A stretch of 64,000 nucleotides of DNA from an uncultured Thermoleophilaceae bacterium. GTDB taxonomy: Bacteria > Actinomycetota > Thermoleophilia > Solirubrobacterales > Thermoleophilaceae. The first letter of the stretch is position 1. Every line of letters begins with the position of its first letter. The notes below the pieces were generated by a model. The model had not been told where the DNA came from. It ran no database searches and worked only from the letters and a program-made list of their open reading frames with translations. Below are positions 1 through 64,000 of this stretch, in pieces. The stretch spans positions 149,577 through 213,576 of the forward strand of contig CAWDLI010000016.1 in the NCBI GenBank assembly GCA_963803245.1, given 5' to 3'. A program made the position numbers and the translations under genes.

Positions 1-260
1 AGCACGGGATCGTCCAGAAGTCGGGCTCGTTCTTCTCCTACGGGGACGAGCGGCTCGGACAGGGGCGCAACAACGTGAAGGGGTACCTGCGCGAGCGCCC
101 GGACATCGCCAAGGAGATCGAGGCCAAGATCTACGAGACGCTCGGCGCCGGGTCGGCGGAGGCGGACGCTGCATTGGCCGCAGTTCCGGAGGACGAGGAG
201 GCTGTGGAAGCGGGCGCCGAGGTGGCCGCCGAGGATCCGCCACGGGAGCAGGCCGCGTAA
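1..260 (+). CDS. recA: RecA recombinase, C-terminal fragment (5' end outside window)
   Basis: Frame 3 from the window edge reads [45 protein letters not shown], the conserved RecA C-terminal region. recX follows. Confidence 0.9.
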
Positions 261-278
261 AAGCGGCGCCCCTGCGGC

Positions 279-776
279 ATGGGCGACCCGGCCCCTGAGC
301 TTGCCGAGCTGGAACGGGCCCTCGCTTACGCCCACCGCGCGATCGCCCGGCGCGAGCAGACGGTGGCCCAGGTGAGGGACCTGCTGGAGCGGCGCGGGGT
401 GGAGGCGGCCACGGCGGACGCCGCCGTGGAGGAGCTGGTCAGCAGCGGTCTGGTGGACGACGCGCGGTTCGCGCGGCACTTCGCGGGCGATAAGCGCGAT
501 CTCGAGCAGTGGGGCTCCACGCGCATCGCGCGCGAGCTGGAGAAGCGCGGCATCGGGGCCGACCAGATCGCCGCGGTGGTGGGCGAGAACGACCGCCGCG
601 ACGAGCTCGACACCGCCCGCGTGCTGCTGGAGCGGCGCCTGCCGCAAGCGCCCCGGGACGACCGCGAGCGCGACCGCGCCTGGCGCCTCCTCGTGCGGCG
701 CGGCTACGAGCCCGAGCTGGCCTATGAGGCCGTGCGTGAGCACGAGCGCGCGGGCGGCGGCGTGGACGCCGCCTGA
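279..776 (+). CDS. recX: RecA regulator RecX
   Basis: 165-aa ORF directly after recA with RecX-like helical repeats (VAQVRDLLERRGV, DDARFARHFAGDKRDLEQWGSTRIARELEKRGI). Confidence 0.85.
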   Translation: MGDPAPELAELERALAYAHRAIARREQTVAQVRDLLERRGVEAATADAAVEELVSSGLVDDARFARHFAGDKRDLEQWGSTRIARELEKRGIGADQIAAVVGENDRRDELDTARVLLERRLPQAPRDDRERDRAWRLLVRRGYEPELAYEAVREHERAGGGVDAA

Positions 777-1115
777 CGCCGCCCACGGGTTGCCAGGGCA
801 CCGGAGCGTGGTTACCCTCATGTGAAGCGGCCTGGCACGGCCGCCGTGAGACCGGAACGCAGTACATGGCAACCCTTAGACAGATACGACGATCGGCGGG
901 TGGAACCCCGCGACACCTCACCGTCCAGACCCCGACGAGAACGGCTCTCAGAGCCTGTACGAGCGTTCAGGAAGGGCCGTAGGCCAGGCGCGCGCCGTCC
1001 CACGGCGCGCGGCCGAGCACTGCACGTCCATCGTCTCGCGGCGCTGAGCCGCACCGCTCGACAAATTTGAGATCGAGACCCGGCGTCCGTGCGCCGGACC
1101 AAGGAGACGTGCGAG

Positions 1116-2606
1116 ATGGAGATCGTGTTGGCTGCGCTCGTAGCAGCGGCGGTCGCGGTGGTGGTGGTCCTGTTCGTGCAGCGGCCGCGCGCGCTTGCCG
1201 CGAACGGCGGCGGGTCCGTCACTGCGCCCGAGCGGGCCGAGCCCGTGGCCGCGCCCATGGGGGCCGCCCGGCGCGACGAGCTCGAGGAGGAGCTCCTCGC
1301 GCGGCGCTCTGAGCTCGCGCGCCTGGAGGAGCGCCTGCGGGCGCGTGAGGGCACGCTCGACATCAAGGAGACCGAGCTGGCCGAGAAGGAGCGCTCGCTC
1401 GAGGACCGCCGGCGCAACCTGGACCACGGCCGCGAGGAGCTGCGCGAGTCGAAGCGGGATCAGATCCGCGAGCTCGAGCGTGTGGCAGGCCTGAGCGCGG
1501 GCCAGGCCAAGCAGATCATGATGCGCGAGCTCGAGGACGAGCTGCGCCACGACAGCGCCCGGCTCATACGCCAGGTGGAGGAGGAGGCTCGCCGCGACGC
1601 CGACAGGCGCGCCCGCAGCATCCTCGCCACGGTGATGCAGCGGCTCGCCTCCGGGCACGCCGTGGAGACCACCGTGTCCGTGGTCGAGCTCAAGTCCGAT
1701 GAGCTAAAGGGCCGGATCATCGGCCGCGAGGGCCGCAACATCCGCGCACTCGAGACGCTCACCGGTATCGACTTCATCATCGACGACACGCCGGGAGCGG
1801 TGCTGCTGTCGGGGTTCGACGGCGTGCGCCGCGAGATCGCCCGGCTCACGCTCGAGCGCCTGCTGGTGGACGGCCGCATCCACCCGGCCCGGATCGAGGA
1901 GGCCTACCAGCAGGCAAAGGGTGAGATCGACAACCACGTGGTCGAGATCGGCGAGCAGGCCGTGTTCGAGGCGAACGTGGGCTCCGTGCATCCCGAGCTG
2001 GTGAAGCTTCTCGGTCGCCTGCGCTTCCGCACGAGCTACGGCCAGAACGTGCTGGCCCACTCGGTCGAGTGCTCGCGCCTGGCCGCCATGCTCGCCGCGG
2101 AGCTGGGGGCGGACGCGCGCGTGGCCGCCAGGGCGGCGCTGCTGCACGACATCGGCAAGGCCGTGTCGCACGAGACCGAGGGCCCGCACGCGCTCGTTGG
2201 CGGGGAGCTCGCGCGCCGCTGGAAGGAGACCGAGGCCGTGGCGCACGCCATGGAGGCGCACCACAACGAGGTCGAGCCGCAGACCGTGGAGGCGGTGATC
2301 GTCCAGGTCGTGGACGCCCTCTCGGGCGCGCGGCCGGGCGCGCGAGGCGAGTCGCTCGAGCACTACGTCAAGCGGCTCCACGAGCTCGAGGAGATCGCGG
2401 GCCGGCACGCGGGCGTCGAGAAGGTCTACGCGATGCACGCAGGCCGGGAGATCCGCGTGATCGTGCAGCCCGAGCACATCGACGACGACGCGGCCGCGCT
2501 GCTGTCGCGCCAGATCGCCCGCGACGTCGAGCGAGAGCTCGAGTACCCGGGTCAGATCAAGGTCACGGTGATCCGCGAGAGCCGCGCCACCGACTACGCT
2601 CGCTGA
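1116..2606 (+). CDS. rny: Ribonuclease Y
   Basis: N-terminal TM helix, coiled coil, KH motif GRIIGREGRNIRALETLTG and HD motif LLHDIGK. I prefer ATG 1116 (AAGGAG at 1101..1106) over the track start 1089. Confidence 0.9.
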   Translation: MEIVLAALVAAAVAVVVVLFVQRPRALAANGGGSVTAPERAEPVAAPMGAARRDELEEELLARRSELARLEERLRAREGTLDIKETELAEKERSLEDRRRNLDHGREELRESKRDQIRELERVAGLSAGQAKQIMMRELEDELRHDSARLIRQVEEEARRDADRRARSILATVMQRLASGHAVETTVSVVELKSDELKGRIIGREGRNIRALETLTGIDFIIDDTPGAVLLSGFDGVRREIARLTLERLLVDGRIHPARIEEAYQQAKGEIDNHVVEIGEQAVFEANVGSVHPELVKLLGRLRFRTSYGQNVLAHSVECSRLAAMLAAELGADARVAARAALLHDIGKAVSHETEGPHALVGGELARRWKETEAVAHAMEAHHNEVEPQTVEAVIVQVVDALSGARPGARGESLEHYVKRLHELEEIAGRHAGVEKVYAMHAGREIRVIVQPEHIDDDAAALLSRQIARDVERELEYPGQIKVTVIRESRATDYAR

Positions 2607-2611
2607 CTCGC

Positions 2612-3934
2612 ATGAAGAAGTACCACCTCACCACGTTCGGGTGCCAGATGAACGAGCACGACTCCGAGCGGATGAAGGGCATGCTCGACTCGCTCGGGTA
2701 CGCGGAGGTGGACGAGCGCGCCGCCGCAGACCTGATCCTCTTCAACACCTGCTCCATCCGCGAGAAGGCGGACACCCGGCTGGTGGGCCACCTCGGCGAG
2801 GCCAAGCGCCTCAAGACCGAGGACCCCAGTCGCGTGGTGGGGGTCGGCGGCTGCTGGTCGCAGTCGGTGAAGGAGGGAGTGTTCGAGCTCTTCCCGTTCG
2901 TGGACGTTGCGTTCGGGCCCGGGCAGGTGCACAGGCTGGCCGAGTTCCTCACGAGCGACAGCCTGAGCGCCCAGGGTTACTTCGAGTTCGAGGGCTTCAC
3001 CGGGCACCTCCCGATGAAGCGCGGTCGCGAGTTCCAGGCCTGGGTCCAGATCTCGGTGGGCTGCAACTGCGCGTGCTCCTACTGCATCGTGCCCTCCACG
3101 CGAGGGCGCGAGGTCTCGCGCCCGCTCGCGGAGCTCCGGGCCGAGGTGGAGCGGCTTGCCGCCGACGGCGTTCGCGAGGTCACGCTCCTCGGCCAGAACG
3201 TCTGCTCCTACGGACGCGACCTGCCACGGGGAGAGAAGGCGACCTTCGCCGAGCTGCTCGCGGAGGTGGACGCCGTGGAGGGCATCGGGCGGATCCGCTA
3301 CACGAGCCCGCACCCGAAGGACATCCGCGAGGACGTGATCAGCGCGCACGTGGAGCTGCCCTCGGTGTGCGAGCACATCCATCTGCCGCTCCAGTCGGGC
3401 TCGACGCGGATCCTCAAAGCGATGCGCCGCACCTACGGCCGCGAGCGCTACCTCGACCGGGTGGCCATGATCCGTGAGCGGGCACCCGACTGCTCGCTCA
3501 GCACGGACATCATCGTGGGCTTCCCCGGCGAGACCGACGAGGACTTCGAGGAGACGATGGCGGTGGTGGACGAGGTGCGCTTCGACTCCGCGTTCACCTT
3601 CGCGTTCTCCCCGCGGCGCGGCACCGAGGCGGCCACGCTCGGCGGACAGGTGGCGCATGACGTGAAGGGCGAGCGCATGGAGAGGCTCGTCGACACGGTC
3701 CAGCGCCACGCCACAGAGCGCGCGCAGCGGTTCGTTGGGCGCACCATGGAGGTGCTCGTGGAGGGACCCTCGCGGAACGACGCCGCGCGGCTGCGCGGGC
3801 GCACCCGGCACAACAAGACCGTGAACTTCGCCGGCCTGGCAGAGCCGGGGGAGCTTGCGCAGGTGGAGATCGCCTCGGCCACGAGCACCACGCTCGCGGG
3901 CGAAGAGGCGTTGCTCGCCCGCCTCGCCGGCTGA
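2612..3934 (+). CDS. miaB: tRNA-i6A37 methylthiotransferase MiaB
   Basis: MKKYHLTTFGCQMNEHDSE N-terminus, radical-SAM CNCACSYC motif and a TRAM-like C-terminus. The 2069..2611 part of the track ORF overlaps rny and is not coding. Confidence 0.9.
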   Translation: MKKYHLTTFGCQMNEHDSERMKGMLDSLGYAEVDERAAADLILFNTCSIREKADTRLVGHLGEAKRLKTEDPSRVVGVGGCWSQSVKEGVFELFPFVDVAFGPGQVHRLAEFLTSDSLSAQGYFEFEGFTGHLPMKRGREFQAWVQISVGCNCACSYCIVPSTRGREVSRPLAELRAEVERLAADGVREVTLLGQNVCSYGRDLPRGEKATFAELLAEVDAVEGIGRIRYTSPHPKDIREDVISAHVELPSVCEHIHLPLQSGSTRILKAMRRTYGRERYLDRVAMIRERAPDCSLSTDIIVGFPGETDEDFEETMAVVDEVRFDSAFTFAFSPRRGTEAATLGGQVAHDVKGERMERLVDTVQRHATERAQRFVGRTMEVLVEGPSRNDAARLRGRTRHNKTVNFAGLAEPGELAQVEIASATSTTLAGEEALLARLAG

Positions 3935-3944
3935 TCCCCGCGAG

Positions 3945-4769
3945 CTAGCGGGGCAGCACGCGCTCGAGCTCTCGCAGCGCCGCGCGCGCGGCCAGCAGCC
4001 CGTCGCCCTCCCACCAGAGGCGATCGTCGATCACGATCGCCTTGGTGAGCCCGAGCCGGGCCAGCGAGGTGTGGACACCCGGCGCGTGTGAGACGAGGAC
4101 CACGTCCGCGCCCTCGCGCTCCCCGGCGGGCACGAGTCCGGCGTCGAGGAGCACCTTGCCCGGGAACGCCTCGGGCCGTGCCACGCGCAGGCCACCGCGC
4201 ACGATCCTCACCACGGCCACGCGCGTGCCCTCGGCCGACCGCAGCCGTCCGCGAGCCCGCGCAGCCGTGCGGTCCCAGCGCTTGAGGAGGGCCTCGGCGT
4301 CATTGGTCCTGCCGAGCGCCTCGCCGAACAGGCGCAGGTCGAGCTTCCAATTTGCCGCGATGCCTCCCTCGCTGAACACCGTAGGAGCGATCTTGCTCAG
4401 TCGCTCCCAGAGGCGGCCGTGGACGGCCTTGTTCCCGAGGATCACGTCCGGATCGATCAACTTGACGCGCAGCAGGTGCGCGCCCAGGAGCGCGCGGCCC
4501 ACCTCAACGCCGTCGCGGCGCAGGTAGGCCGGGGCCCGGCCGCCGGGCAGCAGTGCGGCCACGGGCCGGTCGCCCAGTGCCAGGATCGCGTCGAGGGCCC
4601 CGTCGCTCAGCGCCAGCGGGCGGTCGGCCTGGCCGGGAACCTTGCTCTCGCCGCTCGCGTGGGCGACCTTGAGCGGCTTGGCGTTCTCGCGCTCCTCGTC
4701 GAAGCCGCTGCCGCAGCCCGCCGCGAGCAGGGCGGTGGCCGCGAGGAGGGCTTGAAGGCGACGGGACAT
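3945..4769 (-). CDS. ABC-transporter periplasmic substrate-binding lipoprotein (FecB/BtuF-like)
   Basis: Start MSRRLQALLAATALLAAGC carries a lipobox. The rest resembles iron-siderophore/cobalamin type binding proteins. It is a lone gene on the opposite strand between miaB and miaA. Confidence 0.6.
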   Translation of the reverse strand: MSRRLQALLAATALLAAGCGSGFDEERENAKPLKVAHASGESKVPGQADRPLALSDGALDAILALGDRPVAALLPGGRAPAYLRRDGVEVGRALLGAHLLRVKLIDPDVILGNKAVHGRLWERLSKIAPTVFSEGGIAANWKLDLRLFGEALGRTNDAEALLKRWDRTAARARGRLRSAEGTRVAVVRIVRGGLRVARPEAFPGKVLLDAGLVPAGEREGADVVLVSHAPGVHTSLARLGLTKAIVIDDRLWWEGDGLLAARAALRELERVLPR

Positions 4770-4812
4770 CGTCCGTATTCCTAGTGCATCGGGGCGTGGC
4801 CATACTGGGCGC

Positions 4813-5715
4813 GTGGACGTGATCGCCCTGTTCGGGCCCACCGGGGTGGGCAAGACCGCGGTCGCCATCGCGCTGGCCGAGCGGCTTCGGGCGTCGGGCG
4901 AGGACCCGGTGGCGGTGTCGGCGGATGCGTTGCAGGTCTATCGGGGACTGGAGTTGCTCAGCGGCGCCGCGGACGCGCGGGAGCAGGCGCGGCTCGAGCA
5001 CCGGCTGCTCTCGTTCGTGCCGGTCGGCGACACCTTCTCCGCCGGGGCCTTCGCCGAGCGGGCGCGGCCCGAGATCGACGCTGCGCTGGCCGCGAGCCGG
5101 CGTCCGCTCGTGGTGGGCGGCACCGGTCTCTACCTCCAGGCGGCGCTGACGGACCTCGAGCTGCGGCCGCCGCCGGAGGACGGCATCCGGCGGCGCCTCG
5201 AAGCCGATCTGGCCGCGCGTGGCGCTGCGGCCCTCCATGCGGACCTCGTCGCGCGCGACGCGCGCGCGGGCGGGGCGATCGAGCCCGGCGACCGCACCCG
5301 GGTCCTCCGCGCTCTCGAGCTGCTGGAGATGGGTGAGGACCCTGCGCCCTCCGGGGAGCGGTCCGAGCTCTGGACCGCTCGTCTGCGCCACCCCACGGTC
5401 CTGTGCGGCCTCGTGATGGACCGGGAGGTCCTGTACGAGCGGATCGACGAGCGGGTGGAGGCGATGGTCGCGGCGGGCGCGGCCGAGGAGGTCCGGCGCG
5501 CCGACGCCGCCGGCGCGTCGCGCACCGCCCGCGCCGCGCTCGGCTTCGAGGAGCTGCTGGCCGGCGACGTCGAGGCGATGAAGCGGCGCACGCGCAACTA
5601 CGCGAAACGCCAGCTCACGTGGATGCGGCGGCTCCCGGCCGTTCACACGATCGACGTGACGAGCCGCGACGCCGACGGCGCCGCCGCCGAGATCGAGCGA
5701 CTCGCCCGTGGGTAG
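4813..5715 (+). CDS. miaA: tRNA dimethylallyltransferase MiaA
   Basis: P-loop FGPTGVGKTAVAIALAERL and overall MiaA-like sequence. Sits in the miaA-dapF-hflX synteny. Confidence 0.9.
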   Translation: MDVIALFGPTGVGKTAVAIALAERLRASGEDPVAVSADALQVYRGLELLSGAADAREQARLEHRLLSFVPVGDTFSAGAFAERARPEIDAALAASRRPLVVGGTGLYLQAALTDLELRPPPEDGIRRRLEADLAARGAAALHADLVARDARAGGAIEPGDRTRVLRALELLEMGEDPAPSGERSELWTARLRHPTVLCGLVMDREVLYERIDERVEAMVAAGAAEEVRRADAAGASRTARAALGFEELLAGDVEAMKRRTRNYAKRQLTWMRRLPAVHTIDVTSRDADGAAAEIERLARG

Positions 5716-5726
5716 AGTGCCGCGCC

Positions 5727-6575
5727 GTGCGCTTCGAGAAATGGCAGGCGCTCGGCAACGACTACGTGATCGTGGACGAGAACGAGCTTCCCTTTCCCCT
5801 GACCCCGGGTCGGGTGCGCGCGCTGTGCGCGCCCCACACCGGGATCGGCTCGGACGGCATCCTCCTCCTCAGCCGCGACGACGAGCCCGGCTACGCGGCG
5901 AGCCTGCGGATCTTCAATCCCGACGGCTCGGAGTCCGAGCTCTCGGGCAACGGCGTGCGCGAGGCGGTGCTCTACCTGCGCCGCAACGGCTGGGTCGACG
6001 AGGACAGCTTCTCGGTACGCACCGCGGCGGGCGAGATACGCCCGCGCATCACAGGGCCCGACACCTGCACCGTCGGCATGGGAACCGCCCAGCTCCGCTC
6101 CGAGCGCGACTTTCCCAGCGGCGGTGAGGACGGCACGGGCGTGATCGAAGCGGACGACAGGGAGTTCGCCTTCCGGTTCGTGCAGGTGGGCAACCCGCAG
6201 TGCTCGATCGAGCTGGAGGAGGGTCTGGAGGACCTGGACCTCGCGCGCTACGGCGCCCCGATCGAGCGGCACGAGTGGTTCCCGCGGCGCACGAACGTCT
6301 CGTTCTGGACGCGGACGGGCGAGCACGAGATCCGTGCGCGCATCTTCGAGCGCGGGGTGGGGGAGACCATGTCCTCGGGCACGGGGGCCTCCGGCGCCGC
6401 CGTGGCCGCTGTCCTGGGCGGCTTGGAGAGCCCCGTGACGGTGCTGCTCGACGGCGGCCGGCTCGAGGTGGAGGTGGGCGAGGACATGCAGGTGAACCTG
6501 ACGGGCTGGGCGGTGCCGGTGTACCGCGGCGAGCTGAGCGACGAGCTGGTGGGGGCCATCCGTGAGATCGAGTAA
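5727..6575 (+). CDS. dapF: Diaminopimelate epimerase homologue with Ser at both catalytic Cys positions (S73, S217)
   Basis: GTG 5727. Carries the DapF motifs GNDY, IFNPDGSE, VGNPQC and FERGVGET. It reads LSGNG (TCG 5943..5945) and SSGTG (TCG 6375..6377) where DapF has CGNG and CG(S/T)G. Confidence 0.85.
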   Translation: MRFEKWQALGNDYVIVDENELPFPLTPGRVRALCAPHTGIGSDGILLLSRDDEPGYAASLRIFNPDGSESELSGNGVREAVLYLRRNGWVDEDSFSVRTAAGEIRPRITGPDTCTVGMGTAQLRSERDFPSGGEDGTGVIEADDREFAFRFVQVGNPQCSIELEEGLEDLDLARYGAPIERHEWFPRRTNVSFWTRTGEHEIRARIFERGVGETMSSGTGASGAAVAAVLGGLESPVTVLLDGGRLEVEVGEDMQVNLTGWAVPVYRGELSDELVGAIREIE

Positions 6576-7719
6576 ACGCCTGGAGCTGCTGCCGCCGTAC
6601 CTGTTCGCCGAGCTGGAGCGCAAGATCACGGCGAAGAAGGCCGCCGGCGTCGACGTGATCAGCCTCGGCATCGGCGACCCGGACACGCCGACGCCACCCG
6701 AGGTGGTGGCCGCGCTCGCGCGAGCGGCGTCCGACCCCGGCACCCACCAGTACCCGTCGAACCGCGGGCGCCCGGAGCTGCGCGAGTCGCTCGCGCGCTT
6801 CTACGCGCGGCGCTTCGGCGTGGAGCTCGACCCGGCCTCCGAGATCGTGCCGGCCCTGGGCGCCAAGGAGGCGGTCTTCAACCTCAACCTCGCGTTCCTG
6901 GACCCCGGTGACGCCGCGCTTGCCGCGGATCCCGGCTATCCCGTCTACACCGGCGGACCGCTGCTGGCGGGCGGCGAGGCCGTGCTGATGCCGCTGCTGC
7001 CCGAGCGCGGCTTCGCTCCCGACCTGGAGGCGGTGGCGCCGGCGGACCGCGGCCGTGCCCGCCTGATGTTCCTCAACTATCCGAACAACCCGACCGGTGC
7101 GGTCGTGCCCGACGGGCTCTTCGAGGAGGCGGTCGAGTTCGGACACCGCCACGACGTGCTGATCGTGCACGACGCGTCCTACACGGAGACGACCTTCGAC
7201 GGCTACGTGGCCCCGAGCTTCCTCGAGACGCCGGGGGCGCGCGAGGTGGGCATCGAGGTGTTCTCGCTCTCCAAGGGCTGGAACATGACCGGCTGGCGCA
7301 CCGCGGCGGTGGTGGGGAACGCGGAGGCGGTCGAGGCCTACTGGCGGCTGAAGACGAACATCGACTCGGGCATGTTCGAGGCGGTTCAGCTGGCCGCGGC
7401 GGCCGCGCTCGAGGCCGGCCCGCCGGCCGGGATGACCGAGGTGTACGCCCGCCGCCGCGACCTCGTGTGCGGGGCGCTCGCGGAGATCGGCGTGGACGTC
7501 ACGCCCCCGCGCGGCACGATCTACGTCTGGGCGCCGGTGCCGGCAGGGCACGACTCCGCCTCGTTCTGCGAGCTGGTGCTCGAGGAGTCCGGGGTGGTGG
7601 TCTCCCCGGGCGGCGCCTACGGCCCGAACGGAGAGGGGTTCTTCCGGATCTCGCTCACCGTGCCGGACGAGCGCCTGGCCGAGGCCGTGGACCGGCTCCG
7701 ATCGAACATGGGGGGCTGA
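6562..7719 (+). CDS. dapL: PLP aminotransferase, LL-diaminopimelate aminotransferase-like
   Basis: LPPYLFAELERKI N-terminus, GDPD motif and PLP-lysine motif SLSKGWNMTGWR. Overlaps the dapF 3' end by 14 nt. Confidence 0.65.
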   Translation: MRSSKRLELLPPYLFAELERKITAKKAAGVDVISLGIGDPDTPTPPEVVAALARAASDPGTHQYPSNRGRPELRESLARFYARRFGVELDPASEIVPALGAKEAVFNLNLAFLDPGDAALAADPGYPVYTGGPLLAGGEAVLMPLLPERGFAPDLEAVAPADRGRARLMFLNYPNNPTGAVVPDGLFEEAVEFGHRHDVLIVHDASYTETTFDGYVAPSFLETPGAREVGIEVFSLSKGWNMTGWRTAAVVGNAEAVEAYWRLKTNIDSGMFEAVQLAAAAALEAGPPAGMTEVYARRRDLVCGALAEIGVDVTPPRGTIYVWAPVPAGHDSASFCELVLEESGVVVSPGGAYGPNGEGFFRISLTVPDERLAEAVDRLRSNMGG

Positions 7720-7723
7720 GGCG

Positions 7724-8437
7724 GTGCACTACTGCGGCGTCGTGCCGCTCCAGGGCGCACTCCAGCTGGCGGTGCTCGAGGAAGTGCGCACGGCCGAGCC
7801 GCCGATCCGGCTGAGCGCGCTGTTCTTCGAGCCGGGTAACGCCGAGCAGGTGGCTGCGGAGCTCCGCGCCCTGAGCGACGTGGTGCTTGCGATCGGCGCC
7901 CCGCTCTCGAGCACCGGCGACGGCACGCCGCGGGCCACCGACACGTTGCTCGCCGCACGCGGCGTGACACCCCAGGCGCCCAACGCCGAGCTGGTGCGCC
8001 TGGCAGGCCTCCTCGACGGCATGGCGGTCTATCGCCCAGAGGAGCACGCCGAGGAGAGCGGTCCCGTCGGCGAGGGCGCCTACCGGGCGTTTCCGCTCTT
8101 CGAGACGAACGCCGACGGCGTCTTCTGCTCCCTCCAGGGCCGGAGGCTCCCGGCCAAGCGCCACCCGCTGGGCATGCAGCTGCGCATCGGCGAGCTCGCG
8201 GGCGACCACGTGGTCGACGAGGGCGGCGACCTCTGGCATCGCCGGATCGAGGAGCTGGACGCCGCGGCCTGCGCCCTCTGCGCCCACCGCTATGCCGTCG
8301 GGCACGCTTCGTGGGTGGGAGCGCCGGAGGACGGGGTGATCGTCCTGCCCGGCTCCTCGCTGCCCAACGAGTTCCCACGGGCGGGCGTGCTGCCCCCGGT
8401 GGAGCGCCTCCAGCTGCCACCCGTCACGCACGCCTAG
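7724..8437 (+). CDS. Conserved hypothetical protein, DUF429-like (predicted RNase H fold)
   Basis: Starts 4 nt after dapL. The motif pattern AIGAPLS, R..D.LL, FETNADG and ELDAAACAL resembles DUF429 as I recall it. The function is unknown. Confidence 0.45.
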   Translation: MHYCGVVPLQGALQLAVLEEVRTAEPPIRLSALFFEPGNAEQVAAELRALSDVVLAIGAPLSSTGDGTPRATDTLLAARGVTPQAPNAELVRLAGLLDGMAVYRPEEHAEESGPVGEGAYRAFPLFETNADGVFCSLQGRRLPAKRHPLGMQLRIGELAGDHVVDEGGDLWHRRIEELDAAACALCAHRYAVGHASWVGAPEDGVIVLPGSSLPNEFPRAGVLPPVERLQLPPVTHA

Positions 8438-8447
8438 ACTTGAAGAG

Positions 8448-9767
8448 ATGGATCGAGGCCGCAACGGCCGCAACAGCGAGACTCGCTACGGCGAGGGCAT
8501 CCGCAATCGCAGGGCGCGCCAGCGCGCGTTCCTGATCGGCGTCACCCCCGGCGAACCGGACCTGAGCGAGCTTCGCGAGCTCCTGCGCACGGCCGGCGTG
8601 GCGGTGGCGGGGGAGATGGTGCAGCGCCGCGAGCGCCCCGATCCGGACCGCTACCTCGGGCGCGGCAAGCTGGAGGAGGTCAAGGCCGCCGTGAAGGAGT
8701 CGGGCGCCAACCTCGTGGCGTGCGACGACGAGCTGCTGCCGCGCCAGGAGCGCAACCTCGAGCAGGAGCTCGACGTGCCGGTGATCGACCGCACGGCGAT
8801 CATCCTCGACATCTTTGCCGACCATGCCGGGTCGGCCGAGGGCAAGCTCCAGGTCGAGCTCGCACAGCTCGAGTACAACCTCGCGCGCATGCGCGGGCTC
8901 TGGACGCACCTCGAGCGGCTCGGAGCCGGCCGTATGGACGGCGGCATCGGCACGCGCGGACCGGGCGAGTCCCAGATCGAGACGGACCGCCGGCTGGCGC
9001 GCGACAGGATCTCGCAGCTGCGTCGCCGGCTGCTCCGCACCAAGGCGTCCCGCGGCACGATGCGCCAGGAGCGCGAGCGCGCCGGCCTTCCGACGGTGGC
9101 GCTCGCCGGCTATACGAACGCGGGCAAGTCCACGCTCCTGAACGCGCTGACGGGCGCGGACGTGGGGGTGCGCGAACGCCTCTTCCACACGCTCGACCCC
9201 GCCACCCGCTCCTTCGAGATCGCCGGCCGCACCTACCTGCTCACGGACACGGTCGGCTTCATCCGGAAGCTGCCGCATCAGCTCGTGGAGGCGTTCTCGG
9301 CCACGCTCGAAGAGGCGCTCGGCGCCGACCTCATCGTCCACGTGGCGGACGCGTCGGTGGGGGAGGCCGAGCTGCACGAGATGCTCGCCGCCGTGGACGA
9401 CGTGCTCGACGAGATCGGCGCGGGCGACCGGCCGCGCGTGCTGGTCCTGAACAAGGTCGACCTCCTGGACGACGAGCAGCGCCGTGAGCTGTCGTTCCGC
9501 TTCCCCAAGGCGGTGCAGGTGTCGGCCGCCCAGGGCGAGGGCCTCGAGGGCCTGCGCCACGCGGTCGAGGCGCACTTCCTCAGCAGCCTGCTGCCCATGG
9601 AGCTGCTCGTGCCCTACTCGGAGGGCGGCAGCCTTTCGGAGCTGCACGAGCTCGCCGGGGACCTCGAGCGTGAGGACACCCCGGCCGGCGTGCTCGTCAA
9701 GGCACGCGTGCCGGCCGCCGCGGTGCAGCGGTTCGAGCGCTTCGCGCTCAACGGGCGCCAGGCGTGA
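8448..9767 (+). CDS. hflX: GTPase HflX
   Basis: HflX N-domain ([26 protein letters not shown]) and G motifs [14 protein letters not shown] and NKVD. Confidence 0.9.
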
Positions 9768-10195
9768 TCCTCCGCTACCGGCGGCTGGCCCGCGAGGCGA
9801 AACCGCCCTCGCGCGCGCACGACGGCGACGCCGGCTTCGACCTCCACGCGGTGGAGCCGGCCTCGATCGAGCCCGGACGCAGAGCCAGCGTGGGCACCGG
9901 CGTGGCGGTTGCGATCCCGGATGGCTACGCGGGGCTCGTGGTCCCGCGCTCGGGCCTGGCCGCGCGCCACGGGATCTCGGTCGTGAACGCCCCCGGGCTG
10001 ATCGACGCGGGGTACAGGGGCGAGCTGCGGGTGCTGCTCATGAACGGGGATCCCGACCAGACCTTCGACGTCGCGCCGGGGGACCGCATCGCCCAGCTGG
10101 TGCTGGTGGCGGTGGAGAGCCCGGAGCTCGAGGAAGTGGCCGAGCTCGACCTCACGGTTCGCGGCGAGGGCGGCTTCGGCTCGACCGGTCGCTGA
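9764..10195 (+). CDS. dut: dUTP diphosphatase
   Basis: dUTPase motifs [25 protein letters not shown] and [14 protein letters not shown] overlap with hflX. Confidence 0.9.
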
Positions 10196-10236
10196 AAAGC
10201 GTCTCTGGAGCCTGAAACGGGGCCGCGAAGGACCTC

Positions 10237-12021
10237 GTGAGAGGCGTTCAGGCCTCTGGACGAATTGCCGATAGAAGGTTCATGAGCGAAGTCCAGGCCG
10301 CCCCCGCGGAAGCACCCTCCGTGCCCGGACTGATCCCACCGACCGAGCGCACAGGTGCAAAGCGGCGGATCGGTGACGTGATAGTCCAGCTCGGCTACAC
10401 CGACCGCGAGGTGGTCGAAGCCTCCGTCGACAACGCGCGCGAGCGCGGGCTGCCCCTGGGGCAGGCCCTGATCGCCGACGGCGTGGTCAACTCGAGCCAG
10501 CTGGCCCGGGCGCTCGCCGAGCGCAACGGGCTCGACTACGTCGACCTGAACGAGTTCGAGGTCGATCACGGCGCCGCTCACCTGGTGGACCCGGCGAAGG
10601 CTCGCCGCAGCCGCACGATCCCGATCGCCTTCGCGGGCGACCGCACGCTGCTCGTGGCCACGGCCGACCCGGCGAACGTGGTGGCGCTCGACGACATCCA
10701 GATGGCCACCGGCTACGAGGTCCGGCGGGCTGTTGCCTCGTCCGAGGACATCGAGTCCGTGATCGGGCAGCTCTCGCGGCTCGACGAGTCCGTGCAGGAG
10801 ATGGACCAGGTCGAGGAGGAGGACCCCGCTCAGGTCATCGAGTTGCGTGAGTCCGCCGACGACGCGCCGGTGGTGAAGCTCGTGCACACGGTGATCGCCG
10901 ACGCCGTGACCCGCGGCGCCTCCGACATCCACTTCGAGCCGCGGCAGGGCGACATGCGCGTGCGCTTCCGGATCGACGGCGTGGTCTCCGACTCCACGAC
11001 GGTCCCGCGCCAGCTCGTGCCGGGCCTCGTCTCACGCGTCAAGATCATGTCCGACCTCAACATCGCCGAGCGCCGCGCGCCGCAGGACGGGCGCGTGGGC
11101 CTCACCGTCGACGGGCGCCGGATCGACCTGCGCGTGGCCACGCTGCCGGTGATGCGCGGCGAGGCGGTGGTCATGCGAATCCTGGACGCCGGCCAGAGCA
11201 TGACCACGATCGACACGCTCGGCATGGGGGCGCACGACCGCACGCTCTTCGAGAAGGCGCTTCTCGGCAAGACCCACGGCGCGATCCTCGTGACCGGTCC
11301 CACCGGCTCGGGAAAGACGACCACGCTCTACGCCGGGCTGGGCGCGCTCAACACGCCGGACAAGACGATCGTGACGATCGAGGACCCCGTGGAGTACGAG
11401 CTGGAGGGCATCAAGCAGGTGCAGGTCAACACGAAGGCGGGACTCAGCTTCCCCGCCGGCCTGCGCTCCATGGTCCGAGCCGACCCCGACGTGATCATGG
11501 TCGGCGAGATCCGCGACCTCGAGACCGCTCAGATCGCGATCGAGTCCGCCCTGACCGGACACCTCGTGCTCAGCACCCTGCATACGAACGACGCCCCGAT
11601 GGCCGCGGCCCGGCTGATCGAGATGGGCATCGAGCCCTTCCTCGTGGCCTCGGGCCTCGAATGCGTGGTCGCTCAGCGGCTGGTGCGCCGCCTCTGCGAC
11701 TGCAAGGTGCCGGTCGAGCTCAGCAAGCAGGCGCTGGAGATGAACGGATTCGACGCCAAGGACGCGCCTCTCAAGGCATTCGAGCCCGGCAAGTGCGTGC
11801 GCTGCGGCGGCACGGGCTACAAGGGCCGCATCGGCGTCTACCAGGTGATGCGCGTGACCGACCCGGTGCGCAACCTGATCCTGGAGAAGGGCGCCCCCGA
11901 GGCGATCACCGACGTCGCCCGCGCCGAGGGAATGGGCACGCTGCGCGACGACGGCTTCGCGAAGGTCCGCGACGGCGTGACCTCCGTGGCGGAGATCCTC
12001 CGCGTAGCCGGCTCCGTCTGA
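10237..12021 (+). CDS. GspE/PilB-family secretion or pilus assembly ATPase
   Basis: T2SSE N-domain, Walker A GPTGSGKTTT, Walker B IMVGEIRD, His box LSTLHTNDA and a tetracysteine motif. The start may be MSEVQ at 10282. No pilC or pilT is nearby. Confidence 0.85.
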   Translation: MRGVQASGRIADRRFMSEVQAAPAEAPSVPGLIPPTERTGAKRRIGDVIVQLGYTDREVVEASVDNARERGLPLGQALIADGVVNSSQLARALAERNGLDYVDLNEFEVDHGAAHLVDPAKARRSRTIPIAFAGDRTLLVATADPANVVALDDIQMATGYEVRRAVASSEDIESVIGQLSRLDESVQEMDQVEEEDPAQVIELRESADDAPVVKLVHTVIADAVTRGASDIHFEPRQGDMRVRFRIDGVVSDSTTVPRQLVPGLVSRVKIMSDLNIAERRAPQDGRVGLTVDGRRIDLRVATLPVMRGEAVVMRILDAGQSMTTIDTLGMGAHDRTLFEKALLGKTHGAILVTGPTGSGKTTTLYAGLGALNTPDKTIVTIEDPVEYELEGIKQVQVNTKAGLSFPAGLRSMVRADPDVIMVGEIRDLETAQIAIESALTGHLVLSTLHTNDAPMAAARLIEMGIEPFLVASGLECVVAQRLVRRLCDCKVPVELSKQALEMNGFDAKDAPLKAFEPGKCVRCGGTGYKGRIGVYQVMRVTDPVRNLILEKGAPEAITDVARAEGMGTLRDDGFAKVRDGVTSVAEILRVAGSV

Positions 12022-12033
12022 CGACATCGGGGC

Positions 12034-12058
12034 GCAGCCGGCCGAGCCGGCTGCTTCC
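12034..12058. terminator. Hairpin between convergent pilB-like and gatD genes
   Basis: 9-bp stem gcagccggc / gccggctgc with loop cga, followed by ttcc. It sits in the 49-nt convergent spacer. Confidence 0.4.
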
Positions 12059-12070
12059 GCCAGGGCACGT

Positions 12071-12799
12071 CTAGGTCACGCCGGCTGCGCGACGCGCGGC
12101 CATGTGGGCGGCGTCCTCGAGCGCGTCGTCGGGCAGGGGGTCCAGCTCGATCCCGAGCGCCAGCTCGATCAGGCGGTCGGCCAGCCACACGTTCTTCGGC
12201 AGCAGCGGCCCGTGGAGGTAGGTGCCGATCACGTTGCCGCGCCGGACCCCCTCCTGTCCGTCGCCCCCGTTGTTGCCGTGGCCGGCCAGGACACGTCCGA
12301 GCGGGCGCTCACCCGACTCGAGGTACGTGCGCCCCCCGTGGTTCTCGAAGCCGGCGATCACGCGTGGCCCGTCGCCGAAGTCCACCTCGATGGCGCAGTT
12401 CCCGATCAGGCGCTCGCCCGGCTCCCGGACGGTGTGGAGGTTCACCAGTCCGACTCCCGGCAGCTTCTGGTCCCCGAGCTGGTAGGAGTGCCCGAGCAGC
12501 TGGTAGCCGCCGCACACCGCCAGCACCACCTTCTCGCGCTCGGCGGCCGCGTGGAGCGCCTCGCTCTTGGTCTCCGCCATGTCCGCGGCCACGGCGATCT
12601 GGTCGCGATCCTGTCCGCCACCGAGGTAGAAGAGATCGTGCGCGGCCGGGTCGAGCGAGTCCCGCAGCGAAGCCGAGCTCAGCTCGAAGCCCAGGCCGCG
12701 CCACTCGCAGCGCGCCCTCAGCACCGCGATGTTCCCGCGGTCGGCGTAGATGTTCATCAGCTCGGGGTAGAGCGCGCACACGCGCAGCCGGGCGTTCAC
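12071..12799 (-). CDS. gatD: Lipid II isoglutaminyl synthase, glutaminase subunit GatD (CobQ-like GATase)
   Basis: YPELMNIYADRGN, catalytic Cys in AVCGGYQLLG and His in YLHGPLL. GTG 12799 overlaps the upstream stop (GTGA). Confidence 0.85.
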   Translation of the reverse strand: MNARLRVCALYPELMNIYADRGNIAVLRARCEWRGLGFELSSASLRDSLDPAAHDLFYLGGGQDRDQIAVAADMAETKSEALHAAAEREKVVLAVCGGYQLLGHSYQLGDQKLPGVGLVNLHTVREPGERLIGNCAIEVDFGDGPRVIAGFENHGGRTYLESGERPLGRVLAGHGNNGGDGQEGVRRGNVIGTYLHGPLLPKNVWLADRLIELALGIELDPLPDDALEDAAHMAARRAAGVT

Positions 12800-13527
12800 G
12801 CCGGGGCCTCCACGATGACCACCGTGCTGCCCACGTAGTCGCTCGTGGCCGGCACCTGGCGGCGCCCGGCCGGCACGAGCCCTGCCTCGGCGGCCTCGCG
12901 CTCGAGCTCGTCCGCGCTCACCGACTCGAGCACCACCGTGTTCATCTCCTCGGTCAGCTCGCCGGTGGGGGACACGAGCTGGCGCAGGCGGTCCACCGCC
13001 ACGCCGCGTGACTCCTCCCGCACGTCCACTGGCCGGCTCGAGAGCACCCAGCCCTCGACCTCGGCCACGTCGGGAAGCGGCGGCAGGGCGTCGGCGGGTG
13101 GAACGGTCTCGAACGGGTCGGCCAGCGCGGCCCCGAAGCGCGCGCCCGGACCGAGGTGCTCGCGCACGCGCGCCATCAGAGCCAGTCGTCCCGGGCGCCC
13201 GCCGAGCAGTTGCACCACCTGCATGGCGGCGAGCGCGAAGCCGAACCGGCGGCCCAGGGCCAGCGACCGCGCGTCGGCGGCCATGCTGTCCACTCGCAGG
13301 CCACGCTCCCGGGCGCGTCGCGCGAGCTCGGCCACCAGCTCGGCGTCGGCGTCCACCGCGGTCACCTCGTGACCGCGCTCCGCCAGGTCGAGGGCCACCC
13401 GGCCGGTGCCGCAGCCGATGTCGAGCACCGGTCCCGGGGCGGCTCCGGCGAGCTCGCGCCAGAGGCCGAGGTCGGCGGCGTAGGCGGCGCACTCCACGTC
13501 GTGCCACGCGACCGCCGTGGACCTCAC
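12796..13527 (-). CDS. Class I SAM-dependent methyltransferase
   Basis: Motif I VLDIGCGTGRVALDLAERGHEVTAVD. 243 aa. GTGA overlaps with murT upstream and gatD downstream. Confidence 0.75.
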   Translation of the reverse strand: MRSTAVAWHDVECAAYAADLGLWRELAGAAPGPVLDIGCGTGRVALDLAERGHEVTAVDADAELVAELARRARERGLRVDSMAADARSLALGRRFGFALAAMQVVQLLGGRPGRLALMARVREHLGPGARFGAALADPFETVPPADALPPLPDVAEVEGWVLSSRPVDVREESRGVAVDRLRQLVSPTGELTEEMNTVVLESVSADELEREAAEAGLVPAGRRQVPATSDYVGSTVVIVEAPA

Positions 13528-14879
13528 GCCGACCACCTGGCCACGAGCCCGCGCCGGGACAGCAGGTCGCGCAGCTCGAGGAGGGCCGTGTACGTGGGCA
13601 GGGCGTACAGCCGCGAGCCCACGGCCAGGTCGAGCGCCGTGTCCAGCGAGTCGCCGAGGTCGCGCTCCACGGCGATCTCGGTGTCCAGCTCCGCATACTT
13701 GAGCCGCACCGCCATCTCCTCGGCGCGCGTGCCCGAGCACGTGATCCGGCGGACGCGGCCGCGGAGCAGCTCGAAGTCGGCGTCCCAGATCCAGGACACG
13801 TCGCGGCCGTCGGCGATCCGGTCGTTGAGGGCGATCCAGAGGTCCAGCGAGTCGTCCTCGAGCGTGAGCGTTCGCAGCACCTCGTTGGCCCCCGCCGGGT
13901 TCTTGATCAGGAGGATGGACAGCTCCCGTCCGCCGATGGCGATCGTCTCCACGCGCCCGAACGCGCCGCTGAACGACTCGAGCGCCTGGCCCGCCGTCGC
14001 AAGTGGCACGCCCAGCTCGAGCGCGGTGGCCACGGCCGCGACGGCGTTGTAGACGTTGTAGAGCCCGGGCGCCGGGAGGCGCAGCGAGAGCTCGCCGCTC
14101 GGAGTGCGCAGCTCGATCCGGGAGCCCGACATGCCCTCGAGCTCAACGCGCGTGGCGGCCACCTGGGGGCGCGGGCGCTCGCGCCCGCAGCCCGGGCAGC
14201 GGTAGCGGCCCAGATGTCCCAGGTAGACGGCGTCGTAGATGTAGGCGGTGCCGCAGTTGCGGCAATGCTTCGAGTCGGCGGCGTGCTGCAGCTCGGGGAG
14301 CGCCTGGCCGTCGTCCTCCAGGCCGAAGTAGGTCACTCCCTCGCGGTCGCGGCCAAGGTCGGCCACGAGCGGGTCGTCGGCGTTGAGCACGAGCGCCCGC
14401 GGCGCGTCCGCGCCGGCCAGCAGATCCGCCCAGCGGTCGGCGAGCGACTCGAGCTCGCCGTAGCGGTCGAGCTGATCGCGGAAGAGGTTGGCCAGCAGCA
14501 GCAGTCGCGGACGCAGCTCATGCGCCACGGCGGGCAGCCAGGCCTCGTCGACCTCGAACAGCCCGATCTGCCCGCGCGTGCGCCCGGCGTCGAGCAGCGC
14601 CGTGGCCACTCCCCACGACATGTTCGAGCCGGCCCGGTTGTGCACCACCGGACGGCCGCCGCTGTCGAGGGCCGCGGCCACCATCGCGGCCGTGGTGGTC
14701 TTGCCGTTCGTGGCAGAGATGAGCACGGACCCCTCGTCGAGCCCGGTGGCCATCCGGCGCAGCGCGCGCGGCGACAGGGCGAGCAGCAGGCGCCCGGGCG
14801 CCGTCGTGCCACCACTGCGTCCGAGCCTACGGCTCACGGCCCGCAGGAGGCGGGCCAGGGCGCGTGCCGGGCCGTGCAT
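13524..14879 (-). CDS. murT: Lipid II isoglutaminyl synthase, Mur-ligase subunit MurT
   Basis: Mur-ligase P-loop ATNGKTTTAAM, MurT-type Cys4 ribbon CRNCG...CPGCG and a DUF1727-like C-terminus. Confidence 0.85.
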   Translation of the reverse strand: MHGPARALARLLRAVSRRLGRSGGTTAPGRLLLALSPRALRRMATGLDEGSVLISATNGKTTTAAMVAAALDSGGRPVVHNRAGSNMSWGVATALLDAGRTRGQIGLFEVDEAWLPAVAHELRPRLLLLANLFRDQLDRYGELESLADRWADLLAGADAPRALVLNADDPLVADLGRDREGVTYFGLEDDGQALPELQHAADSKHCRNCGTAYIYDAVYLGHLGRYRCPGCGRERPRPQVAATRVELEGMSGSRIELRTPSGELSLRLPAPGLYNVYNAVAAVATALELGVPLATAGQALESFSGAFGRVETIAIGGRELSILLIKNPAGANEVLRTLTLEDDSLDLWIALNDRIADGRDVSWIWDADFELLRGRVRRITCSGTRAEEMAVRLKYAELDTEIAVERDLGDSLDTALDLAVGSRLYALPTYTALLELRDLLSRRGLVARWSA

Positions 14880-15763
14880 CAGGACGTGGCCGGCGGGACG
14901 ATCACCCGCAGGCAGCGCGGCTCCACGGTCACGGTGGCCGGGGTGGTGCCGATCGGGTCTCCGTCGGCGTAGATCACGAATGGCCGGTCCGAGCTCAGCT
15001 CGACCACCCGGCCGCGGAGCACGTGCGCGTGCGGCGAGTCCAGGTGCGTGCCCTTGAAGACCTTGGGGAGACCGCGCAGGAACTCGAGCTTGGAGCTGTC
15101 CTCCGACATGAATATGTCCAGCTCGCCGTCGTCGAGCTGGGCGTGGGGGAGGAGGTACATGCCGCCGCCGTAGGCGCCCGAGTTACCCACCGCGACCGAG
15201 TAGCCGGTCAGCTCGTGCGGCTCCCCGTCCACGGTGACGCTGAACCGCGCCGGCTTCCAGGCGATCAGCGCCCTCAGCGCCGCGTACGCGTACACGGCGT
15301 CGCCCTTCACGAAACGGGCCTCGTTCGCGATCCGGTTGGCATCGGTGTCGAACCCGAAGCTCGCGATGCCGAGGAACGGCGTCCCGTCCACGCTGGCCAC
15401 GTCCAGCAGCCGCTCGCGTCCGTTCACGGCGGTCTCCACCGCCTCACGCGCGTCCCTCGAGATGCCGAGCACCCGAGCCAGGTCGTTTCCGCGCCCGAGC
15501 GGGACCAGGGCCAGCGCCGTGTCGCGGCCCTTCAGGGCGCCCGCGAGCGGGCGCAGCAGCCCGTCGCCGCCCAGCGCCGCCACCGTCTCGCCCTGCTCGC
15601 AGGCCCGCAGCGCCTCCTCGCCGGCGTGCTCCACGCTCCGTGTGGTGACAGTGCGATGAGTCGCGCCAAGGCGGTCGAATGCCTCGATCACGTCGGGAAG
15701 GGCCTTGAGCGCCCGGCCCCCGGCCGAGGCCGGGTTCACGAGCAGCGCGAAGCGGCGGCTCAC
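14879..15763 (-). CDS. Diacylglycerol-kinase-fold lipid kinase (YegS/BmrU-like)
   Basis: LLVNPASAGG, GGDGLL and PLGRGNDLAR motifs. GTG 15763 overlaps the upstream stop. Its own stop shares 1 nt with the murT ATG. Confidence 0.8.
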   Translation of the reverse strand: MSRRFALLVNPASAGGRALKALPDVIEAFDRLGATHRTVTTRSVEHAGEEALRACEQGETVAALGGDGLLRPLAGALKGRDTALALVPLGRGNDLARVLGISRDAREAVETAVNGRERLLDVASVDGTPFLGIASFGFDTDANRIANEARFVKGDAVYAYAALRALIAWKPARFSVTVDGEPHELTGYSVAVGNSGAYGGGMYLLPHAQLDDGELDIFMSEDSSKLEFLRGLPKVFKGTHLDSPHAHVLRGRVVELSSDRPFVIYADGDPIGTTPATVTVEPRCLRVIVPPATS

Positions 15764-16578
15764 TCGGCCGCCGCTGCGGCGGTCCGGGCCGCTCGCTCCG
15801 CGGCCATGGCGCCGCGCTCGGCGCCGCGCAGATGGGCTCCGGCCTCGAGCTTCTGGATGTCGGCGCTGTCCGCCACCCGATCGCCGACGAGCCGCTCGGC
15901 GTGCGGCTCCTCCACGTCGTCGGGGTCGAGCACGAGCAGCACGTCCTGCTGCACGGAGTGCCACGGCTCGTCGGTCACGCACTCGGAGGCCACCAGGAGG
16001 CGTCCCGGCTCGGCGCGCCAGTGGAGCTCGAAGATTCCGAGGCGATAGGCGTACAGCCGCTCGCCGTCCGAGAACAGGAAGTTCAGGCCCGAGAACGGCG
16101 AGCGCTCGACGGTGGTGGTCACCGCTCGTCGCAGGGACGCCACGGGATCCCCCGGGTCGTAGTCCCGCATCATGAAGTTGAAGAAGTGCTCCGAATCGGT
16201 GTCGCCGCGCGCGTGGGGCACCCCGGGCTCGACGAGCCGCGGGTAGCGCATGATCGTCCCGTTGTGGCAGTACGAGTAGTTGCCGAGCACGAACGGATGC
16301 GTGTTCTCGAGCGAGAGCCCGCCCATCGTGGCGCGACGGACGTGCACGTTGAAGATCCGGCCGCGGGTCTCGGTGGAGGCGAGGAACTCGTCGTCCTCGA
16401 AGGCTGCCTGGGGGAAGCGGATCAGCCCGGGGTCCGCCCCGTCGGTGCGCGCGTAGACGGCCATGCCCCATCCGGAGTCGTGCTCCTCGGACTGGCGGAT
16501 CATCGGGTTCTCCGCCTCGAGCAGCTCGTGCCGGATCGAGACGGGCTCCGCGGCTACGCAGCCGAATACGCGGCACAT
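15760..16578 (-). CDS. Class II (Ntn) glutamine amidotransferase, stand-alone (YafJ-like)
   Basis: Starts MCRVFGC (nucleophile Cys2) and has GWGMA and HVRRAT..G...NTHPF motifs. No synthetase domain is attached. Confidence 0.8.
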   Translation of the reverse strand: MCRVFGCVAAEPVSIRHELLEAENPMIRQSEEHDSGWGMAVYARTDGADPGLIRFPQAAFEDDEFLASTETRGRIFNVHVRRATMGGLSLENTHPFVLGNYSYCHNGTIMRYPRLVEPGVPHARGDTDSEHFFNFMMRDYDPGDPVASLRRAVTTTVERSPFSGLNFLFSDGERLYAYRLGIFELHWRAEPGRLLVASECVTDEPWHSVQQDVLLVLDPDDVEEPHAERLVGDRVADSADIQKLEAGAHLRGAERGAMAAERAARTAAAAAE

Positions 16579-16647
16579 GCGGGGAGATCCTACCGGGGCG
16601 AACCGCGGCCCCCGGCGCCTTTCACCTCCAACCGAACGGGAGGCGAG

Positions 16648-17139
16648 ATGGTGGAGCCGCGACGGATCTGGTGGGCGCGCCCGCGCAAGCTGTGCGGGCT
16701 GGAGCGACCGGGGGGAGGGGGGAGGAGCCATCGCCCGGAACGGCGCGACGGTGAGATCGAGTACCTGAAGGCCAAAGGCGTACGCCTCGTGGTGTCGGTC
16801 ATGCGCACGCGGCACAACCTTGCGGCCTACGAGGCGGCCGGCCTCGAGTGGCTCCACGTCCCCGTGGCCGCCCCGGGGGATGGGCCGGCGGCCCTGGAGG
16901 AGCTGCTGGCGTTCCTGCGGCGTGAACTGCGGAAGCGCGGAGCGGTGGCTCTGCACGGCGACCGTCGCACGGCGTTCGTCTCCGCGCTCTGCGCGGCTCA
17001 CCTGCACGAGTCGCGCGGCGCGGATCCCGCCGCGGCGCTGGCGGAGGCGGCCGAGGCGGGCCTCGAGACCGGGCCCGAGGCGTGCGAGCTCGTGGGCGTC
17101 CGGCCGGCCGAGCTGGAGCGCCTGCTCAGCGCAGGATGA
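16648..17139 (+). CDS. Dual-specificity-phosphatase-fold protein with degenerate P-loop
   Basis: ATG 16648. The layout (GVRLVVSV, LEWLHVPV, GDGP) is DSP-like, but the HCx5R position reads HGDRRTAF. Confidence 0.5.
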   Translation: MVEPRRIWWARPRKLCGLERPGGGGRSHRPERRDGEIEYLKAKGVRLVVSVMRTRHNLAAYEAAGLEWLHVPVAAPGDGPAALEELLAFLRRELRKRGAVALHGDRRTAFVSALCAAHLHESRGADPAAALAEAAEAGLETGPEACELVGVRPAELERLLSAG

Positions 17140-17920
17140 GCGCCGCGAGCGTCTCGGCCACGGCCACGGGCGGAGGATCCGCGCCGTCCGCGTCGCTCGT
17201 CGTCTGGCCGCCGGTCATCACGAGCGCCGCATCCAGCTCGGCGTCGGCGGCGGCAGCCAGGTCGGAGTCCACGCGGTCACCCACGACGAGCGTCCTGCCC
17301 TCGCCCAGCCGGTCGAGTGCGGTGAGCAGCAGCTGGGGGTTCGGCTTCCCCACGATCTCGGCCTTGCTCTCGCTCGCCACCTCCACCGCGGCGAGCAGCG
17401 CACCGGTGCCGGGCCACATGCCGTCGGGCTGTGGGTACGTGGGATCCCGCCCGGTCGCGATGAAGTCGGCTCCGCGGCGCACGGCCAGGCTCGCGTTGCG
17501 CAGGTCGTCGTAGACGAAGTCCTCGGTCCCCGCGATCACCACGACCTCCGCCCGCGACGCGAGGTCGGTCCCGTTGAGCAGGCGCAGACCTGCGTCGGCC
17601 ACGTGCTTCTTGAGCGCGGGGGTGCCGATCACGAAGGCGGTCCGCCCCGACCTCGTGTCGGCGAGGAGGTGCTGCGCGGCTCCCCCGACGGTCACCACGT
17701 CTCGGACCGATGCCTGCACCCCGATCCCCCAGAGACGGGTCACGTAGTCCTCGGTGGCCGCGCGCGGATCGTTGGTGGCGAAGGCCACCCGCTTGCCCGC
17801 GTCGCGGAGCGCCTGCAGCGCCTCCTTGACGCGCGGCGTGGGCTCGTCGCCGACCCAGACGCAGCCGTCCAGATCGAGGATGAACTGGTCGTAGGCGGCG
17901 GCTAGGGGGCTGAGGGGCAC
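17126..17920 (-). CDS. HAD-IIA family hydrolase (NagD-like)
   Basis: FILDLDGCVW (DxD), ATND motif and C-terminal GDRVDSD. Confidence 0.8.
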   Translation of the reverse strand: MPLSPLAAAYDQFILDLDGCVWVGDEPTPRVKEALQALRDAGKRVAFATNDPRAATEDYVTRLWGIGVQASVRDVVTVGGAAQHLLADTRSGRTAFVIGTPALKKHVADAGLRLLNGTDLASRAEVVVIAGTEDFVYDDLRNASLAVRRGADFIATGRDPTYPQPDGMWPGTGALLAAVEVASESKAEIVGKPNPQLLLTALDRLGEGRTLVVGDRVDSDLAAAADAELDAALVMTGGQTTSDADGADPPPVAVAETLAALILR

Positions 17921-17938
17921 GTCGCTAGCCTACGGCCG

Positions 17939-18622
17939 ATGCGGCGCCTGCTCCCGACGGCCCTCTGCGTCCTGGCGCTCGTGGCGGTCGCCTGCGGCGA
18001 CGACGACTCCGAGGACACGGCCTCCACGGCGCCGGCCAAGACGGAGGCCCAGGCGGCCGGCGGCTGCCCGGACGTGGAGCAGCCGGCCCCCCGCGAGGAC
18101 GGCGGCGCGTCCCGTCCGACGGCGAAGCTCGACCCGGACAAGCGCTACGACCTGATCCTCGACACGAGCTGCGGGAAGATCGACGTTCGCCTCGACCAGC
18201 GCACCTCGCCGCGCACCGCGGCGTCGGTGGCGGGGCTCGCGCGGTCGGGCTTCTACGACGGCACCGTGTTCCACAGGATCGTCCCCGACTTCGTCATCCA
18301 GGGCGGCGACCCGACGGGGAGCGGCATGGGCGGCCCCGGCTACAGCACGAGAGACAAGCCGCGGGCAGATACGACCTACTTGAAGGGAACGGTGGCCATG
18401 GCGAAGACAGAGGCCGAGCCGGCGGGCACCTCGGGGAGCCAGTTCTACATCGTCACGGGGGCCGACGCGGGCCTGCCGCCCGATTACGCCGTGCTCGGCA
18501 AGGTCGTCGGCGGTCTCGACGTGGCGGAGAAGATCGGGAGGCTCGGCGATCCCGCCAGCGGCGGCGCCGGCACGCCTCTGCAGCCCGTGGTCATCGAGAA
18601 GGCGAGCATCCGTGGCGACTGA
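17939..18622 (+). CDS. Cyclophilin-type peptidyl-prolyl isomerase lipoprotein
   Basis: Lipobox LVAVAC. Cyclophilin core FHRIVPDFVIQGGDPTGSGMGGPGY. Confidence 0.9.
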   Translation: MRRLLPTALCVLALVAVACGDDDSEDTASTAPAKTEAQAAGGCPDVEQPAPREDGGASRPTAKLDPDKRYDLILDTSCGKIDVRLDQRTSPRTAASVAGLARSGFYDGTVFHRIVPDFVIQGGDPTGSGMGGPGYSTRDKPRADTTYLKGTVAMAKTEAEPAGTSGSQFYIVTGADAGLPPDYAVLGKVVGGLDVAEKIGRLGDPASGGAGTPLQPVVIEKASIRGD

Positions 18623-19358
18623 CACGCCCATTCACGACGTGACCGAGGCGACCTTCGAGTCGCAGGTGCTGGAGCGCTCCAGGGAGGTCCCCGTGGTCGT
18701 GGACTTCTGGGCCGAGTGGTGCGGGCCGTGCAAGCAGCTGACGCCGGTGCTCGAGCGGGCCGCGGCCGCGCGGGCGGGCAAGGTCCAGCTCGCGAAGGTG
18801 GACGTGGACGCGAATCAGCAGCTGGCGGCCGCCTTCCAGGTCAAGGGCATACCCGCGGTCAAGGCATTCCGGAACGGAGCGGTGGCCTCCGAGTTCACCG
18901 GCGCGCTGCCGCCGGCGGAGGTGGAGCGGTTCTTCGACGCGCTCGTGCCCTCGGAGGCCGACGAGCTCGCCGCGGCGGGCGACGAGGACTCCCTGCGACG
19001 CGCCCTCGAGGCGGATCCCCGCCATCCCGTGGCGCGCACGGGGCTGGCGCGCCTCCTGGTCCAGCGGGGCGATACCGACGCCGCGCTCGAGCTGCTCGGC
19101 GAGACGGCGGGCGACTTCATCGCCGACGGCCTGGCGGCCAGGGCGCGCCTGGCGGACGACGAGGAGCTGACACCCGCGTTCGAGGCCTGGGACCGCGGCG
19201 ACTACCGCGTTGCGCTGGAGCGCCTCGAGGCGGCGCTCGCGAACCGGGAGCGGCAGGACGACGTGCGCCGCATGATGGTCGCGATCTTCACCGAGCTCGG
19301 GCCTCAGGACGAGCTGTCGCGCGAGTTCCGGCGCAGGCTCGCGTCCGCGCTCAACTGA
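18612..19358 (+). CDS. Thioredoxin-domain protein with helical/TPR-like C-terminus (YbbN/CnoX-like)
   Basis: VVDFWAEWCGPCKQL active site followed by a helical repeat tail. Confidence 0.8.
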   Translation: MATDTPIHDVTEATFESQVLERSREVPVVVDFWAEWCGPCKQLTPVLERAAAARAGKVQLAKVDVDANQQLAAAFQVKGIPAVKAFRNGAVASEFTGALPPAEVERFFDALVPSEADELAAAGDEDSLRRALEADPRHPVARTGLARLLVQRGDTDAALELLGETAGDFIADGLAARARLADDEELTPAFEAWDRGDYRVALERLEAALANRERQDDVRRMMVAIFTELGPQDELSREFRRRLASALN

Positions 19359-19956
19359 CTCCGCGGGCGGCGCGCGCCTTGGCTTGGCGGCGTCTTCCGA
19401 GGAACACCAGCGCTCCGAGCACGATCACCAGGAGCAGGAACCCGAAGAAGGCGGCGCTCCCGGCACCGATCCCGCCGAATGGAAGCGCGATCAGCTCGAC
19501 TATCCCGAAGCCGAGCGCGAGCAGGACGATCACGGCGGCCAGCAGCAGCAGGATCCCCCTGATGCGGGCGACGACGCCGGCGCTTGCGGGCGGCGCGACC
19601 AGACCCATCAGCCTGAGGAGGAAGAGCTGCCGCGAGGAGGGAGCCTCCTGGCCGAGCTTCTCCATGGCTTCCTTCAGGTCGTCGGGGCGCCGCTCGGCGA
19701 GCGCCAGCGACGCCTTCATCATCTGCCGGAGGGCCTGACGCTCCTGCGGGTGGCAACCGGCGAGCGCCTCGTTGAAGTACGCGCGAGCTGCCTTCACGTC
19801 ATAGCGCTCGGCGGCGCGGGCGCCGAGGATGGCCTTCGCGGCCACGCGGTGCTTCGACTCCGACATCAGCTGCTCGTCGGTGCGCTGCTCGAGCTGCGGG
19901 ATCGCAGAGAGCGCACCGACCTGCATCTGCATCCTGGTCTGCTTCTGCTTGGCCAC
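19351..19956 (-). CDS. Hypothetical membrane protein
   Basis: Soluble helical N-half and two predicted TM helices (ILLLLAAVIVLLALGFGIV, FFGFLLLVIVLGALVFL). No recognisable family. Confidence 0.45.
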   Translation of the reverse strand: MAKQKQTRMQMQVGALSAIPQLEQRTDEQLMSESKHRVAAKAILGARAAERYDVKAARAYFNEALAGCHPQERQALRQMMKASLALAERRPDDLKEAMEKLGQEAPSSRQLFLLRLMGLVAPPASAGVVARIRGILLLLAAVIVLLALGFGIVELIALPFGGIGAGSAAFFGFLLLVIVLGALVFLGRRRQAKARAARGVS

Positions 19957-20052
19957 GGGGGAGAGTCTGCCAGACGCCGGAGCGGACTCAGCCGGGCATG
20001 ACGTCTCTACTTGCCTGTTTTGCGCCTGATCAAACCGGGGTATGTGGGCGTC

Positions 20053-20295
20053 ATGACAATTGCCGCCATCGTCGCCGTCTGCATCGTCCTTCTCGTGCTC
20101 GGCTTCGTGCTGCCGCGCCTCTCGCGAGGTCCCCAGCGCGGCGTGGACCGCACGCTGGGAGTGGGGCAGAGGGCCGGAGGCAAGGCGCCGGGGCCGATCG
20201 GGCGCCTGCTCTCGAAGTCGTTCGGCACGTCGCGCAAGGCCACGAACAAGAGCGCCTCGACCGGCCGGCGCGGGCGCGACAAGATGCCGCTCTAG
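20053..20295 (+). CDS. Small hypothetical membrane protein
   Basis: ATG 20053 gives MTIAAIVAVCIVLLVLGFVLP (one TM helix) and a basic tail. The track ORF starts at 20011. Confidence 0.4.
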   Translation: MTIAAIVAVCIVLLVLGFVLPRLSRGPQRGVDRTLGVGQRAGGKAPGPIGRLLSKSFGTSRKATNKSASTGRRGRDKMPL

Positions 20296-20296
20296 C

Positions 20297-20884
20297 TCAG
20301 CTGGTCTTGCGTGCGGTGACGCCGTCGAAGTCCGGCGTGGCCGGCGCGGGCGGCGCTTCCGGCGCGGGCTCTTCGGGCGTCAGGGCCGCGGCCACGGCCT
20401 CCGGCGGCGTGAGCCGCTCCATCGCGTCGTCGGCGGTGGCGAGCACCTCGTCGGCAAGGCGGCGCACCTCCTCGATCAGGTGCTGGCGCTCGGCCCACAG
20501 CCTGCGCATGTCCACGGCCACCTGCTCGGCGTACTTGTCGGCGTCCGCCTTCACGATCTCCGCCTCGCGCTCGGCGCGTTGCAGGCGACCCTCGGCCTGC
20601 GCTCGCGAGCGCGCCGCCAGCTCGTCGGCAGTCTCGTTGGCGCGCTGCAGGATCCCGGCGGTCTGCTCTCCGACCTCGTCGAGGGCGCGATGCACGACCT
20701 TCTCGCGCAGCTGGCGTCCCTCGAGCTCGTCCACGAGCTCCGTCAGCTCCGCCACGAACTCGTCGACCGCCCGGCGGTCGTAGCCGCGGACGGCAAGAGG
20801 GAACTCCGCCTCCCGCAGGCGCTCGCCCGCAGTGCCGCGTGTGGAGAGGTGCTGGGTGGGGGCTTGATCGGCTGAGATGCTCAT
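20297..20884 (-). CDS. DivIVA-domain protein
   Basis: ATG 20884. FPLAVRGYDRRAVDEFVAELTELVDELE is a DivIVA N-domain signature. A coiled coil follows. Confidence 0.7.
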   Translation of the reverse strand: MSISADQAPTQHLSTRGTAGERLREAEFPLAVRGYDRRAVDEFVAELTELVDELEGRQLREKVVHRALDEVGEQTAGILQRANETADELAARSRAQAEGRLQRAEREAEIVKADADKYAEQVAVDMRRLWAERQHLIEEVRRLADEVLATADDAMERLTPPEAVAAALTPEEPAPEAPPAPATPDFDGVTARKTS

Positions 20885-20981
20885 CGTCCTGGGAAGTATG
20901 CCCAGTGGAGAGGCGGCTCCAACGGCTTGCAAGAGCAACGCTCGATAACGAAGGTTATGGAAACCCGCGGCGGGAAATCGG

Positions 20982-22592
20982 CTAGGGATCGCCGCAGACC
21001 GCGTACGAGGTGACGCTCCAGAGGCCGGAATACCCGTTTTCGTCCTCCACGCCCACGATCTCGACGGAATCGAGGCCCCGATTCGGCCGGATCGCCGTGA
21101 ACACGACCTGTCCGGCGCCGCCGTTGATGTCCACGCCGGTGCCGAACAGGCGCTTGCTGCCCGGGCACGTCGCCGTAACCGCCTTGTTCTGCGAGCTCAG
21201 CTCGGATGTGGCCGCCACGCGCTCGAGGCCTGCCGGCGGATCGGCACACACCGCGGACGCCGTGACCGACCAGCCGACGGGATAGCCGGTCTCATCCTCA
21301 GCCCCCTGGACCGTGACCGAGCGCAGATCCGCGCTCGGGCGCACGTCGTCCAGGATCACCTGCCCGCCATCCGTGTTGATGGCGCCGAGGGCTCCGAGGA
21401 CGCGCTTCCCGGTCGGGCAGCTCACCGTGGTGCTCTTGTTGGACGAGTTGAGCGGGCCAACCGTGAAGGCGCGCTCGAACCCTGGGAACCCCGAGGCACA
21501 GATCGCGTACGAGGTCTGGCTCCAGTCCTCGTCGGCCCCGGTCTCATCCTCCACCGCGTTGATGCTGACGTTCTTCACCTCCGGGCTCACACCGATGTCC
21601 TCCAGGTGGACCTGGCCGGTCTCGGCAGCGGGGCCGGTGAGCTCGGCCCCGGCGCCGCTCACGCGGGCGCAGTCGCTTCCGGACCCGGGCGGGTCGGTGC
21701 TCGACCTGAGTCGGCGAGTCGGAGCGCAGATCGCGTAGTCCGTCACGCTCCACGATCCCGCGTAGCCGTCCTGGTCCTCCGCCGCCGACGAGAAATAGCC
21801 GGTCGCCGCGAGCGCCACCTGTCCGGCGCCGCCGTCGATGTCGGTACCTCCGCTGAGCCGGACCTTCTCGCCGGGGCACGGGCGGACCGGGCCGCCCGCG
21901 GACTTGCCGCCCCCCGAGTCGAGCTCCGAGGTCAGTGCGTGGCGCTCGAGGCCCGGGATCGGGTCGGCGCAGATGGCGTGTGCCGTCAGGGCCCAGAGAC
22001 GCGCGGTGCCGGTGTCCTGCTCCACCGCCTTGACCGTTACCGAAGTCAGCCCGGCGTTGGGGGTGACGTCGTCGATCAGCACCCGGCCGTCGCCGCCATG
22101 TATCTCCGCTCCCGTTCCGAGCACCCGCTTGCCGGCCGGACAGGGCGCGGTCACGCTCTTCGTCTCGGAGTCGAGCGGACTCGTGGCGGCCACCTGCTCG
22201 AGTCCGGGCGGCGGGTCGGCGCACAGGGAGCCGCTCTGCAGAGCCCAGAATCCCTCCACGCCGTCCTCATCCGGGATCGCCTTCACGGCTGACCTGGTCA
22301 GGGCCGCGTTCGGCGTGATGTCGTCGATCACCACCTGGCCGATGGGCGTGAAGTCGCCGTTGATCGAGATGTCCGCCCCGGTGCCAAGGAGCCGGGCGCC
22401 GTCCGCGCAGGTGTTCGTGATCAGCTGTGAGGTGAAGCTGCCCGGAAACGAAAGCTGGGAGGTCGCGGGCCCCTGGAGGCCGTAGATGGCGCCGAGCGCT
22501 CCGGCGGGAAGCGCCAGGAGGCAGAGGACCGCCGCGAGTGCGATGCCGAACCGTCTCAGGGTGCGGAGCCTCTCATGTTGGCCTAGCCTCAT
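20982..22592 (-). CDS. Secreted protein made of six tandem ~85-aa Cys-pair repeats
   Basis: Signal peptide MRLGQHERLRTLRRFGIALAAVLCLLALPAGALGA. Six repeats follow the pattern CP.GKR.LG.G..I.G..GQV..D..P...L..V.V...ED..G....W.....A.CADPP.GLE. Confidence 0.7.
   Translation of the reverse strand: MRLGQHERLRTLRRFGIALAAVLCLLALPAGALGAIYGLQGPATSQLSFPGSFTSQLITNTCADGARLLGTGADISINGDFTPIGQVVIDDITPNAALTRSAVKAIPDEDGVEGFWALQSGSLCADPPPGLEQVAATSPLDSETKSVTAPCPAGKRVLGTGAEIHGGDGRVLIDDVTPNAGLTSVTVKAVEQDTGTARLWALTAHAICADPIPGLERHALTSELDSGGGKSAGGPVRPCPGEKVRLSGGTDIDGGAGQVALAATGYFSSAAEDQDGYAGSWSVTDYAICAPTRRLRSSTDPPGSGSDCARVSGAGAELTGPAAETGQVHLEDIGVSPEVKNVSINAVEDETGADEDWSQTSYAICASGFPGFERAFTVGPLNSSNKSTTVSCPTGKRVLGALGAINTDGGQVILDDVRPSADLRSVTVQGAEDETGYPVGWSVTASAVCADPPAGLERVAATSELSSQNKAVTATCPGSKRLFGTGVDINGGAGQVVFTAIRPNRGLDSVEIVGVEDENGYSGLWSVTSYAVCGDP
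20985..22433 (-). repeat. Six tandem coding repeats (~255 nt each) inside the secreted-protein gene
   Basis: Repeats are seen at protein level (for example TAPCPAGKRVLGTGAEIHGGDGRVLIDDVTPNAGLTSVTVKAVEQDTG and VSCPTGKRVLGALGAINTDGGQVILDDVRPSADLRSVTVQGAEDETG). Confidence 0.7.
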
Positions 22593-23214
22593 GCTCCCCT
22601 TGGATCCCGCGACCCTGCCCCTCGAGGCGGCCGACCTCGCCGCCGATCCGATCGTCCAGTTCGAGCGCTGGTTCGAGGATGCGCGGTCGGCCGGCATCCC
22701 GCTGTCCGAGGCGGTGGCGCTCGCCACCGCGACCCGCGCGGGCGCGCCTTCGTTGCGAATGGTTCTCCTGAAGGCCGCCGACGATCGCGGATTCGCCTTC
22801 TTCACCAACCTCTCCAGCCGCAAGGCGTCCGAGCTCGACGCCAACCCGCGCGCGGCGCTCCTCTTCCACTGGAAGGAGCTGAATCGCCAGGTGCGTGTGG
22901 AGGGCGCCGTGACGCCCGTGGACCGTGCCGAGGTCGAGGAATACGCGCACAAGCGCTCGCGGGAGAGCCAGCTGAGCGCGCTCGCGTCGCCGCAGAGCAC
23001 GCCGATCGAGGGTCGCGACCAGCTCGAGCGGCGGGTGGCCGAGCTGGCGCGCGAGCACGGCGGCGAGGTGCCCGTGTCTGAGACCTGGGGCGGCTACCGG
23101 GTGGTCCCCGACGCCTACGAGTTCTGGCAGAGCGGCGCCCACCGGCTGCACGACCGCTTCCGCTACCTGCCCGTCGAGGGCGGCGGCTGGGCGATCCAGC
23201 GCCTGGCGCCCTAG
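22591..23214 (+). CDS. pdxH: Pyridoxamine 5'-phosphate oxidase
   Basis: DPIVQFERWFEDA, LRMVLLK..D.RGFAFFTN, RVEG and WGGYRV..YEFWQ...RLHDR motifs. ATG 22591 (alternative TTG 22600). Confidence 0.9.
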   Translation: MLPLDPATLPLEAADLAADPIVQFERWFEDARSAGIPLSEAVALATATRAGAPSLRMVLLKAADDRGFAFFTNLSSRKASELDANPRAALLFHWKELNRQVRVEGAVTPVDRAEVEEYAHKRSRESQLSALASPQSTPIEGRDQLERRVAELAREHGGEVPVSETWGGYRVVPDAYEFWQSGAHRLHDRFRYLPVEGGGWAIQRLAP

Positions 23215-23222
23215 GCGGGCGC

Positions 23223-24182
23223 TCAGCCGTCGGGGAACGGCTGGATCTTCACGCCGTGGTCGTGCTCGCGCACGCCCAGCTCGTACGCGGCACCGCCGCG
23301 GATCTCGAGGGCCCGCACGGGCCGTTCCTTCGGCTCGACGCGAAGGCGCATGTCGGCGATCGAGCAGTTGAGCGAGTGGTGCTCGCCGCCGCCCGGGTCG
23401 GCGTACACCCAGCCGACGGTGTCCTCGAGCGGCGCGGTCACGTCCCCGGAGACCGAGATACCGCGCCCGGTCAGGTGGAACTGGCAGACGCCCGGGCCCT
23501 CGCGGACCTCGGTGCCGCGCCGCCCGCCCAGCGCGTAGCGCTCACCCTCGACCATCACGGCGCCATTGGCGATCCAGGGCGTGGTCATGCCGCCGATGAT
23601 CACCTTGCCGATGGCCGCGTCGAGCCACTCGCCGTCCTGTGTCACGCCATGCAGCCAGATCCAGCGCTCGGCGTGCTCGGCGCCCCAGTTGTGGCCCACC
23701 ATCCCGTACCAGCCGTCGAGCGAGATCTGGCGCTCCCCCACTCCCAGCCGGCCGCCGAAGTGCGCTTCCGGCAGTGGGCTGCAGAGCTTGGTCTTGGGCA
23801 GCGGGGCGCGGTACATCCAATCGCTGGCCAGGTGGAAGAGCGGCTCCTCGTGCGACTCGAACGACAGCTCCCACCACGCGGCGCCCGCCCAGCCGAACGC
23901 ACGGCCGGGTCCCATGCCGGACGCCTCCCCCACCCTGATCCAGTCGCGCTCGCCCGACTCCGGCCCGGGGAGCGTCTCCTTGGCCGCGACCGGACCGCCG
24001 GCGCCGGCCTCGAAGAGGGTGAACCAGACCGATCCCTTGGGCTCCTCGTCCGGGCGCTTGTGGACCGTGTAACGGATCCACACGGCGAGCGGCTCCTCCG
24101 GATGGCAGGCCTTCAGGTAGTAGCTCTCGTAGTGCCCGGCGGACGCGCGAATGCCCGGAAAACGGGCCTCGGTCGGATTCAC
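23223..24182 (-). CDS. Hypothetical protein (beta-rich; family not recognised)
   Basis: High-GC3 ORF. I prefer GTG 24182 so it does not overlap the divergent SDR gene. No motif that I can name. Confidence 0.5.
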   Translation of the reverse strand: MNPTEARFPGIRASAGHYESYYLKACHPEEPLAVWIRYTVHKRPDEEPKGSVWFTLFEAGAGGPVAAKETLPGPESGERDWIRVGEASGMGPGRAFGWAGAAWWELSFESHEEPLFHLASDWMYRAPLPKTKLCSPLPEAHFGGRLGVGERQISLDGWYGMVGHNWGAEHAERWIWLHGVTQDGEWLDAAIGKVIIGGMTTPWIANGAVMVEGERYALGGRRGTEVREGPGVCQFHLTGRGISVSGDVTAPLEDTVGWVYADPGGGEHHSLNCSIADMRLRVEPKERPVRALEIRGGAAYELGVREHDHGVKIQPFPDG

Positions 24183-24252
24183 GCCGGGCACGGTGGGGCC
24201 CAGCCTACCCGCGGCGACTGCTAGAACCCCGGCTGTGCCCGAGCAACCCGTA

Positions 24253-24921
24253 ATGGTCATCACCGGCGCCAGCAGCGGCATCGGCGCCGCCACGGCCCGC
24301 CGGGCCGTCGAGTTCGGGCACCGCGTGGTGCTGGCAGCGAGGTCCGAGGACAAGCTCGCGGCGCTCGCCGACGAGCTCGGGGAGGCCGCGATCCCGGTGC
24401 GCTGCGACGTGACGAGCTGGGAAGACCAGCAGCAGCTCGTGGCCACCGCGCTCGACCGTTTCGGGCGGATGGACGTGTTCTTCGCGAACGCCGGATTCGG
24501 CGCCAAGCGCGGGTTCCTCGAGGAGTCCGTGGAGCACTGGCGGGCGATGGTCGACACGAACGTCTATGGCGCCGCCCTGTCGATTCGCGCCGCGCTCGGC
24601 CACTTCCGCGAGCAGAACCGCGGCCACGTGCTGCTGACGAGCTCGGTGGCCGGCCGGCGGGTGCTGCCCGGGTCGCTCTACTCCTGCACCAAGTGGGCGG
24701 TGACCGCCATGGGCGAGGCGCTTCGCCAGGAGGTGGCCGAGACGGACATCAAGGTCACGCTGATCGAGCCGGGCATGGTTGACACCCCGTTCTTCGACGA
24801 CTCGCCCACCGGCGCGCTCGAGCCAGACGACATCGCTCGCGCGGTCCTCTTCGCCCTCACCCAGCCGGCGCACGTGGACGTGAACGAGATGCTCGTGCGG
24901 CCGATCCATCAGCCGACCTGA
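24253..24921 (+). CDS. Short-chain dehydrogenase/reductase
   Basis: VITGASSGIGAATA Rossmann motif, NAG motif and catalytic YSCTKWAV (YxxxK). Confidence 0.85.
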   Translation: MVITGASSGIGAATARRAVEFGHRVVLAARSEDKLAALADELGEAAIPVRCDVTSWEDQQQLVATALDRFGRMDVFFANAGFGAKRGFLEESVEHWRAMVDTNVYGAALSIRAALGHFREQNRGHVLLTSSVAGRRVLPGSLYSCTKWAVTAMGEALRQEVAETDIKVTLIEPGMVDTPFFDDSPTGALEPDDIARAVLFALTQPAHVDVNEMLVRPIHQPT

Positions 24922-24923
24922 GG

Positions 24924-26867
24924 TCAGCCGCTGCCGTCGCGCAGGGCGGCGGCACCGTTGCGAGCTGGCTCGGTGAGGGGAAGCCGCGAGGCGCGGCCTT
25001 CGGAGACGGCGATCACCTGAAGCGGCGCCAACTCGCTCGGGTCCTCCCCGCTGCGAACGTCGATGACAGTTTTGTAGCCCGATTTGGCGAGCGTGACCCC
25101 GTGACCCTTGGCCACATCAGGGCGCGCCTCCGCCGGAGTCACGCCGGCCAGCAGGCGCCCGTGTGAGAACACGAGCACCCATTCGCCTGGGACTTCACGC
25201 TCGAGGTCGGCCGCCCATCCGATGACCGTGACCGCTTGCGGCGACGCCGAGATCTCGTCGACGAAGCCGTCGACCTCGCGTGTCACGTTCAGCTGCGCCC
25301 GATCCAGCCATGGGCTTACCGCCCAATGCCCGTCGTGGTGGACGAGCCGCACGCTCCCGCCGCCCGGCGCGCGCCGGCCGAGCGCGACCTGGGCACACAT
25401 CCGACGTGCTGGTGGCACCGAGTAGATGCCGACGCGCATGGGCGCCGAAGGCACGCTCCTGCTGTCACCGAGGCGGAAGCATTTGCCGGGCCCCACACCC
25501 CGCGGCAGCGGAGGCAGATAGCCGAAGATCGGCGTGGTCACGAAGAACACGTTTGCGCCGCGCCACCCGGCCTCCCACACTTCGGCATCGGACACACCGC
25601 GCCACTCGAGCCGATGCGGCCGTTCGAGGTAGGCCTCCAGGCCACGGGCCAGCGGGCTGCCGACGCCCCCCAGGAATGGCTTGGGCTGGAAGACCGGGTC
25701 GCCAGGGCGGGCGCGCTCATCGATGAACTCGGCCACCCGACGTGTGTCCGTACCCCGCACGCTCGGCTGGTCGAGTGCCTTGCCGCCCGCCACGGCCACC
25801 ACCGCCAGCGCCACGGCGGTGAGGCCCACGGCGACCGCTCCACGCAACGAGGTCAGGAGCCAGCCCAGCAAGAGCAGAACCGCGGGCAGCGACGCGCTCA
25901 GATTCCGCGGTATGAAGATGTTGTTCCCGCCCAGCGAGAAGGCCACCAACCCACACGGCGTGGCCACGGCCGTGAGGATCAGCAGGGCCTGAAGCCGCTC
26001 CACATGAAGCACCGGCCGGCTGGTCAGCGCGCGCCCCAAGAGGACCAGGAGCGCGACGGCGACGGTGGCCAGGAAAGCCGCCAGGAGCAGGTCTCCGGGT
26101 AAGCGGCTCACCGAGGTCCCCGGTTGCCCGATGAGCGCTCGCACTACGGTGTCGAGGCTGTTGTGGAGGGTGAACGGGCCGACCAGTCGTGTGAATGCCG
26201 GCTCCTTCGTGAGCTCCGTCACGAGCCAGGGCGCATATCCGGCGACCATCGCGGCGAAGGTGAGCAGCAAAGGGCGAATGAGCCGCCGGTGCGCCCAAAA
26301 GGCCCATGCGGCCTGGGCCACGAGCACGAACACGCCGGTGTAGTGCGTGTACAGCACCGCGCACCCACAGATGGCGTACGCCACCCACCACCAGCGGCTC
26401 CTGCCATCCACCGCGCGTACGAGCAGCAGTGTCGAGAGCGCCGATAGGAACATGAGCGTCGCGTAGGCGCGCGCTTCGGTGCCGTAGAAGACCATGAACG
26501 GGCTGAACGCCACGATGGCGGCTGCCGCGAGTCCCGCGGCGCGGCTCAGCACCCGGGCCCCCAGGAGGTAGATCAGCGGCACGAGCGCCGTTCCCAGGAG
26601 CAGAGAGGGCAGCCGGATCCAGATGGTCGGATCTCCCAGCTGCGCCGACAGCCAGGCGAAGATGAAGAACAGCGGCGGGTTGTCCTCCAGCCCCACCCGT
26701 ACCTCACGGAGCGCTCCGCCGAGACTCCTGCCGTTCACGTCGTTGAAGGTGAAGAGCTCGTCGCCGTAGAGGTTCTGGTCGACGCCCACCACCCTCACGG
26801 CGAATGCCCCGGCCGTCAGGGCGAGCAGAATGGCCGTCTCCCAGGAGCGTTCCCTCCTGGAGCTCAT
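24924..26867 (-). CDS. GT-C fold glycosyltransferase (ArnT/PMT, GT39/83-like) with soluble C-terminal domain
   Basis: About 380 aa of multiple TM helices with an early LYGDELF loop motif, followed by a C-terminal domain of about 260 aa. Confidence 0.7.
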   Translation of the reverse strand: MSSRRERSWETAILLALTAGAFAVRVVGVDQNLYGDELFTFNDVNGRSLGGALREVRVGLEDNPPLFFIFAWLSAQLGDPTIWIRLPSLLLGTALVPLIYLLGARVLSRAAGLAAAAIVAFSPFMVFYGTEARAYATLMFLSALSTLLLVRAVDGRSRWWWVAYAICGCAVLYTHYTGVFVLVAQAAWAFWAHRRLIRPLLLTFAAMVAGYAPWLVTELTKEPAFTRLVGPFTLHNSLDTVVRALIGQPGTSVSRLPGDLLLAAFLATVAVALLVLLGRALTSRPVLHVERLQALLILTAVATPCGLVAFSLGGNNIFIPRNLSASLPAVLLLLGWLLTSLRGAVAVGLTAVALAVVAVAGGKALDQPSVRGTDTRRVAEFIDERARPGDPVFQPKPFLGGVGSPLARGLEAYLERPHRLEWRGVSDAEVWEAGWRGANVFFVTTPIFGYLPPLPRGVGPGKCFRLGDSRSVPSAPMRVGIYSVPPARRMCAQVALGRRAPGGGSVRLVHHDGHWAVSPWLDRAQLNVTREVDGFVDEISASPQAVTVIGWAADLEREVPGEWVLVFSHGRLLAGVTPAEARPDVAKGHGVTLAKSGYKTVIDVRSGEDPSELAPLQVIAVSEGRASRLPLTEPARNGAAALRDGSG

Positions 26868-26958
26868 CGAACGAAACTATACGTTCAGGAACCGCTGAGC
26901 GATTGATTTGACTGCATCGATACGTTCGGGAGGTGCAGAAGAGGCCTACGGACTAGCG

Positions 26959-27366
26959 GTGTCGCGCGAGAACGTAGACAAGGCCCGGGAATTCATCGAG
27001 GCGTACAACAGGCGCGACTTCGCCGCCGCCGTCCAGCATTTTGACCCTCAGGTCGATTGGGTGCTCCCCGAGCGCCAGGGCTTCGACTCGTGCTGCGGCC
27101 CGGAGCAGATCGTGGGCTTCTGGAGGGGTCTCGACGAGACCTTCGACGACCTGAGGCTGCACCCGCAGGAGTACGTCGACGCCGGCGACCGGGTGGCGAC
27201 CCGCCTTCGCCACTCCGGGCGCGGCAAGGGCAGCGGGATCGACATCGAGGAGGAGCTCTACCACCAGGTCGTCACGTTCCGCGACGGGACGATCGTGCGC
27301 TTCGAGTACTTCGTCGAGTGGTCCGACGCGCTCGCGGCCGCCGGCGTGCCTGGCGAGCCCAGGTAA
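26959..27366 (+). CDS. SnoaL-like / NTF2-fold protein
   Basis: GTG 26959. ENVDKAREFIEAYNRRDFAAAVQHFDPQVDW is a typical SnoaL-like N-terminus. Confidence 0.7.
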   Translation: MSRENVDKAREFIEAYNRRDFAAAVQHFDPQVDWVLPERQGFDSCCGPEQIVGFWRGLDETFDDLRLHPQEYVDAGDRVATRLRHSGRGKGSGIDIEEELYHQVVTFRDGTIVRFEYFVEWSDALAAAGVPGEPR

Positions 27367-28019
27367 CCCTCAGGAGCCCGAGGCAGGGCTGCCCATGGGC
27401 GACACTCGCCCGCATGGACACATTCCTCGCCACCGTGCTGCACGACGGAAGCCAACGGGTCCTCAACCTCGGGCAAGAGCCTCTGAAGGTCTCGACGGAG
27501 GTTGGACAGCTTGTCGCTGAGGGTGGCCGGCAGCTCCGTCTGGGGATCGAGCCCCGACGCCTTGGCGACCATTGCCGAAAACTGCGCCTGTGCGCTGTAG
27601 TAGCCGTCGATCGCTTCGATCGTGCCGCGCAGCTGGGCCCTGAGGCCGCCGCCGGCCTCTCGCCCAACGTGTTCGTTGGCCCTAGCGATCTCCGCGACGT
27701 TGGCGCCCGAGAACCGGTCAAGCTCGATCCGCGCCTGGCGGGCCGTGGTGCGGGCCTGCTCAACCCTGCGCGACCACGCCACCGGCGGGTCCTTCAGCGC
27801 CTTGATCTGGGCGGCCAGCCTCGCCGCTTCGGTCTTCGGCTTCGGGTTGCCGGTCTCGTCAAGCTGGTCGGGCGGCAGCGCCGCGAACTCGCGGCTCGCC
27901 AGCTCGAGCCGGTTGGCCGCCTCGCGGGCCTGGGCCTCAACGTCCCGCACCACCTGTTCGGCCTCGGACACCTTCGACTGACGGCCGGCGAGTTCGGTTG
28001 CGATGTCAGTCGTCGCCAT
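27258..28019 (-). CDS. Hypothetical coiled-coil protein
   Basis: ATG 28019. All-alpha, charged sequence (VSEAEQVVRDVEAQAREAANRLELASREF). The last ~36 codons run antisense into the SnoaL gene. Confidence 0.45.
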   Translation of the reverse strand: MATTDIATELAGRQSKVSEAEQVVRDVEAQAREAANRLELASREFAALPPDQLDETGNPKPKTEAARLAAQIKALKDPPVAWSRRVEQARTTARQARIELDRFSGANVAEIARANEHVGREAGGGLRAQLRGTIEAIDGYYSAQAQFSAMVAKASGLDPQTELPATLSDKLSNLRRDLQRLLPEVEDPLASVVQHGGEECVHAGECRPWAALPRAPEGYLGSPGTPAAASASDHSTKYSKRTIVPSRNVTTWW

Positions 28020-28218
28020 CGGGGCCCTCCTCCGGGTCAGGCTCTGCGCCCACCGCTCGCTCCCCCGGCGAGTCAATGCCAGTGATGCCGAAGGTCGCGG
28101 CCGTCTGGTCGCGCTTGCGCTCGATGTTCACGCCGATCAGCGCAGCCAGCGACAGGCCGTGCGCCGTCGCGGGGTCGACAGCCTCCTCAAGCGGCCGGCC
28201 ATCGTCAGGTCCCGTCAT
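28006..28218 (-). CDS. Small acidic hypothetical protein (70 aa)
   Basis: ATG 28218. High GC3. Its stop lies 14 nt inside the downstream coiled-coil gene. Confidence 0.35.
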   Translation of the reverse strand: MTGPDDGRPLEEAVDPATAHGLSLAALIGVNIERKRDQTAATFGITGIDSPGERAVGAEPDPEEGPDGDD

Positions 28219-28351
28219 GTCGTGCTCCAGCGTCTGGGATTGCCGGTTCTTGGAGGACGTGCGGCGCGTGCCGACCCCGTAGGTGGAGGTAGGACCCCTG
28301 GGCCGACACGCAGCCAAGCCAACGCCCCTGGCGCCGTACCTGAGCGCCAAG

Positions 28352-28663
28352 TCATGTCCCACCCCTGCGCTCAGCAAGCTGGTCCAGCGCGTCGACCGCA
28401 TCCGGCCGGCCACCCTGCCGGCGCTCACGGTGATACGCCAACAGCTCACGCATCGCCGCCACGCTGCCGCCACGCGCGGCCTCGCTCAACAGCAACAGCA
28501 CCTCGTGCTTGTCAGGGACAGGCTGGGTCCCTGCCGGGGTGGTCGCCTCGAGGATCGCCCGCTTGATCGCCGCCGTCCGGGACGCCCCCGTGGCCTCTGC
28601 CAGCCGGTCGATGCGGGTCACCAGGACCGGTGAAGCCCTGAACGTGACGTGGGTCCGTGTCAC
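28352..28663 (-). CDS. Ribbon-helix-helix (CopG-like) protein
   Basis: GTG 28663. VTRTHVTFRASPVLVTRIDRLAEATGASRTAAIKRAILEA shows a beta-strand plus two-helix RHH pattern. The C-terminal GGSVAAMRELL motif resembles phage small proteins. Confidence 0.55.
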   Translation of the reverse strand: MTRTHVTFRASPVLVTRIDRLAEATGASRTAAIKRAILEATTPAGTQPVPDKHEVLLLLSEAARGGSVAAMRELLAYHRERRQGGRPDAVDALDQLAERRGGT

Positions 28664-28931
28664 ACGCTCACCACCAGGCGCGCGCGGTTCCTGCTCTCCC
28701 CGGTCCCCATGGGACTCGGGGTTGTGGGGACCCCCCACCGGTGTTTCTCTTGGGGGGTGTCCAGACCGGTCGGCATGTTTTCAAGTTGGACAGCCCTGGT
28801 CCCGATCTTCTTTGCAAGCAAGTAGTCGATAAAGGCAAACCCGTCGTGAGGCGGGGACGCAAAGCCAGAGGTCTCAGAAACGAGATAGCTCGGCCGCCGA
28901 CTCGGACCACACCTTCAAGGAGATTCGAGTC

Positions 28932-29600
28932 ATGGCATTCACTTCCACTCTTCGCGGTCGCGCTCGTGCGCCGCGTGTATTCGCAGTTGCGGCAGTTGGC
29001 CTGATGGCCTTCGCCGGGAACGCCTCGGCCAAGGAGGCCGAGACGACCAGCGCCTCGCGGGCGACCTGTGAGGCCCCGCTGGTCGAGCAGCCGTTCCTGT
29101 CGTTTAAGGATTCCCGCGACTACGTTCTGGCCCCCGGTGGCTCGTTCGAGGACGGCTCGCACGCCGGCTGGTCGCTCGAGGCCGGCGCCGGCGTCGTTGC
29201 CGGAAACGACCCGTTCAACCTCCGGGGCGCTCTGGGCGCTGCGGACAACAGCTCGCTCGTCCTGCCCGCCGGGGCGTCGGCGACGAGCCCGACGATGTGC
29301 GTTGACCTGAACTGGCCGACGATGCGCTTCGTCGCCATCCAGGGCGAGGAGAAGGACTCCGAGCTCGAGGTCGAGGTGCTCTACCCCGAGGCCGAGGAGA
29401 AGAAGGCCACTTGGCACGGGGCCAAGAAGTTCAAGGCCAAGCGCAAGGACGGCTGGCACGCAACCGACGACGTCAAGATGTCGCCCGACCGCGGCGGCAA
29501 GTTCGCCGGAGGCCGCCCCGTCGCGCTGCGCTTCACCAACGACAGCGACCACGGCTCCTGGCAGATCGACAACATCTACGTCGACCCCCACCGCCGCTAA
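28932..29600 (+). CDS. Secreted hypothetical protein (beta-sandwich-like)
   Basis: AAGGAG lies 9 nt upstream. Signal peptide ...VAAVGLMAFAGNASA. An intrinsic terminator follows. Confidence 0.65.
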   Translation: MAFTSTLRGRARAPRVFAVAAVGLMAFAGNASAKEAETTSASRATCEAPLVEQPFLSFKDSRDYVLAPGGSFEDGSHAGWSLEAGAGVVAGNDPFNLRGALGAADNSSLVLPAGASATSPTMCVDLNWPTMRFVAIQGEEKDSELEVEVLYPEAEEKKATWHGAKKFKAKRKDGWHATDDVKMSPDRGGKFAGGRPVALRFTNDSDHGSWQIDNIYVDPHRR

Positions 29601-29630
29601 CCCAGGGCGCAACAAGCAGGACTCGAATTC

Positions 29631-29667
29631 GGAGGCCCGCCACACGGCGGGCCTCCACCTTTTCTGG
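29631..29667 (+). terminator. Rho-independent terminator
   Basis: Perfect 11-bp stem ggaggcccgcc / ggcgggcctcc with loop acac, followed by accttttctgg. Confidence 0.65.
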
Positions 29668-29763
29668 ACCCTCCCGCGACCAGGCGGGATACTCGGCAGG
29701 CGATGTCGAGAAGCGTGGAATCCGCCGTTTGACCGCACAGCGGCCTCGCGGATAGGTTGGGGC

Positions 29764-30273
29764 ATGGTCAACCTCAAGACGACCTTCCCGGTGCTGCTGA
29801 TGGTCTGTCTTCTCGGCGTTGCGGCCTGCGGCGACGAGGACGGAGACGAGGGCGGGACGACTGCGTCCTCGGACGTCAGAACTACTTCGACGACCCCCAC
29901 ACATAGACACGAACCGATCCTGATCAAGACGCACCTCGCTCCCGTCAACGCGGAGGGCGAAACGACGGGCGAGGTCCTGTCCGGATCCACCATCGGCGAC
30001 TCGGCCTTCTGCGCCGGCGGAAGCTTCGCCGATGCGGCTGGGGAGCCCCCAATCGAGTCAGTGGTGAGGACGTTTCGCTGCCCTGGCGGCACCCTGACGA
30101 TTCGCTTCACCGTAACGCCACCCGGCGTGAAGCAACGCGGAGATTGGAAGGTCGTGAGGGGTCTCGTCGGCTTTGAGGGGCTCATCGGTGGGGGCCGGAT
30201 GAGAGCGGTGTCTGAGTCGGAGTCGGGACGCGGTGAGGGACGGGAGACCTTTACCGGGACGGTCACCCGATAG
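29764..30273 (+). CDS. Hypothetical lipoprotein
   Basis: MVNLKTTFPVLLMVCLLGVAACGDEDGD carries a lipobox. The mature part is beta-rich. Confidence 0.6.
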   Translation: MVNLKTTFPVLLMVCLLGVAACGDEDGDEGGTTASSDVRTTSTTPTHRHEPILIKTHLAPVNAEGETTGEVLSGSTIGDSAFCAGGSFADAAGEPPIESVVRTFRCPGGTLTIRFTVTPPGVKQRGDWKVVRGLVGFEGLIGGGRMRAVSESESGRGEGRETFTGTVTR

Positions 30274-30290
30274 CCAAGGTCCTCCAACCG

Positions 30291-30332
30291 GTGGGGCTGT
30301 CGGAGTAGGCGATGTCGCAGGAGAACGTGGAG
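30291..30332 (+). repeat. Cassette junction: orphan SnoaL 3' end (gtggggctgtcggagtag) + 3 nt + SnoaL 5' start
   Basis: The 18-mer gtggggctgtcggagtag also ends the CDSs at 30696..30713 and 31528..31545. The 21-mer atgtcgcaggagaacgtggag recurs at 31147..31167. Confidence 0.8.
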
Positions 30333-30713
30333 GTGGTGCGTCGGATCTTCGACGGCTGGTCGCGGGGCGATTTCAGCGTCGGAGCCGACGTGATGGATCC
30401 CGGCGTTCGCGTCGTCTGGCTGAGCGTCCTCGACGTCGGCGAGGACGAGACGCGAGGGGTCGAAGCTGCGTTCGACAGGATGGCGTATTTCGTGAGGGCC
30501 TGGGAGCACCTGACCCTCACCGCTGAGCGCATCCTTGACGCGGGCGATCGGGTCGCGGTAATCGCGGTTTGGCGCGGGCGAGGGCCGGTGTCCGGCGTCG
30601 CGAGCGAGTGGCGACACGGCCAGGTCTGGACGATGCGTGACGGACAGGTGATAAGCCTCGTGTCCTTCACTGATCCCACCGAAGCCCTCGAAGCCGTGGG
30701 GCTGTCGGAGTAG
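30312..30713 (+). CDS. SnoaL-like / NTF2-fold protein (paralogue 2)
   Basis: MSQENVEVVRRIFDGWSRGDF ... EALEAVGLSE, the N- and C-terminal signatures shared with paralogue 3. Confidence 0.8.
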   Translation: MSQENVEVVRRIFDGWSRGDFSVGADVMDPGVRVVWLSVLDVGEDETRGVEAAFDRMAYFVRAWEHLTLTAERILDAGDRVAVIAVWRGRGPVSGVASEWRHGQVWTMRDGQVISLVSFTDPTEALEAVGLSE

Positions 30714-30810
30714 CGAACTCCTTGAACTCGGCTGTCGATCAGGAGTAGGTTCGCGATGTAAGGCACCGAGCCTGGGTCGGGCTCGTGCGATCGAGTGAGA
30801 GGAGACCCGG

Positions 30811-31095
30811 ATGGCCGTCGTGATCGTGAACGAGATGGAGGGCGGGGGCCAGGACCTCTACGACCAGGTCAACCCGAAGGTTATGGAGGGTGGCAATCTG
30901 CCCGATGGGTGCCAACTCCACATCGCCGGCCCCTACGAGAACGGCTGGCGGGTCATCACGGTCTGGGATTCGGAGGACAGGTTCCAGCAGTTCCGCGACG
31001 AGAAGCTGATCCCCGCGATACGCGAGGCCGGCGGCGAGGATCGAATCGTGCCCCATATCAGCGCGGAGCCGGTGCACAATCTGATGACTGCCTGA
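30811..31095 (+). CDS. Small hypothetical alpha+beta protein (ABM/ferredoxin-like?)
   Basis: 94-aa ORF between the two SnoaL paralogues. The fold assignment is a guess. Confidence 0.5.
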   Translation: MAVVIVNEMEGGGQDLYDQVNPKVMEGGNLPDGCQLHIAGPYENGWRVITVWDSEDRFQQFRDEKLIPAIREAGGEDRIVPHISAEPVHNLMTA

Positions 31096-31124
31096 CCACG
31101 CCCTTCGAGAATGGGCGAAGAGCC

Positions 31125-31167
31125 TGCGGAGCTGTCGGCGTAACCGATGTCGCAGGAGAACGTGGAG
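31125..31167 (+). repeat. Degenerate copy of the SnoaL cassette junction
   Basis: tgcggagctgtcggcgtaa + ccg + atgtcgcaggagaacgtggag, against gtggggctgtcggagtag + gcg + the same 21-mer at 30291..30332. Confidence 0.7.
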
Positions 31168-31545
31168 ATCGTGCACGCCTTTCTTGAAGCCTTCAATAGG
31201 GGCGATGTCGATGCGGCCGTCAGCTTCCTCACGGAGGATCTGGACCTGCGCCCGCCCTCGCATCTGTTGGACGGGGTCGTCTTTCACGGCCATGCGGGCT
31301 TTCGGGCGTGGGCGGAGAGGACGGCGGAGAGTTGGCGCACAGCGGAAGGGTCCGCACGCGAGGTGGCAACCGTCGGCGAGCACCTCGTTATGGCGATTGA
31401 CTACCGGCTGATAGGGCACGGGAGCGGCGTCCCGGTCAACCAGAGCTACTCCGTCGTCTGGACGCTGCGCGAAGGCAAGATCGCCGCCGCCATCGCCTAC
31501 CCCGGCGAACGCGAGGCCCTCGAGGACGTGGGGCTGTCGGAGTAG
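31147..31545 (+). CDS. SnoaL-like / NTF2-fold protein (paralogue 3)
   Basis: MSQENVEIVHAFLEAFNRGDVDAAVSFL ... EALEDVGLSE. Confidence 0.8.
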   Translation: MSQENVEIVHAFLEAFNRGDVDAAVSFLTEDLDLRPPSHLLDGVVFHGHAGFRAWAERTAESWRTAEGSAREVATVGEHLVMAIDYRLIGHGSGVPVNQSYSVVWTLREGKIAAAIAYPGEREALEDVGLSE

Positions 31546-31619
31546 CCCGCCGGGGTTTTTCTCACAGCCGCCGCCCTCCCCGGTGCCGCTTGTGGAGCGG
31601 GTCGGGTTGGCCCCCCAGG

Positions 31620-31784
31620 TCACGCCACAGCCCTCATCGGGTCACGCGCCGGCTTGCCGGACGACTCGTAGGTCGTGAAGCGCTTGCCGCAACAGCTGCA
31701 CTCGCGCCGGCGGCGCACCGCGGATCCCGACCCGCGGGTCTCGAGGACACGCGTGGCGGTGTTGAGGCAGCTAGGACACAGCAT
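31620..31784 (-). CDS. Stand-alone NrdR-type zinc-ribbon protein (54 aa, no ATP-cone)
   Basis: Hand translation gives [54 protein letters not shown]. This matches the NrdR N-terminal pattern M.CP.C......V..(S/T)R.......(I/V)RRRR.C..CG.RFTT.E. GC3 is high. It is below the ORF-track length cut-off. Confidence 0.6.
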
Positions 31785-31816
31785 CGCGACACACGCTAGG
31801 TCTGGTGACGGGCCCC

Positions 31817-32074
31817 CTACTTCGCACTAGCCGTAGCGTTTCGCTGGCGCTTGCGGGCCCTGTAAGCACGCCTCAAAGCCCGCCGCGACACCGGGTTCTC
31901 CCTCGCATACGCAGTGATGAGCTCCGACGCCTCACCCCTCGTCAACGACCCAGACCGTGCAGCACCGATCCGCTCCAGCATCGCCACCTGACGATCAGTC
32001 GCCGGCCTCCCCCGCCAAGCCGCGTCCTGCCTCGCAGCCGCAGCCTTCTGAAAATCCCTGCCCCTCTTCCCCAA
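31817..32074 (-). CDS. Small basic hypothetical protein (85 aa, TTG start)
   Basis: [14 protein letters not shown]....[10 protein letters not shown] is a helix-hairpin motif reminiscent of DUF3072-type proteins, as I recall them. The start is weak. Confidence 0.35.
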
Positions 32075-32409
32075 CGCTGTGTCCTCCTCGGTGTCCCATG
32101 TGCGGGCACGGTGGGTCCATCCCTCCGGACCAAAACTCGACGTTCATCTCCGCACTCCGCTCACCCCGAGGCTCTGTCCATCCCGGTGCTACCGGGACAC
32201 TCCACGGCTCCCATCGGTGGCTCCCCCGCCTGGCGCCTCTGCCAACTGGCCGGCTGTCCCATCGGGTTCCACCACCGGACGCCTGGCCCCCTTCCTGCTC
32301 GTCCAGAAATCGGGCCTCGCGTTGCGCCGTCGCGGTTCCTCCGCGACCCTCCGGGTTCGCCGGGGGCGGTCGTGCGGTTGTGGGCCGGGCTACCGGCCGT
32401 GCGCCCCGC

Positions 32410-32634
32410 CTACCGGGCGCCGACCTCCTGGCGGACGGTGCGGCGCTTGCCGCAACCACACGTCCATGTGTGGACGACGTAGCGGACCCGGCCGATCGTG
32501 GCCCAGCGGGCCCGCTGCTTGCGTCCCCCGAGGCTCGAGCCGCAACGTGTGCAGCTTGTCGGCACCGTCAGCCCCGTCGCCGGCCGTGAGGTGGTGCCGA
32601 GGTAGGCCGTATCGTCCAATGAGATCGAGGACAT
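32410..32634 (-). CDS. Small zinc-ribbon hypothetical protein (74 aa)
   Basis: ATG 32634. Cys motifs CTRCG and CGCGK. Confidence 0.4.
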   Translation of the reverse strand: MSSISLDDTAYLGTTSRPATGLTVPTSCTRCGSSLGGRKQRARWATIGRVRYVVHTWTCGCGKRRTVRQEVGAR

Positions 32635-32771
32635 GTCGATCTCCTCTCTCGGGGCCTGGCGTGGGGACGCCGGGCCTCGTTCATTGGAGAGGCCGTGTGC
32701 CCCTCCGAAGTCGTTGAAGGGGCGGAGGTCCACGTGCGCACTACGACGGGGAGCGGGACTACGCTGACGGA

Positions 32772-33854
32772 GTGGCGCTAGTCGACGGTCTCCACGTCTA
32801 CGCACATATCGACATGGACGCGTTCTATGTAAGCGTCGAGCTCCAGCGCCGCCCCGAGCTGCGCGGGAAGCCGGTCGTGGTGGCGGGCAGCGGCCCGCGG
32901 GCGGTGGTCACGACCGCCAGCTACGAGGCGCGCCGCTTCGGGATCTTCTCCGCCACACCCGCCGAGCGCGCGCGCCGGCTCTGCCCCCAGGCGGTGTTCG
33001 TCCCGCCCGACTTCGAGCTCTATCGGGCTCGGTCAAAAGACGTCATGGCCGTCCTGCGCCGGCACGTGGAGCGCCTGGAGGTGGTGGGCCTCGACGAGGC
33101 CTACATGGACCTCACGGGCCTCGATCGTCATCGGGCAGCGGCGCGCAGGATCAAGGCGGCCGTGCACGAGGGCACAGGGCTGCGCTGCTCGATCGGGATC
33201 GGGCCGAACAAGCTGGTGGCCAAGGTCGCCTCGGACGCGGACAAGCCGGACGGCTTCCTCGAGCTGACGGCCGCCGAGGCCTGCACCCGCTTTGCGGACG
33301 CGTCGCCCGGGCTCATTCCCGGAATCGGCCCCAAGACGGTTCAGCGGCTCGAAGCCAACGGCATCACGACGCTTGCCGCGCTCGCGGCACAGCCGGACGA
33401 CCCGCTCACGTCGTGGTTCGGCCCGCGGCTGGGCCCGCACCTCGGGCGCCTCGCCCGCTTCGAGGACGAGCGCGACCTCGAGCTGCGGCGCGTGGCCAAG
33501 TCCGAGTCGCGCGAGACGACCTTCGACCGCGACCTCCGCGGGCTCGACCAGATGGAGCCGGTCCTGGAGCAGCTCACGCGCCAGCTCTGCACGACCCTCA
33601 CCGATCAGAGCCGCTCGGGGCGCACGATCGGCATCAAGGTGCGCCTCGACGACTTCACGACCGTCACGCGGGCGCGGAGCCTCGACGCGGCGACCGGAGA
33701 CTTCGACACGGTCTGGCCGGTGGCGCGCGACCTGCTGCGCCAGCTGAACCCCGCCCGGCCCGTCCGTCTGCTGGGCGTGCGGGTGGCTGGGCTGGACGAG
33801 GAGCGGCGGGATTCCCCCGCCGCTCCCGTCGATCAGCTCAGCCTGTCGCTCTGA
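32772..33854 (+). CDS. dinB: DNA polymerase IV
   Basis: HIDMDAFYVSVE, VVTTASYEAR.FG, LDEAYMDLT and SIGIGPNKLVAKVASD motifs. Confidence 0.9.
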   Translation: MALVDGLHVYAHIDMDAFYVSVELQRRPELRGKPVVVAGSGPRAVVTTASYEARRFGIFSATPAERARRLCPQAVFVPPDFELYRARSKDVMAVLRRHVERLEVVGLDEAYMDLTGLDRHRAAARRIKAAVHEGTGLRCSIGIGPNKLVAKVASDADKPDGFLELTAAEACTRFADASPGLIPGIGPKTVQRLEANGITTLAALAAQPDDPLTSWFGPRLGPHLGRLARFEDERDLELRRVAKSESRETTFDRDLRGLDQMEPVLEQLTRQLCTTLTDQSRSGRTIGIKVRLDDFTTVTRARSLDAATGDFDTVWPVARDLLRQLNPARPVRLLGVRVAGLDEERRDSPAAPVDQLSLSL

Positions 33855-34769
33855 TCAGTGAGCGACCCACACGGTGCCGGTGCTCCCGAAGCCGATCCGG
33901 CTCTTCGTGGCGGCCGTGAGGTCCCACTCCCGGTTCCCGGCGTACGGCCCGCGGTCGATCACGGGCACCGTGACCGACCTGCCGTGGTAGCGGATCGTCA
34001 CCTTGGTGCCGCACGGCAGGGTCTTGTGCGCCACGCCGAGCCTCCCGTAGGTGAGCGCCCCGCCGCAGGCGGTGGAGTTGCCGTAGAGCCCGGGCCCGTA
34101 CCAGCTGGCGGCGCTGGGCCGGTAGACGAACACGCGGCCGCGCAGCGTGCGGCTGACCGCGGAGTTGCGCCCGTCGCCGGCGAACTTCACCCGGAGGCGG
34201 TAGCGCCCGGAGCCGCTGGCTCGCCAGGCAGCGCGGTAGCGACCGCCGCGACCCGTGAGGGTGCGGTCGACGGTGCGCCATCCGCGCCCGGTGGCCAGCT
34301 GGAGCCGCACGCGGCGCCCGCCGAAGCCCGGCGCGAGCCGGCCGCGGACCCGGATGCGCTCACCGGAGCGCACGTGCCGGCTGGCATGGCCGGCGAGTCG
34401 AGCCACGACCGTCACGCGGCGAGTGCTCGAGATGCCCTCGGGCGAGACGGCGCGGAAGGCGCCGGACCGCGTGGGGCGCAACCGGAAGCTGTACGCCCCG
34501 GTGCGCGCGGTCGTCTGGCCCACGTTGCGCCAGGCGCCTCCGCGTGGCGCGTATTCGAGCCGCACCACGGCGCCGGCCGCAAGGCGGCCGCTCAGCTCCA
34601 GCCGCTCGCCGTAGCGCAGCTTGGCCTGCTTTCCGGCTCCGGCCAGGGAGACGCCTCCTGTCTGGGCGGTTGCCGGGGCGGCGGTGAGGCCTGTCAGTGT
34701 CATTGCCGCGCATGCACACAGGGCTGCGGGACGCAGTCGACCTGCGCGTGCACGGGCACGCGTATTCAC
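33855..34769 (-). CDS. Secreted RlpA-like (double-psi beta-barrel) cell-wall protein
   Basis: Signal peptide and two Arg-rich Ig-like repeats. The C-terminus ASWYGPGLYGNSTACGG...VAHKTLPCGTKVTI...GRSVTVPVIDRGPY is typical of the RlpA/DPBB domain. Confidence 0.8.
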   Translation of the reverse strand: MNTRARARAGRLRPAALCACAAMTLTGLTAAPATAQTGGVSLAGAGKQAKLRYGERLELSGRLAAGAVVRLEYAPRGGAWRNVGQTTARTGAYSFRLRPTRSGAFRAVSPEGISSTRRVTVVARLAGHASRHVRSGERIRVRGRLAPGFGGRRVRLQLATGRGWRTVDRTLTGRGGRYRAAWRASGSGRYRLRVKFAGDGRNSAVSRTLRGRVFVYRPSAASWYGPGLYGNSTACGGALTYGRLGVAHKTLPCGTKVTIRYHGRSVTVPVIDRGPYAGNREWDLTAATKSRIGFGSTGTVWVAH

Positions 34770-34789
34770 GGTGTTGGGTTCCCTTTCCC

Positions 34790-34945
34790 GACCCTCGCCT
34801 GCGGGGTTAGCTGACGGACTCGGGCGAGGTACGTCGCCCTAAGAGCGGATCACCGCTCCATTCGCCCCTGCCGAGCGTCTGAGCTCGGCCTTGGTTCCCC
34901 CGCCCGCTGCCCTGAGGTGGTCAGCGGCTCGGCCAGGCCGATCGA
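34790..34945 (-). promoter_or_regulatory. ydaO-yuaA type c-di-AMP riboswitch in the leader of the RlpA-like gene
   Basis: The minus strand reads ...GGGGGAACCAAGGCCGAGC...GGCAGGGGCGAAUGG...CCCGAGUCCGUCAGCUAACCCCGCAGGCGA. The B. subtilis ydaO 3' core, as I recall it, is CCCGAACCCGUCAGCUAACCUCGUAAGCGU. The boundaries are approximate. Confidence 0.7.
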
Positions 34946-34957
34946 ACAACTGTTCGC
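34942..34957. promoter_or_regulatory. LexA (SOS/Cheo) box-like palindrome TCGAACaactGTTCGc
   Basis: Matches the actinobacterial SOS box TCGAAC-N4-GTTCGA in 15 of 16 positions. On the minus strand it lies immediately downstream of a TAGGGT -10-like hexamer (34958..34963). Confidence 0.45.
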
Positions 34958-35147
34958 ACCCTAGAGAGGGAACTGGACGTTTGTGTGAGCCTCGTCACGC
35001 TTCGCGGAGCGCCGGGGGGCGGCGAAATCGTCGCTATCCCGCTGCTGGAGCGAAACAGCCTCTTCGCGGCGAAGTTCTCCGACGCGCCAACCCGCTGTGG
35101 CTGCGCTACGGTGCTCGTTCTTCGCCCCGTTTCCCTAGGAGGACGCC

Positions 35148-36580
35148 GTGGTCGGCGACCGGCTCAGCGCTCTAGACGCATCGTTCCTGCACATCGAGAA
35201 CTCCTCTGCCCACATGCATGTGGCTTCGGTGATGCTGTTCGAGGGGCCCCCTCCCCCCTACGACGAGCTGCTCGACGCGATCGAGCGGCGCCTCGGGCTC
35301 GTGCCGCGCTACCGCCAGCGCCTGGCCTACGTGCCGCTGGGGCAGGGCCGCCCGCGCTGGGTCGACGACCCCCACCTGAACCTCCGGTACCACGTCCGGG
35401 TGACCGCGCTCCCGTCGCCGGGGTCCGAGGAGCAGCTCATGGACCTCGCCGGGAGGGTGTTCTCCCAGCAGCTGGATCGAGACAAGCCGCTCTGGGAGAT
35501 CTGGCTCGTGGAGGGCCTCGAGGACGACCGCTTCGCCCTGCTCGCGAAGACGCATCACGCGCTCGTGGACGGCGTCTCCGGCATCGACATCGTCTCCGTG
35601 CTCTTCGACACCTCGCCCGAGCCCGCGACGCCGCCGGATACCGGCGAGCGCTGGCTGCCGCGTCCGCTCCCCAGCAGCGCGCAGATGCTCGGTGAGGCGC
35701 TGCTCGAGCGCGCCACCGTTCCCGGCGAGCTCGTGCGCACCATGCGCGCGGTCTTCAGGGGCCCGCGCCGGGTGCTGGACGGCGTGAAGAACGCCGCCGT
35801 GGGCGTGGGTGCGATGGCCTGGGCGGGGCTCAATCCGGCCCCCCGTCCCCGTACAACGCTCCGATCGGCCCCCATCGCCGCTTCACCTGGGTGCGCGCCG
35901 AGCTGCGCGACATCAAGGCGATCAAGGACTCGCTCGGCGGCACCGTCAACGACGTCGTGCTCGCCACGGTCGCGGGCGCCCTCGGACGGCACCTACGCCG
36001 CCGCGGCCACCAGACCGACGGGCTCGAGCTGAAGGCGATGATCCCGATCAGCGTGCGCTCCGACGTCGAGCGCGGCGCGCTGGGGAACCGCGTGGCCGCG
36101 ATGATGGCGCCGCTGCCCGTCTGGTGCCAGGAGCCGGTCGCTCGCCTCGACATCGTCCGCCAGGAGCTGAGCGGCCTCAAGCAGGGCGGCCAGGCCGTCG
36201 GCGCACAGGTGCTCACCGACCTCACCGGGTTCGCCCCGCCGACGATCATGGATCAGGCCGCCAGGCTGATGTCGCGCCAGCGCTTCTTCAACCTGGTCGT
36301 GACGAACGTGCCCGGACCCCAGTTCCCGCTGTACCTGGCGGGCCGGCGCATGCTCGATCCGTTCCCGATGGTGCCGCTCGCCGCCGGCCAGGGCCTGGGC
36401 GTGGCGCTGCTGTCCTACGACGGCAAGATCAACTTCGGCCTGGTGGGCGACTACGACATGCTCTGGGACCTCGATGAGCTCGCGGCCGACGTGCAGGCCT
36501 CGCTCGCCGAGCTGGCCGACACGGCGGGCGTGAAGCTGAGGACCGTCGACGACAGGTTCTCCGGCATCGTGGAGGCATGA
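35148..36580 (+). pseudogene. Wax-ester synthase/diacylglycerol acyltransferase (WS/DGAT), reading frame broken at a C6 run
   Basis: The HHALVDGVSG active site is in frame 1. After GLNPAP (C-run 35839..35844) the homology continues in another frame (SPYNAPIGPHRRFTWVRAELRDIK...NVPGP). One extra C would restore a single ORF. Confidence 0.75.
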
Positions 36581-37038
36581 GAGACCGGGTCGCAGCCAGC
36601 GCGCGATCGCTGGGACTCGAGCTACGTGTACAGCGCCTCGAAGCCTCCACCCGCACGGTGAGTGACGCGGCCGTGGCCGTGGGCTGCCAGGAGGCGGAGA
36701 TCGCCAAGTCGATCGTGTTCGTGGCCGACGGCGATCCCGTGGTCTGCGTGGCGTCGGGCCGCCATCGCATCGACGTGGACAAGCTGGCGGACGCGCTGGA
36801 CGTGGCCGAGGTGCGCCAGGCCGGGGCCGACGAGGTGCGCGCGGCCACCGGCTTCGCGATCGGCGGCGTTCCGCCCTTCGGGCACGACCTGCCGGTGATC
36901 CTCGACGAGGAGCTGCTGGCGCACGACCGCGTGTGGGCGGCGGCGGGCGACCCGCACAGCCTGTTCTGCGTCGATCCGCGCGAGCTCGCGCGCTGTACGC
37001 AGGCGCGGGTCGCCGAAGTCGGCAGCGACGAGGACTAG
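36577..37038 (+). CDS. YbaK/ProX-type aminoacyl-tRNA deacylase domain protein
   Basis: AKSIVFV, the HR.D..KL pattern and the FAIGGVPPFGH motif. Confidence 0.8.
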   Translation: MRDRVAASARSLGLELRVQRLEASTRTVSDAAVAVGCQEAEIAKSIVFVADGDPVVCVASGRHRIDVDKLADALDVAEVRQAGADEVRAATGFAIGGVPPFGHDLPVILDEELLAHDRVWAAAGDPHSLFCVDPRELARCTQARVAEVGSDED

Positions 37039-38717
37039 AGCGGCGGCAGGCGCTCGGCGAGCCGCGCCCCGAGCGCGACCAGGCCGAGCAGGAGCACCGA
37101 CCCGAACAGCACCCACCCGGGCCAGAAGTACCCCTCCCCGGCCGCGAGCCAGACGCCGACGACGGTCAGGTTCACCAGGCCGAGCGCGCCCGCAAAGAGC
37201 GTGAGGTTGCGGTGCCCGGCCGGCTGTCCGGCCCTCTGCGTCGGATTGCCCGCCACGAGCCAGGCATCGAGCGCCGCCACCAGGCCGAGACCCAGCAGCG
37301 GCCACACGATCCAGTTCGACGGTGTGCCCGTGAGCCACCAGATCAGCACGAGCAGGGCGGCCACGGCCCCGAGCGGCGCCAGTCGCAGCCTGAGGTGGCG
37401 CCTGCGCCGCGCGTCACGCTCGGCGGCCGCCGCCTCGGGCAGGCCGCGTGGACCCGCGTCCGGGGCCGTACCGGGCGCCGTGAGCGGAATGCGGGCCAGC
37501 ACCCGGGTTCCGTCGCCATCGGCGCTCTCGATCGCCAGCGTCCCCTCCAGGGCCTCCACCCGGTCCTCGAGGCCCTGGAGCCCGGTGCCGGACCCAGCCT
37601 GCACGCCGCCGACCCCGTCGTCGCGCACCTCCACGGCCAGCCAGCCGTCCGCGACCGTGGCCCCCACCCAGGCGCCCGTGGCGCCGGCGTGCTTGGCCAC
37701 GTTGGCGAGGCTCTCGGAGACGATGAAGTAGGCGGCCGCCTCCACCTCGTCGGGCAGCCGCTCCTCCGGACGGGCCACGATCGTGGCCGGCACGCTCGAC
37801 CTGGCCGCCAGGTCCTCGAGTGCCGCGCCGAGGCCGCGGTTCGTGAGGATCGCCGGGTGGATGCCGCGGGCCAGGTCGCGCAGCTCCTCGAGCGCCAGCC
37901 GGGCCTCCTCGCCGGCCTTGCGGACCAGGTCGCCCGTGTCGTCCGAGCGCTGCTCGGCCATCCGGAGCGTCAGCGCCAGGGACACGAGCCGCTGCTGGGC
38001 TCCGTCGTGGAGGTCGCGCTCGAGCCGGCGGCGCTCCGCGTCGGCGGCGGCGATCACGCGGGCACGGGAGCCGCGCAGCTCGCTCACCTGCGCCGTCAGC
38101 TCCGGATCGGTGCTGGAGCCGAGCAGCAGCTCCGCGAAGCGGGCGTAGAGCCGGCCCAGGCCGTTCAGGGCCGGCAGGCCCACCAGCAGCAGGGCGGCGC
38201 CGAGCGGCATCAGTGCGACGGCCGCGAGGAGCGAGTCCACCTGCCAGATGCCGAGCTCGATGCCGTCCGGCACCGCCCAGTACCAGGCGGGGGCCACCAG
38301 GGCGCCCAGCCCGGCGGCGAGGATCACCGTGGTGAGGATGAAGCTCACCACCCCGAGCGGGAACTGGAGCAGGAGGTAGAGCAGGTCGCGCCAGGTGGCG
38401 GGGTCCGACAGGAACGCCTTGAGCCGCTCCCAGTGCCCCTCGCGCGGCAACGGGCGGTAGGGCGAGGCGATCTCGACCCCGAGCAGCGCGTCGACTAGCC
38501 GCCGCTCACCCATGGCGAGCCAGCGCGACGCGACGATCACGCCGATGAGGATCGGGATGCCCACCGTGACCACGGCGAGCCCCACGCCGACCGCGATGCC
38601 GGTCACGAGGAAGGCGAACTCGAGCTGGCCGAGCGGGAGCGCCAGCAGCAGATAGGCGATGCGCGTGTAGGTGCGCGCGTCGACGATCTGGGCCGCTAGA
38701 CGAGCCATCCGCGGCAT
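37035..38717 (-). CDS. Membrane sensor histidine kinase (HisKA_3/NarL-type), no cognate regulator in window
   Basis: ERRRLERDLHDGAQQRL H-box and an HATPase domain. N-terminal multi-TM sensor region and an extra C-terminal TM region. The start (38717 or 38708) is uncertain. Confidence 0.8.
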   Translation of the reverse strand: MPRMARLAAQIVDARTYTRIAYLLLALPLGQLEFAFLVTGIAVGVGLAVVTVGIPILIGVIVASRWLAMGERRLVDALLGVEIASPYRPLPREGHWERLKAFLSDPATWRDLLYLLLQFPLGVVSFILTTVILAAGLGALVAPAWYWAVPDGIELGIWQVDSLLAAVALMPLGAALLLVGLPALNGLGRLYARFAELLLGSSTDPELTAQVSELRGSRARVIAAADAERRRLERDLHDGAQQRLVSLALTLRMAEQRSDDTGDLVRKAGEEARLALEELRDLARGIHPAILTNRGLGAALEDLAARSSVPATIVARPEERLPDEVEAAAYFIVSESLANVAKHAGATGAWVGATVADGWLAVEVRDDGVGGVQAGSGTGLQGLEDRVEALEGTLAIESADGDGTRVLARIPLTAPGTAPDAGPRGLPEAAAAERDARRRRHLRLRLAPLGAVAALLVLIWWLTGTPSNWIVWPLLGLGLVAALDAWLVAGNPTQRAGQPAGHRNLTLFAGALGLVNLTVVGVWLAAGEGYFWPGWVLFGSVLLLGLVALGARLAERLPPL

Positions 38718-38829
38718 CAGGCTATGGACAGCGCCCGCGCGTGGCCAGGGGGCGACCCGGTGGGCCCGTGGTGTGGGTACCCGCACCCGGCGCGGCTCTG
38801 CGACGGGGCCGCGTGCGACCATTCCCGCC

Positions 38830-40275
38830 ATGCGCCCGGCGGCGTCGCACGTACGCGGGGTGGTCGCGGCGCTGGCCGCGGCCGCGCTCATCTCGGTCGC
38901 CGCCGACAACCTCGGCGTGCCGCGCCCCCAGCCGGTCGTGGTTGCCACAGCGCTTTCGGCCGAGAGCTCCGAGGCGTTCCCGGCCCGTGCCCGGGTGCGC
39001 GCCGCCCGCCGCTTCGTGGCCAGGCGCGCCGGCGTCCGCTCGTTCGCCCTGATCGACTCGAGTGGACGGGTGTACGGCTACGCCCCGCGCAGGACCTACG
39101 TGTCGGCGAGCGTGACCAAGGCGATGCTGCTGGTGGCCTACCTGCGCCACATCGGACGGCGCCCGCCGACCGCGGAGGAGAAGGGGCTCCTCGGCCCGAT
39201 GATCACCGTCTCCGACAACGACAGGGCCGACGGCGTGTACGCCCGCGTGGGTGACGCAGGCCTCCTGCGGGTCGCGCGGCGGGCGCACATGCGCCACTTC
39301 GCCGCCGCCGGCTACTGGGCATCCGCCCGCATCACCGCGCTGGACCAGGCGCGCTTCTTCCTGCGCGTGGACCAGATGGTGCCGAAGCGCAACCGGGCCT
39401 ACGCCCGGAGGCTGCTCGCCTCGATCGTGTCGTACGAGCGCTGGGGCTTCTCCCGCTACGCCGCGCGCGCCGGCTACCGGGCGTTCTTCAAGGGCGGCTG
39501 GCGCAGCACGGCCTCCGGCCGGCTCGTGCACGAGGTGGCGCTCTTCCAGCACGGCCGCACCAGGTTCGCGATGGCGGTGCTCAGCGACGGCAATCCGACT
39601 CACGATTACGGCACGGAGACCCTGCGCGGCGTGGCCGCCCGCATCTTCGACAGAGGCCCGAAGCCGAGCGCCCACCCGGCCGCGACCCGTACGGCGCTGC
39701 GCCGCGCCGGCCTGGAGGACGTGCTCGAGCGCGCCCCGGGCATTCGCGTGGACCTGGCCTACGGGACGGCCGGCAACCTCACCGGCCGGCCGCTGCCCGG
39801 CTACTGCCGCCGGTGGGCCTACCTGATGGAACCCGCCGCTCGTGACCTGGCGCGGGTCCAGCGCGGGCTCCGGCGCCACGGCCACGGCCTCCTCGTGCGC
39901 GACGCCTACCGCCCCGCGCGCGCCTCGCGCGCGCTCGTCCGCTGGGCGCGCCGCAGCGGTCGCCCGGAGCTCGTGGGCACCTACATCGCGCGCCGGAGCA
40001 GGCACAACCTGGGCAGCGCGGTGGACCTGACGCTCGTCCGGCTGCGCGACGGGCGGAGGCTGCGGATGGGCACGGGCTACGACAACCTGGGGCCACGTGC
40101 GCACACGCTCGCGGCCCGCGGCCGTCCCCTGCGCAACCGCCTGGCACTGAAGGCGGCGATGGAGCGCCACGGCTTCACCAGCTACTGGCGCGAGTGGTGG
40201 CACTTCGAGCACCGCCTGCAAGGCGCCGCTCACCTCGACCTCACCCTCGGGTGTCCGCGGCCCGACCCGCGATAA
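38830..40275 (+). CDS. Fusion protein: class-A beta-lactamase-fold domain + VanX/DdpX-type D-Ala-D-Ala dipeptidase domain
   Basis: N-terminal hydrophobic segment. Then SVTK (SxxK), SDN and KGG motifs. After a linker come SRHNLGSAVDLT and EWWHFE, the M15D zinc-dipeptidase signatures. Confidence 0.75.
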   Translation: MRPAASHVRGVVAALAAAALISVAADNLGVPRPQPVVVATALSAESSEAFPARARVRAARRFVARRAGVRSFALIDSSGRVYGYAPRRTYVSASVTKAMLLVAYLRHIGRRPPTAEEKGLLGPMITVSDNDRADGVYARVGDAGLLRVARRAHMRHFAAAGYWASARITALDQARFFLRVDQMVPKRNRAYARRLLASIVSYERWGFSRYAARAGYRAFFKGGWRSTASGRLVHEVALFQHGRTRFAMAVLSDGNPTHDYGTETLRGVAARIFDRGPKPSAHPAATRTALRRAGLEDVLERAPGIRVDLAYGTAGNLTGRPLPGYCRRWAYLMEPAARDLARVQRGLRRHGHGLLVRDAYRPARASRALVRWARRSGRPELVGTYIARRSRHNLGSAVDLTLVRLRDGRRLRMGTGYDNLGPRAHTLAARGRPLRNRLALKAAMERHGFTSYWREWWHFEHRLQGAAHLDLTLGCPRPDPR

Positions 40276-40282
40276 TCGAACC

Positions 40283-42091
40283 ATGAGCGAACTGCTCCGA
40301 GTGGCGCTCGCCCAGATCGATCCCAAGGTGGGTGACATCCGCGGCAACGCGCGAAAGATCGCCGAGTACACGGCCAATGCCCGCGATCGCGGGGCTGCGC
40401 TCGTCGTGTTCCCGGAGCTGTCGCTCACCGGCTACCCCCCGGAGGACCTGCTCCTGAAGACCGGCTTTCTCGACGCGGCGGCGGGCGCGCTCGACGAGCT
40501 GGCCTCGCAGACGAACGGGATCGTGGCGGTGGTGGGCTTCCCGCAGCGGGCGGACGACGTGTACAACGCCGCCGCCGTGCTGGCGGACGGGCGGGTGGCC
40601 GCCGTCTACCGCAAGATGTACCTGCCGAACTACGGCGTCTTCGACGAGCAGCGCTACTTCCAGTCGGGCACCGAGGCGATGATGTTCGAGCTGAACGGCG
40701 TGCCGATCGGCGTGTCGATCTGCGAGGACATCTGGGAGCCCGGCCCGCCGGCGATGACGGAGGCGCTGGCGGGGGCGCAGGTGCTGATCAACCTCTCGGC
40801 CTCCCCCTACCGCCGCGGCTACGGGGCCCGGCGCGAGCGGATGCTCGTTCAGCGCGCCGTGGACTACCAGGCGGCCGTGGTGTTCGTGAACACCGTCGGT
40901 GGCCAGGACGAGCTCGTGTTCGACGGGCACAGCGTGGCCGTGAGCCCCGAGGGCACGGTGCTCGCGCGCGGGGCGCAGTTCGAGGAGTCGCTGGCCGTGT
41001 GCAGCATCGATCCCCGCGAGGTCGTGGCGGCGCGCCTGCGCGACACCCGGCATCGCGCCAACGTCCGCCACCAGCGCCGCGCCGAGGGGCGGGCCGCGCT
41101 CGAGATCACGGTGAACCACGGCCCCAACATCACGGTGGGCCGCCCCGGCGCCGGCCCCGCGCCCGAGCGCGTGGGCGGCGAGCTGGCCGAGCCGCTGGGC
41201 TCGGAGGAGGAGGAGGTGTACGCCGCGCTGCGAACCGGGCTGCGCGACTACGTCGAGAAGAACGGCTTCGAGAAGGTGGTGCTGGCGCTGTCCGGCGGGA
41301 TCGACTCGGCGCTGGTCGCGCTCATCGCCGTGGACGCCGTCGGCGCCGGGCGCGTGACCTGCGTCTCCATGCCCTCCCCCTACTCAAGCGAGGGCACCCG
41401 CGCCGACGCCCGCGCGATCGCCGAGAACCTCGGCACGGCCTTCCTCGAGCTGCCGATCGAGGAGGCAATGGAGAGCTACTCCCACCTGCTCGAGGGTCCC
41501 TTCGAGGGCACCGACACCGGGCTCACCGAGGAGAACCTCCAGGCGCGCATCCGCGGCAACGTGGTCATGGCGCTCTCCAACAAGTTCGGGTGGCTCGTGC
41601 TCACCACGGGGAACAAGTCCGAGCTCTCGGTGGGCTACGCGACGCTCTACGGCGACATGGCCGGCGGGCTCGCCGTGATCAAGGACGTCTACAAGGGCCT
41701 CGTGTACCGGCTGGTGCGCTGGCGCAACGAGACCGCGGAGCGCGAGCTGGTGCCGGCGTCGGTGCTCGACCGCCCGCCGTCCGCCGAGCTCCGGCACGAG
41801 CAGCTCGACGAGGACTCGCTTCCCTCCTACGACGTGCTGGACGCGATCCTCGAGGGCTACGTGGAGGAGGACCTCGACGCCTCGGAGCTCGTGGCGAGGG
41901 GCCTGCCGGTCGAGGACGTGGAGCGGGTGATCGCGATGGTCGACCGGGCCGAGTACAAGCGCCGCCAGGCGCCTCCGGGGATCAAGATCTCCACACGCGC
42001 GTTCGGCCGTGACCGGCGCCTGCCGATCACCAACGGTTACGTGAGCACGGCCGTGCCGGTGCCCGAGCGCCACCTGCGCGCGCTGAAGTAG
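40283..42091 (+). CDS. nadE: Glutamine-dependent NAD+ synthetase
   Basis: Nitrilase-type domain (FPELSLTGY, YRKMYLPNYG, SICEDIW) plus a synthetase domain (LSGGIDSALVA). Confidence 0.9.
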   Translation: MSELLRVALAQIDPKVGDIRGNARKIAEYTANARDRGAALVVFPELSLTGYPPEDLLLKTGFLDAAAGALDELASQTNGIVAVVGFPQRADDVYNAAAVLADGRVAAVYRKMYLPNYGVFDEQRYFQSGTEAMMFELNGVPIGVSICEDIWEPGPPAMTEALAGAQVLINLSASPYRRGYGARRERMLVQRAVDYQAAVVFVNTVGGQDELVFDGHSVAVSPEGTVLARGAQFEESLAVCSIDPREVVAARLRDTRHRANVRHQRRAEGRAALEITVNHGPNITVGRPGAGPAPERVGGELAEPLGSEEEEVYAALRTGLRDYVEKNGFEKVVLALSGGIDSALVALIAVDAVGAGRVTCVSMPSPYSSEGTRADARAIAENLGTAFLELPIEEAMESYSHLLEGPFEGTDTGLTEENLQARIRGNVVMALSNKFGWLVLTTGNKSELSVGYATLYGDMAGGLAVIKDVYKGLVYRLVRWRNETAERELVPASVLDRPPSAELRHEQLDEDSLPSYDVLDAILEGYVEEDLDASELVARGLPVEDVERVIAMVDRAEYKRRQAPPGIKISTRAFGRDRRLPITNGYVSTAVPVPERHLRALK

Positions 42092-42105
42092 CCGTCGCTA
42101 CGGGC

Positions 42106-42516
42106 TCAGGGCTGCGCGCGCACGGCCATCGTCACGCGGGCGATCGCGCACAGCTTGCCGTCGTCGTCGGTGAAGTCGACCTCCCAGACCCAGGTGGTCC
42201 GGCCGCGATGGCGGGCGCGGGCCTCCGCGTGCACGGTTCCGCTGCTGACCGGACGCAGGAAGGTGGTGTGGTTCGACTGCCCTACGGCAAAGCTGCCCTC
42301 CTGCGAGACCGCGAGGTGGGTGGCGCCCGAAACGAGGGTCTCCGCCAGCGCGGCGTAGGTGCCGCCGTGCACGAGCCCGAAGGGCTGGCACACCCGGTCT
42401 TCCACGGGCACACGCGCCCGGGCCAGCTCGGGGCCCATCTCGACCAGCTCGAAGCCGAGCACCTGGTCGAGCGTGCCGCTGGTGATGAGCCGGTTCTCAA
42501 GCTCCTGGTCGCTCAC
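42106..42516 (-). CDS. PaaI-family hotdog thioesterase
   Basis: GFELVEMGPELARARVPV....QPFGLVHGGTYAALAE motif. I prefer GTG 42516 so it does not overlap the divergent gene. Confidence 0.75.
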   Translation of the reverse strand: MSDQELENRLITSGTLDQVLGFELVEMGPELARARVPVEDRVCQPFGLVHGGTYAALAETLVSGATHLAVSQEGSFAVGQSNHTTFLRPVSSGTVHAEARARHRGRTTWVWEVDFTDDDGKLCAIARVTMAVRAQP

Positions 42517-42541
42517 CCGGTGCAGCCTATAGTTCGCCCCC

Positions 42542-43483
42542 GTGGCGACCTTCGACCAGCTCACCGAGGAGCAGCGCGCGGTAGTCGAGCTCGTGCTCCG
42601 GCGGGGCAAGCGGTACGACGAGCTGGCCGGGATGCTCGACATGCCGGAGACGCGTGTGCGCGAGCTGGCGCGCGACGCCCTGCTCGATCTCGCGCCGCTG
42701 AGCGCGCGCGGCGTGGAGGAGGATTGGCGCGGGCAGCTCGCCGACTACGTGCTCGGTCAGCAGAGCGGCCCCGAGGCCACGGCCACGCGCGGTCACCTGC
42801 GGCGCTCCGAGGCGGCCCGCACCTGGGCCAGCTCGCTGCTGGACTCGCTGGAGCAGCTCTACGAGAACGGCTCGATGCCGGCGATACCGGAGGGCGAGCG
42901 CGGTGGCCGCGCACGACGCTCCGAGGAGGCAGCGGGCGGTGCACGTCTGGGCGGTGCCGACGTGACCAAGCGGCGGCGCATCCTCGCGCTCGGCGGCACA
43001 TTGGCCGCCCTGCTGCTCGTGGCGGTGCTCGTTTGGCCGATCGGGGTCCTGACAGGCGATGACGACGACGGCGGCGGCTCGGACACCGCGGCCGCGGCAG
43101 GGGCGGGCTCAGGCAACCCCGCCGGTGCGGCGGTGATCCTCGGCCAGGGCACGGAGCGCGCCGTGCAGGTGCAGGCCACCGGGCTCGAGCCGAGCACCCA
43201 GAAGTTCGCCTACCAGTTCTGGCTCTACGACAACAAGAACAAGGCACGCTCGCTCGGAGCCCAGGTCACCGACCAGAACGGAACCCTCCAGGCGATCGGC
43301 AATCTGCCCAAGGGGTTCGAGAAGTACCGCTACTTCGACCTCTCGCGCGAGCCGATCGGCGGCCCCGCGGCGCATTCCGGCACGTCCATCCTGCGCGGCA
43401 GGATGCCGCGGCTCGCGAGCGTCGAGGGGAACAAGAAGATCACCCGGATGGGCCAGGTCGTGCTGGCCCCGCCGGCGGGCTAG
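42542..43483 (+). CDS. Membrane protein with sigma70-region-4-like HTH and RskA-like anti-sigma extracytoplasmic domain
   Basis: LTEEQRAVVELVLRRGKRYDELAGMLDMPETRVRELARDAL (HTH), one TM helix (ILALGGTLAALLLVAVLVW), and a C-terminus resembling anti-sigma-K RskA. Confidence 0.55.
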   Translation: MATFDQLTEEQRAVVELVLRRGKRYDELAGMLDMPETRVRELARDALLDLAPLSARGVEEDWRGQLADYVLGQQSGPEATATRGHLRRSEAARTWASSLLDSLEQLYENGSMPAIPEGERGGRARRSEEAAGGARLGGADVTKRRRILALGGTLAALLLVAVLVWPIGVLTGDDDDGGGSDTAAAAGAGSGNPAGAAVILGQGTERAVQVQATGLEPSTQKFAYQFWLYDNKNKARSLGAQVTDQNGTLQAIGNLPKGFEKYRYFDLSREPIGGPAAHSGTSILRGRMPRLASVEGNKKITRMGQVVLAPPAG

Positions 43484-45102
43484 TCCGGCAGCAGCTTCCC
43501 GGGATTCATCACGCCTACCGGGTCGAGTGCGGCCTTCGCGGCCCGCAGCACTTCGATGCCCAGCGGACCCACCTCGGCCGGCATCCAGGGCGCGTGGTCG
43601 CGCCCGATGGCGTGGTGGTGCGTGATCGTGCCGTCAGTAGCGACGATCGCATCGCAGGCGGCGCCCTTTGCCGCCCGCCATTGAGCCATCGGGTCGTCGG
43701 CCTCCTGGCGGGCGAGGAAGGTGAAGTAGAGCGACGCGCCCGAGCGGTACAGGTGGGACACGTGGCACATCACGAGCGGCGGCGTGCCGCGCTCCGACAG
43801 GGCGCCGCGCAGCGCGTCGCCCACGGCCGCATAGAGGCGATGGAGGTTGCTCCAGGTTGTGGCGGTCTCGAGCGTCTCCACCATCACGCCCCGGTCCATC
43901 AGGTGGTCGCGCAGGTAGGGGCCCGCGAAGCGCCCGTGCTGCCATGCCGCGCCCGGTCGCGAGCCCAGCGCGAGGCCGCCGCCGGCCCGCAGCAGCGCCG
44001 AGGAGCGCACACGGCGGCGCTCCACCTCCTCGGCGTCGCCCTCCCACCCCATGATCGCCAGGCAGCCTCCCTCGTGGCCACGGGCTCGCAGGTACGCGCG
44101 TCCGAGCCGCTCCGTGCGGCTACCGCTCGAGGCGAGGGCGAAGGACATGCGCGTCTCGTGCTCGTCGGAGAGGCGAGCGACGTCGGGTGAGGCGTCGGCC
44201 TGCTCCATCACACGGAGGGCGTCGGCTCCCTCCGCGAAGTTGCGGAAGGACCAGCCCTCGTAGCGGCGCTGCTCCGGTGCGGGCCGCACCCTCAGGGTCG
44301 CCTCGCCGATGACGCCCAGCACGCCCTCCGAGCCCACCGCGAGCTCGCGGAGCGAGGGTCCGGCGGCCGAGGCCGGCACGGCGCGCGTGACGAGCTCGCC
44401 GGCAGGCGAGATCAGCCGCACACCCTCCACCAGGTCGTCGATCCGCCCGTAGCCCGTCGACGCCTGGCCGGCCGATCGCGTGGCCACCCAGCCGCCGACG
44501 GTCGAGAACTCGAAGGACTGCGGGAAATGTCCGAGCGTCAGCCCGTGCTCGCCCAGAAGGGTCTCCGCCGCGGGTCCGAGGAGACCGCCCTCCATCGTGG
44601 CGGTGAGCGACTCGCGGTCCACGTGCACGAGCCTGTCCAGGCCGCGTAGGTCCAGCGACACGACGCCCGCGAACCCCTCGCCGATCGGCTCGACGCCGCC
44701 GACCACGCTCGTTCCGCCGCCGAACGGCACGACCGCCACACGCTCGCGAGCGGCCACGTCGAGCACGGCCTTCACCTGGTCGGCGGACCCGGGCGCGAGC
44801 ACCGCGTCGGGCACGTTCAGCCCCTCACCCGAGCGCAGCCGCACCAGGTCCGGATAGCTCCGCCCGGCCGCGTGCTCCACGCGTGCCTCGCGGTCCTCGC
44901 GGAGGCCGGTGCCGCCCAGGGCGGCCAGCAGGGCCTCGCGGGCCCCGGGCGCAATCGACGGGTCGGCCAGGCGAAGCTCCTCCAGGGCTATGCGCGGGCG
45001 CGTCTCACCGGGCTCGGCGCCGATCTCCTCGCGCAGGAACGCATCCGCGGAGTCGGGGAGCCCGCCCGCGTGCTCGTCCTCGCCCCAGCCCCACCAGCGC
45101 AC
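43480..45102 (-). CDS. FAD-linked oxidase (alkyl-DHAP synthase / GlcD-like)
   Basis: GTG 45102 (VRWWGWGEDEH). FAD-binding PCMH domain (VVPFGGGTSVVGG) and a C-terminal oxidase domain. Confidence 0.8.
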   Translation of the reverse strand: MRWWGWGEDEHAGGLPDSADAFLREEIGAEPGETRPRIALEELRLADPSIAPGAREALLAALGGTGLREDREARVEHAAGRSYPDLVRLRSGEGLNVPDAVLAPGSADQVKAVLDVAARERVAVVPFGGGTSVVGGVEPIGEGFAGVVSLDLRGLDRLVHVDRESLTATMEGGLLGPAAETLLGEHGLTLGHFPQSFEFSTVGGWVATRSAGQASTGYGRIDDLVEGVRLISPAGELVTRAVPASAAGPSLRELAVGSEGVLGVIGEATLRVRPAPEQRRYEGWSFRNFAEGADALRVMEQADASPDVARLSDEHETRMSFALASSGSRTERLGRAYLRARGHEGGCLAIMGWEGDAEEVERRRVRSSALLRAGGGLALGSRPGAAWQHGRFAGPYLRDHLMDRGVMVETLETATTWSNLHRLYAAVGDALRGALSERGTPPLVMCHVSHLYRSGASLYFTFLARQEADDPMAQWRAAKGAACDAIVATDGTITHHHAIGRDHAPWMPAEVGPLGIEVLRAAKAALDPVGVMNPGKLLPD

Positions 45103-45104
45103 GT

Positions 45105-45548
45105 CTAGCGCGTCTCCTCTGCGAACAGCCGCTCGAGCCCGTCGAGCGCGCCCAGCACCTGCCTCCGCGCGGCTATCCGGAGCTGAAACGGAGCGAAGCG
45201 CGCCCAGCCACGCGGGCGCTGCACCAAGCTGATCCGGACGCGCGTGCCGCCGCCGTCGGGCGAAAGGGTGATCTCCGTGGCGGCCTCCGCCAGCAGCCGC
45301 TCGAACGGTGTGGCTGCCAGCTCCTGCCGCCACACCAGCCGGTGCGGCTCGTCGGCCTCCGCGCGGGTGTAGTCGGCCCTGACGGCCTTCCCCTTGCCGG
45401 ACATCATGACCGTCGTCCACGATTCCGGAGTGGCCTCCTCGACGCGGGTGACCCCGGGCCACCAGGCCGGCAGCCGATGTGGATCTGCCACCAGGCGCCA
45501 GACCTCGTCCAGGTCGGCCGCCAGAACCCGTTCGCGACGTACGGGCAC
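45105..45548 (-). CDS. SRPBCC (START/polyketide-cyclase-like) protein
   Basis: LDEVWRLVADPHRLPAWWPGV motif. GTG 45548 shares 1 nt with the apt stop. Confidence 0.7.
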   Translation of the reverse strand: MPVRRERVLAADLDEVWRLVADPHRLPAWWPGVTRVEEATPESWTTVMMSGKGKAVRADYTRAEADEPHRLVWRQELAATPFERLLAEAATEITLSPDGGGTRVRISLVQRPRGWARFAPFQLRIAARRQVLGALDGLERLFAEETR

Positions 45549-46066
45549 TAGTCGTCGTAGACCACGAGGCTGCGGACGTCGCGGGGACGCAGGCGCTCGC
45601 GGCCGTGGAGGAAGGCCAGCTCGATCACGAACGCGCATCCTGCCACGACTCCGCCCGCCCCCTCCACCAGGTCGCAGAGCGCGGCCGCCGTGCCGCCGGT
45701 GGCCAGGAGGTCATCGTGCACCAGCACCCGGGCGCCGCCGCGCACCGAGTCGCTGTGCACCTCGAGGGCATCCACGCCGTACTCGAGCTGGTACTCGACC
45801 GAGTCGGTCTCGCGCGGAAGCTTGCCCGGCTTGCGAGCGAGGATGAATCCGGCGCCGGCGGCGACGGCCAGCGCGCCGCCGAGCACGAAGCCGCGCGCCT
45901 CGGCCGACACCACGTAGTCCACGCGCAGCTCGCGCGCGTAGCCGGCGAGCGCGTCGACGGTCGTCCTGAGCGCCTCCGGGTCGAGGAACAGGGGGGTGAT
46001 GTCCTTGAAGACGATTCCCGGACGCGGGTAGTCCGGGATGTCCTGGATGTGCTCCTCGAGGTGCAC
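45548..46066 (-). CDS. apt: Adenine phosphoribosyltransferase
   Basis: IPDYPRPGIVFKDITPL and PRPP motif VLVHDDLLATGGTA. Confidence 0.85.
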   Translation of the reverse strand: MHLEEHIQDIPDYPRPGIVFKDITPLFLDPEALRTTVDALAGYARELRVDYVVSAEARGFVLGGALAVAAGAGFILARKPGKLPRETDSVEYQLEYGVDALEVHSDSVRGGARVLVHDDLLATGGTAAALCDLVEGAGGVVAGCAFVIELAFLHGRERLRPRDVRSLVVYDD

Positions 46067-46076
46067 GCAGCGCGGC

Positions 46077-46808
46077 TCAGCGAGCCAGCTTGCGGAGATC
46101 CCTGATGAGGAGCAGGTGCTTGAGGTGCGAGGAGATGGCCGCGAGGTTCTCCAGCGCCTCGACGGCCTCCTTGCGCCGCTCGGGGTTCCGCGAGCGAAGC
46201 GCCGGCGCGAGGATCTGCTCGAGCAGAGCGGCCTCTCGGTCTGCCGAGGTACGGAACACGCGCAGGTTGCGGCCACCGACCCCGAAGCGCTTCAGTTCCG
46301 TCACGGCGCGGATGATCTCGCGCTCGGTGTCGTCGTAGAGCACCTCTCCGTCGCGGCGCTCGGCCTTGATCACGCCGAAGTCCTCGAGCTCCTTCACGAG
46401 CGAGTGCTCGGCCCCGGTGTCCTCGAGCACGTCCTCGAGCTTGTAGAGCGAGCCAGGGCCGCGGAGAGCGACGGTGGTGCGCCTGCCCGAGCGCTGGTCG
46501 GGCGGGCTGGCCTTGGCCACCTCCGCGTCGTCCCTGCCGGCGGCCAGCTCCTGCCGGATCACGCGCAGCGGGAGAAACTCGTCGCGCTGGAGGCGGAGGA
46601 TCGTGCGCAGGCGGGCCAGGTCGGCCGCGCTGTAGAGGCGGTATCCCCCCGGCGTCCGGCGCGGGGCGAGCAGCTTCTGGTCCTCGAGATAGCGGATCTT
46701 CGAGATGGAGATGTCCGGGAACTCGCGCTCGAGCTGCTTGCAGACAGCGCCGATCGTGAGCGACTTCTCCTTGCGCGGCGGGGCCTCTGGGCCGGTCTCG
46801 ATGCTCAT
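46077..46808 (-). CDS. MerR-family transcriptional regulator
   Basis: LTIGAVCKQL....ISISKIRYLEDQKLLAPRRTPGGYRLYS HTH. A second MerR-like half follows. FHA-MerR synteny as in other actinobacteria. Confidence 0.8.
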   Translation of the reverse strand: MSIETGPEAPPRKEKSLTIGAVCKQLEREFPDISISKIRYLEDQKLLAPRRTPGGYRLYSAADLARLRTILRLQRDEFLPLRVIRQELAAGRDDAEVAKASPPDQRSGRRTTVALRGPGSLYKLEDVLEDTGAEHSLVKELEDFGVIKAERRDGEVLYDDTEREIIRAVTELKRFGVGGRNLRVFRTSADREAALLEQILAPALRSRNPERRKEAVEALENLAAISSHLKHLLLIRDLRKLAR

Positions 46809-47266
46809 GGGGTCAGATAGGTGAGCTTGTACTTGCCCACCTGGAGCTCGTCGCCGCCCTGGAGCCTGTGGGACTCGATCCTGCGGCGATTCACGTAGGT
46901 CCCGTTCAGCGAACCGAGATCGTCGATGTAGAGCCCGTCGCGGCGGCGCACGAGGAGAGCGTGGTTGCGTGAGACCGTCACGTCGTCCAGGAACACCTCA
47001 GCCTCAGGGCTGCGCCCGATCGTCATGCGCTCGCCCCCGACCGGAAACGCCTCACCGGAGCGGCCGCCGCCCGAGCGGATGACAAGCGTCGCGCCCTCGC
47101 CCGTGACCTCCTCGAGGTCCATGGGCTTGAGCTCGCCGGTCTCCCCCACCTGGAAGACCTCGGTGGTGTCGCCGTCCTTCTCCACATGGTCTGGCATGAA
47201 GGCACCGCACTTCTGGCAGTAGTTGGCGCCCTCGGCGTTCGCGAATCCACACTCGGGACAATGCAC
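46805..47266 (-). CDS. FHA-domain protein with N-terminal zinc ribbon (GarA/OdhI-like neighbourhood)
   Basis: MHCPECGFANAEGANYCQKCG, then FHA core IGRS...VFLDDVTVSRNHA....DLGSLNGTYVN. Confidence 0.85.
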   Translation of the reverse strand: MHCPECGFANAEGANYCQKCGAFMPDHVEKDGDTTEVFQVGETGELKPMDLEEVTGEGATLVIRSGGGRSGEAFPVGGERMTIGRSPEAEVFLDDVTVSRNHALLVRRRDGLYIDDLGSLNGTYVNRRRIESHRLQGGDELQVGKYKLTYLTP

Positions 47267-47274
47267 CGCTCCTC

Positions 47275-47535
47275 CTAGGAGGCGTCCGGGTCCTCCGGGA
47301 TTGCCTTCCCGGACAGGATGTCGGTGAGCTGCTGAACGTCGGCGCCGCTGATCACGGACTCGCCCTCCGAGTGCTTCTTCCGGAGGCGGTTCACCAGCTC
47401 CGCGCGCAGGATGTCGATCTTGCCGTGCAGGATCCGGCGACGGTAGGAAACCTCTTGCTCCTCCTCCGTCAGTTCCTGGATCATGTCCTTGAGCTCCTCG
47501 TCCGAGAGGGCACCGAGGTCAGGGAAGGTGTCCAT
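47275..47535 (-). CDS. Small coiled-coil protein with RsiG-like c-di-GMP-binding motif
   Basis: ATG 47535. MDTFPDLGALSDEELKDMIQELTEEEQEVSYRRRILHGKIDILRAEL matches E-x3-S-x2-RR-x2-(Q>H)-x3-D-x2-R. Confidence 0.5.
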   Translation of the reverse strand: MDTFPDLGALSDEELKDMIQELTEEEQEVSYRRRILHGKIDILRAELVNRLRKKHSEGESVISGADVQQLTDILSGKAIPEDPDAS

Positions 47536-47585
47536 GCAGCGCTTTCTTCCTTTCGACGAATGGGACGGCGAGTATAGCCCGATTC

Positions 47586-48218
47586 TCAAGCTGAGCTTGA
47601 GGGTGATTTCTCGCGGACGGCGCGAAGCCCTGCCGCCACATACTGCGCGGTGGCTCCGAAGGTGAGTGCGAGACCGAAGTAGAGCAGCGCGTCCGTGAAC
47701 CAGGTGTCCCACACCAGAACGAGCGCCAGAGCGGACATGACGGGCCACACGGCCCAGCGTCCGAGCATGTTGATCTCGAGGTCGAGCCCCCTGCGGAAGG
47801 CGATCCGGGTGAGGACCAGCATGAACGCCTCGCGGACCGCCAGGAGCGCCAGCGCCCAGCGCGGGAGCAGCTCGAAATGCCAGGCCACGATGGCCCCCGA
47901 GAGCACCAGCAGCCGGTCCGTGAGCGGGTCCAGCAGCGCGCCCAGGCGGCTGTACTGCCCCAGCACGCGCGCCGCCATGCCGTCGAGGTAGTCGCTCCAC
48001 GCGATCACGGCGAACAGGACGAAGGCGAGCGTGTCGCGCCCGTCGTCGGAGCTCAGCGCGACCGCCAGGAACACCGGGATGAGCGCGAGCCGCACCAGCC
48101 CGATGGCGTTGGGGATCGTCCAGGGATTGAGTGGCTGGGCGCGCCGCGTCTCCGGCGGCGGTCCGCCCGATCGGTCCAGGCCCAGCAGGCGGCGGGTCGT
48201 CAGGGGAGATCGCGCCAC
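47586..48218 (-). CDS. pgsA: CDP-alcohol phosphatidyltransferase (PgsA-like)
   Basis: DGMAARVLGQYSRLGALLDPLTD is the CDP-alcohol phosphatidyltransferase motif. Multiple TM helices. The start is uncertain. Confidence 0.85.
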   Translation of the reverse strand: MARSPLTTRRLLGLDRSGGPPPETRRAQPLNPWTIPNAIGLVRLALIPVFLAVALSSDDGRDTLAFVLFAVIAWSDYLDGMAARVLGQYSRLGALLDPLTDRLLVLSGAIVAWHFELLPRWALALLAVREAFMLVLTRIAFRRGLDLEINMLGRWAVWPVMSALALVLVWDTWFTDALLYFGLALTFGATAQYVAAGLRAVREKSPSSSA

Positions 48219-49897
48219 AGCGCCGCCACCTCCGCGGCTGCTCCCTCCAGCGACAGCGAGCGCTTCTCGCGCCCGCGCCGGACCTGCACCTCGAGCTCAC
48301 CCGACTCCACGCTGCGCTTGCCGACCGTCAGGCGCAGAGGGCACCCGACCAGCTCCGCGTCGGCGAACTTCTCGCCCGCGCTGGACGTGCGGTCGTCGTA
48401 GAGCACCTCGAGACCGGTCTCACGCAGCTCCTCGTAGAGGCGGTCGGCCACGGTTCGCGCCTCCTCCCCCTCCTTGCCCAGCGTCACGAGCTCCACGTCG
48501 AACGGCGCGACGGCGCGCGGCCAGGCGATGCCCTGCTCATCGGCGCTCTGCTCGACCGCGGCGGCCACCACGCGCGCCGGGCCGATGCCGTACGACCCCA
48601 TCCATATGTGCTGCTCGCGCCCCTCGTCGTCGAGGAAGGTCGCGCCCAGCGGCTCGGAGTAGCGGAGGCCCAGCTTGAAGATGTTCCCGATCTCGATCGC
48701 GGGCTCGATCGTGATCTTCGCGCCGTCCGGGGCGATGTCGCCGGCCTCCACGCTGCGCACGTCGGCCCAGGTCGGCTCGAAGTCGCGCCCGGGCTCCACG
48801 CCGCGCAGGTGCAGGTCCGCCTCGTTTCCGCCGGCCACGAGCCCGTGCAGGCCCTCGAGGGCTTTGTCGGCCACCACCTCGACGGGCGCGCCCACGGGGC
48901 CGATGAAGCCGGGCACCGCGCCGAACACGCTCTTGACCTCCTCGGGCTCGGCGGTTCGCACCGCCGCGCCGAGCTCGTTCTGAAGCTTGATCTCGTTGAG
49001 GCGATGGTCGCCGCGAACGACCACCAGCACGGGGCCCCGATCCTCGACGAACACCGGAAAGGCCTTGATGATCGCCCCGGAGGGAACCCCCAGCTGGCCG
49101 GCCACCTGCTCGACGGTGGCGGCCTTGGGGGTCTCCACCCGCTCCGGCTCCCCAAGGGCCGCGGGAAGGCCGTCCACGGGCTGCGGGGTGGCGCTCGCCA
49201 CCTCCACGTTCGCCGCATAGCCCCCCGAGGAGAGGGCCACGTCGTTCTCCCCGGCCGGACAGGGCGCCATGTACTCGTGGGCGCCGAAGCCGCCCATCGC
49301 CCCGACGTCGGACTCGACCCGGTACCACTCGAGCCCGGCGCGGTCGAAGATCCGGTCGTATGCCTCCACGAAGCGGTTGTAGGAGCGATCGAGCCCCTCA
49401 CGGTCGCGGTCGAACGAGTACGCGTCCTTCATGATGAACTCGCGCGTGCGGAGCACTCCGGCGCGCGGTCGCGCCTCGTCGCGCTCCTTAGTCTGGAAGT
49501 GGTAGAGCAGCTTCGGGAGGTCGCGGTATGAGCGGACCTCGCGCGCCATGTGGAACGTGAGGTTCTCCTCGTGCGACAGCGCGAGCACAAGCTCGGCGCC
49601 GCGGCGGTCCTGCAGCTTGAAGACCTCGTCGATGTCGTAGCGCCCGCTGCGCTTCCAGATCTCGGCCGGCTGGAGCACCGGCATGAGCATCTCCCAGCAC
49701 CCGATCGCCTCGAGCTCCTCGCGGATGATCTGCTCCACCCGCCGGTGCGAGCGCCAGCCCGCCGGAAGCCAGGTCCAGAGCCCGGCGCCGACCTGGCGCG
49801 CCATGCCCGCACGCACGAGCAGGCGGTGCGAAACGGCCTCCGCGTCGGCGGGGGCCTCCTTCTCGGTCGGCAGAAAGTAGTCGGAGAGGCGGGTCAC
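48200..49897 (-). CDS. proS: Prolyl-tRNA synthetase (bacterial type with editing domain)
   Basis: GTG 49897 (VTRLSDYFLPTEKE). Class II motifs and the length fit ProRS. Confidence 0.9.
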   Translation of the reverse strand: MTRLSDYFLPTEKEAPADAEAVSHRLLVRAGMARQVGAGLWTWLPAGWRSHRRVEQIIREELEAIGCWEMLMPVLQPAEIWKRSGRYDIDEVFKLQDRRGAELVLALSHEENLTFHMAREVRSYRDLPKLLYHFQTKERDEARPRAGVLRTREFIMKDAYSFDRDREGLDRSYNRFVEAYDRIFDRAGLEWYRVESDVGAMGGFGAHEYMAPCPAGENDVALSSGGYAANVEVASATPQPVDGLPAALGEPERVETPKAATVEQVAGQLGVPSGAIIKAFPVFVEDRGPVLVVVRGDHRLNEIKLQNELGAAVRTAEPEEVKSVFGAVPGFIGPVGAPVEVVADKALEGLHGLVAGGNEADLHLRGVEPGRDFEPTWADVRSVEAGDIAPDGAKITIEPAIEIGNIFKLGLRYSEPLGATFLDDEGREQHIWMGSYGIGPARVVAAAVEQSADEQGIAWPRAVAPFDVELVTLGKEGEEARTVADRLYEELRETGLEVLYDDRTSSAGEKFADAELVGCPLRLTVGKRSVESGELEVQVRRGREKRSLSLEGAAAEVAALWRDLP

Positions 49898-49956
49898 GGC
49901 GGCGAGTCTATTGCGGGCGGGCTCAGGGACTTGGCCAAATGACCGATGCATAGAGG

Positions 49957-52014
49957 GTGAAAGAAGTACCTCGCTTGGGCCGAACGGGCCGGGTGCTCTG
50001 GACGTTCGTTGCCCTCGTCATGGCCGCATACGCGGCCCATACCGCGTTCCACATCGGCTCGGGGTGGTTTTACGAGGGCCTGATGTACAGCGGGCTCATC
50101 GGGGCCGCGGCCGTTGCCTGCTTCGCGCGCGCGTGGCGCGTGGAGCGCGAGCGGGCCGCCTGGACGGCCATGGGCGTGGGTCTCGCGGCGTGGATGGGCG
50201 GCGAGATCTACTGGACCGTGGTCCTCAACTACGAGGACGTGGTGCCGGTGCCCTCGCTCGCGGACGGCCTCTACTTCACCTTCTACGGCGCCAGCTACGT
50301 GGCACTCGTGCTGCTGATTCGCGGGCGCATGCAGAAGTTCCGGTCGAGCCTCTGGCTGGACGGCGCCATCGCGGCCACCGCGGTTGCGGCGTTCGCCGGC
50401 GCCGTCGCCTTCGGGCCGATCGTCGAAGCAACGGTCGGGGACCCCGTCACCGTCGCGGTGAATCTCGCGTACCCGCTTGGCGACCTCCTTCTTCTGAGCC
50501 TCGTCGTGGCCAGCTTCGCGCTCTCGGGCTGGCGTCCGGACCGTGGCTGGATCCTCATGGGGCTCGGCCTCGGGCTGATGGCGGTCGGCGACGGCGTGTA
50601 CCTGTTCCAGGCCGCCGAGGGCACGTACGTGGAGGGCACCATGCTGGACGCCCTCTGGCCGGCCGCCGCGCTGCTCGTGGGTGCCGCCGCCTGGCAGCCG
50701 GTCGGCACGCGCGTGGCTCCGAGGCTCGAGGGCTGGCGCGTGGTGGCGATTCCGGCGGTCGCGGGCCTCGCTGCCGTGGGCCTCCAGACCTACGACCACT
50801 TCCAGCGCATCTCCGACGGCGCGCTGGTGCTCGCCGCCGCGACGCTCGTGCTCGTGACGGTGCGGATGGCCCTGACCTTCCGCGAGAACCAGCTGATGAT
50901 CCGGCACACGGAGCACGAGGCGAACACGGACGCGCTCACGGGACTGCGCAACCGGCGCAGCCTGATGACCGACCTCGAGCACGAGCTGGAGCTCGCGACC
51001 GCGGAGCAGCCGCGCGTGCTGGTCCTCTTCGACCTGGACGGCTTCAAGCAGTACAACGACGCCTTCGGGCACCTGGCCGGGGACGGGCTCCTGGCGCGGC
51101 TCGGATCGCGCCTCGAATGGGTCGTCGTCGGCCAGGGCCGCGCCTACCGGCTGGGCGGGGACGAGTTCTGCGTGCTCTTCACTCCGGGCGCCGCGGGCGT
51201 CGACCCGCTGCTGGCCTCCTGCTCGGCCGCGCTCACCGAGAGCGGCGAGGGGTTCTCCATCGGGGCCTCCCACGGCGCCGTGGTGGCCCCGGGCGAGGTC
51301 GAGGACGCCACGGAGGCCCTGCAGCTCGCGGACCGGCGCATGTACGCTCAGAAGGGCGGTCACAGGATGTCGGCCGGGCGCCAGTCGCGTGACGTGCTCC
51401 TCAGCACCCTGACCGAGCGCGAGCCACAGCTGGGCGAGCACCTTCACGACGTGGCGAAGCTGGCGCTGGCGGTCGGACGCGAGCTGGAGATGGGCCCCGA
51501 GGAGCTCGACGAGGTGGCCCGCGCGGCGGAGCTCCACGACGTCGGCAAGGTGGCGATCCCCGACGCGATCCTGAGCAAGCGCGGTCCGCTCGACGAGGCC
51601 GAGCAGAGCTTCATGCGCCGTCACACGATCATCGGGGAGCGGATCCTGCTTTCGGCGCCCGCCCTGCGCCCCGTCGCGCGGCTGGTGCGCTCGAGTCACG
51701 AGCGCTGGGACGGCGCCGGCTATCCCGACGGCCTGGCGGGCGAGGACATTCCGCTCGGGGCCCGGATCGTGTCGGTGTGCGACGCGTTCGACGCCATGAC
51801 CACCGACCGCCCGTACCGGGAGAAGATCTCCGAGCGCGAGGCCCTGGATGAGCTGATCGCGTGTGCTGGCACTCAATTCGACCAGTGCGTGGTCGACGCC
51901 TTCGCTCGCGCGCTGGCGGCGCTCCGGCCCGACGAGGCCGAGGTTACGGCCGAGACAGGGAACGGATCTGCGCCATCACCTCCTTCGGCGCGGTATCGAG
52001 CCTCCTCGCGGTGA
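49957..52014 (+). CDS. Membrane-anchored GGDEF diguanylate cyclase fused to HD-GYP phosphodiesterase
   Basis: About 8 TM helices, then DALTGLRNRR...RLGGDEFCVLF (GGDEF), then HDVGKVAIPD...HERWDGAGYPDGL (HD-GYP). Confidence 0.85.
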   Translation: MKEVPRLGRTGRVLWTFVALVMAAYAAHTAFHIGSGWFYEGLMYSGLIGAAAVACFARAWRVERERAAWTAMGVGLAAWMGGEIYWTVVLNYEDVVPVPSLADGLYFTFYGASYVALVLLIRGRMQKFRSSLWLDGAIAATAVAAFAGAVAFGPIVEATVGDPVTVAVNLAYPLGDLLLLSLVVASFALSGWRPDRGWILMGLGLGLMAVGDGVYLFQAAEGTYVEGTMLDALWPAAALLVGAAAWQPVGTRVAPRLEGWRVVAIPAVAGLAAVGLQTYDHFQRISDGALVLAAATLVLVTVRMALTFRENQLMIRHTEHEANTDALTGLRNRRSLMTDLEHELELATAEQPRVLVLFDLDGFKQYNDAFGHLAGDGLLARLGSRLEWVVVGQGRAYRLGGDEFCVLFTPGAAGVDPLLASCSAALTESGEGFSIGASHGAVVAPGEVEDATEALQLADRRMYAQKGGHRMSAGRQSRDVLLSTLTEREPQLGEHLHDVAKLALAVGRELEMGPEELDEVARAAELHDVGKVAIPDAILSKRGPLDEAEQSFMRRHTIIGERILLSAPALRPVARLVRSSHERWDGAGYPDGLAGEDIPLGARIVSVCDAFDAMTTDRPYREKISEREALDELIACAGTQFDQCVVDAFARALAALRPDEAEVTAETGNGSAPSPPSARYRASSR

Positions 52015-52840
52015 TCCGCACCACCCGCTGACCGGCCAGGGTCAGCTCCGCGTCGCGCACGCGGTCCTCCTCGAACGCCCGCCGCGTGGCATGGGCCGCC
52101 CGGCCGTCCAGCTCCACGACCAGCCCCGCCTCGCGCCAGAGAAGGTCGACCTCGTGCCCGTGCAGGACCGTGTTGACCTCGGGCCGATCGAGGCCGTGCG
52201 AGTCGCAGAGCTCGATGAAGAGATCCTCGAGCTCCGACCTCGTCCGGGTGCTGCCGGCCTGGTGGTCGGCGAGGACGGCGCGGAGCCTGCCGTAACCGGG
52301 CCGCCCATGGATCGGCCCGAGGCCCGTGCAGTCGAGCCGGAGGTACTCGGCCTCGTCAAAGGCCCGCTCGAGCGCTCGCCTGGGCAGGACGTCGGCGAGA
52401 TCCACGAGCGTGCGGGCGGGCGTGGTGACGGGGATGCCGTCGACGAGGGTGACGTCGTCGGGGCCGAGGCGCGCCCGGTGTAGACGGATTCCCTTCCGCC
52501 GAGCACGCCCGCCACGACCCGGAACCGTTACGTCTGCCCATGCGCTGGCGCTTGGACGGATGCACCAAACCGCCGCGGCCGCCCGGTGACTCAGCGCTGC
52601 ACCCGATCCACACGCGAGAACGGCAGCCATGAAGAACGCCGAGCCGCTCAGACGTGGATGACCTACCGCGTAGACGCCGCGGTGGAGACGGTGAAGCCGT
52701 CCCCGCCGAAGGCGCCCCTCAATGGCGTGCTCGCTGAGCCCGAGCGCATACAGCTGAGCACGCGAGACAACGCCGTACTGCTGTTCCGCGAGCTCCGCAA
52801 TGCGGCGATCCGGGTGGTCCTGGGCGACATCCCCGTCCAT
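51944..52840 (-). CDS. AbiEi-like N-terminal HTH + DUF559 (Vsr-like endonuclease fold) protein
   Basis: GVVSRAQLYALGLSEHAIEGRLRRGRLHRLHRGVY N-domain. C-terminal EVDLLWREAGLVVELDGRAAH....D..RD..L...G..V.R pattern typical of DUF559. Confidence 0.7.
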   Translation of the reverse strand: MDGDVAQDHPDRRIAELAEQQYGVVSRAQLYALGLSEHAIEGRLRRGRLHRLHRGVYAVGHPRLSGSAFFMAAVLACGSGAALSHRAAAAVWCIRPSASAWADVTVPGRGGRARRKGIRLHRARLGPDDVTLVDGIPVTTPARTLVDLADVLPRRALERAFDEAEYLRLDCTGLGPIHGRPGYGRLRAVLADHQAGSTRTRSELEDLFIELCDSHGLDRPEVNTVLHGHEVDLLWREAGLVVELDGRAAHATRRAFEEDRVRDAELTLAGQRVVRITARRLDTAPKEVMAQIRSLSRP

Positions 52841-52876
52841 ATGACGGGTAACTCGCCCAGGGGTCGGGTTCGCCCC

Positions 52877-54193
52877 CTACGCGCGGGTGAAGCGGCGGCC
52901 TTCGGTGGGCGATTCGTCCTCGCCCAGCACCACGCGCTTCGAGGCGGAGCCGTTTCCGGCGTCGCCGGCCATCGGCAGGGCCGTGCCCTCGGAGGCGGCC
53001 TGCTCGGCGGCCGCGGCGGCCTCCATCGCGGCGATTCGCTCGGGCGTGAGCTCGCCGGCGTTCTCCTCCTCGATCTGCGAGAGCCAGGCGGCGCCCTCGG
53101 CGGCCTTGCGCTGGTCCACCACCACGCGTCCCTCGGCGAGCGACTTGTCGATCTCGGCGAACAGCTCGTCCACCAGCCGGTCCTGCGCCACCTTCCGCAG
53201 CGGCTCCCCATGGGCGAAGATCAGACCTTCGTTCTTGGCGCCCGTGATGCCGAAGTCAGCATGCGACGCCTCGCCGATGCCGTTGACGGCGCAGCCGAGC
53301 ACGGCAACCTCGATCGGGTCGTCGTAGCGGCGCAGCCGCTCCTCGATCTCGGCCACCACGGTGTCCATGTCGAACTGGAGCCGCCCGCAGGTGGGACAGG
53401 CGATCAGGACGGGGCCGCGCTCGCGCAGCTTCAGCGCCTTCAGCACCTCCCACGCCACCTTGACCTCCTCCTCCGCATGGAAGGTGGAGAGCGAGATGCG
53501 GATCGTGTCGCCGATGCCGTCGGCCAGCAGCGTGCCCAGGCCGACCGCCGACTTCAGCGAGCCGGACCACTTGGTGCCCGCCTCGGTGATCCCGAGGTGG
53601 AGCGGGTACTCCACGCGCGCCGACAGCAGCCGGTTGGCCGCGATCGTGTTCGGCACGTTCGTCGACTTGATCGACACCTTGAAGTCCTGGAAGTCGAGCT
53701 GCTCCATCAGCTGCACGTACTCCTCGGCCGCGCCCACGAGCGCCTCCACCGGGTTCGAGCGCTCCAGCTCGTGCAGGTGCTTCGGCAGCGAGCCTGAGTT
53801 GACGCCGACCCGGATCGGCACGCCGGCCGCGCGGGCCTTGTCCACCACCTCGCGCGTCTTCTCGTGCCCGCCGATGTTGCCGGGGTTGATCCGGATGCAG
53901 TGGGCGCCGGCGTCGATGGCCTTGAGCGCCAGCGTGTGGTTGAAATGGATGTCCGCGATCACCGGGATCGGCGACTCGCGCACGATCTTGCGCAGGGCCT
54001 CCACGTCCTTGTCCCGCGGCACCGCGCAGCGCACGAGATCCGCGCCCTCGTCGGCGATCGCGTGGATCTGGCGCATCGTCGCCTCGTAGTCGGCGGTCTC
54101 GGTCTTCGTCATCGACTGGACCGCGACGGGAGCTCCCCCGCCGATCTTCACCCCGCCAACGTCGATCTGCCGCTTGGAGGCCACGCCCCCCAA
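52877..54193 (-). CDS. ispG: HMBPP synthase IspG, with ~55-aa Ala/Glu-rich C-terminal tail
   Basis: GGGAPVAVQSMT, ACPTCGR and GCAVNG cluster motifs. Confidence 0.9.
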   Translation of the reverse strand: MGGVASKRQIDVGGVKIGGGAPVAVQSMTKTETADYEATMRQIHAIADEGADLVRCAVPRDKDVEALRKIVRESPIPVIADIHFNHTLALKAIDAGAHCIRINPGNIGGHEKTREVVDKARAAGVPIRVGVNSGSLPKHLHELERSNPVEALVGAAEEYVQLMEQLDFQDFKVSIKSTNVPNTIAANRLLSARVEYPLHLGITEAGTKWSGSLKSAVGLGTLLADGIGDTIRISLSTFHAEEEVKVAWEVLKALKLRERGPVLIACPTCGRLQFDMDTVVAEIEERLRRYDDPIEVAVLGCAVNGIGEASHADFGITGAKNEGLIFAHGEPLRKVAQDRLVDELFAEIDKSLAEGRVVVDQRKAAEGAAWLSQIEEENAGELTPERIAAMEAAAAAEQAASEGTALPMAGDAGNGSASKRVVLGEDESPTEGRRFTRA

Positions 54194-54199
54194 GGGTAT

Positions 54200-55966
54200 C
54201 TACGAGTAGAGCTCCTCGATCTCGGCCGCGTACTTCGCGGATATCGGCTTGCGCTTGAGCTTCATGGTCGGCGTGAGCTCCTCCCCGCCCGGCTCCCATT
54301 CCACGGGGAGCAGCTTGAAGCGCTTGATCTGCTCCACGCGCGCGAGCTGCTCGTTGGCGGCGGCGATCCCGCGCTCGACCTCCGCGAGCACGGCGTCCTC
54401 GCCGTTCTGCTGGATGAACGCGGGAGCCACGTCCGGATCGAGGGTGATCAGCGCCACGTTGTACGGGCGCATGTCCCCGATAGCGACCGCCTGGCCGATC
54501 AACGGGCTAGAGGCCTTCACCTTGGCCTCGATGTTGGCCGGCGACATGTTCTTGCCGGCCGCGTTGATGATCAGCTCCTTCTTGCGGTCGACGATCTTCA
54601 GGTAGCCGTCCTCGTCGAACTCGCCGACGTCGCCGGTGTGCAGCCAGCCGCCGTCGTCGATCGCCTCGCGGGTCTGCTCCTCCTGGTTGCGGTACCCGGC
54701 CATGATCATCGGGCCGCGCATGAGCACCTCACCGTCGTCGGCCAGCTTGATCTCCGCGCCCGGCGATACCGGGCCGACCGTGCCGATCTTGATGCGGTCC
54801 GGCGGGTTGCAGGTGCCGTACCCGCAGGTCTCGGACATTCCCCAGAGCTCCGCGAGCGGCACTCCGATCGCGTGGAAGAACTCGATCACCTCGCGGGGCG
54901 TGGGCGCGGCGCCCACGTTCACCGACTCGACCTCGGCGAGCCCGAGGCGCCCGCGGATCTTGGAGAGCACCAGCTCGTCCGCCTTGGCGTGCTCCGCCTT
55001 CAGCTCCTCGGAGAGCTCCTCACCGGCCTGATCGGCCTTGACCTTGCGAAGGCCCACGTCGAGCGCCCAGAGGGTCGCCTTCTTGCGCTCCTCGTCCTGC
55101 TCCGCGGCCACTCCCGCCTCGATGGCGGCCTTCAGCTTCTCCCAGATCCGCGGAACGGCGAAGAACCAGGTGGGCCGCACCTCGGGCAGGTACGCCACCA
55201 CCTGGCGCGGGTCCTGGCAGCAGGTGGTGGAGAAGCCGAGCACCATCGGCAGGTAGTGGCTGCAGGCGCGCTCGGCGATGTGCGCCATCGGGAGCCACGA
55301 GATCACGCGGCCCTCGTCCGGGAACGCGATCACGTCGTCGAAGCCGCGGACGGCCGAGAGCAGGTTCTCGTGCGTCAGCTGCACGCCCTTCGGGGGCCCG
55401 GTGGTGCCCGACGTGTAGATCAGCGTGAGCAGGTCGTCGGCGCCGACGGCGCGCCAGGCCGACTCGAAGTCGAAATCGGGCGAACCGGCAGCCTCCACGT
55501 CGGCGATCGAGAGCGAGCCCTCGGGCCCGTCGCCGTCGACCACCACGAGGTGCTCGACGCCGTCGAGGCCGGCGATCTGGTCCAAAAAGGCCGCTTCGGT
55601 GATCACGATGCGGGTGTCGGCGTCCCGCACCTGATACTGGATCTGCTCGCGGGCGTAGGTGTTGTAGATCGAGAACGGCGTGGCGCCGGCGTGCAGCGCG
55701 GCCGAGTCGAACCAGTGGAACTCGGGCCTGTTGGTGAGCATGATCCCGACCGTCCCGCCCGCCTGGAGGCCGAGCCCGGCGAGACCCGCGGTGAGCGTCC
55801 TGACCCGGTCCGCGTACTCCCTCCAGGTCATGGTCATCCCGTCGTCCTTGAGACGCAGCGCCACCCGGTCGGGATGGGCCGCGGCGGTGAGCTGGAATGC
55901 CTCCGCCATCGTCGACGCCTCAAGACCTGCCGGACGTCCGGTCCGGCGCTCCGCGGTAACGCTCAT
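54200..55966 (-). CDS. Long-chain acyl-CoA synthetase (AMP-forming)
   Basis: LIYTSGTTGPPKGV AMP motif, TGDVGEFDEDGYLKIVDRKK and PTMKLKR. Confidence 0.85.
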   Translation of the reverse strand: MSVTAERRTGRPAGLEASTMAEAFQLTAAAHPDRVALRLKDDGMTMTWREYADRVRTLTAGLAGLGLQAGGTVGIMLTNRPEFHWFDSAALHAGATPFSIYNTYAREQIQYQVRDADTRIVITEAAFLDQIAGLDGVEHLVVVDGDGPEGSLSIADVEAAGSPDFDFESAWRAVGADDLLTLIYTSGTTGPPKGVQLTHENLLSAVRGFDDVIAFPDEGRVISWLPMAHIAERACSHYLPMVLGFSTTCCQDPRQVVAYLPEVRPTWFFAVPRIWEKLKAAIEAGVAAEQDEERKKATLWALDVGLRKVKADQAGEELSEELKAEHAKADELVLSKIRGRLGLAEVESVNVGAAPTPREVIEFFHAIGVPLAELWGMSETCGYGTCNPPDRIKIGTVGPVSPGAEIKLADDGEVLMRGPMIMAGYRNQEEQTREAIDDGGWLHTGDVGEFDEDGYLKIVDRKKELIINAAGKNMSPANIEAKVKASSPLIGQAVAIGDMRPYNVALITLDPDVAPAFIQQNGEDAVLAEVERGIAAANEQLARVEQIKRFKLLPVEWEPGGEELTPTMKLKRKPISAKYAAEIEELYS

Positions 55967-55997
55967 CTGTCCTCCCTCAGGGGTACAGCGCGCGAGC

Positions 55998-57077
55998 CTA
56001 CCGCACCCGGAAGCCCTCGCCCGACAGCCTGTCGATGTCGTTCGAGAGCCCCACGAGGAACAACAGGATCACCAGCATGAAGCCGACCACGCCGGCTCGC
56101 TCCATCACGCTGAACGGCACCGGCTTGCGACGGATCTTCTCGACGATCGCCCAGAAGATGTGGCCGCCGTCGAGCGGCAGGAACGGGAACAGGTTCACGA
56201 TCGCAAGGGAGAGCGAGATGATCGCGAGGATCCACACCGTGTCGGCGATGTCGCTCAGGATCGTCTGCCGGGTGACCTCGTAGGAGCCGACCACGCCGGA
56301 GATCTCCTTGCGGTCCTGGGAGTCGAGCAGGCGCGCTGGGAGCTTGAGCGTCTCCTTGCTGATGAACCAGAAGGCGTCGGCGGTCTGGTCGAAGCCCTCA
56401 CTGATCGAGAGCGGGTCGCGCGGGCCGGGAGCGTAGGCGAAGCCGAGCCGCGTGCGCTCCGCCGCCGGGTCGTAGATCGGCGTGATCTCCACCGTCTTCC
56501 GCTCCCCGTCGCGGACCACCGTGAGGGACACCGGCTCGGTGGCCTTGCAGCCCTTCTTGGGCGGGTCCTGCGCGCACGTGTGCGAAGCGATCCGCTGCGA
56601 GAGCTGGGTCGGGGTGCCGCCGCGCCCGTCCACCTCCACGAGCCGGTCACCGGAACGCACCACGCCCGCCGCCGGATAGCCGCGCTCCACGGCCGCCACG
56701 TCCCGCGTGGTCGTCTCCGGGCCGATGAGGGTGAAGAACACGAACAGCAGCACGAAGGCGAGGATGAGATTCACGGCGGGCCCGGCCGCGATGACCACGA
56801 TGCGCTTCCAGACCGGCTGGGAGTAGTAGGCCCGGGTGCGAACCTCGTCGGGGAGGTCCTCGTCCGGGTTCATCCCGCTGATCTTCACGTAGCCGCCGAG
56901 CGGGATCGACCCGATCGCGTACTCAGTCTCCCCCACCTTCTTGCGCGCGATCAGCGGCGGGAAGAAGAGCGAAAAGCGCTCCACGCGCATGCCGACCGTC
57001 TTGGCCGCCGTGAAGTGCCCGAGCTCGTGGAAGATCACGAGCAGGGAGAACCCCACGAACGCCAGCGCCCAGCTCAC
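55998..57077 (-). CDS. rseP: Site-2 (M50) intramembrane metalloprotease RseP/Rip1-like
   Basis: HELGHF zinc motif, a PDZ-like insert and NLFPFLPLDGGH. Sits in dxr-rip synteny. Confidence 0.85.
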   Translation of the reverse strand: MSWALAFVGFSLLVIFHELGHFTAAKTVGMRVERFSLFFPPLIARKKVGETEYAIGSIPLGGYVKISGMNPDEDLPDEVRTRAYYSQPVWKRIVVIAAGPAVNLILAFVLLFVFFTLIGPETTTRDVAAVERGYPAAGVVRSGDRLVEVDGRGGTPTQLSQRIASHTCAQDPPKKGCKATEPVSLTVVRDGERKTVEITPIYDPAAERTRLGFAYAPGPRDPLSISEGFDQTADAFWFISKETLKLPARLLDSQDRKEISGVVGSYEVTRQTILSDIADTVWILAIISLSLAIVNLFPFLPLDGGHIFWAIVEKIRRKPVPFSVMERAGVVGFMLVILLFLVGLSNDIDRLSGEGFRVR

Positions 57078-58249
57078 GCGCTCACACCCTCGGCCAGCCG
57101 GCGCGTGAGCTCGCGCGCCTCGGAGTCGGCCGTGTAGAGGTCGGAGAAGTGGCGCACGGGGCGCGCGGGCAGCTCGGCGAGCGCGCGGTCGATCAGGCGG
57201 GCGATGTCGAGGAACCCGATCTCACCTTCGAGGAAGGCGTGCACGGCGATCTCGTTGGCCGCGTTGAGCACGCAGGGCGCGGTGCCCCCGGCGCGTGCCG
57301 CGTCGCGCGCGAGGGCGAGGCAGGCGAAGGTGTCGGAGTCGGGAGCCTCGAACGTCAGCGAGCCCAGCTCCACCAGGTCGAGCGCCGGCACGGGCACGTC
57401 GGAGCGCTCCGGGTGGTGAAGGGCGAACGAGATCGGGACGCGCATGTCCGGGTACCCCATGTGCGCCAGCGACGCGCCGTCGTTGAGGTGCACCAGCGCG
57501 TGGATGATCGACTGAGGGTGCACCACGACGTCGATGCGGTCGTAAGGGACCCCGAACAGGTGGTGGGCCTCGATCAGCTCCAGCCCCTTGTTCATCAGGG
57601 TGGCGCTGTCGATCGTGATCTTCCCGCCCATGTCCCACGTGGGGTGTGCGAGGGCCTGCTCGCGGGTGACGCCGCGGAGGTCGGCCTCCCTCCTCCCGCG
57701 GAAGGGTCCGCCGCTGGCGGTGAGCACCAGGCGGTCGATCGTGCCCGGGCGCTCTGAGGAGATCAGCTGGTAGAGCGCCGAGTGCTCGGAGTCCACAGGG
57801 ATGATGCGCGCGCCCGTGGCCTCCGCGAGGGCGCTCACGAGCTCGCCTCCCACCACGAGGCTCTCCTTGTTCGCGAGCGCGAGGTCGATGCCCTCCCCCA
57901 GCGTCGCGATCGTGGGCCCCAGCCCGGCCGACCCGACCAGCGCGTTGAGCACCAGGTCGCAGTCTCCGCCCGTGATCAGCTCCACGAGGCCCTCCGCCCC
58001 GCCGAGCACCTCGCCGTCGGTCCAGGCCTCCGAGGCGCGCGCCGCCGCGTCCTCGTCGGCCAGGGCTATGCGCTCGACGCCGAACGCGTGCGCTTGCTCG
58101 AGCAGGGGCTCCCAGCTGGAGCCGGCGGCCAGTCCGACCACCTCGAGCTGGTCGCTCCGCTCGACCACGTCGAGTGCCTGGGTTCCGATCGAGCCGGTGG
58201 ACCCGACGATCACGATCTTGCGCACCCGGATGAGTCTAGGACGCCGCAT
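57074..58249 (-). CDS. dxr: 1-deoxy-D-xylulose 5-phosphate reductoisomerase
   Basis: IVIVGSTGSIGTQALDV, NKESLV and DSEHSA motifs. The start is ATG 58249 or GTG 58225. Confidence 0.9.
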   Translation of the reverse strand: MRRPRLIRVRKIVIVGSTGSIGTQALDVVERSDQLEVVGLAAGSSWEPLLEQAHAFGVERIALADEDAAARASEAWTDGEVLGGAEGLVELITGGDCDLVLNALVGSAGLGPTIATLGEGIDLALANKESLVVGGELVSALAEATGARIIPVDSEHSALYQLISSERPGTIDRLVLTASGGPFRGRREADLRGVTREQALAHPTWDMGGKITIDSATLMNKGLELIEAHHLFGVPYDRIDVVVHPQSIIHALVHLNDGASLAHMGYPDMRVPISFALHHPERSDVPVPALDLVELGSLTFEAPDSDTFACLALARDAARAGGTAPCVLNAANEIAVHAFLEGEIGFLDIARLIDRALAELPARPVRHFSDLYTADSEARELTRRLAEGVSA

Positions 58250-58294
58250 AAAGGGCGAGTTAGGATTGGGCGCGGCCGGGCAGGCCGGCTCGCC

Positions 58295-60049
58295 ATGCGC
58301 TTCGGGATCTTCTACGAGCACCAGAATCCACGCCCCTGGGAGGGCGAGCGCTCCGACCACACCCTGCTCCACAACGCCCTCGCGCAGGTCGAGCTGGCCG
58401 ACCGGGTCGGGTTCGACTACGTCTGGGAGGTCGAGCACCACTTCCTCGAGGAGTACTCGCACTCGTCCGCCCCCGAGGTGTTCCTCGCGGCGGCCGCGGC
58501 CCGCACCAAGCGCATCCGGCTCGGGCACGGAATCGTCCAGATCCCGCCGGGGGTGAACCACCCCGCGCGCGTGGTCGAGCGCGCGGCCACGCTCGACCTG
58601 ATCTCGGACGGCCGGCTCGAGTTCGGCACCGGAGAGTCGAGCTCGGAGGCCGAGCTGGGCGGCTTCCTCGTCGACCGGGTGCAGAAGCGCGCGATGTGGG
58701 AGGACGCGATCGACGCGATCGCGCGCATGTTCGTGGAGGAGCCGTTCGCCGGATGGGACAGCGAGTTCTTCCGCATGCCCCCGCGCAACGTCGTCCCGAA
58801 GCCGCTGCAGCGGCCCCACCCGCCGTTCTGGGTGGCATGCAGCCGCCGCGAGACGATCCAGTTCGCCGCCCGCAACGGGATCGGGGCGCTGTCGTTCTCG
58901 TTCGTCGAGCCCGAGGACGCCGGCAAGTGGGTCAGCGAGTACTACGAGCTGCTCGACTCGGAGGAATGCGTGCCGGCGGGCTTCGCGGTCAACCCGAACG
59001 TGGCCGTGGTCCTGCCGATGATGGTGCACGAGGACGAGGCCACCGCGATCGAGCGCGGGATCGACGGCGCCCACTTCTTCGGCTACTCGCTCGCCCACTA
59101 CTACGGCATGGGCACTCACCAGCCCGGGCGCACGAACGTGTGGGAGGACTTCCTCGAGAACCGCGACGCCACCGGCTTCGCGCGCCACATCGTGAGGCCG
59201 GACGAGTCCCCGCTGGCGGTCAAGATCATGCAGGAGGGCCTGGGCTCCCTGCGTGGCGCGATCGGCACGCCCGACCAGGTGGCGGACCTGCTGAAGCGCT
59301 ACGAGGCCGTGGGCGTGGACCAGGTGATCTTCGTGATGCAGGCGGGGCCGAACCTGCACGAGCACATCTGCGAGTCGATCGAGCTGTTCGCGCGGCGCGT
59401 GGCCCCGCTGTTCGCGGAGGGCCGCGAGGAGCGCGAGCGTGCGAAGGCCGAGCGGCTGGCCGGAGCCGTGGAGCGCGCGCTGGCGCGGCGCTCCCCGCCG
59501 CGCGAGGCGCCGCCGGGATACGCGATCGACGAGCCTGCCGAGATGGCCCGCGCGGCCCGCTCCGCGCGCGCCGGTGGCCTTCGCGAGCGCGCGGTGGAGT
59601 TCGGTGACGAGGCGCGCCGGGCGCTCCAGCGCCAGACCCAGGAGGTGATCGCGCGCCTCGTGCGCGGCGCGAGCGACGAGCAACTCGAGCGTCGCTTCGG
59701 AAGCCAGCTGGCGCAGCGCGCGATCTTCACGGGCATGGCGCGCCAGTTCGAGCCGCGCTTCGCGTTCGGCTTCGAGGGCGACATCGCCTACGAGCTGGAG
59801 CACCTGGGCAACGCCGGTTCGCCCGCGCGCTGGGCCATCCGCGTGAAGGACGGCGCCGCCAGGGCCGTGCCGGGCTCGAACGGATCGGCGGCGGTGACCT
59901 TCCGGCTCTCGGTGCCCGACTTCGCGCGTCTCGTGGCCGAGGAGGCCGACCCGCAGGAGCTGCTCTTCTCCGGCCGCTTCCAGGTGGAGGGCGACCTCGC
60001 CCTGGCCGCGCGCGTGCCCGAGATGTTCGGCGCCCAGCCGCGCTTCTAG
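58295..60049 (+). CDS. Luciferase-like (LLM) flavin oxidoreductase fused to C-terminal SCP2 sterol-carrier domain
   Basis: MRFGIFYEHQNPRPW....FDYVWEVEHHF LLM N-terminus. The C-terminus ...FARLVAEEADPQELLFSGRFQVEGDLALAARVPEMF is SCP2-like. Confidence 0.8.
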   Translation: MRFGIFYEHQNPRPWEGERSDHTLLHNALAQVELADRVGFDYVWEVEHHFLEEYSHSSAPEVFLAAAAARTKRIRLGHGIVQIPPGVNHPARVVERAATLDLISDGRLEFGTGESSSEAELGGFLVDRVQKRAMWEDAIDAIARMFVEEPFAGWDSEFFRMPPRNVVPKPLQRPHPPFWVACSRRETIQFAARNGIGALSFSFVEPEDAGKWVSEYYELLDSEECVPAGFAVNPNVAVVLPMMVHEDEATAIERGIDGAHFFGYSLAHYYGMGTHQPGRTNVWEDFLENRDATGFARHIVRPDESPLAVKIMQEGLGSLRGAIGTPDQVADLLKRYEAVGVDQVIFVMQAGPNLHEHICESIELFARRVAPLFAEGREERERAKAERLAGAVERALARRSPPREAPPGYAIDEPAEMARAARSARAGGLRERAVEFGDEARRALQRQTQEVIARLVRGASDEQLERRFGSQLAQRAIFTGMARQFEPRFAFGFEGDIAYELEHLGNAGSPARWAIRVKDGAARAVPGSNGSAAVTFRLSVPDFARLVAEEADPQELLFSGRFQVEGDLALAARVPEMFGAQPRF

Positions 60050-60853
60050 TCAGACACCGACGTTGAGCCCGAGGGCGATGCCCTTGTCCGGCGAGCCCGA
60101 CCAGAAGGCGAGCTGGCCGGCGTAGCCGTCGCTGAAGACCATGTCGGTGTCGAGCGAGGTCTGGGAGAGATTCTGCACGCTCTGCTCGTACCCGCTGGTC
60201 GCGTAGACGACGTCGCACGCCTTCTTCGGCAGCGCGAGCTGGGTGGTCCGCAGCTTGGACCCGGCCGATGTGGCCGCGTCGATGCTCTCGTAGATCTCGA
60301 AGTGCATGTGCGGCCAGCGCCCGGCATAGGCCCCGGGGAAGATCGTCGTAAAGCTGAGCTTTCCGTCGCCGTCGCTCTCCTGGACGCCGCGGAGGAAGTT
60401 CTCGGAGGCCGCGTCCTGGTCGTACATCGAGTACTGGCCCTCCCTGGTGCAGTGCCAGAGGTAGACCGCGGCCCCGGCGAGCGGCTTTCCGCCGCCCGAC
60501 ACGTCGAGCAGGGTCATGTCGACCGTCGTCTTGACCCCATCGGCCGTCCCGGACGCGTCACCGAAGCTCTTCGTGATGTCGCTTCGCACGACGCCGCTCT
60601 CGGTCAGGGCATTCGGCCCGTTCGAGCCGTCGCCCGGGAAGGGGCCGGCGGTCTCCTCGGGGATCTCGCCGGCTGTCGTCTTGGTGGTGGTCGCGGTGGT
60701 CGTCTGGGTGGTCGCCTCGCCGCTGCCGGCGCTGTCGGACGATCCGCACGCCGCCACGGCGAGCCCGACCCCTCCGGCCAGAAGCCCGAGGGCGCGTCGG
60801 CGATTGATCAACAGGGGCAGGTCGTGCGCGAGTCCGCGATCGTGATCTTCCAT
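60050..60853 (-). CDS. Tat-exported intradiol-dioxygenase-like protein
   Basis: Twin-arginine signal NRRRALGLLAGG and a Thr-rich linker. YLWHCT..G.YS and GRWPHMHFEI motifs. Confidence 0.7.
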   Translation of the reverse strand: MEDHDRGLAHDLPLLINRRRALGLLAGGVGLAVAACGSSDSAGSGEATTQTTTATTTKTTAGEIPEETAGPFPGDGSNGPNALTESGVVRSDITKSFGDASGTADGVKTTVDMTLLDVSGGGKPLAGAAVYLWHCTREGQYSMYDQDAASENFLRGVQESDGDGKLSFTTIFPGAYAGRWPHMHFEIYESIDAATSAGSKLRTTQLALPKKACDVVYATSGYEQSVQNLSQTSLDTDMVFSDGYAGQLAFWSGSPDKGIALGLNVGV

Positions 60854-60921
60854 GGCGACAGCATCCTCCCGCCGGCTAAGCGGTTCCTGTCGGCTACCTA
60901 GGAATTACCTAAGACGGGCGC

Positions 60922-61647
60922 CTAGTACGAGCCGGAGGCGAAGATCGAGATCTGCTGGTCGTCCGAGAGGGCGCTGCCGAAGGGGTTGCTTGGCCCGTCG
61001 GATTCGAGGTCCACGTTGAAGCGGCGTGCCCCGGGCTTGGAGTCCCAGGCGTAGCGAGCGATTCCGTGGCTGGGGTCGCTGTGGAGCCCCAGCCAGTAGA
61101 CGCCGGGTTGGAGTTGCGCGGTCGGGGCGAGGTAGAACTGGACCCAGCGAGGCGACATGCCGGCCGGGATGTCGACCGCGAAGCTGCGCGTGACGTAGGC
61201 GCCGGGGCCCTGCGGGGTGTTGCGGTAGAGCACCGCTCTGACGAGCTGGGAGCCGCTGCTGGCGCCGCCGCCGTCGATGAAGGCATGCACCTTGCGCACC
61301 GTGCCCGGGAAGTAGAGCGTGAACGGCGAGGCGCGCTTGGTGTTCGCGCTCATGGCGCTGTAGGACGCCCCCGGGGTCCGCTTCCCGAGCAGGACCGAGC
61401 CCTGCTGCTCGGTGGCCGACAGGCTGGAGGTGAAGGTCTCCCTCAGCTCGGTGAACGCCGACGGGTTCGGACCCATGTCATTGAACTCGTGGAAGGCCTG
61501 CCCGCGGTCGACGAATACCCCCCGGGGAGTTGTGATGCTGGCGTTGTAGGCGAGGTTCACGACGGCATCGACGATGAACGCGGATGGCTCGCACAGGACC
61601 GCCCCGGCATCGGCGGCGGGAGCGGTGAGGCGCTTGGTGCCGCTCAC
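60922..61647 (-). CDS. Hypothetical protein, probably the C-terminal part of a disrupted secreted-protein gene
   Basis: High-GC3 241-aa ORF with no signal peptide of its own. Upstream pieces lie in other frames (see findings). Confidence 0.45.
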   Translation of the reverse strand: MSGTKRLTAPAADAGAVLCEPSAFIVDAVVNLAYNASITTPRGVFVDRGQAFHEFNDMGPNPSAFTELRETFTSSLSATEQQGSVLLGKRTPGASYSAMSANTKRASPFTLYFPGTVRKVHAFIDGGGASSGSQLVRAVLYRNTPQGPGAYVTRSFAVDIPAGMSPRWVQFYLAPTAQLQPGVYWLGLHSDPSHGIARYAWDSKPGARRFNVDLESDGPSNPFGSALSDDQQISIFASGSY

Positions 61648-61859
61648 CTGACCGATGGACGACTCGATGTGAACTCGGCGCTCAGAGACAGGACGTCCCG
61701 GTAGGGACTCTCGCCCGCCTGGGTCGGACCCAGGTGCATCCGGCCCCGCTCGGTGAAGCTTCCGTCATAGGGACCGGACGTCGTAGGCCGCGATATCGAC
61801 TCCCAGCTGACGTTCGCGGTGCCGTCAGGGTTGTGGGTGCAGTCAAGCGACATGGGCAC
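61644..61859 (-). CDS. ORF fragment (71 aa) upstream of and out of frame with 60922..61647
   Basis: Coding-like GC3. Its open frame extends upstream to about 61950 without a start codon. Confidence 0.3.
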   Translation of the reverse strand: MPMSLDCTHNPDGTANVSWESISRPTTSGPYDGSFTERGRMHLGPTQAGESPYRDVLSLSAEFTSSRPSVR

Positions 61860-61953
61860 CGGGAAGGGCGCGGGACCGCCGAAGGAGTCGAACCGCTCGC
61901 CGGTCAGCGTCGGCGGTGGCGCCGACCGCGAGGACGGCGGCCACCACGGCGGC

Positions 61954-61979
61954 TACGGCGCGGTACGGCGCGGTACGGC
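61954..61979. repeat. Tandem 10-bp repeat tacggcgcgg x2.6
   Basis: Plus strand reads tacggcgcgg tacggcgcgg tacggc. It lies in the signal-peptide-coding part of the disrupted gene downstream of cdsA. Confidence 0.85.
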
Positions 61980-62020
61980 ACGCGAGCAGTCTTACGCAGG
62001 ACCGCTTGCGCGGTCAACCG

Positions 62021-62845
62021 CTAGGCGTAGCCGAGCGCCTGAGCAGCGTAGTAGGCCGCGACCATCGAGAAGAACACCGCGTCGAGGCGGTCCAGCACCC
62101 CGCCGTGGGCCCCGAAGAAGGTGCCCGTGTCCTTCACGGCCAGGTCGCGCTTGACGAGCGACTCGAACAGGTCACCCACAGGCGCGGCCACGGCCACCGC
62201 GAGGCCGATCAGCAGGGCGTCCACGCCGCTGAGCCAGTCCTGGTAGAGCCCGGCGCACCAGAAGGCGAGCGTGCCGCCCAGAATCCCCGCCACGAGCCCC
62301 TCGAGCGTCTTGTTCGGGGAGATCAGGGGCGCCAGCGGCCGGCGCCCGTAGAAGCGGCCCCCGAAGTAGGCGGCCGTGTCGCCCAGGAAGGTGCCGATCA
62401 GCACGTCGATCACGAGGCCGTCGCCGTGCGGCGTCTCGCGCAGCAAAACCGCGTGCACCATCGGGATGCCCACCCAGAGCACCCCGAAGAAGCTGGCCGC
62501 GAGCGCCCACGACACGTACTGGCGGCGCGGCCGGAAGAACGAGAGCCAGAACATCAGCGGGAAGGAGGCCGCGAGCACCATGAGCACATGCCTGGGCTCG
62601 CCGTACAGGGCCGCCGCGATCAGGCCGCCGAGCGTGAGGAAGCCACCGAGGTTCACCGGCCGCACCCGCGCCATGAGCGTGTACAGCTCGCCCATGGCGA
62701 GCACGCCCAGCACGAAGATCCCGAGGGCGAACACGAGGCCGCCCTGACCCACGATGAGGAGCGCGAAGAGCGCTGCCGGGATGGCGATCAGGACCCGTGA
62801 CAGCAGGTCCGACTCCCGTGCGGGGGCCTGGCGCCGGGCGGCCAC
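62021..62845 (-). CDS. cdsA: Phosphatidate cytidylyltransferase
   Basis: Multi-TM protein with C-terminal GDLFESLVKRDLAVKDTG..FGAHGGVLDRLD signature. Confidence 0.85.
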   Translation of the reverse strand: MAARRQAPARESDLLSRVLIAIPAALFALLIVGQGGLVFALGIFVLGVLAMGELYTLMARVRPVNLGGFLTLGGLIAAALYGEPRHVLMVLAASFPLMFWLSFFRPRRQYVSWALAASFFGVLWVGIPMVHAVLLRETPHGDGLVIDVLIGTFLGDTAAYFGGRFYGRRPLAPLISPNKTLEGLVAGILGGTLAFWCAGLYQDWLSGVDALLIGLAVAVAAPVGDLFESLVKRDLAVKDTGTFFGAHGGVLDRLDAVFFSMVAAYYAAQALGYA

Positions 62846-62848
62846 GGC

Positions 62849-63520
62849 TCAGCGCGCCCCGAAGCGGCGCTTGCGGCTCGCGAACTCCTCGAGCGACTCC
62901 TCGAACGCCTCGCGCGTGAAGTCCGGCCAGAGCTCCTCGCGGAACACGAGCTCGGAGTAGGCGCACTGCCACAGCAGGTAGTTCGAGATGCGCTTCTCGC
63001 CGCTCGTGCGGATCAGGAGATCGGGATCGTGCATCTCAGGTGCGTAGAGGTGGCGCCGGAACTCGTCCTCCGACCCTCCCTGGAAGTTTCGCGCCGCGTC
63101 GAGGATCTCCGCCCTGCCGCCGTAGTCGAACGCGACGTAGAGGGTGATCCGCTCGTTCGGCGCCGTCCGTTCCTCGGCCCACTCCATCCGGTCGAGCAGC
63201 CCGGGGTCGAGCCGGTCGCGGCGGCCGATGAAGCGCATGCGCACGCCCTCGTCGTCGAGCTCGGGGGTCTCGCGGTCGATGCGCTCGGCGAACATCGCCA
63301 TCAGGCCCTGGACCTCCGCCGTCGGGCGCGCCCAGTTCTCGGTCGAGAACGAGTACACCGTCAGCTCCCGGACGCCCAGCTCGACGGCGTCCTTCAGCCG
63401 CGCCTTCACCACGTCCGCGCCCGCCTCATGCCCGTCGAGGACCGGGAGACCGCGTTGCTGTGCCCAGCGGCCGTTTCCGTCGGTGATGATCGCGACGAAG
63501 CGGGCCTCGGAGTCGCTCAC
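62849..63520 (-). CDS. uppS: Isoprenyl (undecaprenyl) diphosphate synthase
   Basis: VAIITDGNGRWA, the FSTENW motif and the RTSGE.R.SN.LLWQ motif. Confidence 0.9.
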   Translation of the reverse strand: MSDSEARFVAIITDGNGRWAQQRGLPVLDGHEAGADVVKARLKDAVELGVRELTVYSFSTENWARPTAEVQGLMAMFAERIDRETPELDDEGVRMRFIGRRDRLDPGLLDRMEWAEERTAPNERITLYVAFDYGGRAEILDAARNFQGGSEDEFRRHLYAPEMHDPDLLIRTSGEKRISNYLLWQCAYSELVFREELWPDFTREAFEESLEEFASRKRRFGAR

Positions 63521-63532
63521 GCGAGGCGCGCG

Positions 63533-64000
63533 TCAGACCTCAAGGATCTCCTCTTCCTTGCCCGCCAGCGCGGTGTCGATCTCGCCGATCCGCGCGTCGG
63601 TCAGCTTCTGGAGGTCGGCCTCCGCGCGGTGCTCGTCGTCGGAGCCCACCTCGCCCTCGCTCTTCAGCTCGCGCAGGTCGTGCATCACGTCGCGGCGGAT
63701 GTTCCGGACCGCGATGCGGCCCTGCTCCGCGATGTTGTGCACCACCTTCACGAGCTCGCGCCGGCGCTCCTCGGTCAGCTCGGGAATCTGAAGGCGGATC
63801 ACCTGCCCGTCGTTCGAAGGAGTCAGCCCGACGTCGGATTCGAGGATGGCCTTCTCGATCGCCTTGATGGAGCTCTTGTCGTACGGAGTGATCGTGAGCA
63901 GCCGCGCCTCGGTGGCCGAGATCTGCGCGAGCTGCCGCAGCGGCGTGACGGCGCCGTAGTAGTCCACGTCCACGCGGTCGAGCAGGTGCGGAGAGGCACG
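63533..64000 (-). CDS. frr: Ribosome recycling factor (5' end outside window)
   Basis: LTITPYDKSSIKAIEKAILESDVGLTPSNDGQVIRLQIPELTEERRRELVK is typical Frr. The ORF stays open to the window edge. Confidence 0.9.
   Translation of the reverse strand, partial: RASPHLLDRVDVDYYGAVTPLRQLAQISATEARLLTITPYDKSSIKAIEKAILESDVGLTPSNDGQVIRLQIPELTEERRRELVKVVHNIAEQGRIAVRNIRRDVMHDLRELKSEGEVGSDDEHRAEADLQKLTDARIGEIDTALAGKEEEILEV

Follow-up and report, generated by a model that had tools for sequence, protein, structure and literature searches.

A diaminopimelate epimerase homologue with serine at both catalytic positions is fixed in Thermoleophilaceae and Solirubrobacterales and is probably a thiol-free epimerase

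Diaminopimelate (DAP) epimerase, DapF, is the textbook case of an enzyme that removes an alpha-proton with a pKa of about 29 using neither cofactor nor metal, by means of a thiolate/thiol pair. It is also an antibacterial target, with inhibitors that are thiol-reactive. We know of no enzyme of the two-thiol epimerase class that works with two serines. The window analyzed here, a 64,000-nucleotide stretch of a contig from an uncultured Thermoleophilaceae bacterium, encodes a DapF homologue in which serine stands in place of both catalytic cysteines, a pair present in every DapF studied. The locus raises the question of whether such a protein still epimerizes DAP, carries out a different reaction or has lost catalysis altogether. 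We found no relevant report in the searchable literature on a natural Ser/Ser DapF, on DapF in Thermoleophilia or on the kinetics of C73S/C217S.

We identified the gene at positions 5727-6575 of the forward strand, with a GTG start (5727), a TAA stop (6573-6575) and a product of 282 amino acids. The protein matches the DapF model TIGR00652 at 198.8 bits (cut-off 114.65), with residues 1-271 aligned to positions 1-269 of the 270-position profile, and PF01678 at 139.6 bits in two domains. We aligned the protein pairwise by HMMER to four DapF structures (9mro, 3ejx, 5ha4 and 8qzy); in each alignment, S73 pairs with the Cys of ‘E(M/Q)CGNG’ and S217 with the Cys of ‘ACGTG’, at high posterior confidence and far from any gap. 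Both serine codons are TCG (5943-5945 and 6375-6377, forward strand), exactly where a sequence-only reading of this DNA had located them, and profile alignment agreed with that reading in placing no Cys at either catalytic column. Misalignment of these columns is ruled out by the four pairwise alignments and the full-length profile match. The protein therefore lacks the catalytic Cys pair (Cys73/Cys217 in E. coli numbering) that defines the two-thiol class.

The AF2 model of the protein (pLDDT 96.4, pTM 0.92) contains helices 74-86 and 218-230, with S73 and S217 as their respective N-caps, and we predict the two-domain DapF fold, each domain having its central helix. The top Foldseek matches in the PDB are all DapF (TM 0.83-0.89), and the best 26 are DapF or O-ureidoserine racemase, with TM up to 0.89. 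Canonical DapF (EC 5.1.1.7; Cys73/Cys217 in H. influenzae and E. coli, Cys83/Cys221 in C. glutamicum) shares with the window protein its length, the two-domain pseudo-symmetric fold, all DAP-binding residues and the placing of a catalytic residue at the N-terminus of each central helix, as well as the actinobacterial miaA-dapF-hflX order and linkage to DAP-pathway genes. The window protein differs in the replacement of both catalytic cysteines by Ser, of Met72 by Leu, of His158 by Gln and of Glu192 by Ser; the non-catalytic Cys79 and Cys222 are gone too (E79, S222). Its only cysteines are C34, C114 and C159, of which C34 and C159 also occur in Cys/Cys DapFs. We considered a new, compensating cysteine; the sole clade-specific one is C114 (195/201), at a column that we take to lie outside the DAP-contact residues of the H. 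influenzae DapF structure.

The Ser/Ser pair extends to every relative that we surveyed within Thermoleophilaceae/Solirubrobacterales. Serine occupies both catalytic columns in 201/201 sequences of this group, in all 120 of the closest homologues in the database (identity of 74% or more) and in 80/80 genome loci with 60-88% identity, the Ser/Ser sequences behind our inference being MAG-derived. MAGs labelled Solirubrobacter and Conexibacter are also Ser/Ser. Across the 80 loci, the two columns are encoded by TCG, TCC, TCA, TCT, AGC and AGT. The dN/dS of dapF is about 0.13-0.4 and, by this measure, the window dapF lineage is under purifying selection. Mean identity across the related loci is 66% for dapF, 65% for miaA, 67.5% for dut and 71% for hflX; on this comparison, the divergence of dapF is that of the neighboring housekeeping genes. 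The serines might instead reflect a fault of sequencing, assembly or annotation, with TGC as the true codons, a frameshift or a decaying pseudogene. We give this explanation almost no weight, as the ORF is intact and full length, the serines recur in 201/201 independent assemblies through six different codons, the gene is under purifying selection and Cys codons are in normal use elsewhere in the window, for example in the radical-SAM CxxxCxxC motif of MiaB. Conservation, synonymous turnover of the Ser codons and dN/dS rule out sequencing error and a pseudogene alike.

The serines are accompanied by a fixed clade signature of Y13, Q158 (canonical His) and S192 (canonical Glu), pointing to an active site that is remodelled and tightly conserved at Y13, L72, S73, Q158, S192 and S217. 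Column 13 (TAC, 5763-5765, in the GNDY motif) is Tyr in 201/201 clade sequences and in 24/24 sequences of a second Ser/Ser clade described below, and is Phe (16), Tyr (8) or His (1) among 26 Cys/Cys representatives. Column 192 (TCG, 6300-6302) is Ser throughout the clade (201/201), Gln in the second Ser/Ser clade and Glu in 23/26 Cys/Cys representatives. All Cys/Cys representatives and the second Ser/Ser clade have the His of the GNPH motif (His159), which is replaced by Gln158 (CAG, 6198-6200) in 200/201 sequences of the window clade. The sequence-only reading had counted GNPQC and RTNVSF among the kept substrate-binding motifs. Both depart from the canonical form, the first by the clade-specific change of the His in GNPHC and the second by a Ser where most canonical sequences have Glu, but the DAP-binding residues are indeed intact (N11, N64, G74-N75, N156/157, N190, E208-R209 and G218-T/S219). 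These are invariant or at least 90% conserved in Ser/Ser and Cys/Cys sequences alike. As the residues that bind either end of DAP have not changed, DAP very likely remains the substrate.

The gene belongs to a miaB-miaA-dapF-aminotransferase-hflX-dut block that we found in 80 loci. In the window, the block lies on the forward strand and includes a gene for a miaB-like radical-SAM methylthiotransferase, recognized from its ORF translation and upstream in related loci (2612-3934), and miaA, for tRNA dimethylallyltransferase, upstream of dapF (4813-5715; TIGR00174, 167.1 bits, cut-off 148.65). Downstream are a gene for a class I/II aminotransferase of the LL-DAP aminotransferase (DapL) type (6562-7719), hflX, for a GTPase (8448-9767; TIGR03156, 417.3 bits), and, at the end of the block, dut, for a dUTPase (9764-10195), which also follows hflX in related loci and is assigned from a Pfam dUTPase match on the L081 orthologue. 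The aminotransferase gene starts at GTG 6562, with the 14-nt overlap with the end of dapF seen earlier, and adjoins dapF in nearly all 80 related loci. Its product had been called DapL-like, a name that the subfamily model PRK09276 barely supports (509.2, cut-off 507) and the equivalog TIGR03540 does not (493.9, below its cut-off of 593.25). The homologue in relatives with dapD/dapE may be a succinyl-DAP aminotransferase; LL-DAP is the product under either identity. Between the aminotransferase gene and hflX is a gene for a weak DUF429 protein (7724-8437; PF04250, 26.4 bits, cut-off 23), with no NCBIfam match. It is present in the operon as first described but is not a conserved member; found in only 13/80 related loci, it is ruled out as a core operon partner and, on this distribution, is lineage-restricted.

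The miaA-dapF-hflX position that the sequence-only reading recognized is shared with Cys/Cys actinomycete loci, and in another actinomycete (L087) the block is the same with a Cys/Cys dapF. Synteny with Cys/Cys loci rules out a paralogue, and on gene order the window gene is an orthologue of canonical dapF. Among Gaiellales-like lineages, whose HflX proteins are 63-67% identical to each other, the dapF locus encodes a Cys/Cys protein in L085, a Ser/Cys protein in L086 and a Ser/Ser protein in L082. The Ser/Cys gene of L086 sits inside a dapD-dapE-dapF-aminotransferase operon, and dapD-dapE-dapF operons are present in Gaiellales-like relatives. Neither the window nor the related loci, some 1.7 Mb in total, contained a second dapF. 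Pfam searches of 30 further ORFs and tblastn with Cys/Cys DapF, DapD, DapE and LysA revealed no second dapF, ddh-like gene or lysA in the window.

A second natural Ser/Ser clade, with the motif AEKSGNG...TLASGSS, includes Methylomirabilota, Nitrospirota and unnamed metagenomic lineages. Its members score as TIGR00652 (206-246 bits) and resemble the window DapF in Ser at both columns, Tyr13, Pro65 and the loss of Met72 and Glu192. They differ in being only 35-42% identical to the window protein, in genomic context and in Lys72, the retained His158, Gln192 and the SGSS motif. This clade is probably of independent origin because, in a neighbor-joining tree, Cys/Cys sequences lie between it and the Thermoleophilia clade. 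It also holds LysA-DapF(Ser/Ser) fusions, whose LysA parts match TIGR01048 at 410 and 360 bits; the two fusions are collinear over 738 amino acids and 46% identical.

Given these observations, we suggest that the best reading is a functional, thiol-free and hence oxidation-insensitive DAP epimerase, with a probability of about 0.6. The sequence-only reading had left three options open: a pseudoenzyme, an enzyme with altered chemistry and a natural Ser/Ser epimerase. The evidence favors the last, since orthologous loci carry Cys/Cys, Ser/Cys and Ser/Ser forms, the gene is under purifying selection with its ligand-binding residues kept, the other Ser/Ser clade has conserved LysA-DapF fusions and the order has meso-DAP cell walls. 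A swap fixed throughout an order and seen again in other phyla probably marks a working enzyme. In Solirubrobacterales, meso-DAP is the diagnostic diamino acid of peptidoglycan (PMC3035278), and Solirubrobacter hydrolysates contain it (PMC10722151).

Our results show homology, fold, column assignment, orthology, conservation and gene context; activity, mechanism and selective reason we infer as follows. Two serine hydroxyls would replace the thiol/thiolate pair in the remodelled active site and interconvert LL- and meso-DAP by a two-base 1,1-proton transfer, Ser73 acting on the L face and Ser217 on the D face. Because each serine caps the N-terminus of one central helix, the helix dipole, together with the closed, desolvated site, would help alkoxide formation; a bound water might act as a relay, and the rate would probably be below that of the thiol enzymes. 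The epimerase would receive LL-DAP from the translationally coupled aminotransferase and supply meso-DAP for peptidoglycan and lysine. C. glutamicum DapF is inactivated by H2O2 through a disulfide between its two catalytic cysteines (PMC5296763), a redox switch that is impossible in the window DapF. Immunity to this disulfide/peroxide shut-off route offers a plausible selective reason for the serines in aerobic soil bacteria. We regard as evenly balanced a fuller account, in which the two hydroxyls are the acid/base pair of a natural thiol-free DapF that arose stepwise from Cys/Cys through Ser/Cys to Ser/Ser at the Thermoleophilia locus and independently in Methylomirabilota/Nitrospirota-type lineages, alone supplies abundant soil bacteria with meso-DAP for cell wall and lysine, and resists oxidants and thiol-directed inhibitors of the aziridino-DAP class.

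A serine hydroxyl gives up its proton far less readily than a thiol, and we identified no obvious new general base in the window DapF, Q158 replacing a His without adding one. Single Ser mutants of H. influenzae DapF may keep a small residual activity. These mutants, C73S and C217S (PDB 2q9h and 2q9j), combine the DapF fold with Ser at a single catalytic position and rank 6 and 12 among the closest Foldseek matches of the window protein; they are single laboratory substitutions, whereas the window DapF is a natural double Ser with co-evolved neighbors, maintained by selection. The sequence-only reading went too far in calling Cys-to-Ser mutants essentially unable to epimerize: in the papers that use the substitution, it ‘hinders’ or ‘slows’ catalysis but is not said to abolish it (PMC12039745, PMC11602996), and the H. 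influenzae Ser mutants served to slow the enzyme down and capture its open form (PMC12039745). Cys-to-Ala kills C. glutamicum DapF (PMC5296763). Both mechanism-defining residues are absent, and the protein might be a pseudoenzyme that keeps the fold and DAP pocket and serves as a DAP sensor, scaffold or partner protein, with meso-DAP made elsewhere in the genome by Ddh, a PLP-dependent DapF2/Alr2-type epimerase or a promiscuous racemase. A binding protein would be expected to keep its ligand pocket just as much as an enzyme, and a non-catalytic role is documented for E. coli DapF, which activates the Nudix enzyme RppH (PMC6061791; PDB 6d13 is among the Foldseek matches). Other DAP epimerases exist, such as the Alr2-like, PLP-dependent DapF2, a non-thiol route from LL- to meso-DAP that, unlike the window protein, a true DapF homologue, has an unrelated fold and needs a cofactor; E. 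coli grows normally without dapF, which shows that DapF activity is not always essential (bioRxiv 10.1101/2024.10.14.618325). We nonetheless consider lost catalysis quite improbable. A dead site would be expected to drift to Ala, Gly or Thr, yet the serines are invariant and the gene evolves at the rate of its housekeeping neighbors. The protein is encoded at the orthologous dapF position, no second copy lies nearby, coupling to the LL-DAP-forming aminotransferase is order-wide, and Ser/Cys and Ser/Ser forms occur in DAP operons or fused to LysA.

The serines might instead serve an altered reaction of the DAP pathway: one-way racemization, as with Thr/Cys in EcL-DER, catalysis dependent on a helper (a metal, a water relay or a partner protein), or a related substrate or reaction (N-acylated DAP, elimination/dehydration). 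A 2021 review gives as the only natural exceptions enzymes with one Thr and one Cys, which have become one-way racemases or dehydratases (PMC8142540). These members of cofactor-independent racemase families (the Asp/Glu racemases EcL-DER and MMP0739, and trans-3-hydroxy-L-proline dehydratase of the proline-racemase family) share with the window DapF a natural change from Cys to a hydroxyl residue on a two-base scaffold, but only one Cys is replaced, by Thr, and EcL-DER and MMP0739 belong to a different fold family; the nearest analogue that we found is the Ser/Cys DapF of L086. The co-fixed changes near the site (Y13, Q158 for His, S192 for Glu) would also fit altered chemistry, as would the presence in the DapF superfamily of non-thiol enzymes such as PhzF, which appears as a structural neighbor in Foldseek. 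However, the residues for both DAP ends are unchanged, and a pathway context with the aminotransferase acting earlier and with LysA fusions calls for ordinary LL-to-meso conversion. The change to Gln is not required, since His158 persists in the second Ser/Ser clade. We therefore judge altered chemistry unlikely, and prefer the working Ser/Ser epimerase.

If the protein were inactive, an order of meso-DAP-containing soil bacteria, along with members of other phyla, must use an unrecognized route to meso-DAP. Automatic annotation would then be systematically wrong, because Ser/Ser proteins score above the DapF equivalog cut-off and receive the name diaminopimelate epimerase. An active Ser/Ser orthologue, by contrast, would mean that cofactor-free epimerization does not require the thiol pair. 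The Cys/Cys, Ser/Cys and Ser/Ser proteins at one locus would then form a natural graded series that dissects the role of each base, and an oxidation-proof epimerase would be on hand for D-amino-acid biocatalysis.

The dapF orthologue is an ORF at 5727..6575 on the plus strand (GTG start, TAA stop; 282 aa), within a window of 71% G+C. TIGR00652, the NCBIfam DapF equivalog model, matches its product end to end at 198.8 bits (cut-off, 114.65 bits), and two Pfam DAP_epimerase domains are present. Codons 73 (5943-5945) and 217 (6375-6377), both TCG on the plus strand, lie at the columns of the catalytic cysteines. In HMMER pairwise alignments with four solved DapFs (9mro, cyanobacterial; 3ejx, Arabidopsis; 5ha4, Acinetobacter; 8qzy, Pseudomonas), S73 falls on the cysteine in E(M/Q)CGNG and S217 on that in ACGTG, gap-free nearby. 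The sequence-only reading was thus correct in placing serine at both catalytic positions, and the full-length profile alignment that it had proposed likewise shows no cysteine there. An AlphaFold2 model, which is very confident (pLDDT 96.4, pTM 0.92), has S73 and S217 each directly preceding a helix (74-86 and 218-230), a predicted placing that matches the geometry of the canonical cysteines. The top 26 Foldseek matches are solely DapF structures, including engineered C73S and C217S mutants, and the DapF-like O-ureidoserine racemase (best TM 0.83-0.89). The protein belongs to the DapF homologous family but lacks the catalytic cysteine pair by which the two-thiol mechanistic class is defined.

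A survey of relatives for Ser/Ser versus Cys/Cys at columns 73/217, also suggested by that reading, found SGNG and SGTG in all 120 nearest proteins (74-100% identity) from a collection of 5.8 billion, the named members being Thermoleophilaceae MAGs. Ser/Ser also occurs in all 80 of the best genome loci (60-88% identical), from MAGs labelled Thermoleophilaceae, Solirubrobacterales, Solirubrobacteraceae, Solirubrobacter sp. and Conexibacter sp. Across these loci the catalytic serines are encoded by TCG, TCC, TCA, TCT, AGC or AGT, so that the amino acid itself is the conserved unit, and pairwise dN/dS of dapF is 0.13-0.4. A sequencing or assembly artefact is excluded by the occurrence of Ser/Ser throughout the relatives, the six codons and these dN/dS values. 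Mean identity to the window protein across related loci is 66% for dapF, the same divergence as that of the housekeeping genes around it (miaA 65%, dut 67.5%, hflX 71%, aminotransferase 72%). An alignment of 201 clade sequences has S73, S217, Y13 and S192 in every one, Q158 in 200, and C114 and W261 in 195 each.

A per-column comparison of Cys/Cys with Ser/Ser representatives showed the DAP-binding residues (N11, N64, G74, N75, N156, N190, E208, R209, G218, T/S219) to be alike in all groups. Positions 13, 72, 79, 158, 192 and 222 track the serine state. Position 13 is Phe (16), Tyr (8) or His (1) among 26 Cys/Cys sequences, and Tyr both in the Thermoleophilia clade and in a second Ser/Ser clade described below. 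In the same order of groups, position 72 is Met, Leu and Lys; position 79 is Cys, Glu or Gln, and Ile; position 158 is His (in the GNPH motif), Gln and His; position 192 is Glu, Ser and Gln; and position 222 is Cys, Ser or Thr, and Cys or Ser. GNPQC and RTNVSF, previously listed as kept motifs, are therefore altered, as canonical His158 is Gln and Glu192 is Ser here. The only cysteines of the window protein are C34, C114 and C159, and the column comparison revealed no gained cysteine at a known active-site position. Cys114 (codon at 6066-6068) stands at a column where other DapFs have Val or Ile. Overall, the Ser/Ser active site is order-wide and selectively maintained, with co-fixed neighbouring changes.

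The order miaB-miaA-dapF-aminotransferase-hflX-dut is conserved over the 80 loci, and in most of them the dapF stop adjoins or overlaps the aminotransferase start. The gene order in Mycobacterium tuberculosis is also miaA-dapF-hflX. The same block in another actinomycete MAG (L087) has a Cys/Cys dapF. Gaiellales-like lineages, whose HflX proteins are 63-67% identical to one another, present three catalytic-pair states at the orthologous locus: Cys/Cys in L085 (EACGNG/RACGSG; dapD and dapE upstream of dapF), Ser/Cys in L086 (GCA_036491365.1, Gaiellales; EVSGNG/QACGSG; within dapD-dapE-dapF-aminotransferase) and Ser/Ser in L082 (GCA_044869695.1, Gaiellales; EFSGNG/LSSGSG; dapF-aminotransferase). 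The shared block and these three states show that the Ser forms descend from the canonical enzyme at its own position, inside DAP-pathway operons. The dapD-dapE-dapF-aminotransferase operons span 689-4569 in L086 and 4403-9952 in L085, where dapE matches in two pieces, is called as a short product and may be frameshifted. The window aminotransferase scores barely over the LL-DAP aminotransferase subfamily model and below the equivalog cut-off; its product would be LL-DAP, as DapL and as DapC alike. The DUF429 gene noted earlier in the dapF operon is present in the window but is not general, and its occurrence in just 13 of 80 loci marks a lineage-specific insertion. A 77%-identical relative (L081, 4.18-Mb contig) has a penicillin-amidase family gene (7539-9989, 816 aa) between miaA and dapF, so this junction is not fixed. 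In the Gaiellales-like and other actinomycete loci L082, L085, L086 and L087, but not in the window, hflX-dut is directly followed by a Nudix hydrolase gene, of note solely in view of the binding and activation of the Nudix enzyme RppH by E. coli DapF.

An exhaustive search of 1.84 billion cluster representatives revealed a large group with AEKSGNG...TLASGSS at 35-42% identity, its named members belonging to Methylomirabilota and Nitrospirota, which passes TIGR00652 with 206-246 bits. On a neighbour-joining tree, Cys/Cys sequences lie between this clade and that of the Thermoleophilia, and a few more isolated Ser/Ser sequences sit amid Cys/Cys ones. The second clade is apparently of independent origin, the number of origins being provisional on so crude a tree. 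It includes LysA-DapF(Ser/Ser) fusions, P0237 (757 aa) and P0259 (736 aa), whose LysA parts score 410 and 360 bits on TIGR01048 (cut-off, 298 bits). They share 46% identity and are collinear across 738 residues, which makes their layout an inherited one and no product of misassembly. LysA consumes meso-DAP, and its fusion to a meso-DAP-making enzyme would be expected if the Ser/Ser domain is active. The P0237 domain junction contains a short tandem duplication (HAHITP(Q/R)FRKYQALG twice), and another protein, P0218 (534 aa), joins a Ser/Ser DapF domain to a C-terminal SAM-dependent methyltransferase domain.

Elsewhere in the window, a MurT-type Mur ligase (Mur_ligase_M and MurT_C) is encoded at 13524-14879 on the minus strand, as are its neighbours. 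In related loci a GATase_3 (GatD-like) gene accompanies it, which suggests that D-iso-glutamate in the peptidoglycan stem peptide is amidated; every Thermoleophilia locus examined has this close to the dapF block. At 38671-40275 (+), an ORF of up to 534 aa joins a D-Ala-D-Ala dipeptidase (Peptidase_M15, VanX-like) domain to a beta-lactamase-family region, the latter scoring under the Pfam cut-off when taken by itself; the 5' end of the ORF overlaps an opposite-strand sensor kinase gene, and translation therefore probably starts further downstream. The GGDEF and HD-GYP-type (HD_5) protein at 49957-52014 (+; 685 aa) is likely a c-di-GMP turnover enzyme. A long ORF at 57782-60049 (+; up to 755 aa) encodes a luciferase-like monooxygenase domain followed at the C-terminus by an SCP2 sterol-carrier domain; because another long ORF runs antisense to it (57074-59803), the gene boundaries are provisional.

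Meso-DAP is reportedly the diagnostic peptidoglycan diamino acid of all Solirubrobacterales (PMC3035278); the peptidoglycan of Conexibacter woesei is of type A1-gamma (PMC3035278), and Solirubrobacter whole-cell hydrolysates contain meso-DAP (PMC10722151). These organisms therefore make it. No second dapF, Ddh-like gene or lysA was found in the window (30 further ORFs) or the related loci, which together are a small part of each genome. A DAP-binding pseudoenzyme, with meso-DAP made elsewhere, seems improbable to us. Cys-to-Ser replacement in DapF and its relatives reportedly hinders or slows catalysis, and crystallographers use it to capture the open forms (PMC12039745, PMC11602996), and CgDapF activity is lost on Cys-to-Ala replacement (PMC5296763). 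A 2021 review of cofactor-independent amino-acid racemases lists only Cys/Thr exceptions, enzymes that racemise in one direction or act as dehydratases (PMC8142540). Altered or one-way chemistry on DAP is an unlikely reading too, if a slightly better one than a pseudoenzyme. An active double-Ser enzyme would lack biochemical precedent, the main argument against Ser/Ser activity. In the literature that could be searched we found no naturally Ser/Ser DapF mentioned, and databases name these proteins diaminopimelate epimerase with no further remark.

We nevertheless predict, with a probability of roughly 0.6, that the window DapF is a working thiol-free DAP epimerase. That serine itself is invariant, and has not given way to Ala, Gly or Thr, argues for a role of the hydroxyls. 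Reported wild-type DapF turnover numbers differ widely, with 58 s-1 in C. glutamicum (PMC5296763) and 0.15 s-1 in M. tuberculosis (table in PMC8142540); a much slower enzyme may suffice. Peroxide inactivates canonical DapF via a disulfide joining its two catalytic cysteines (PMC5296763), and a thiol-free site could plausibly have been selectively favoured for that reason.
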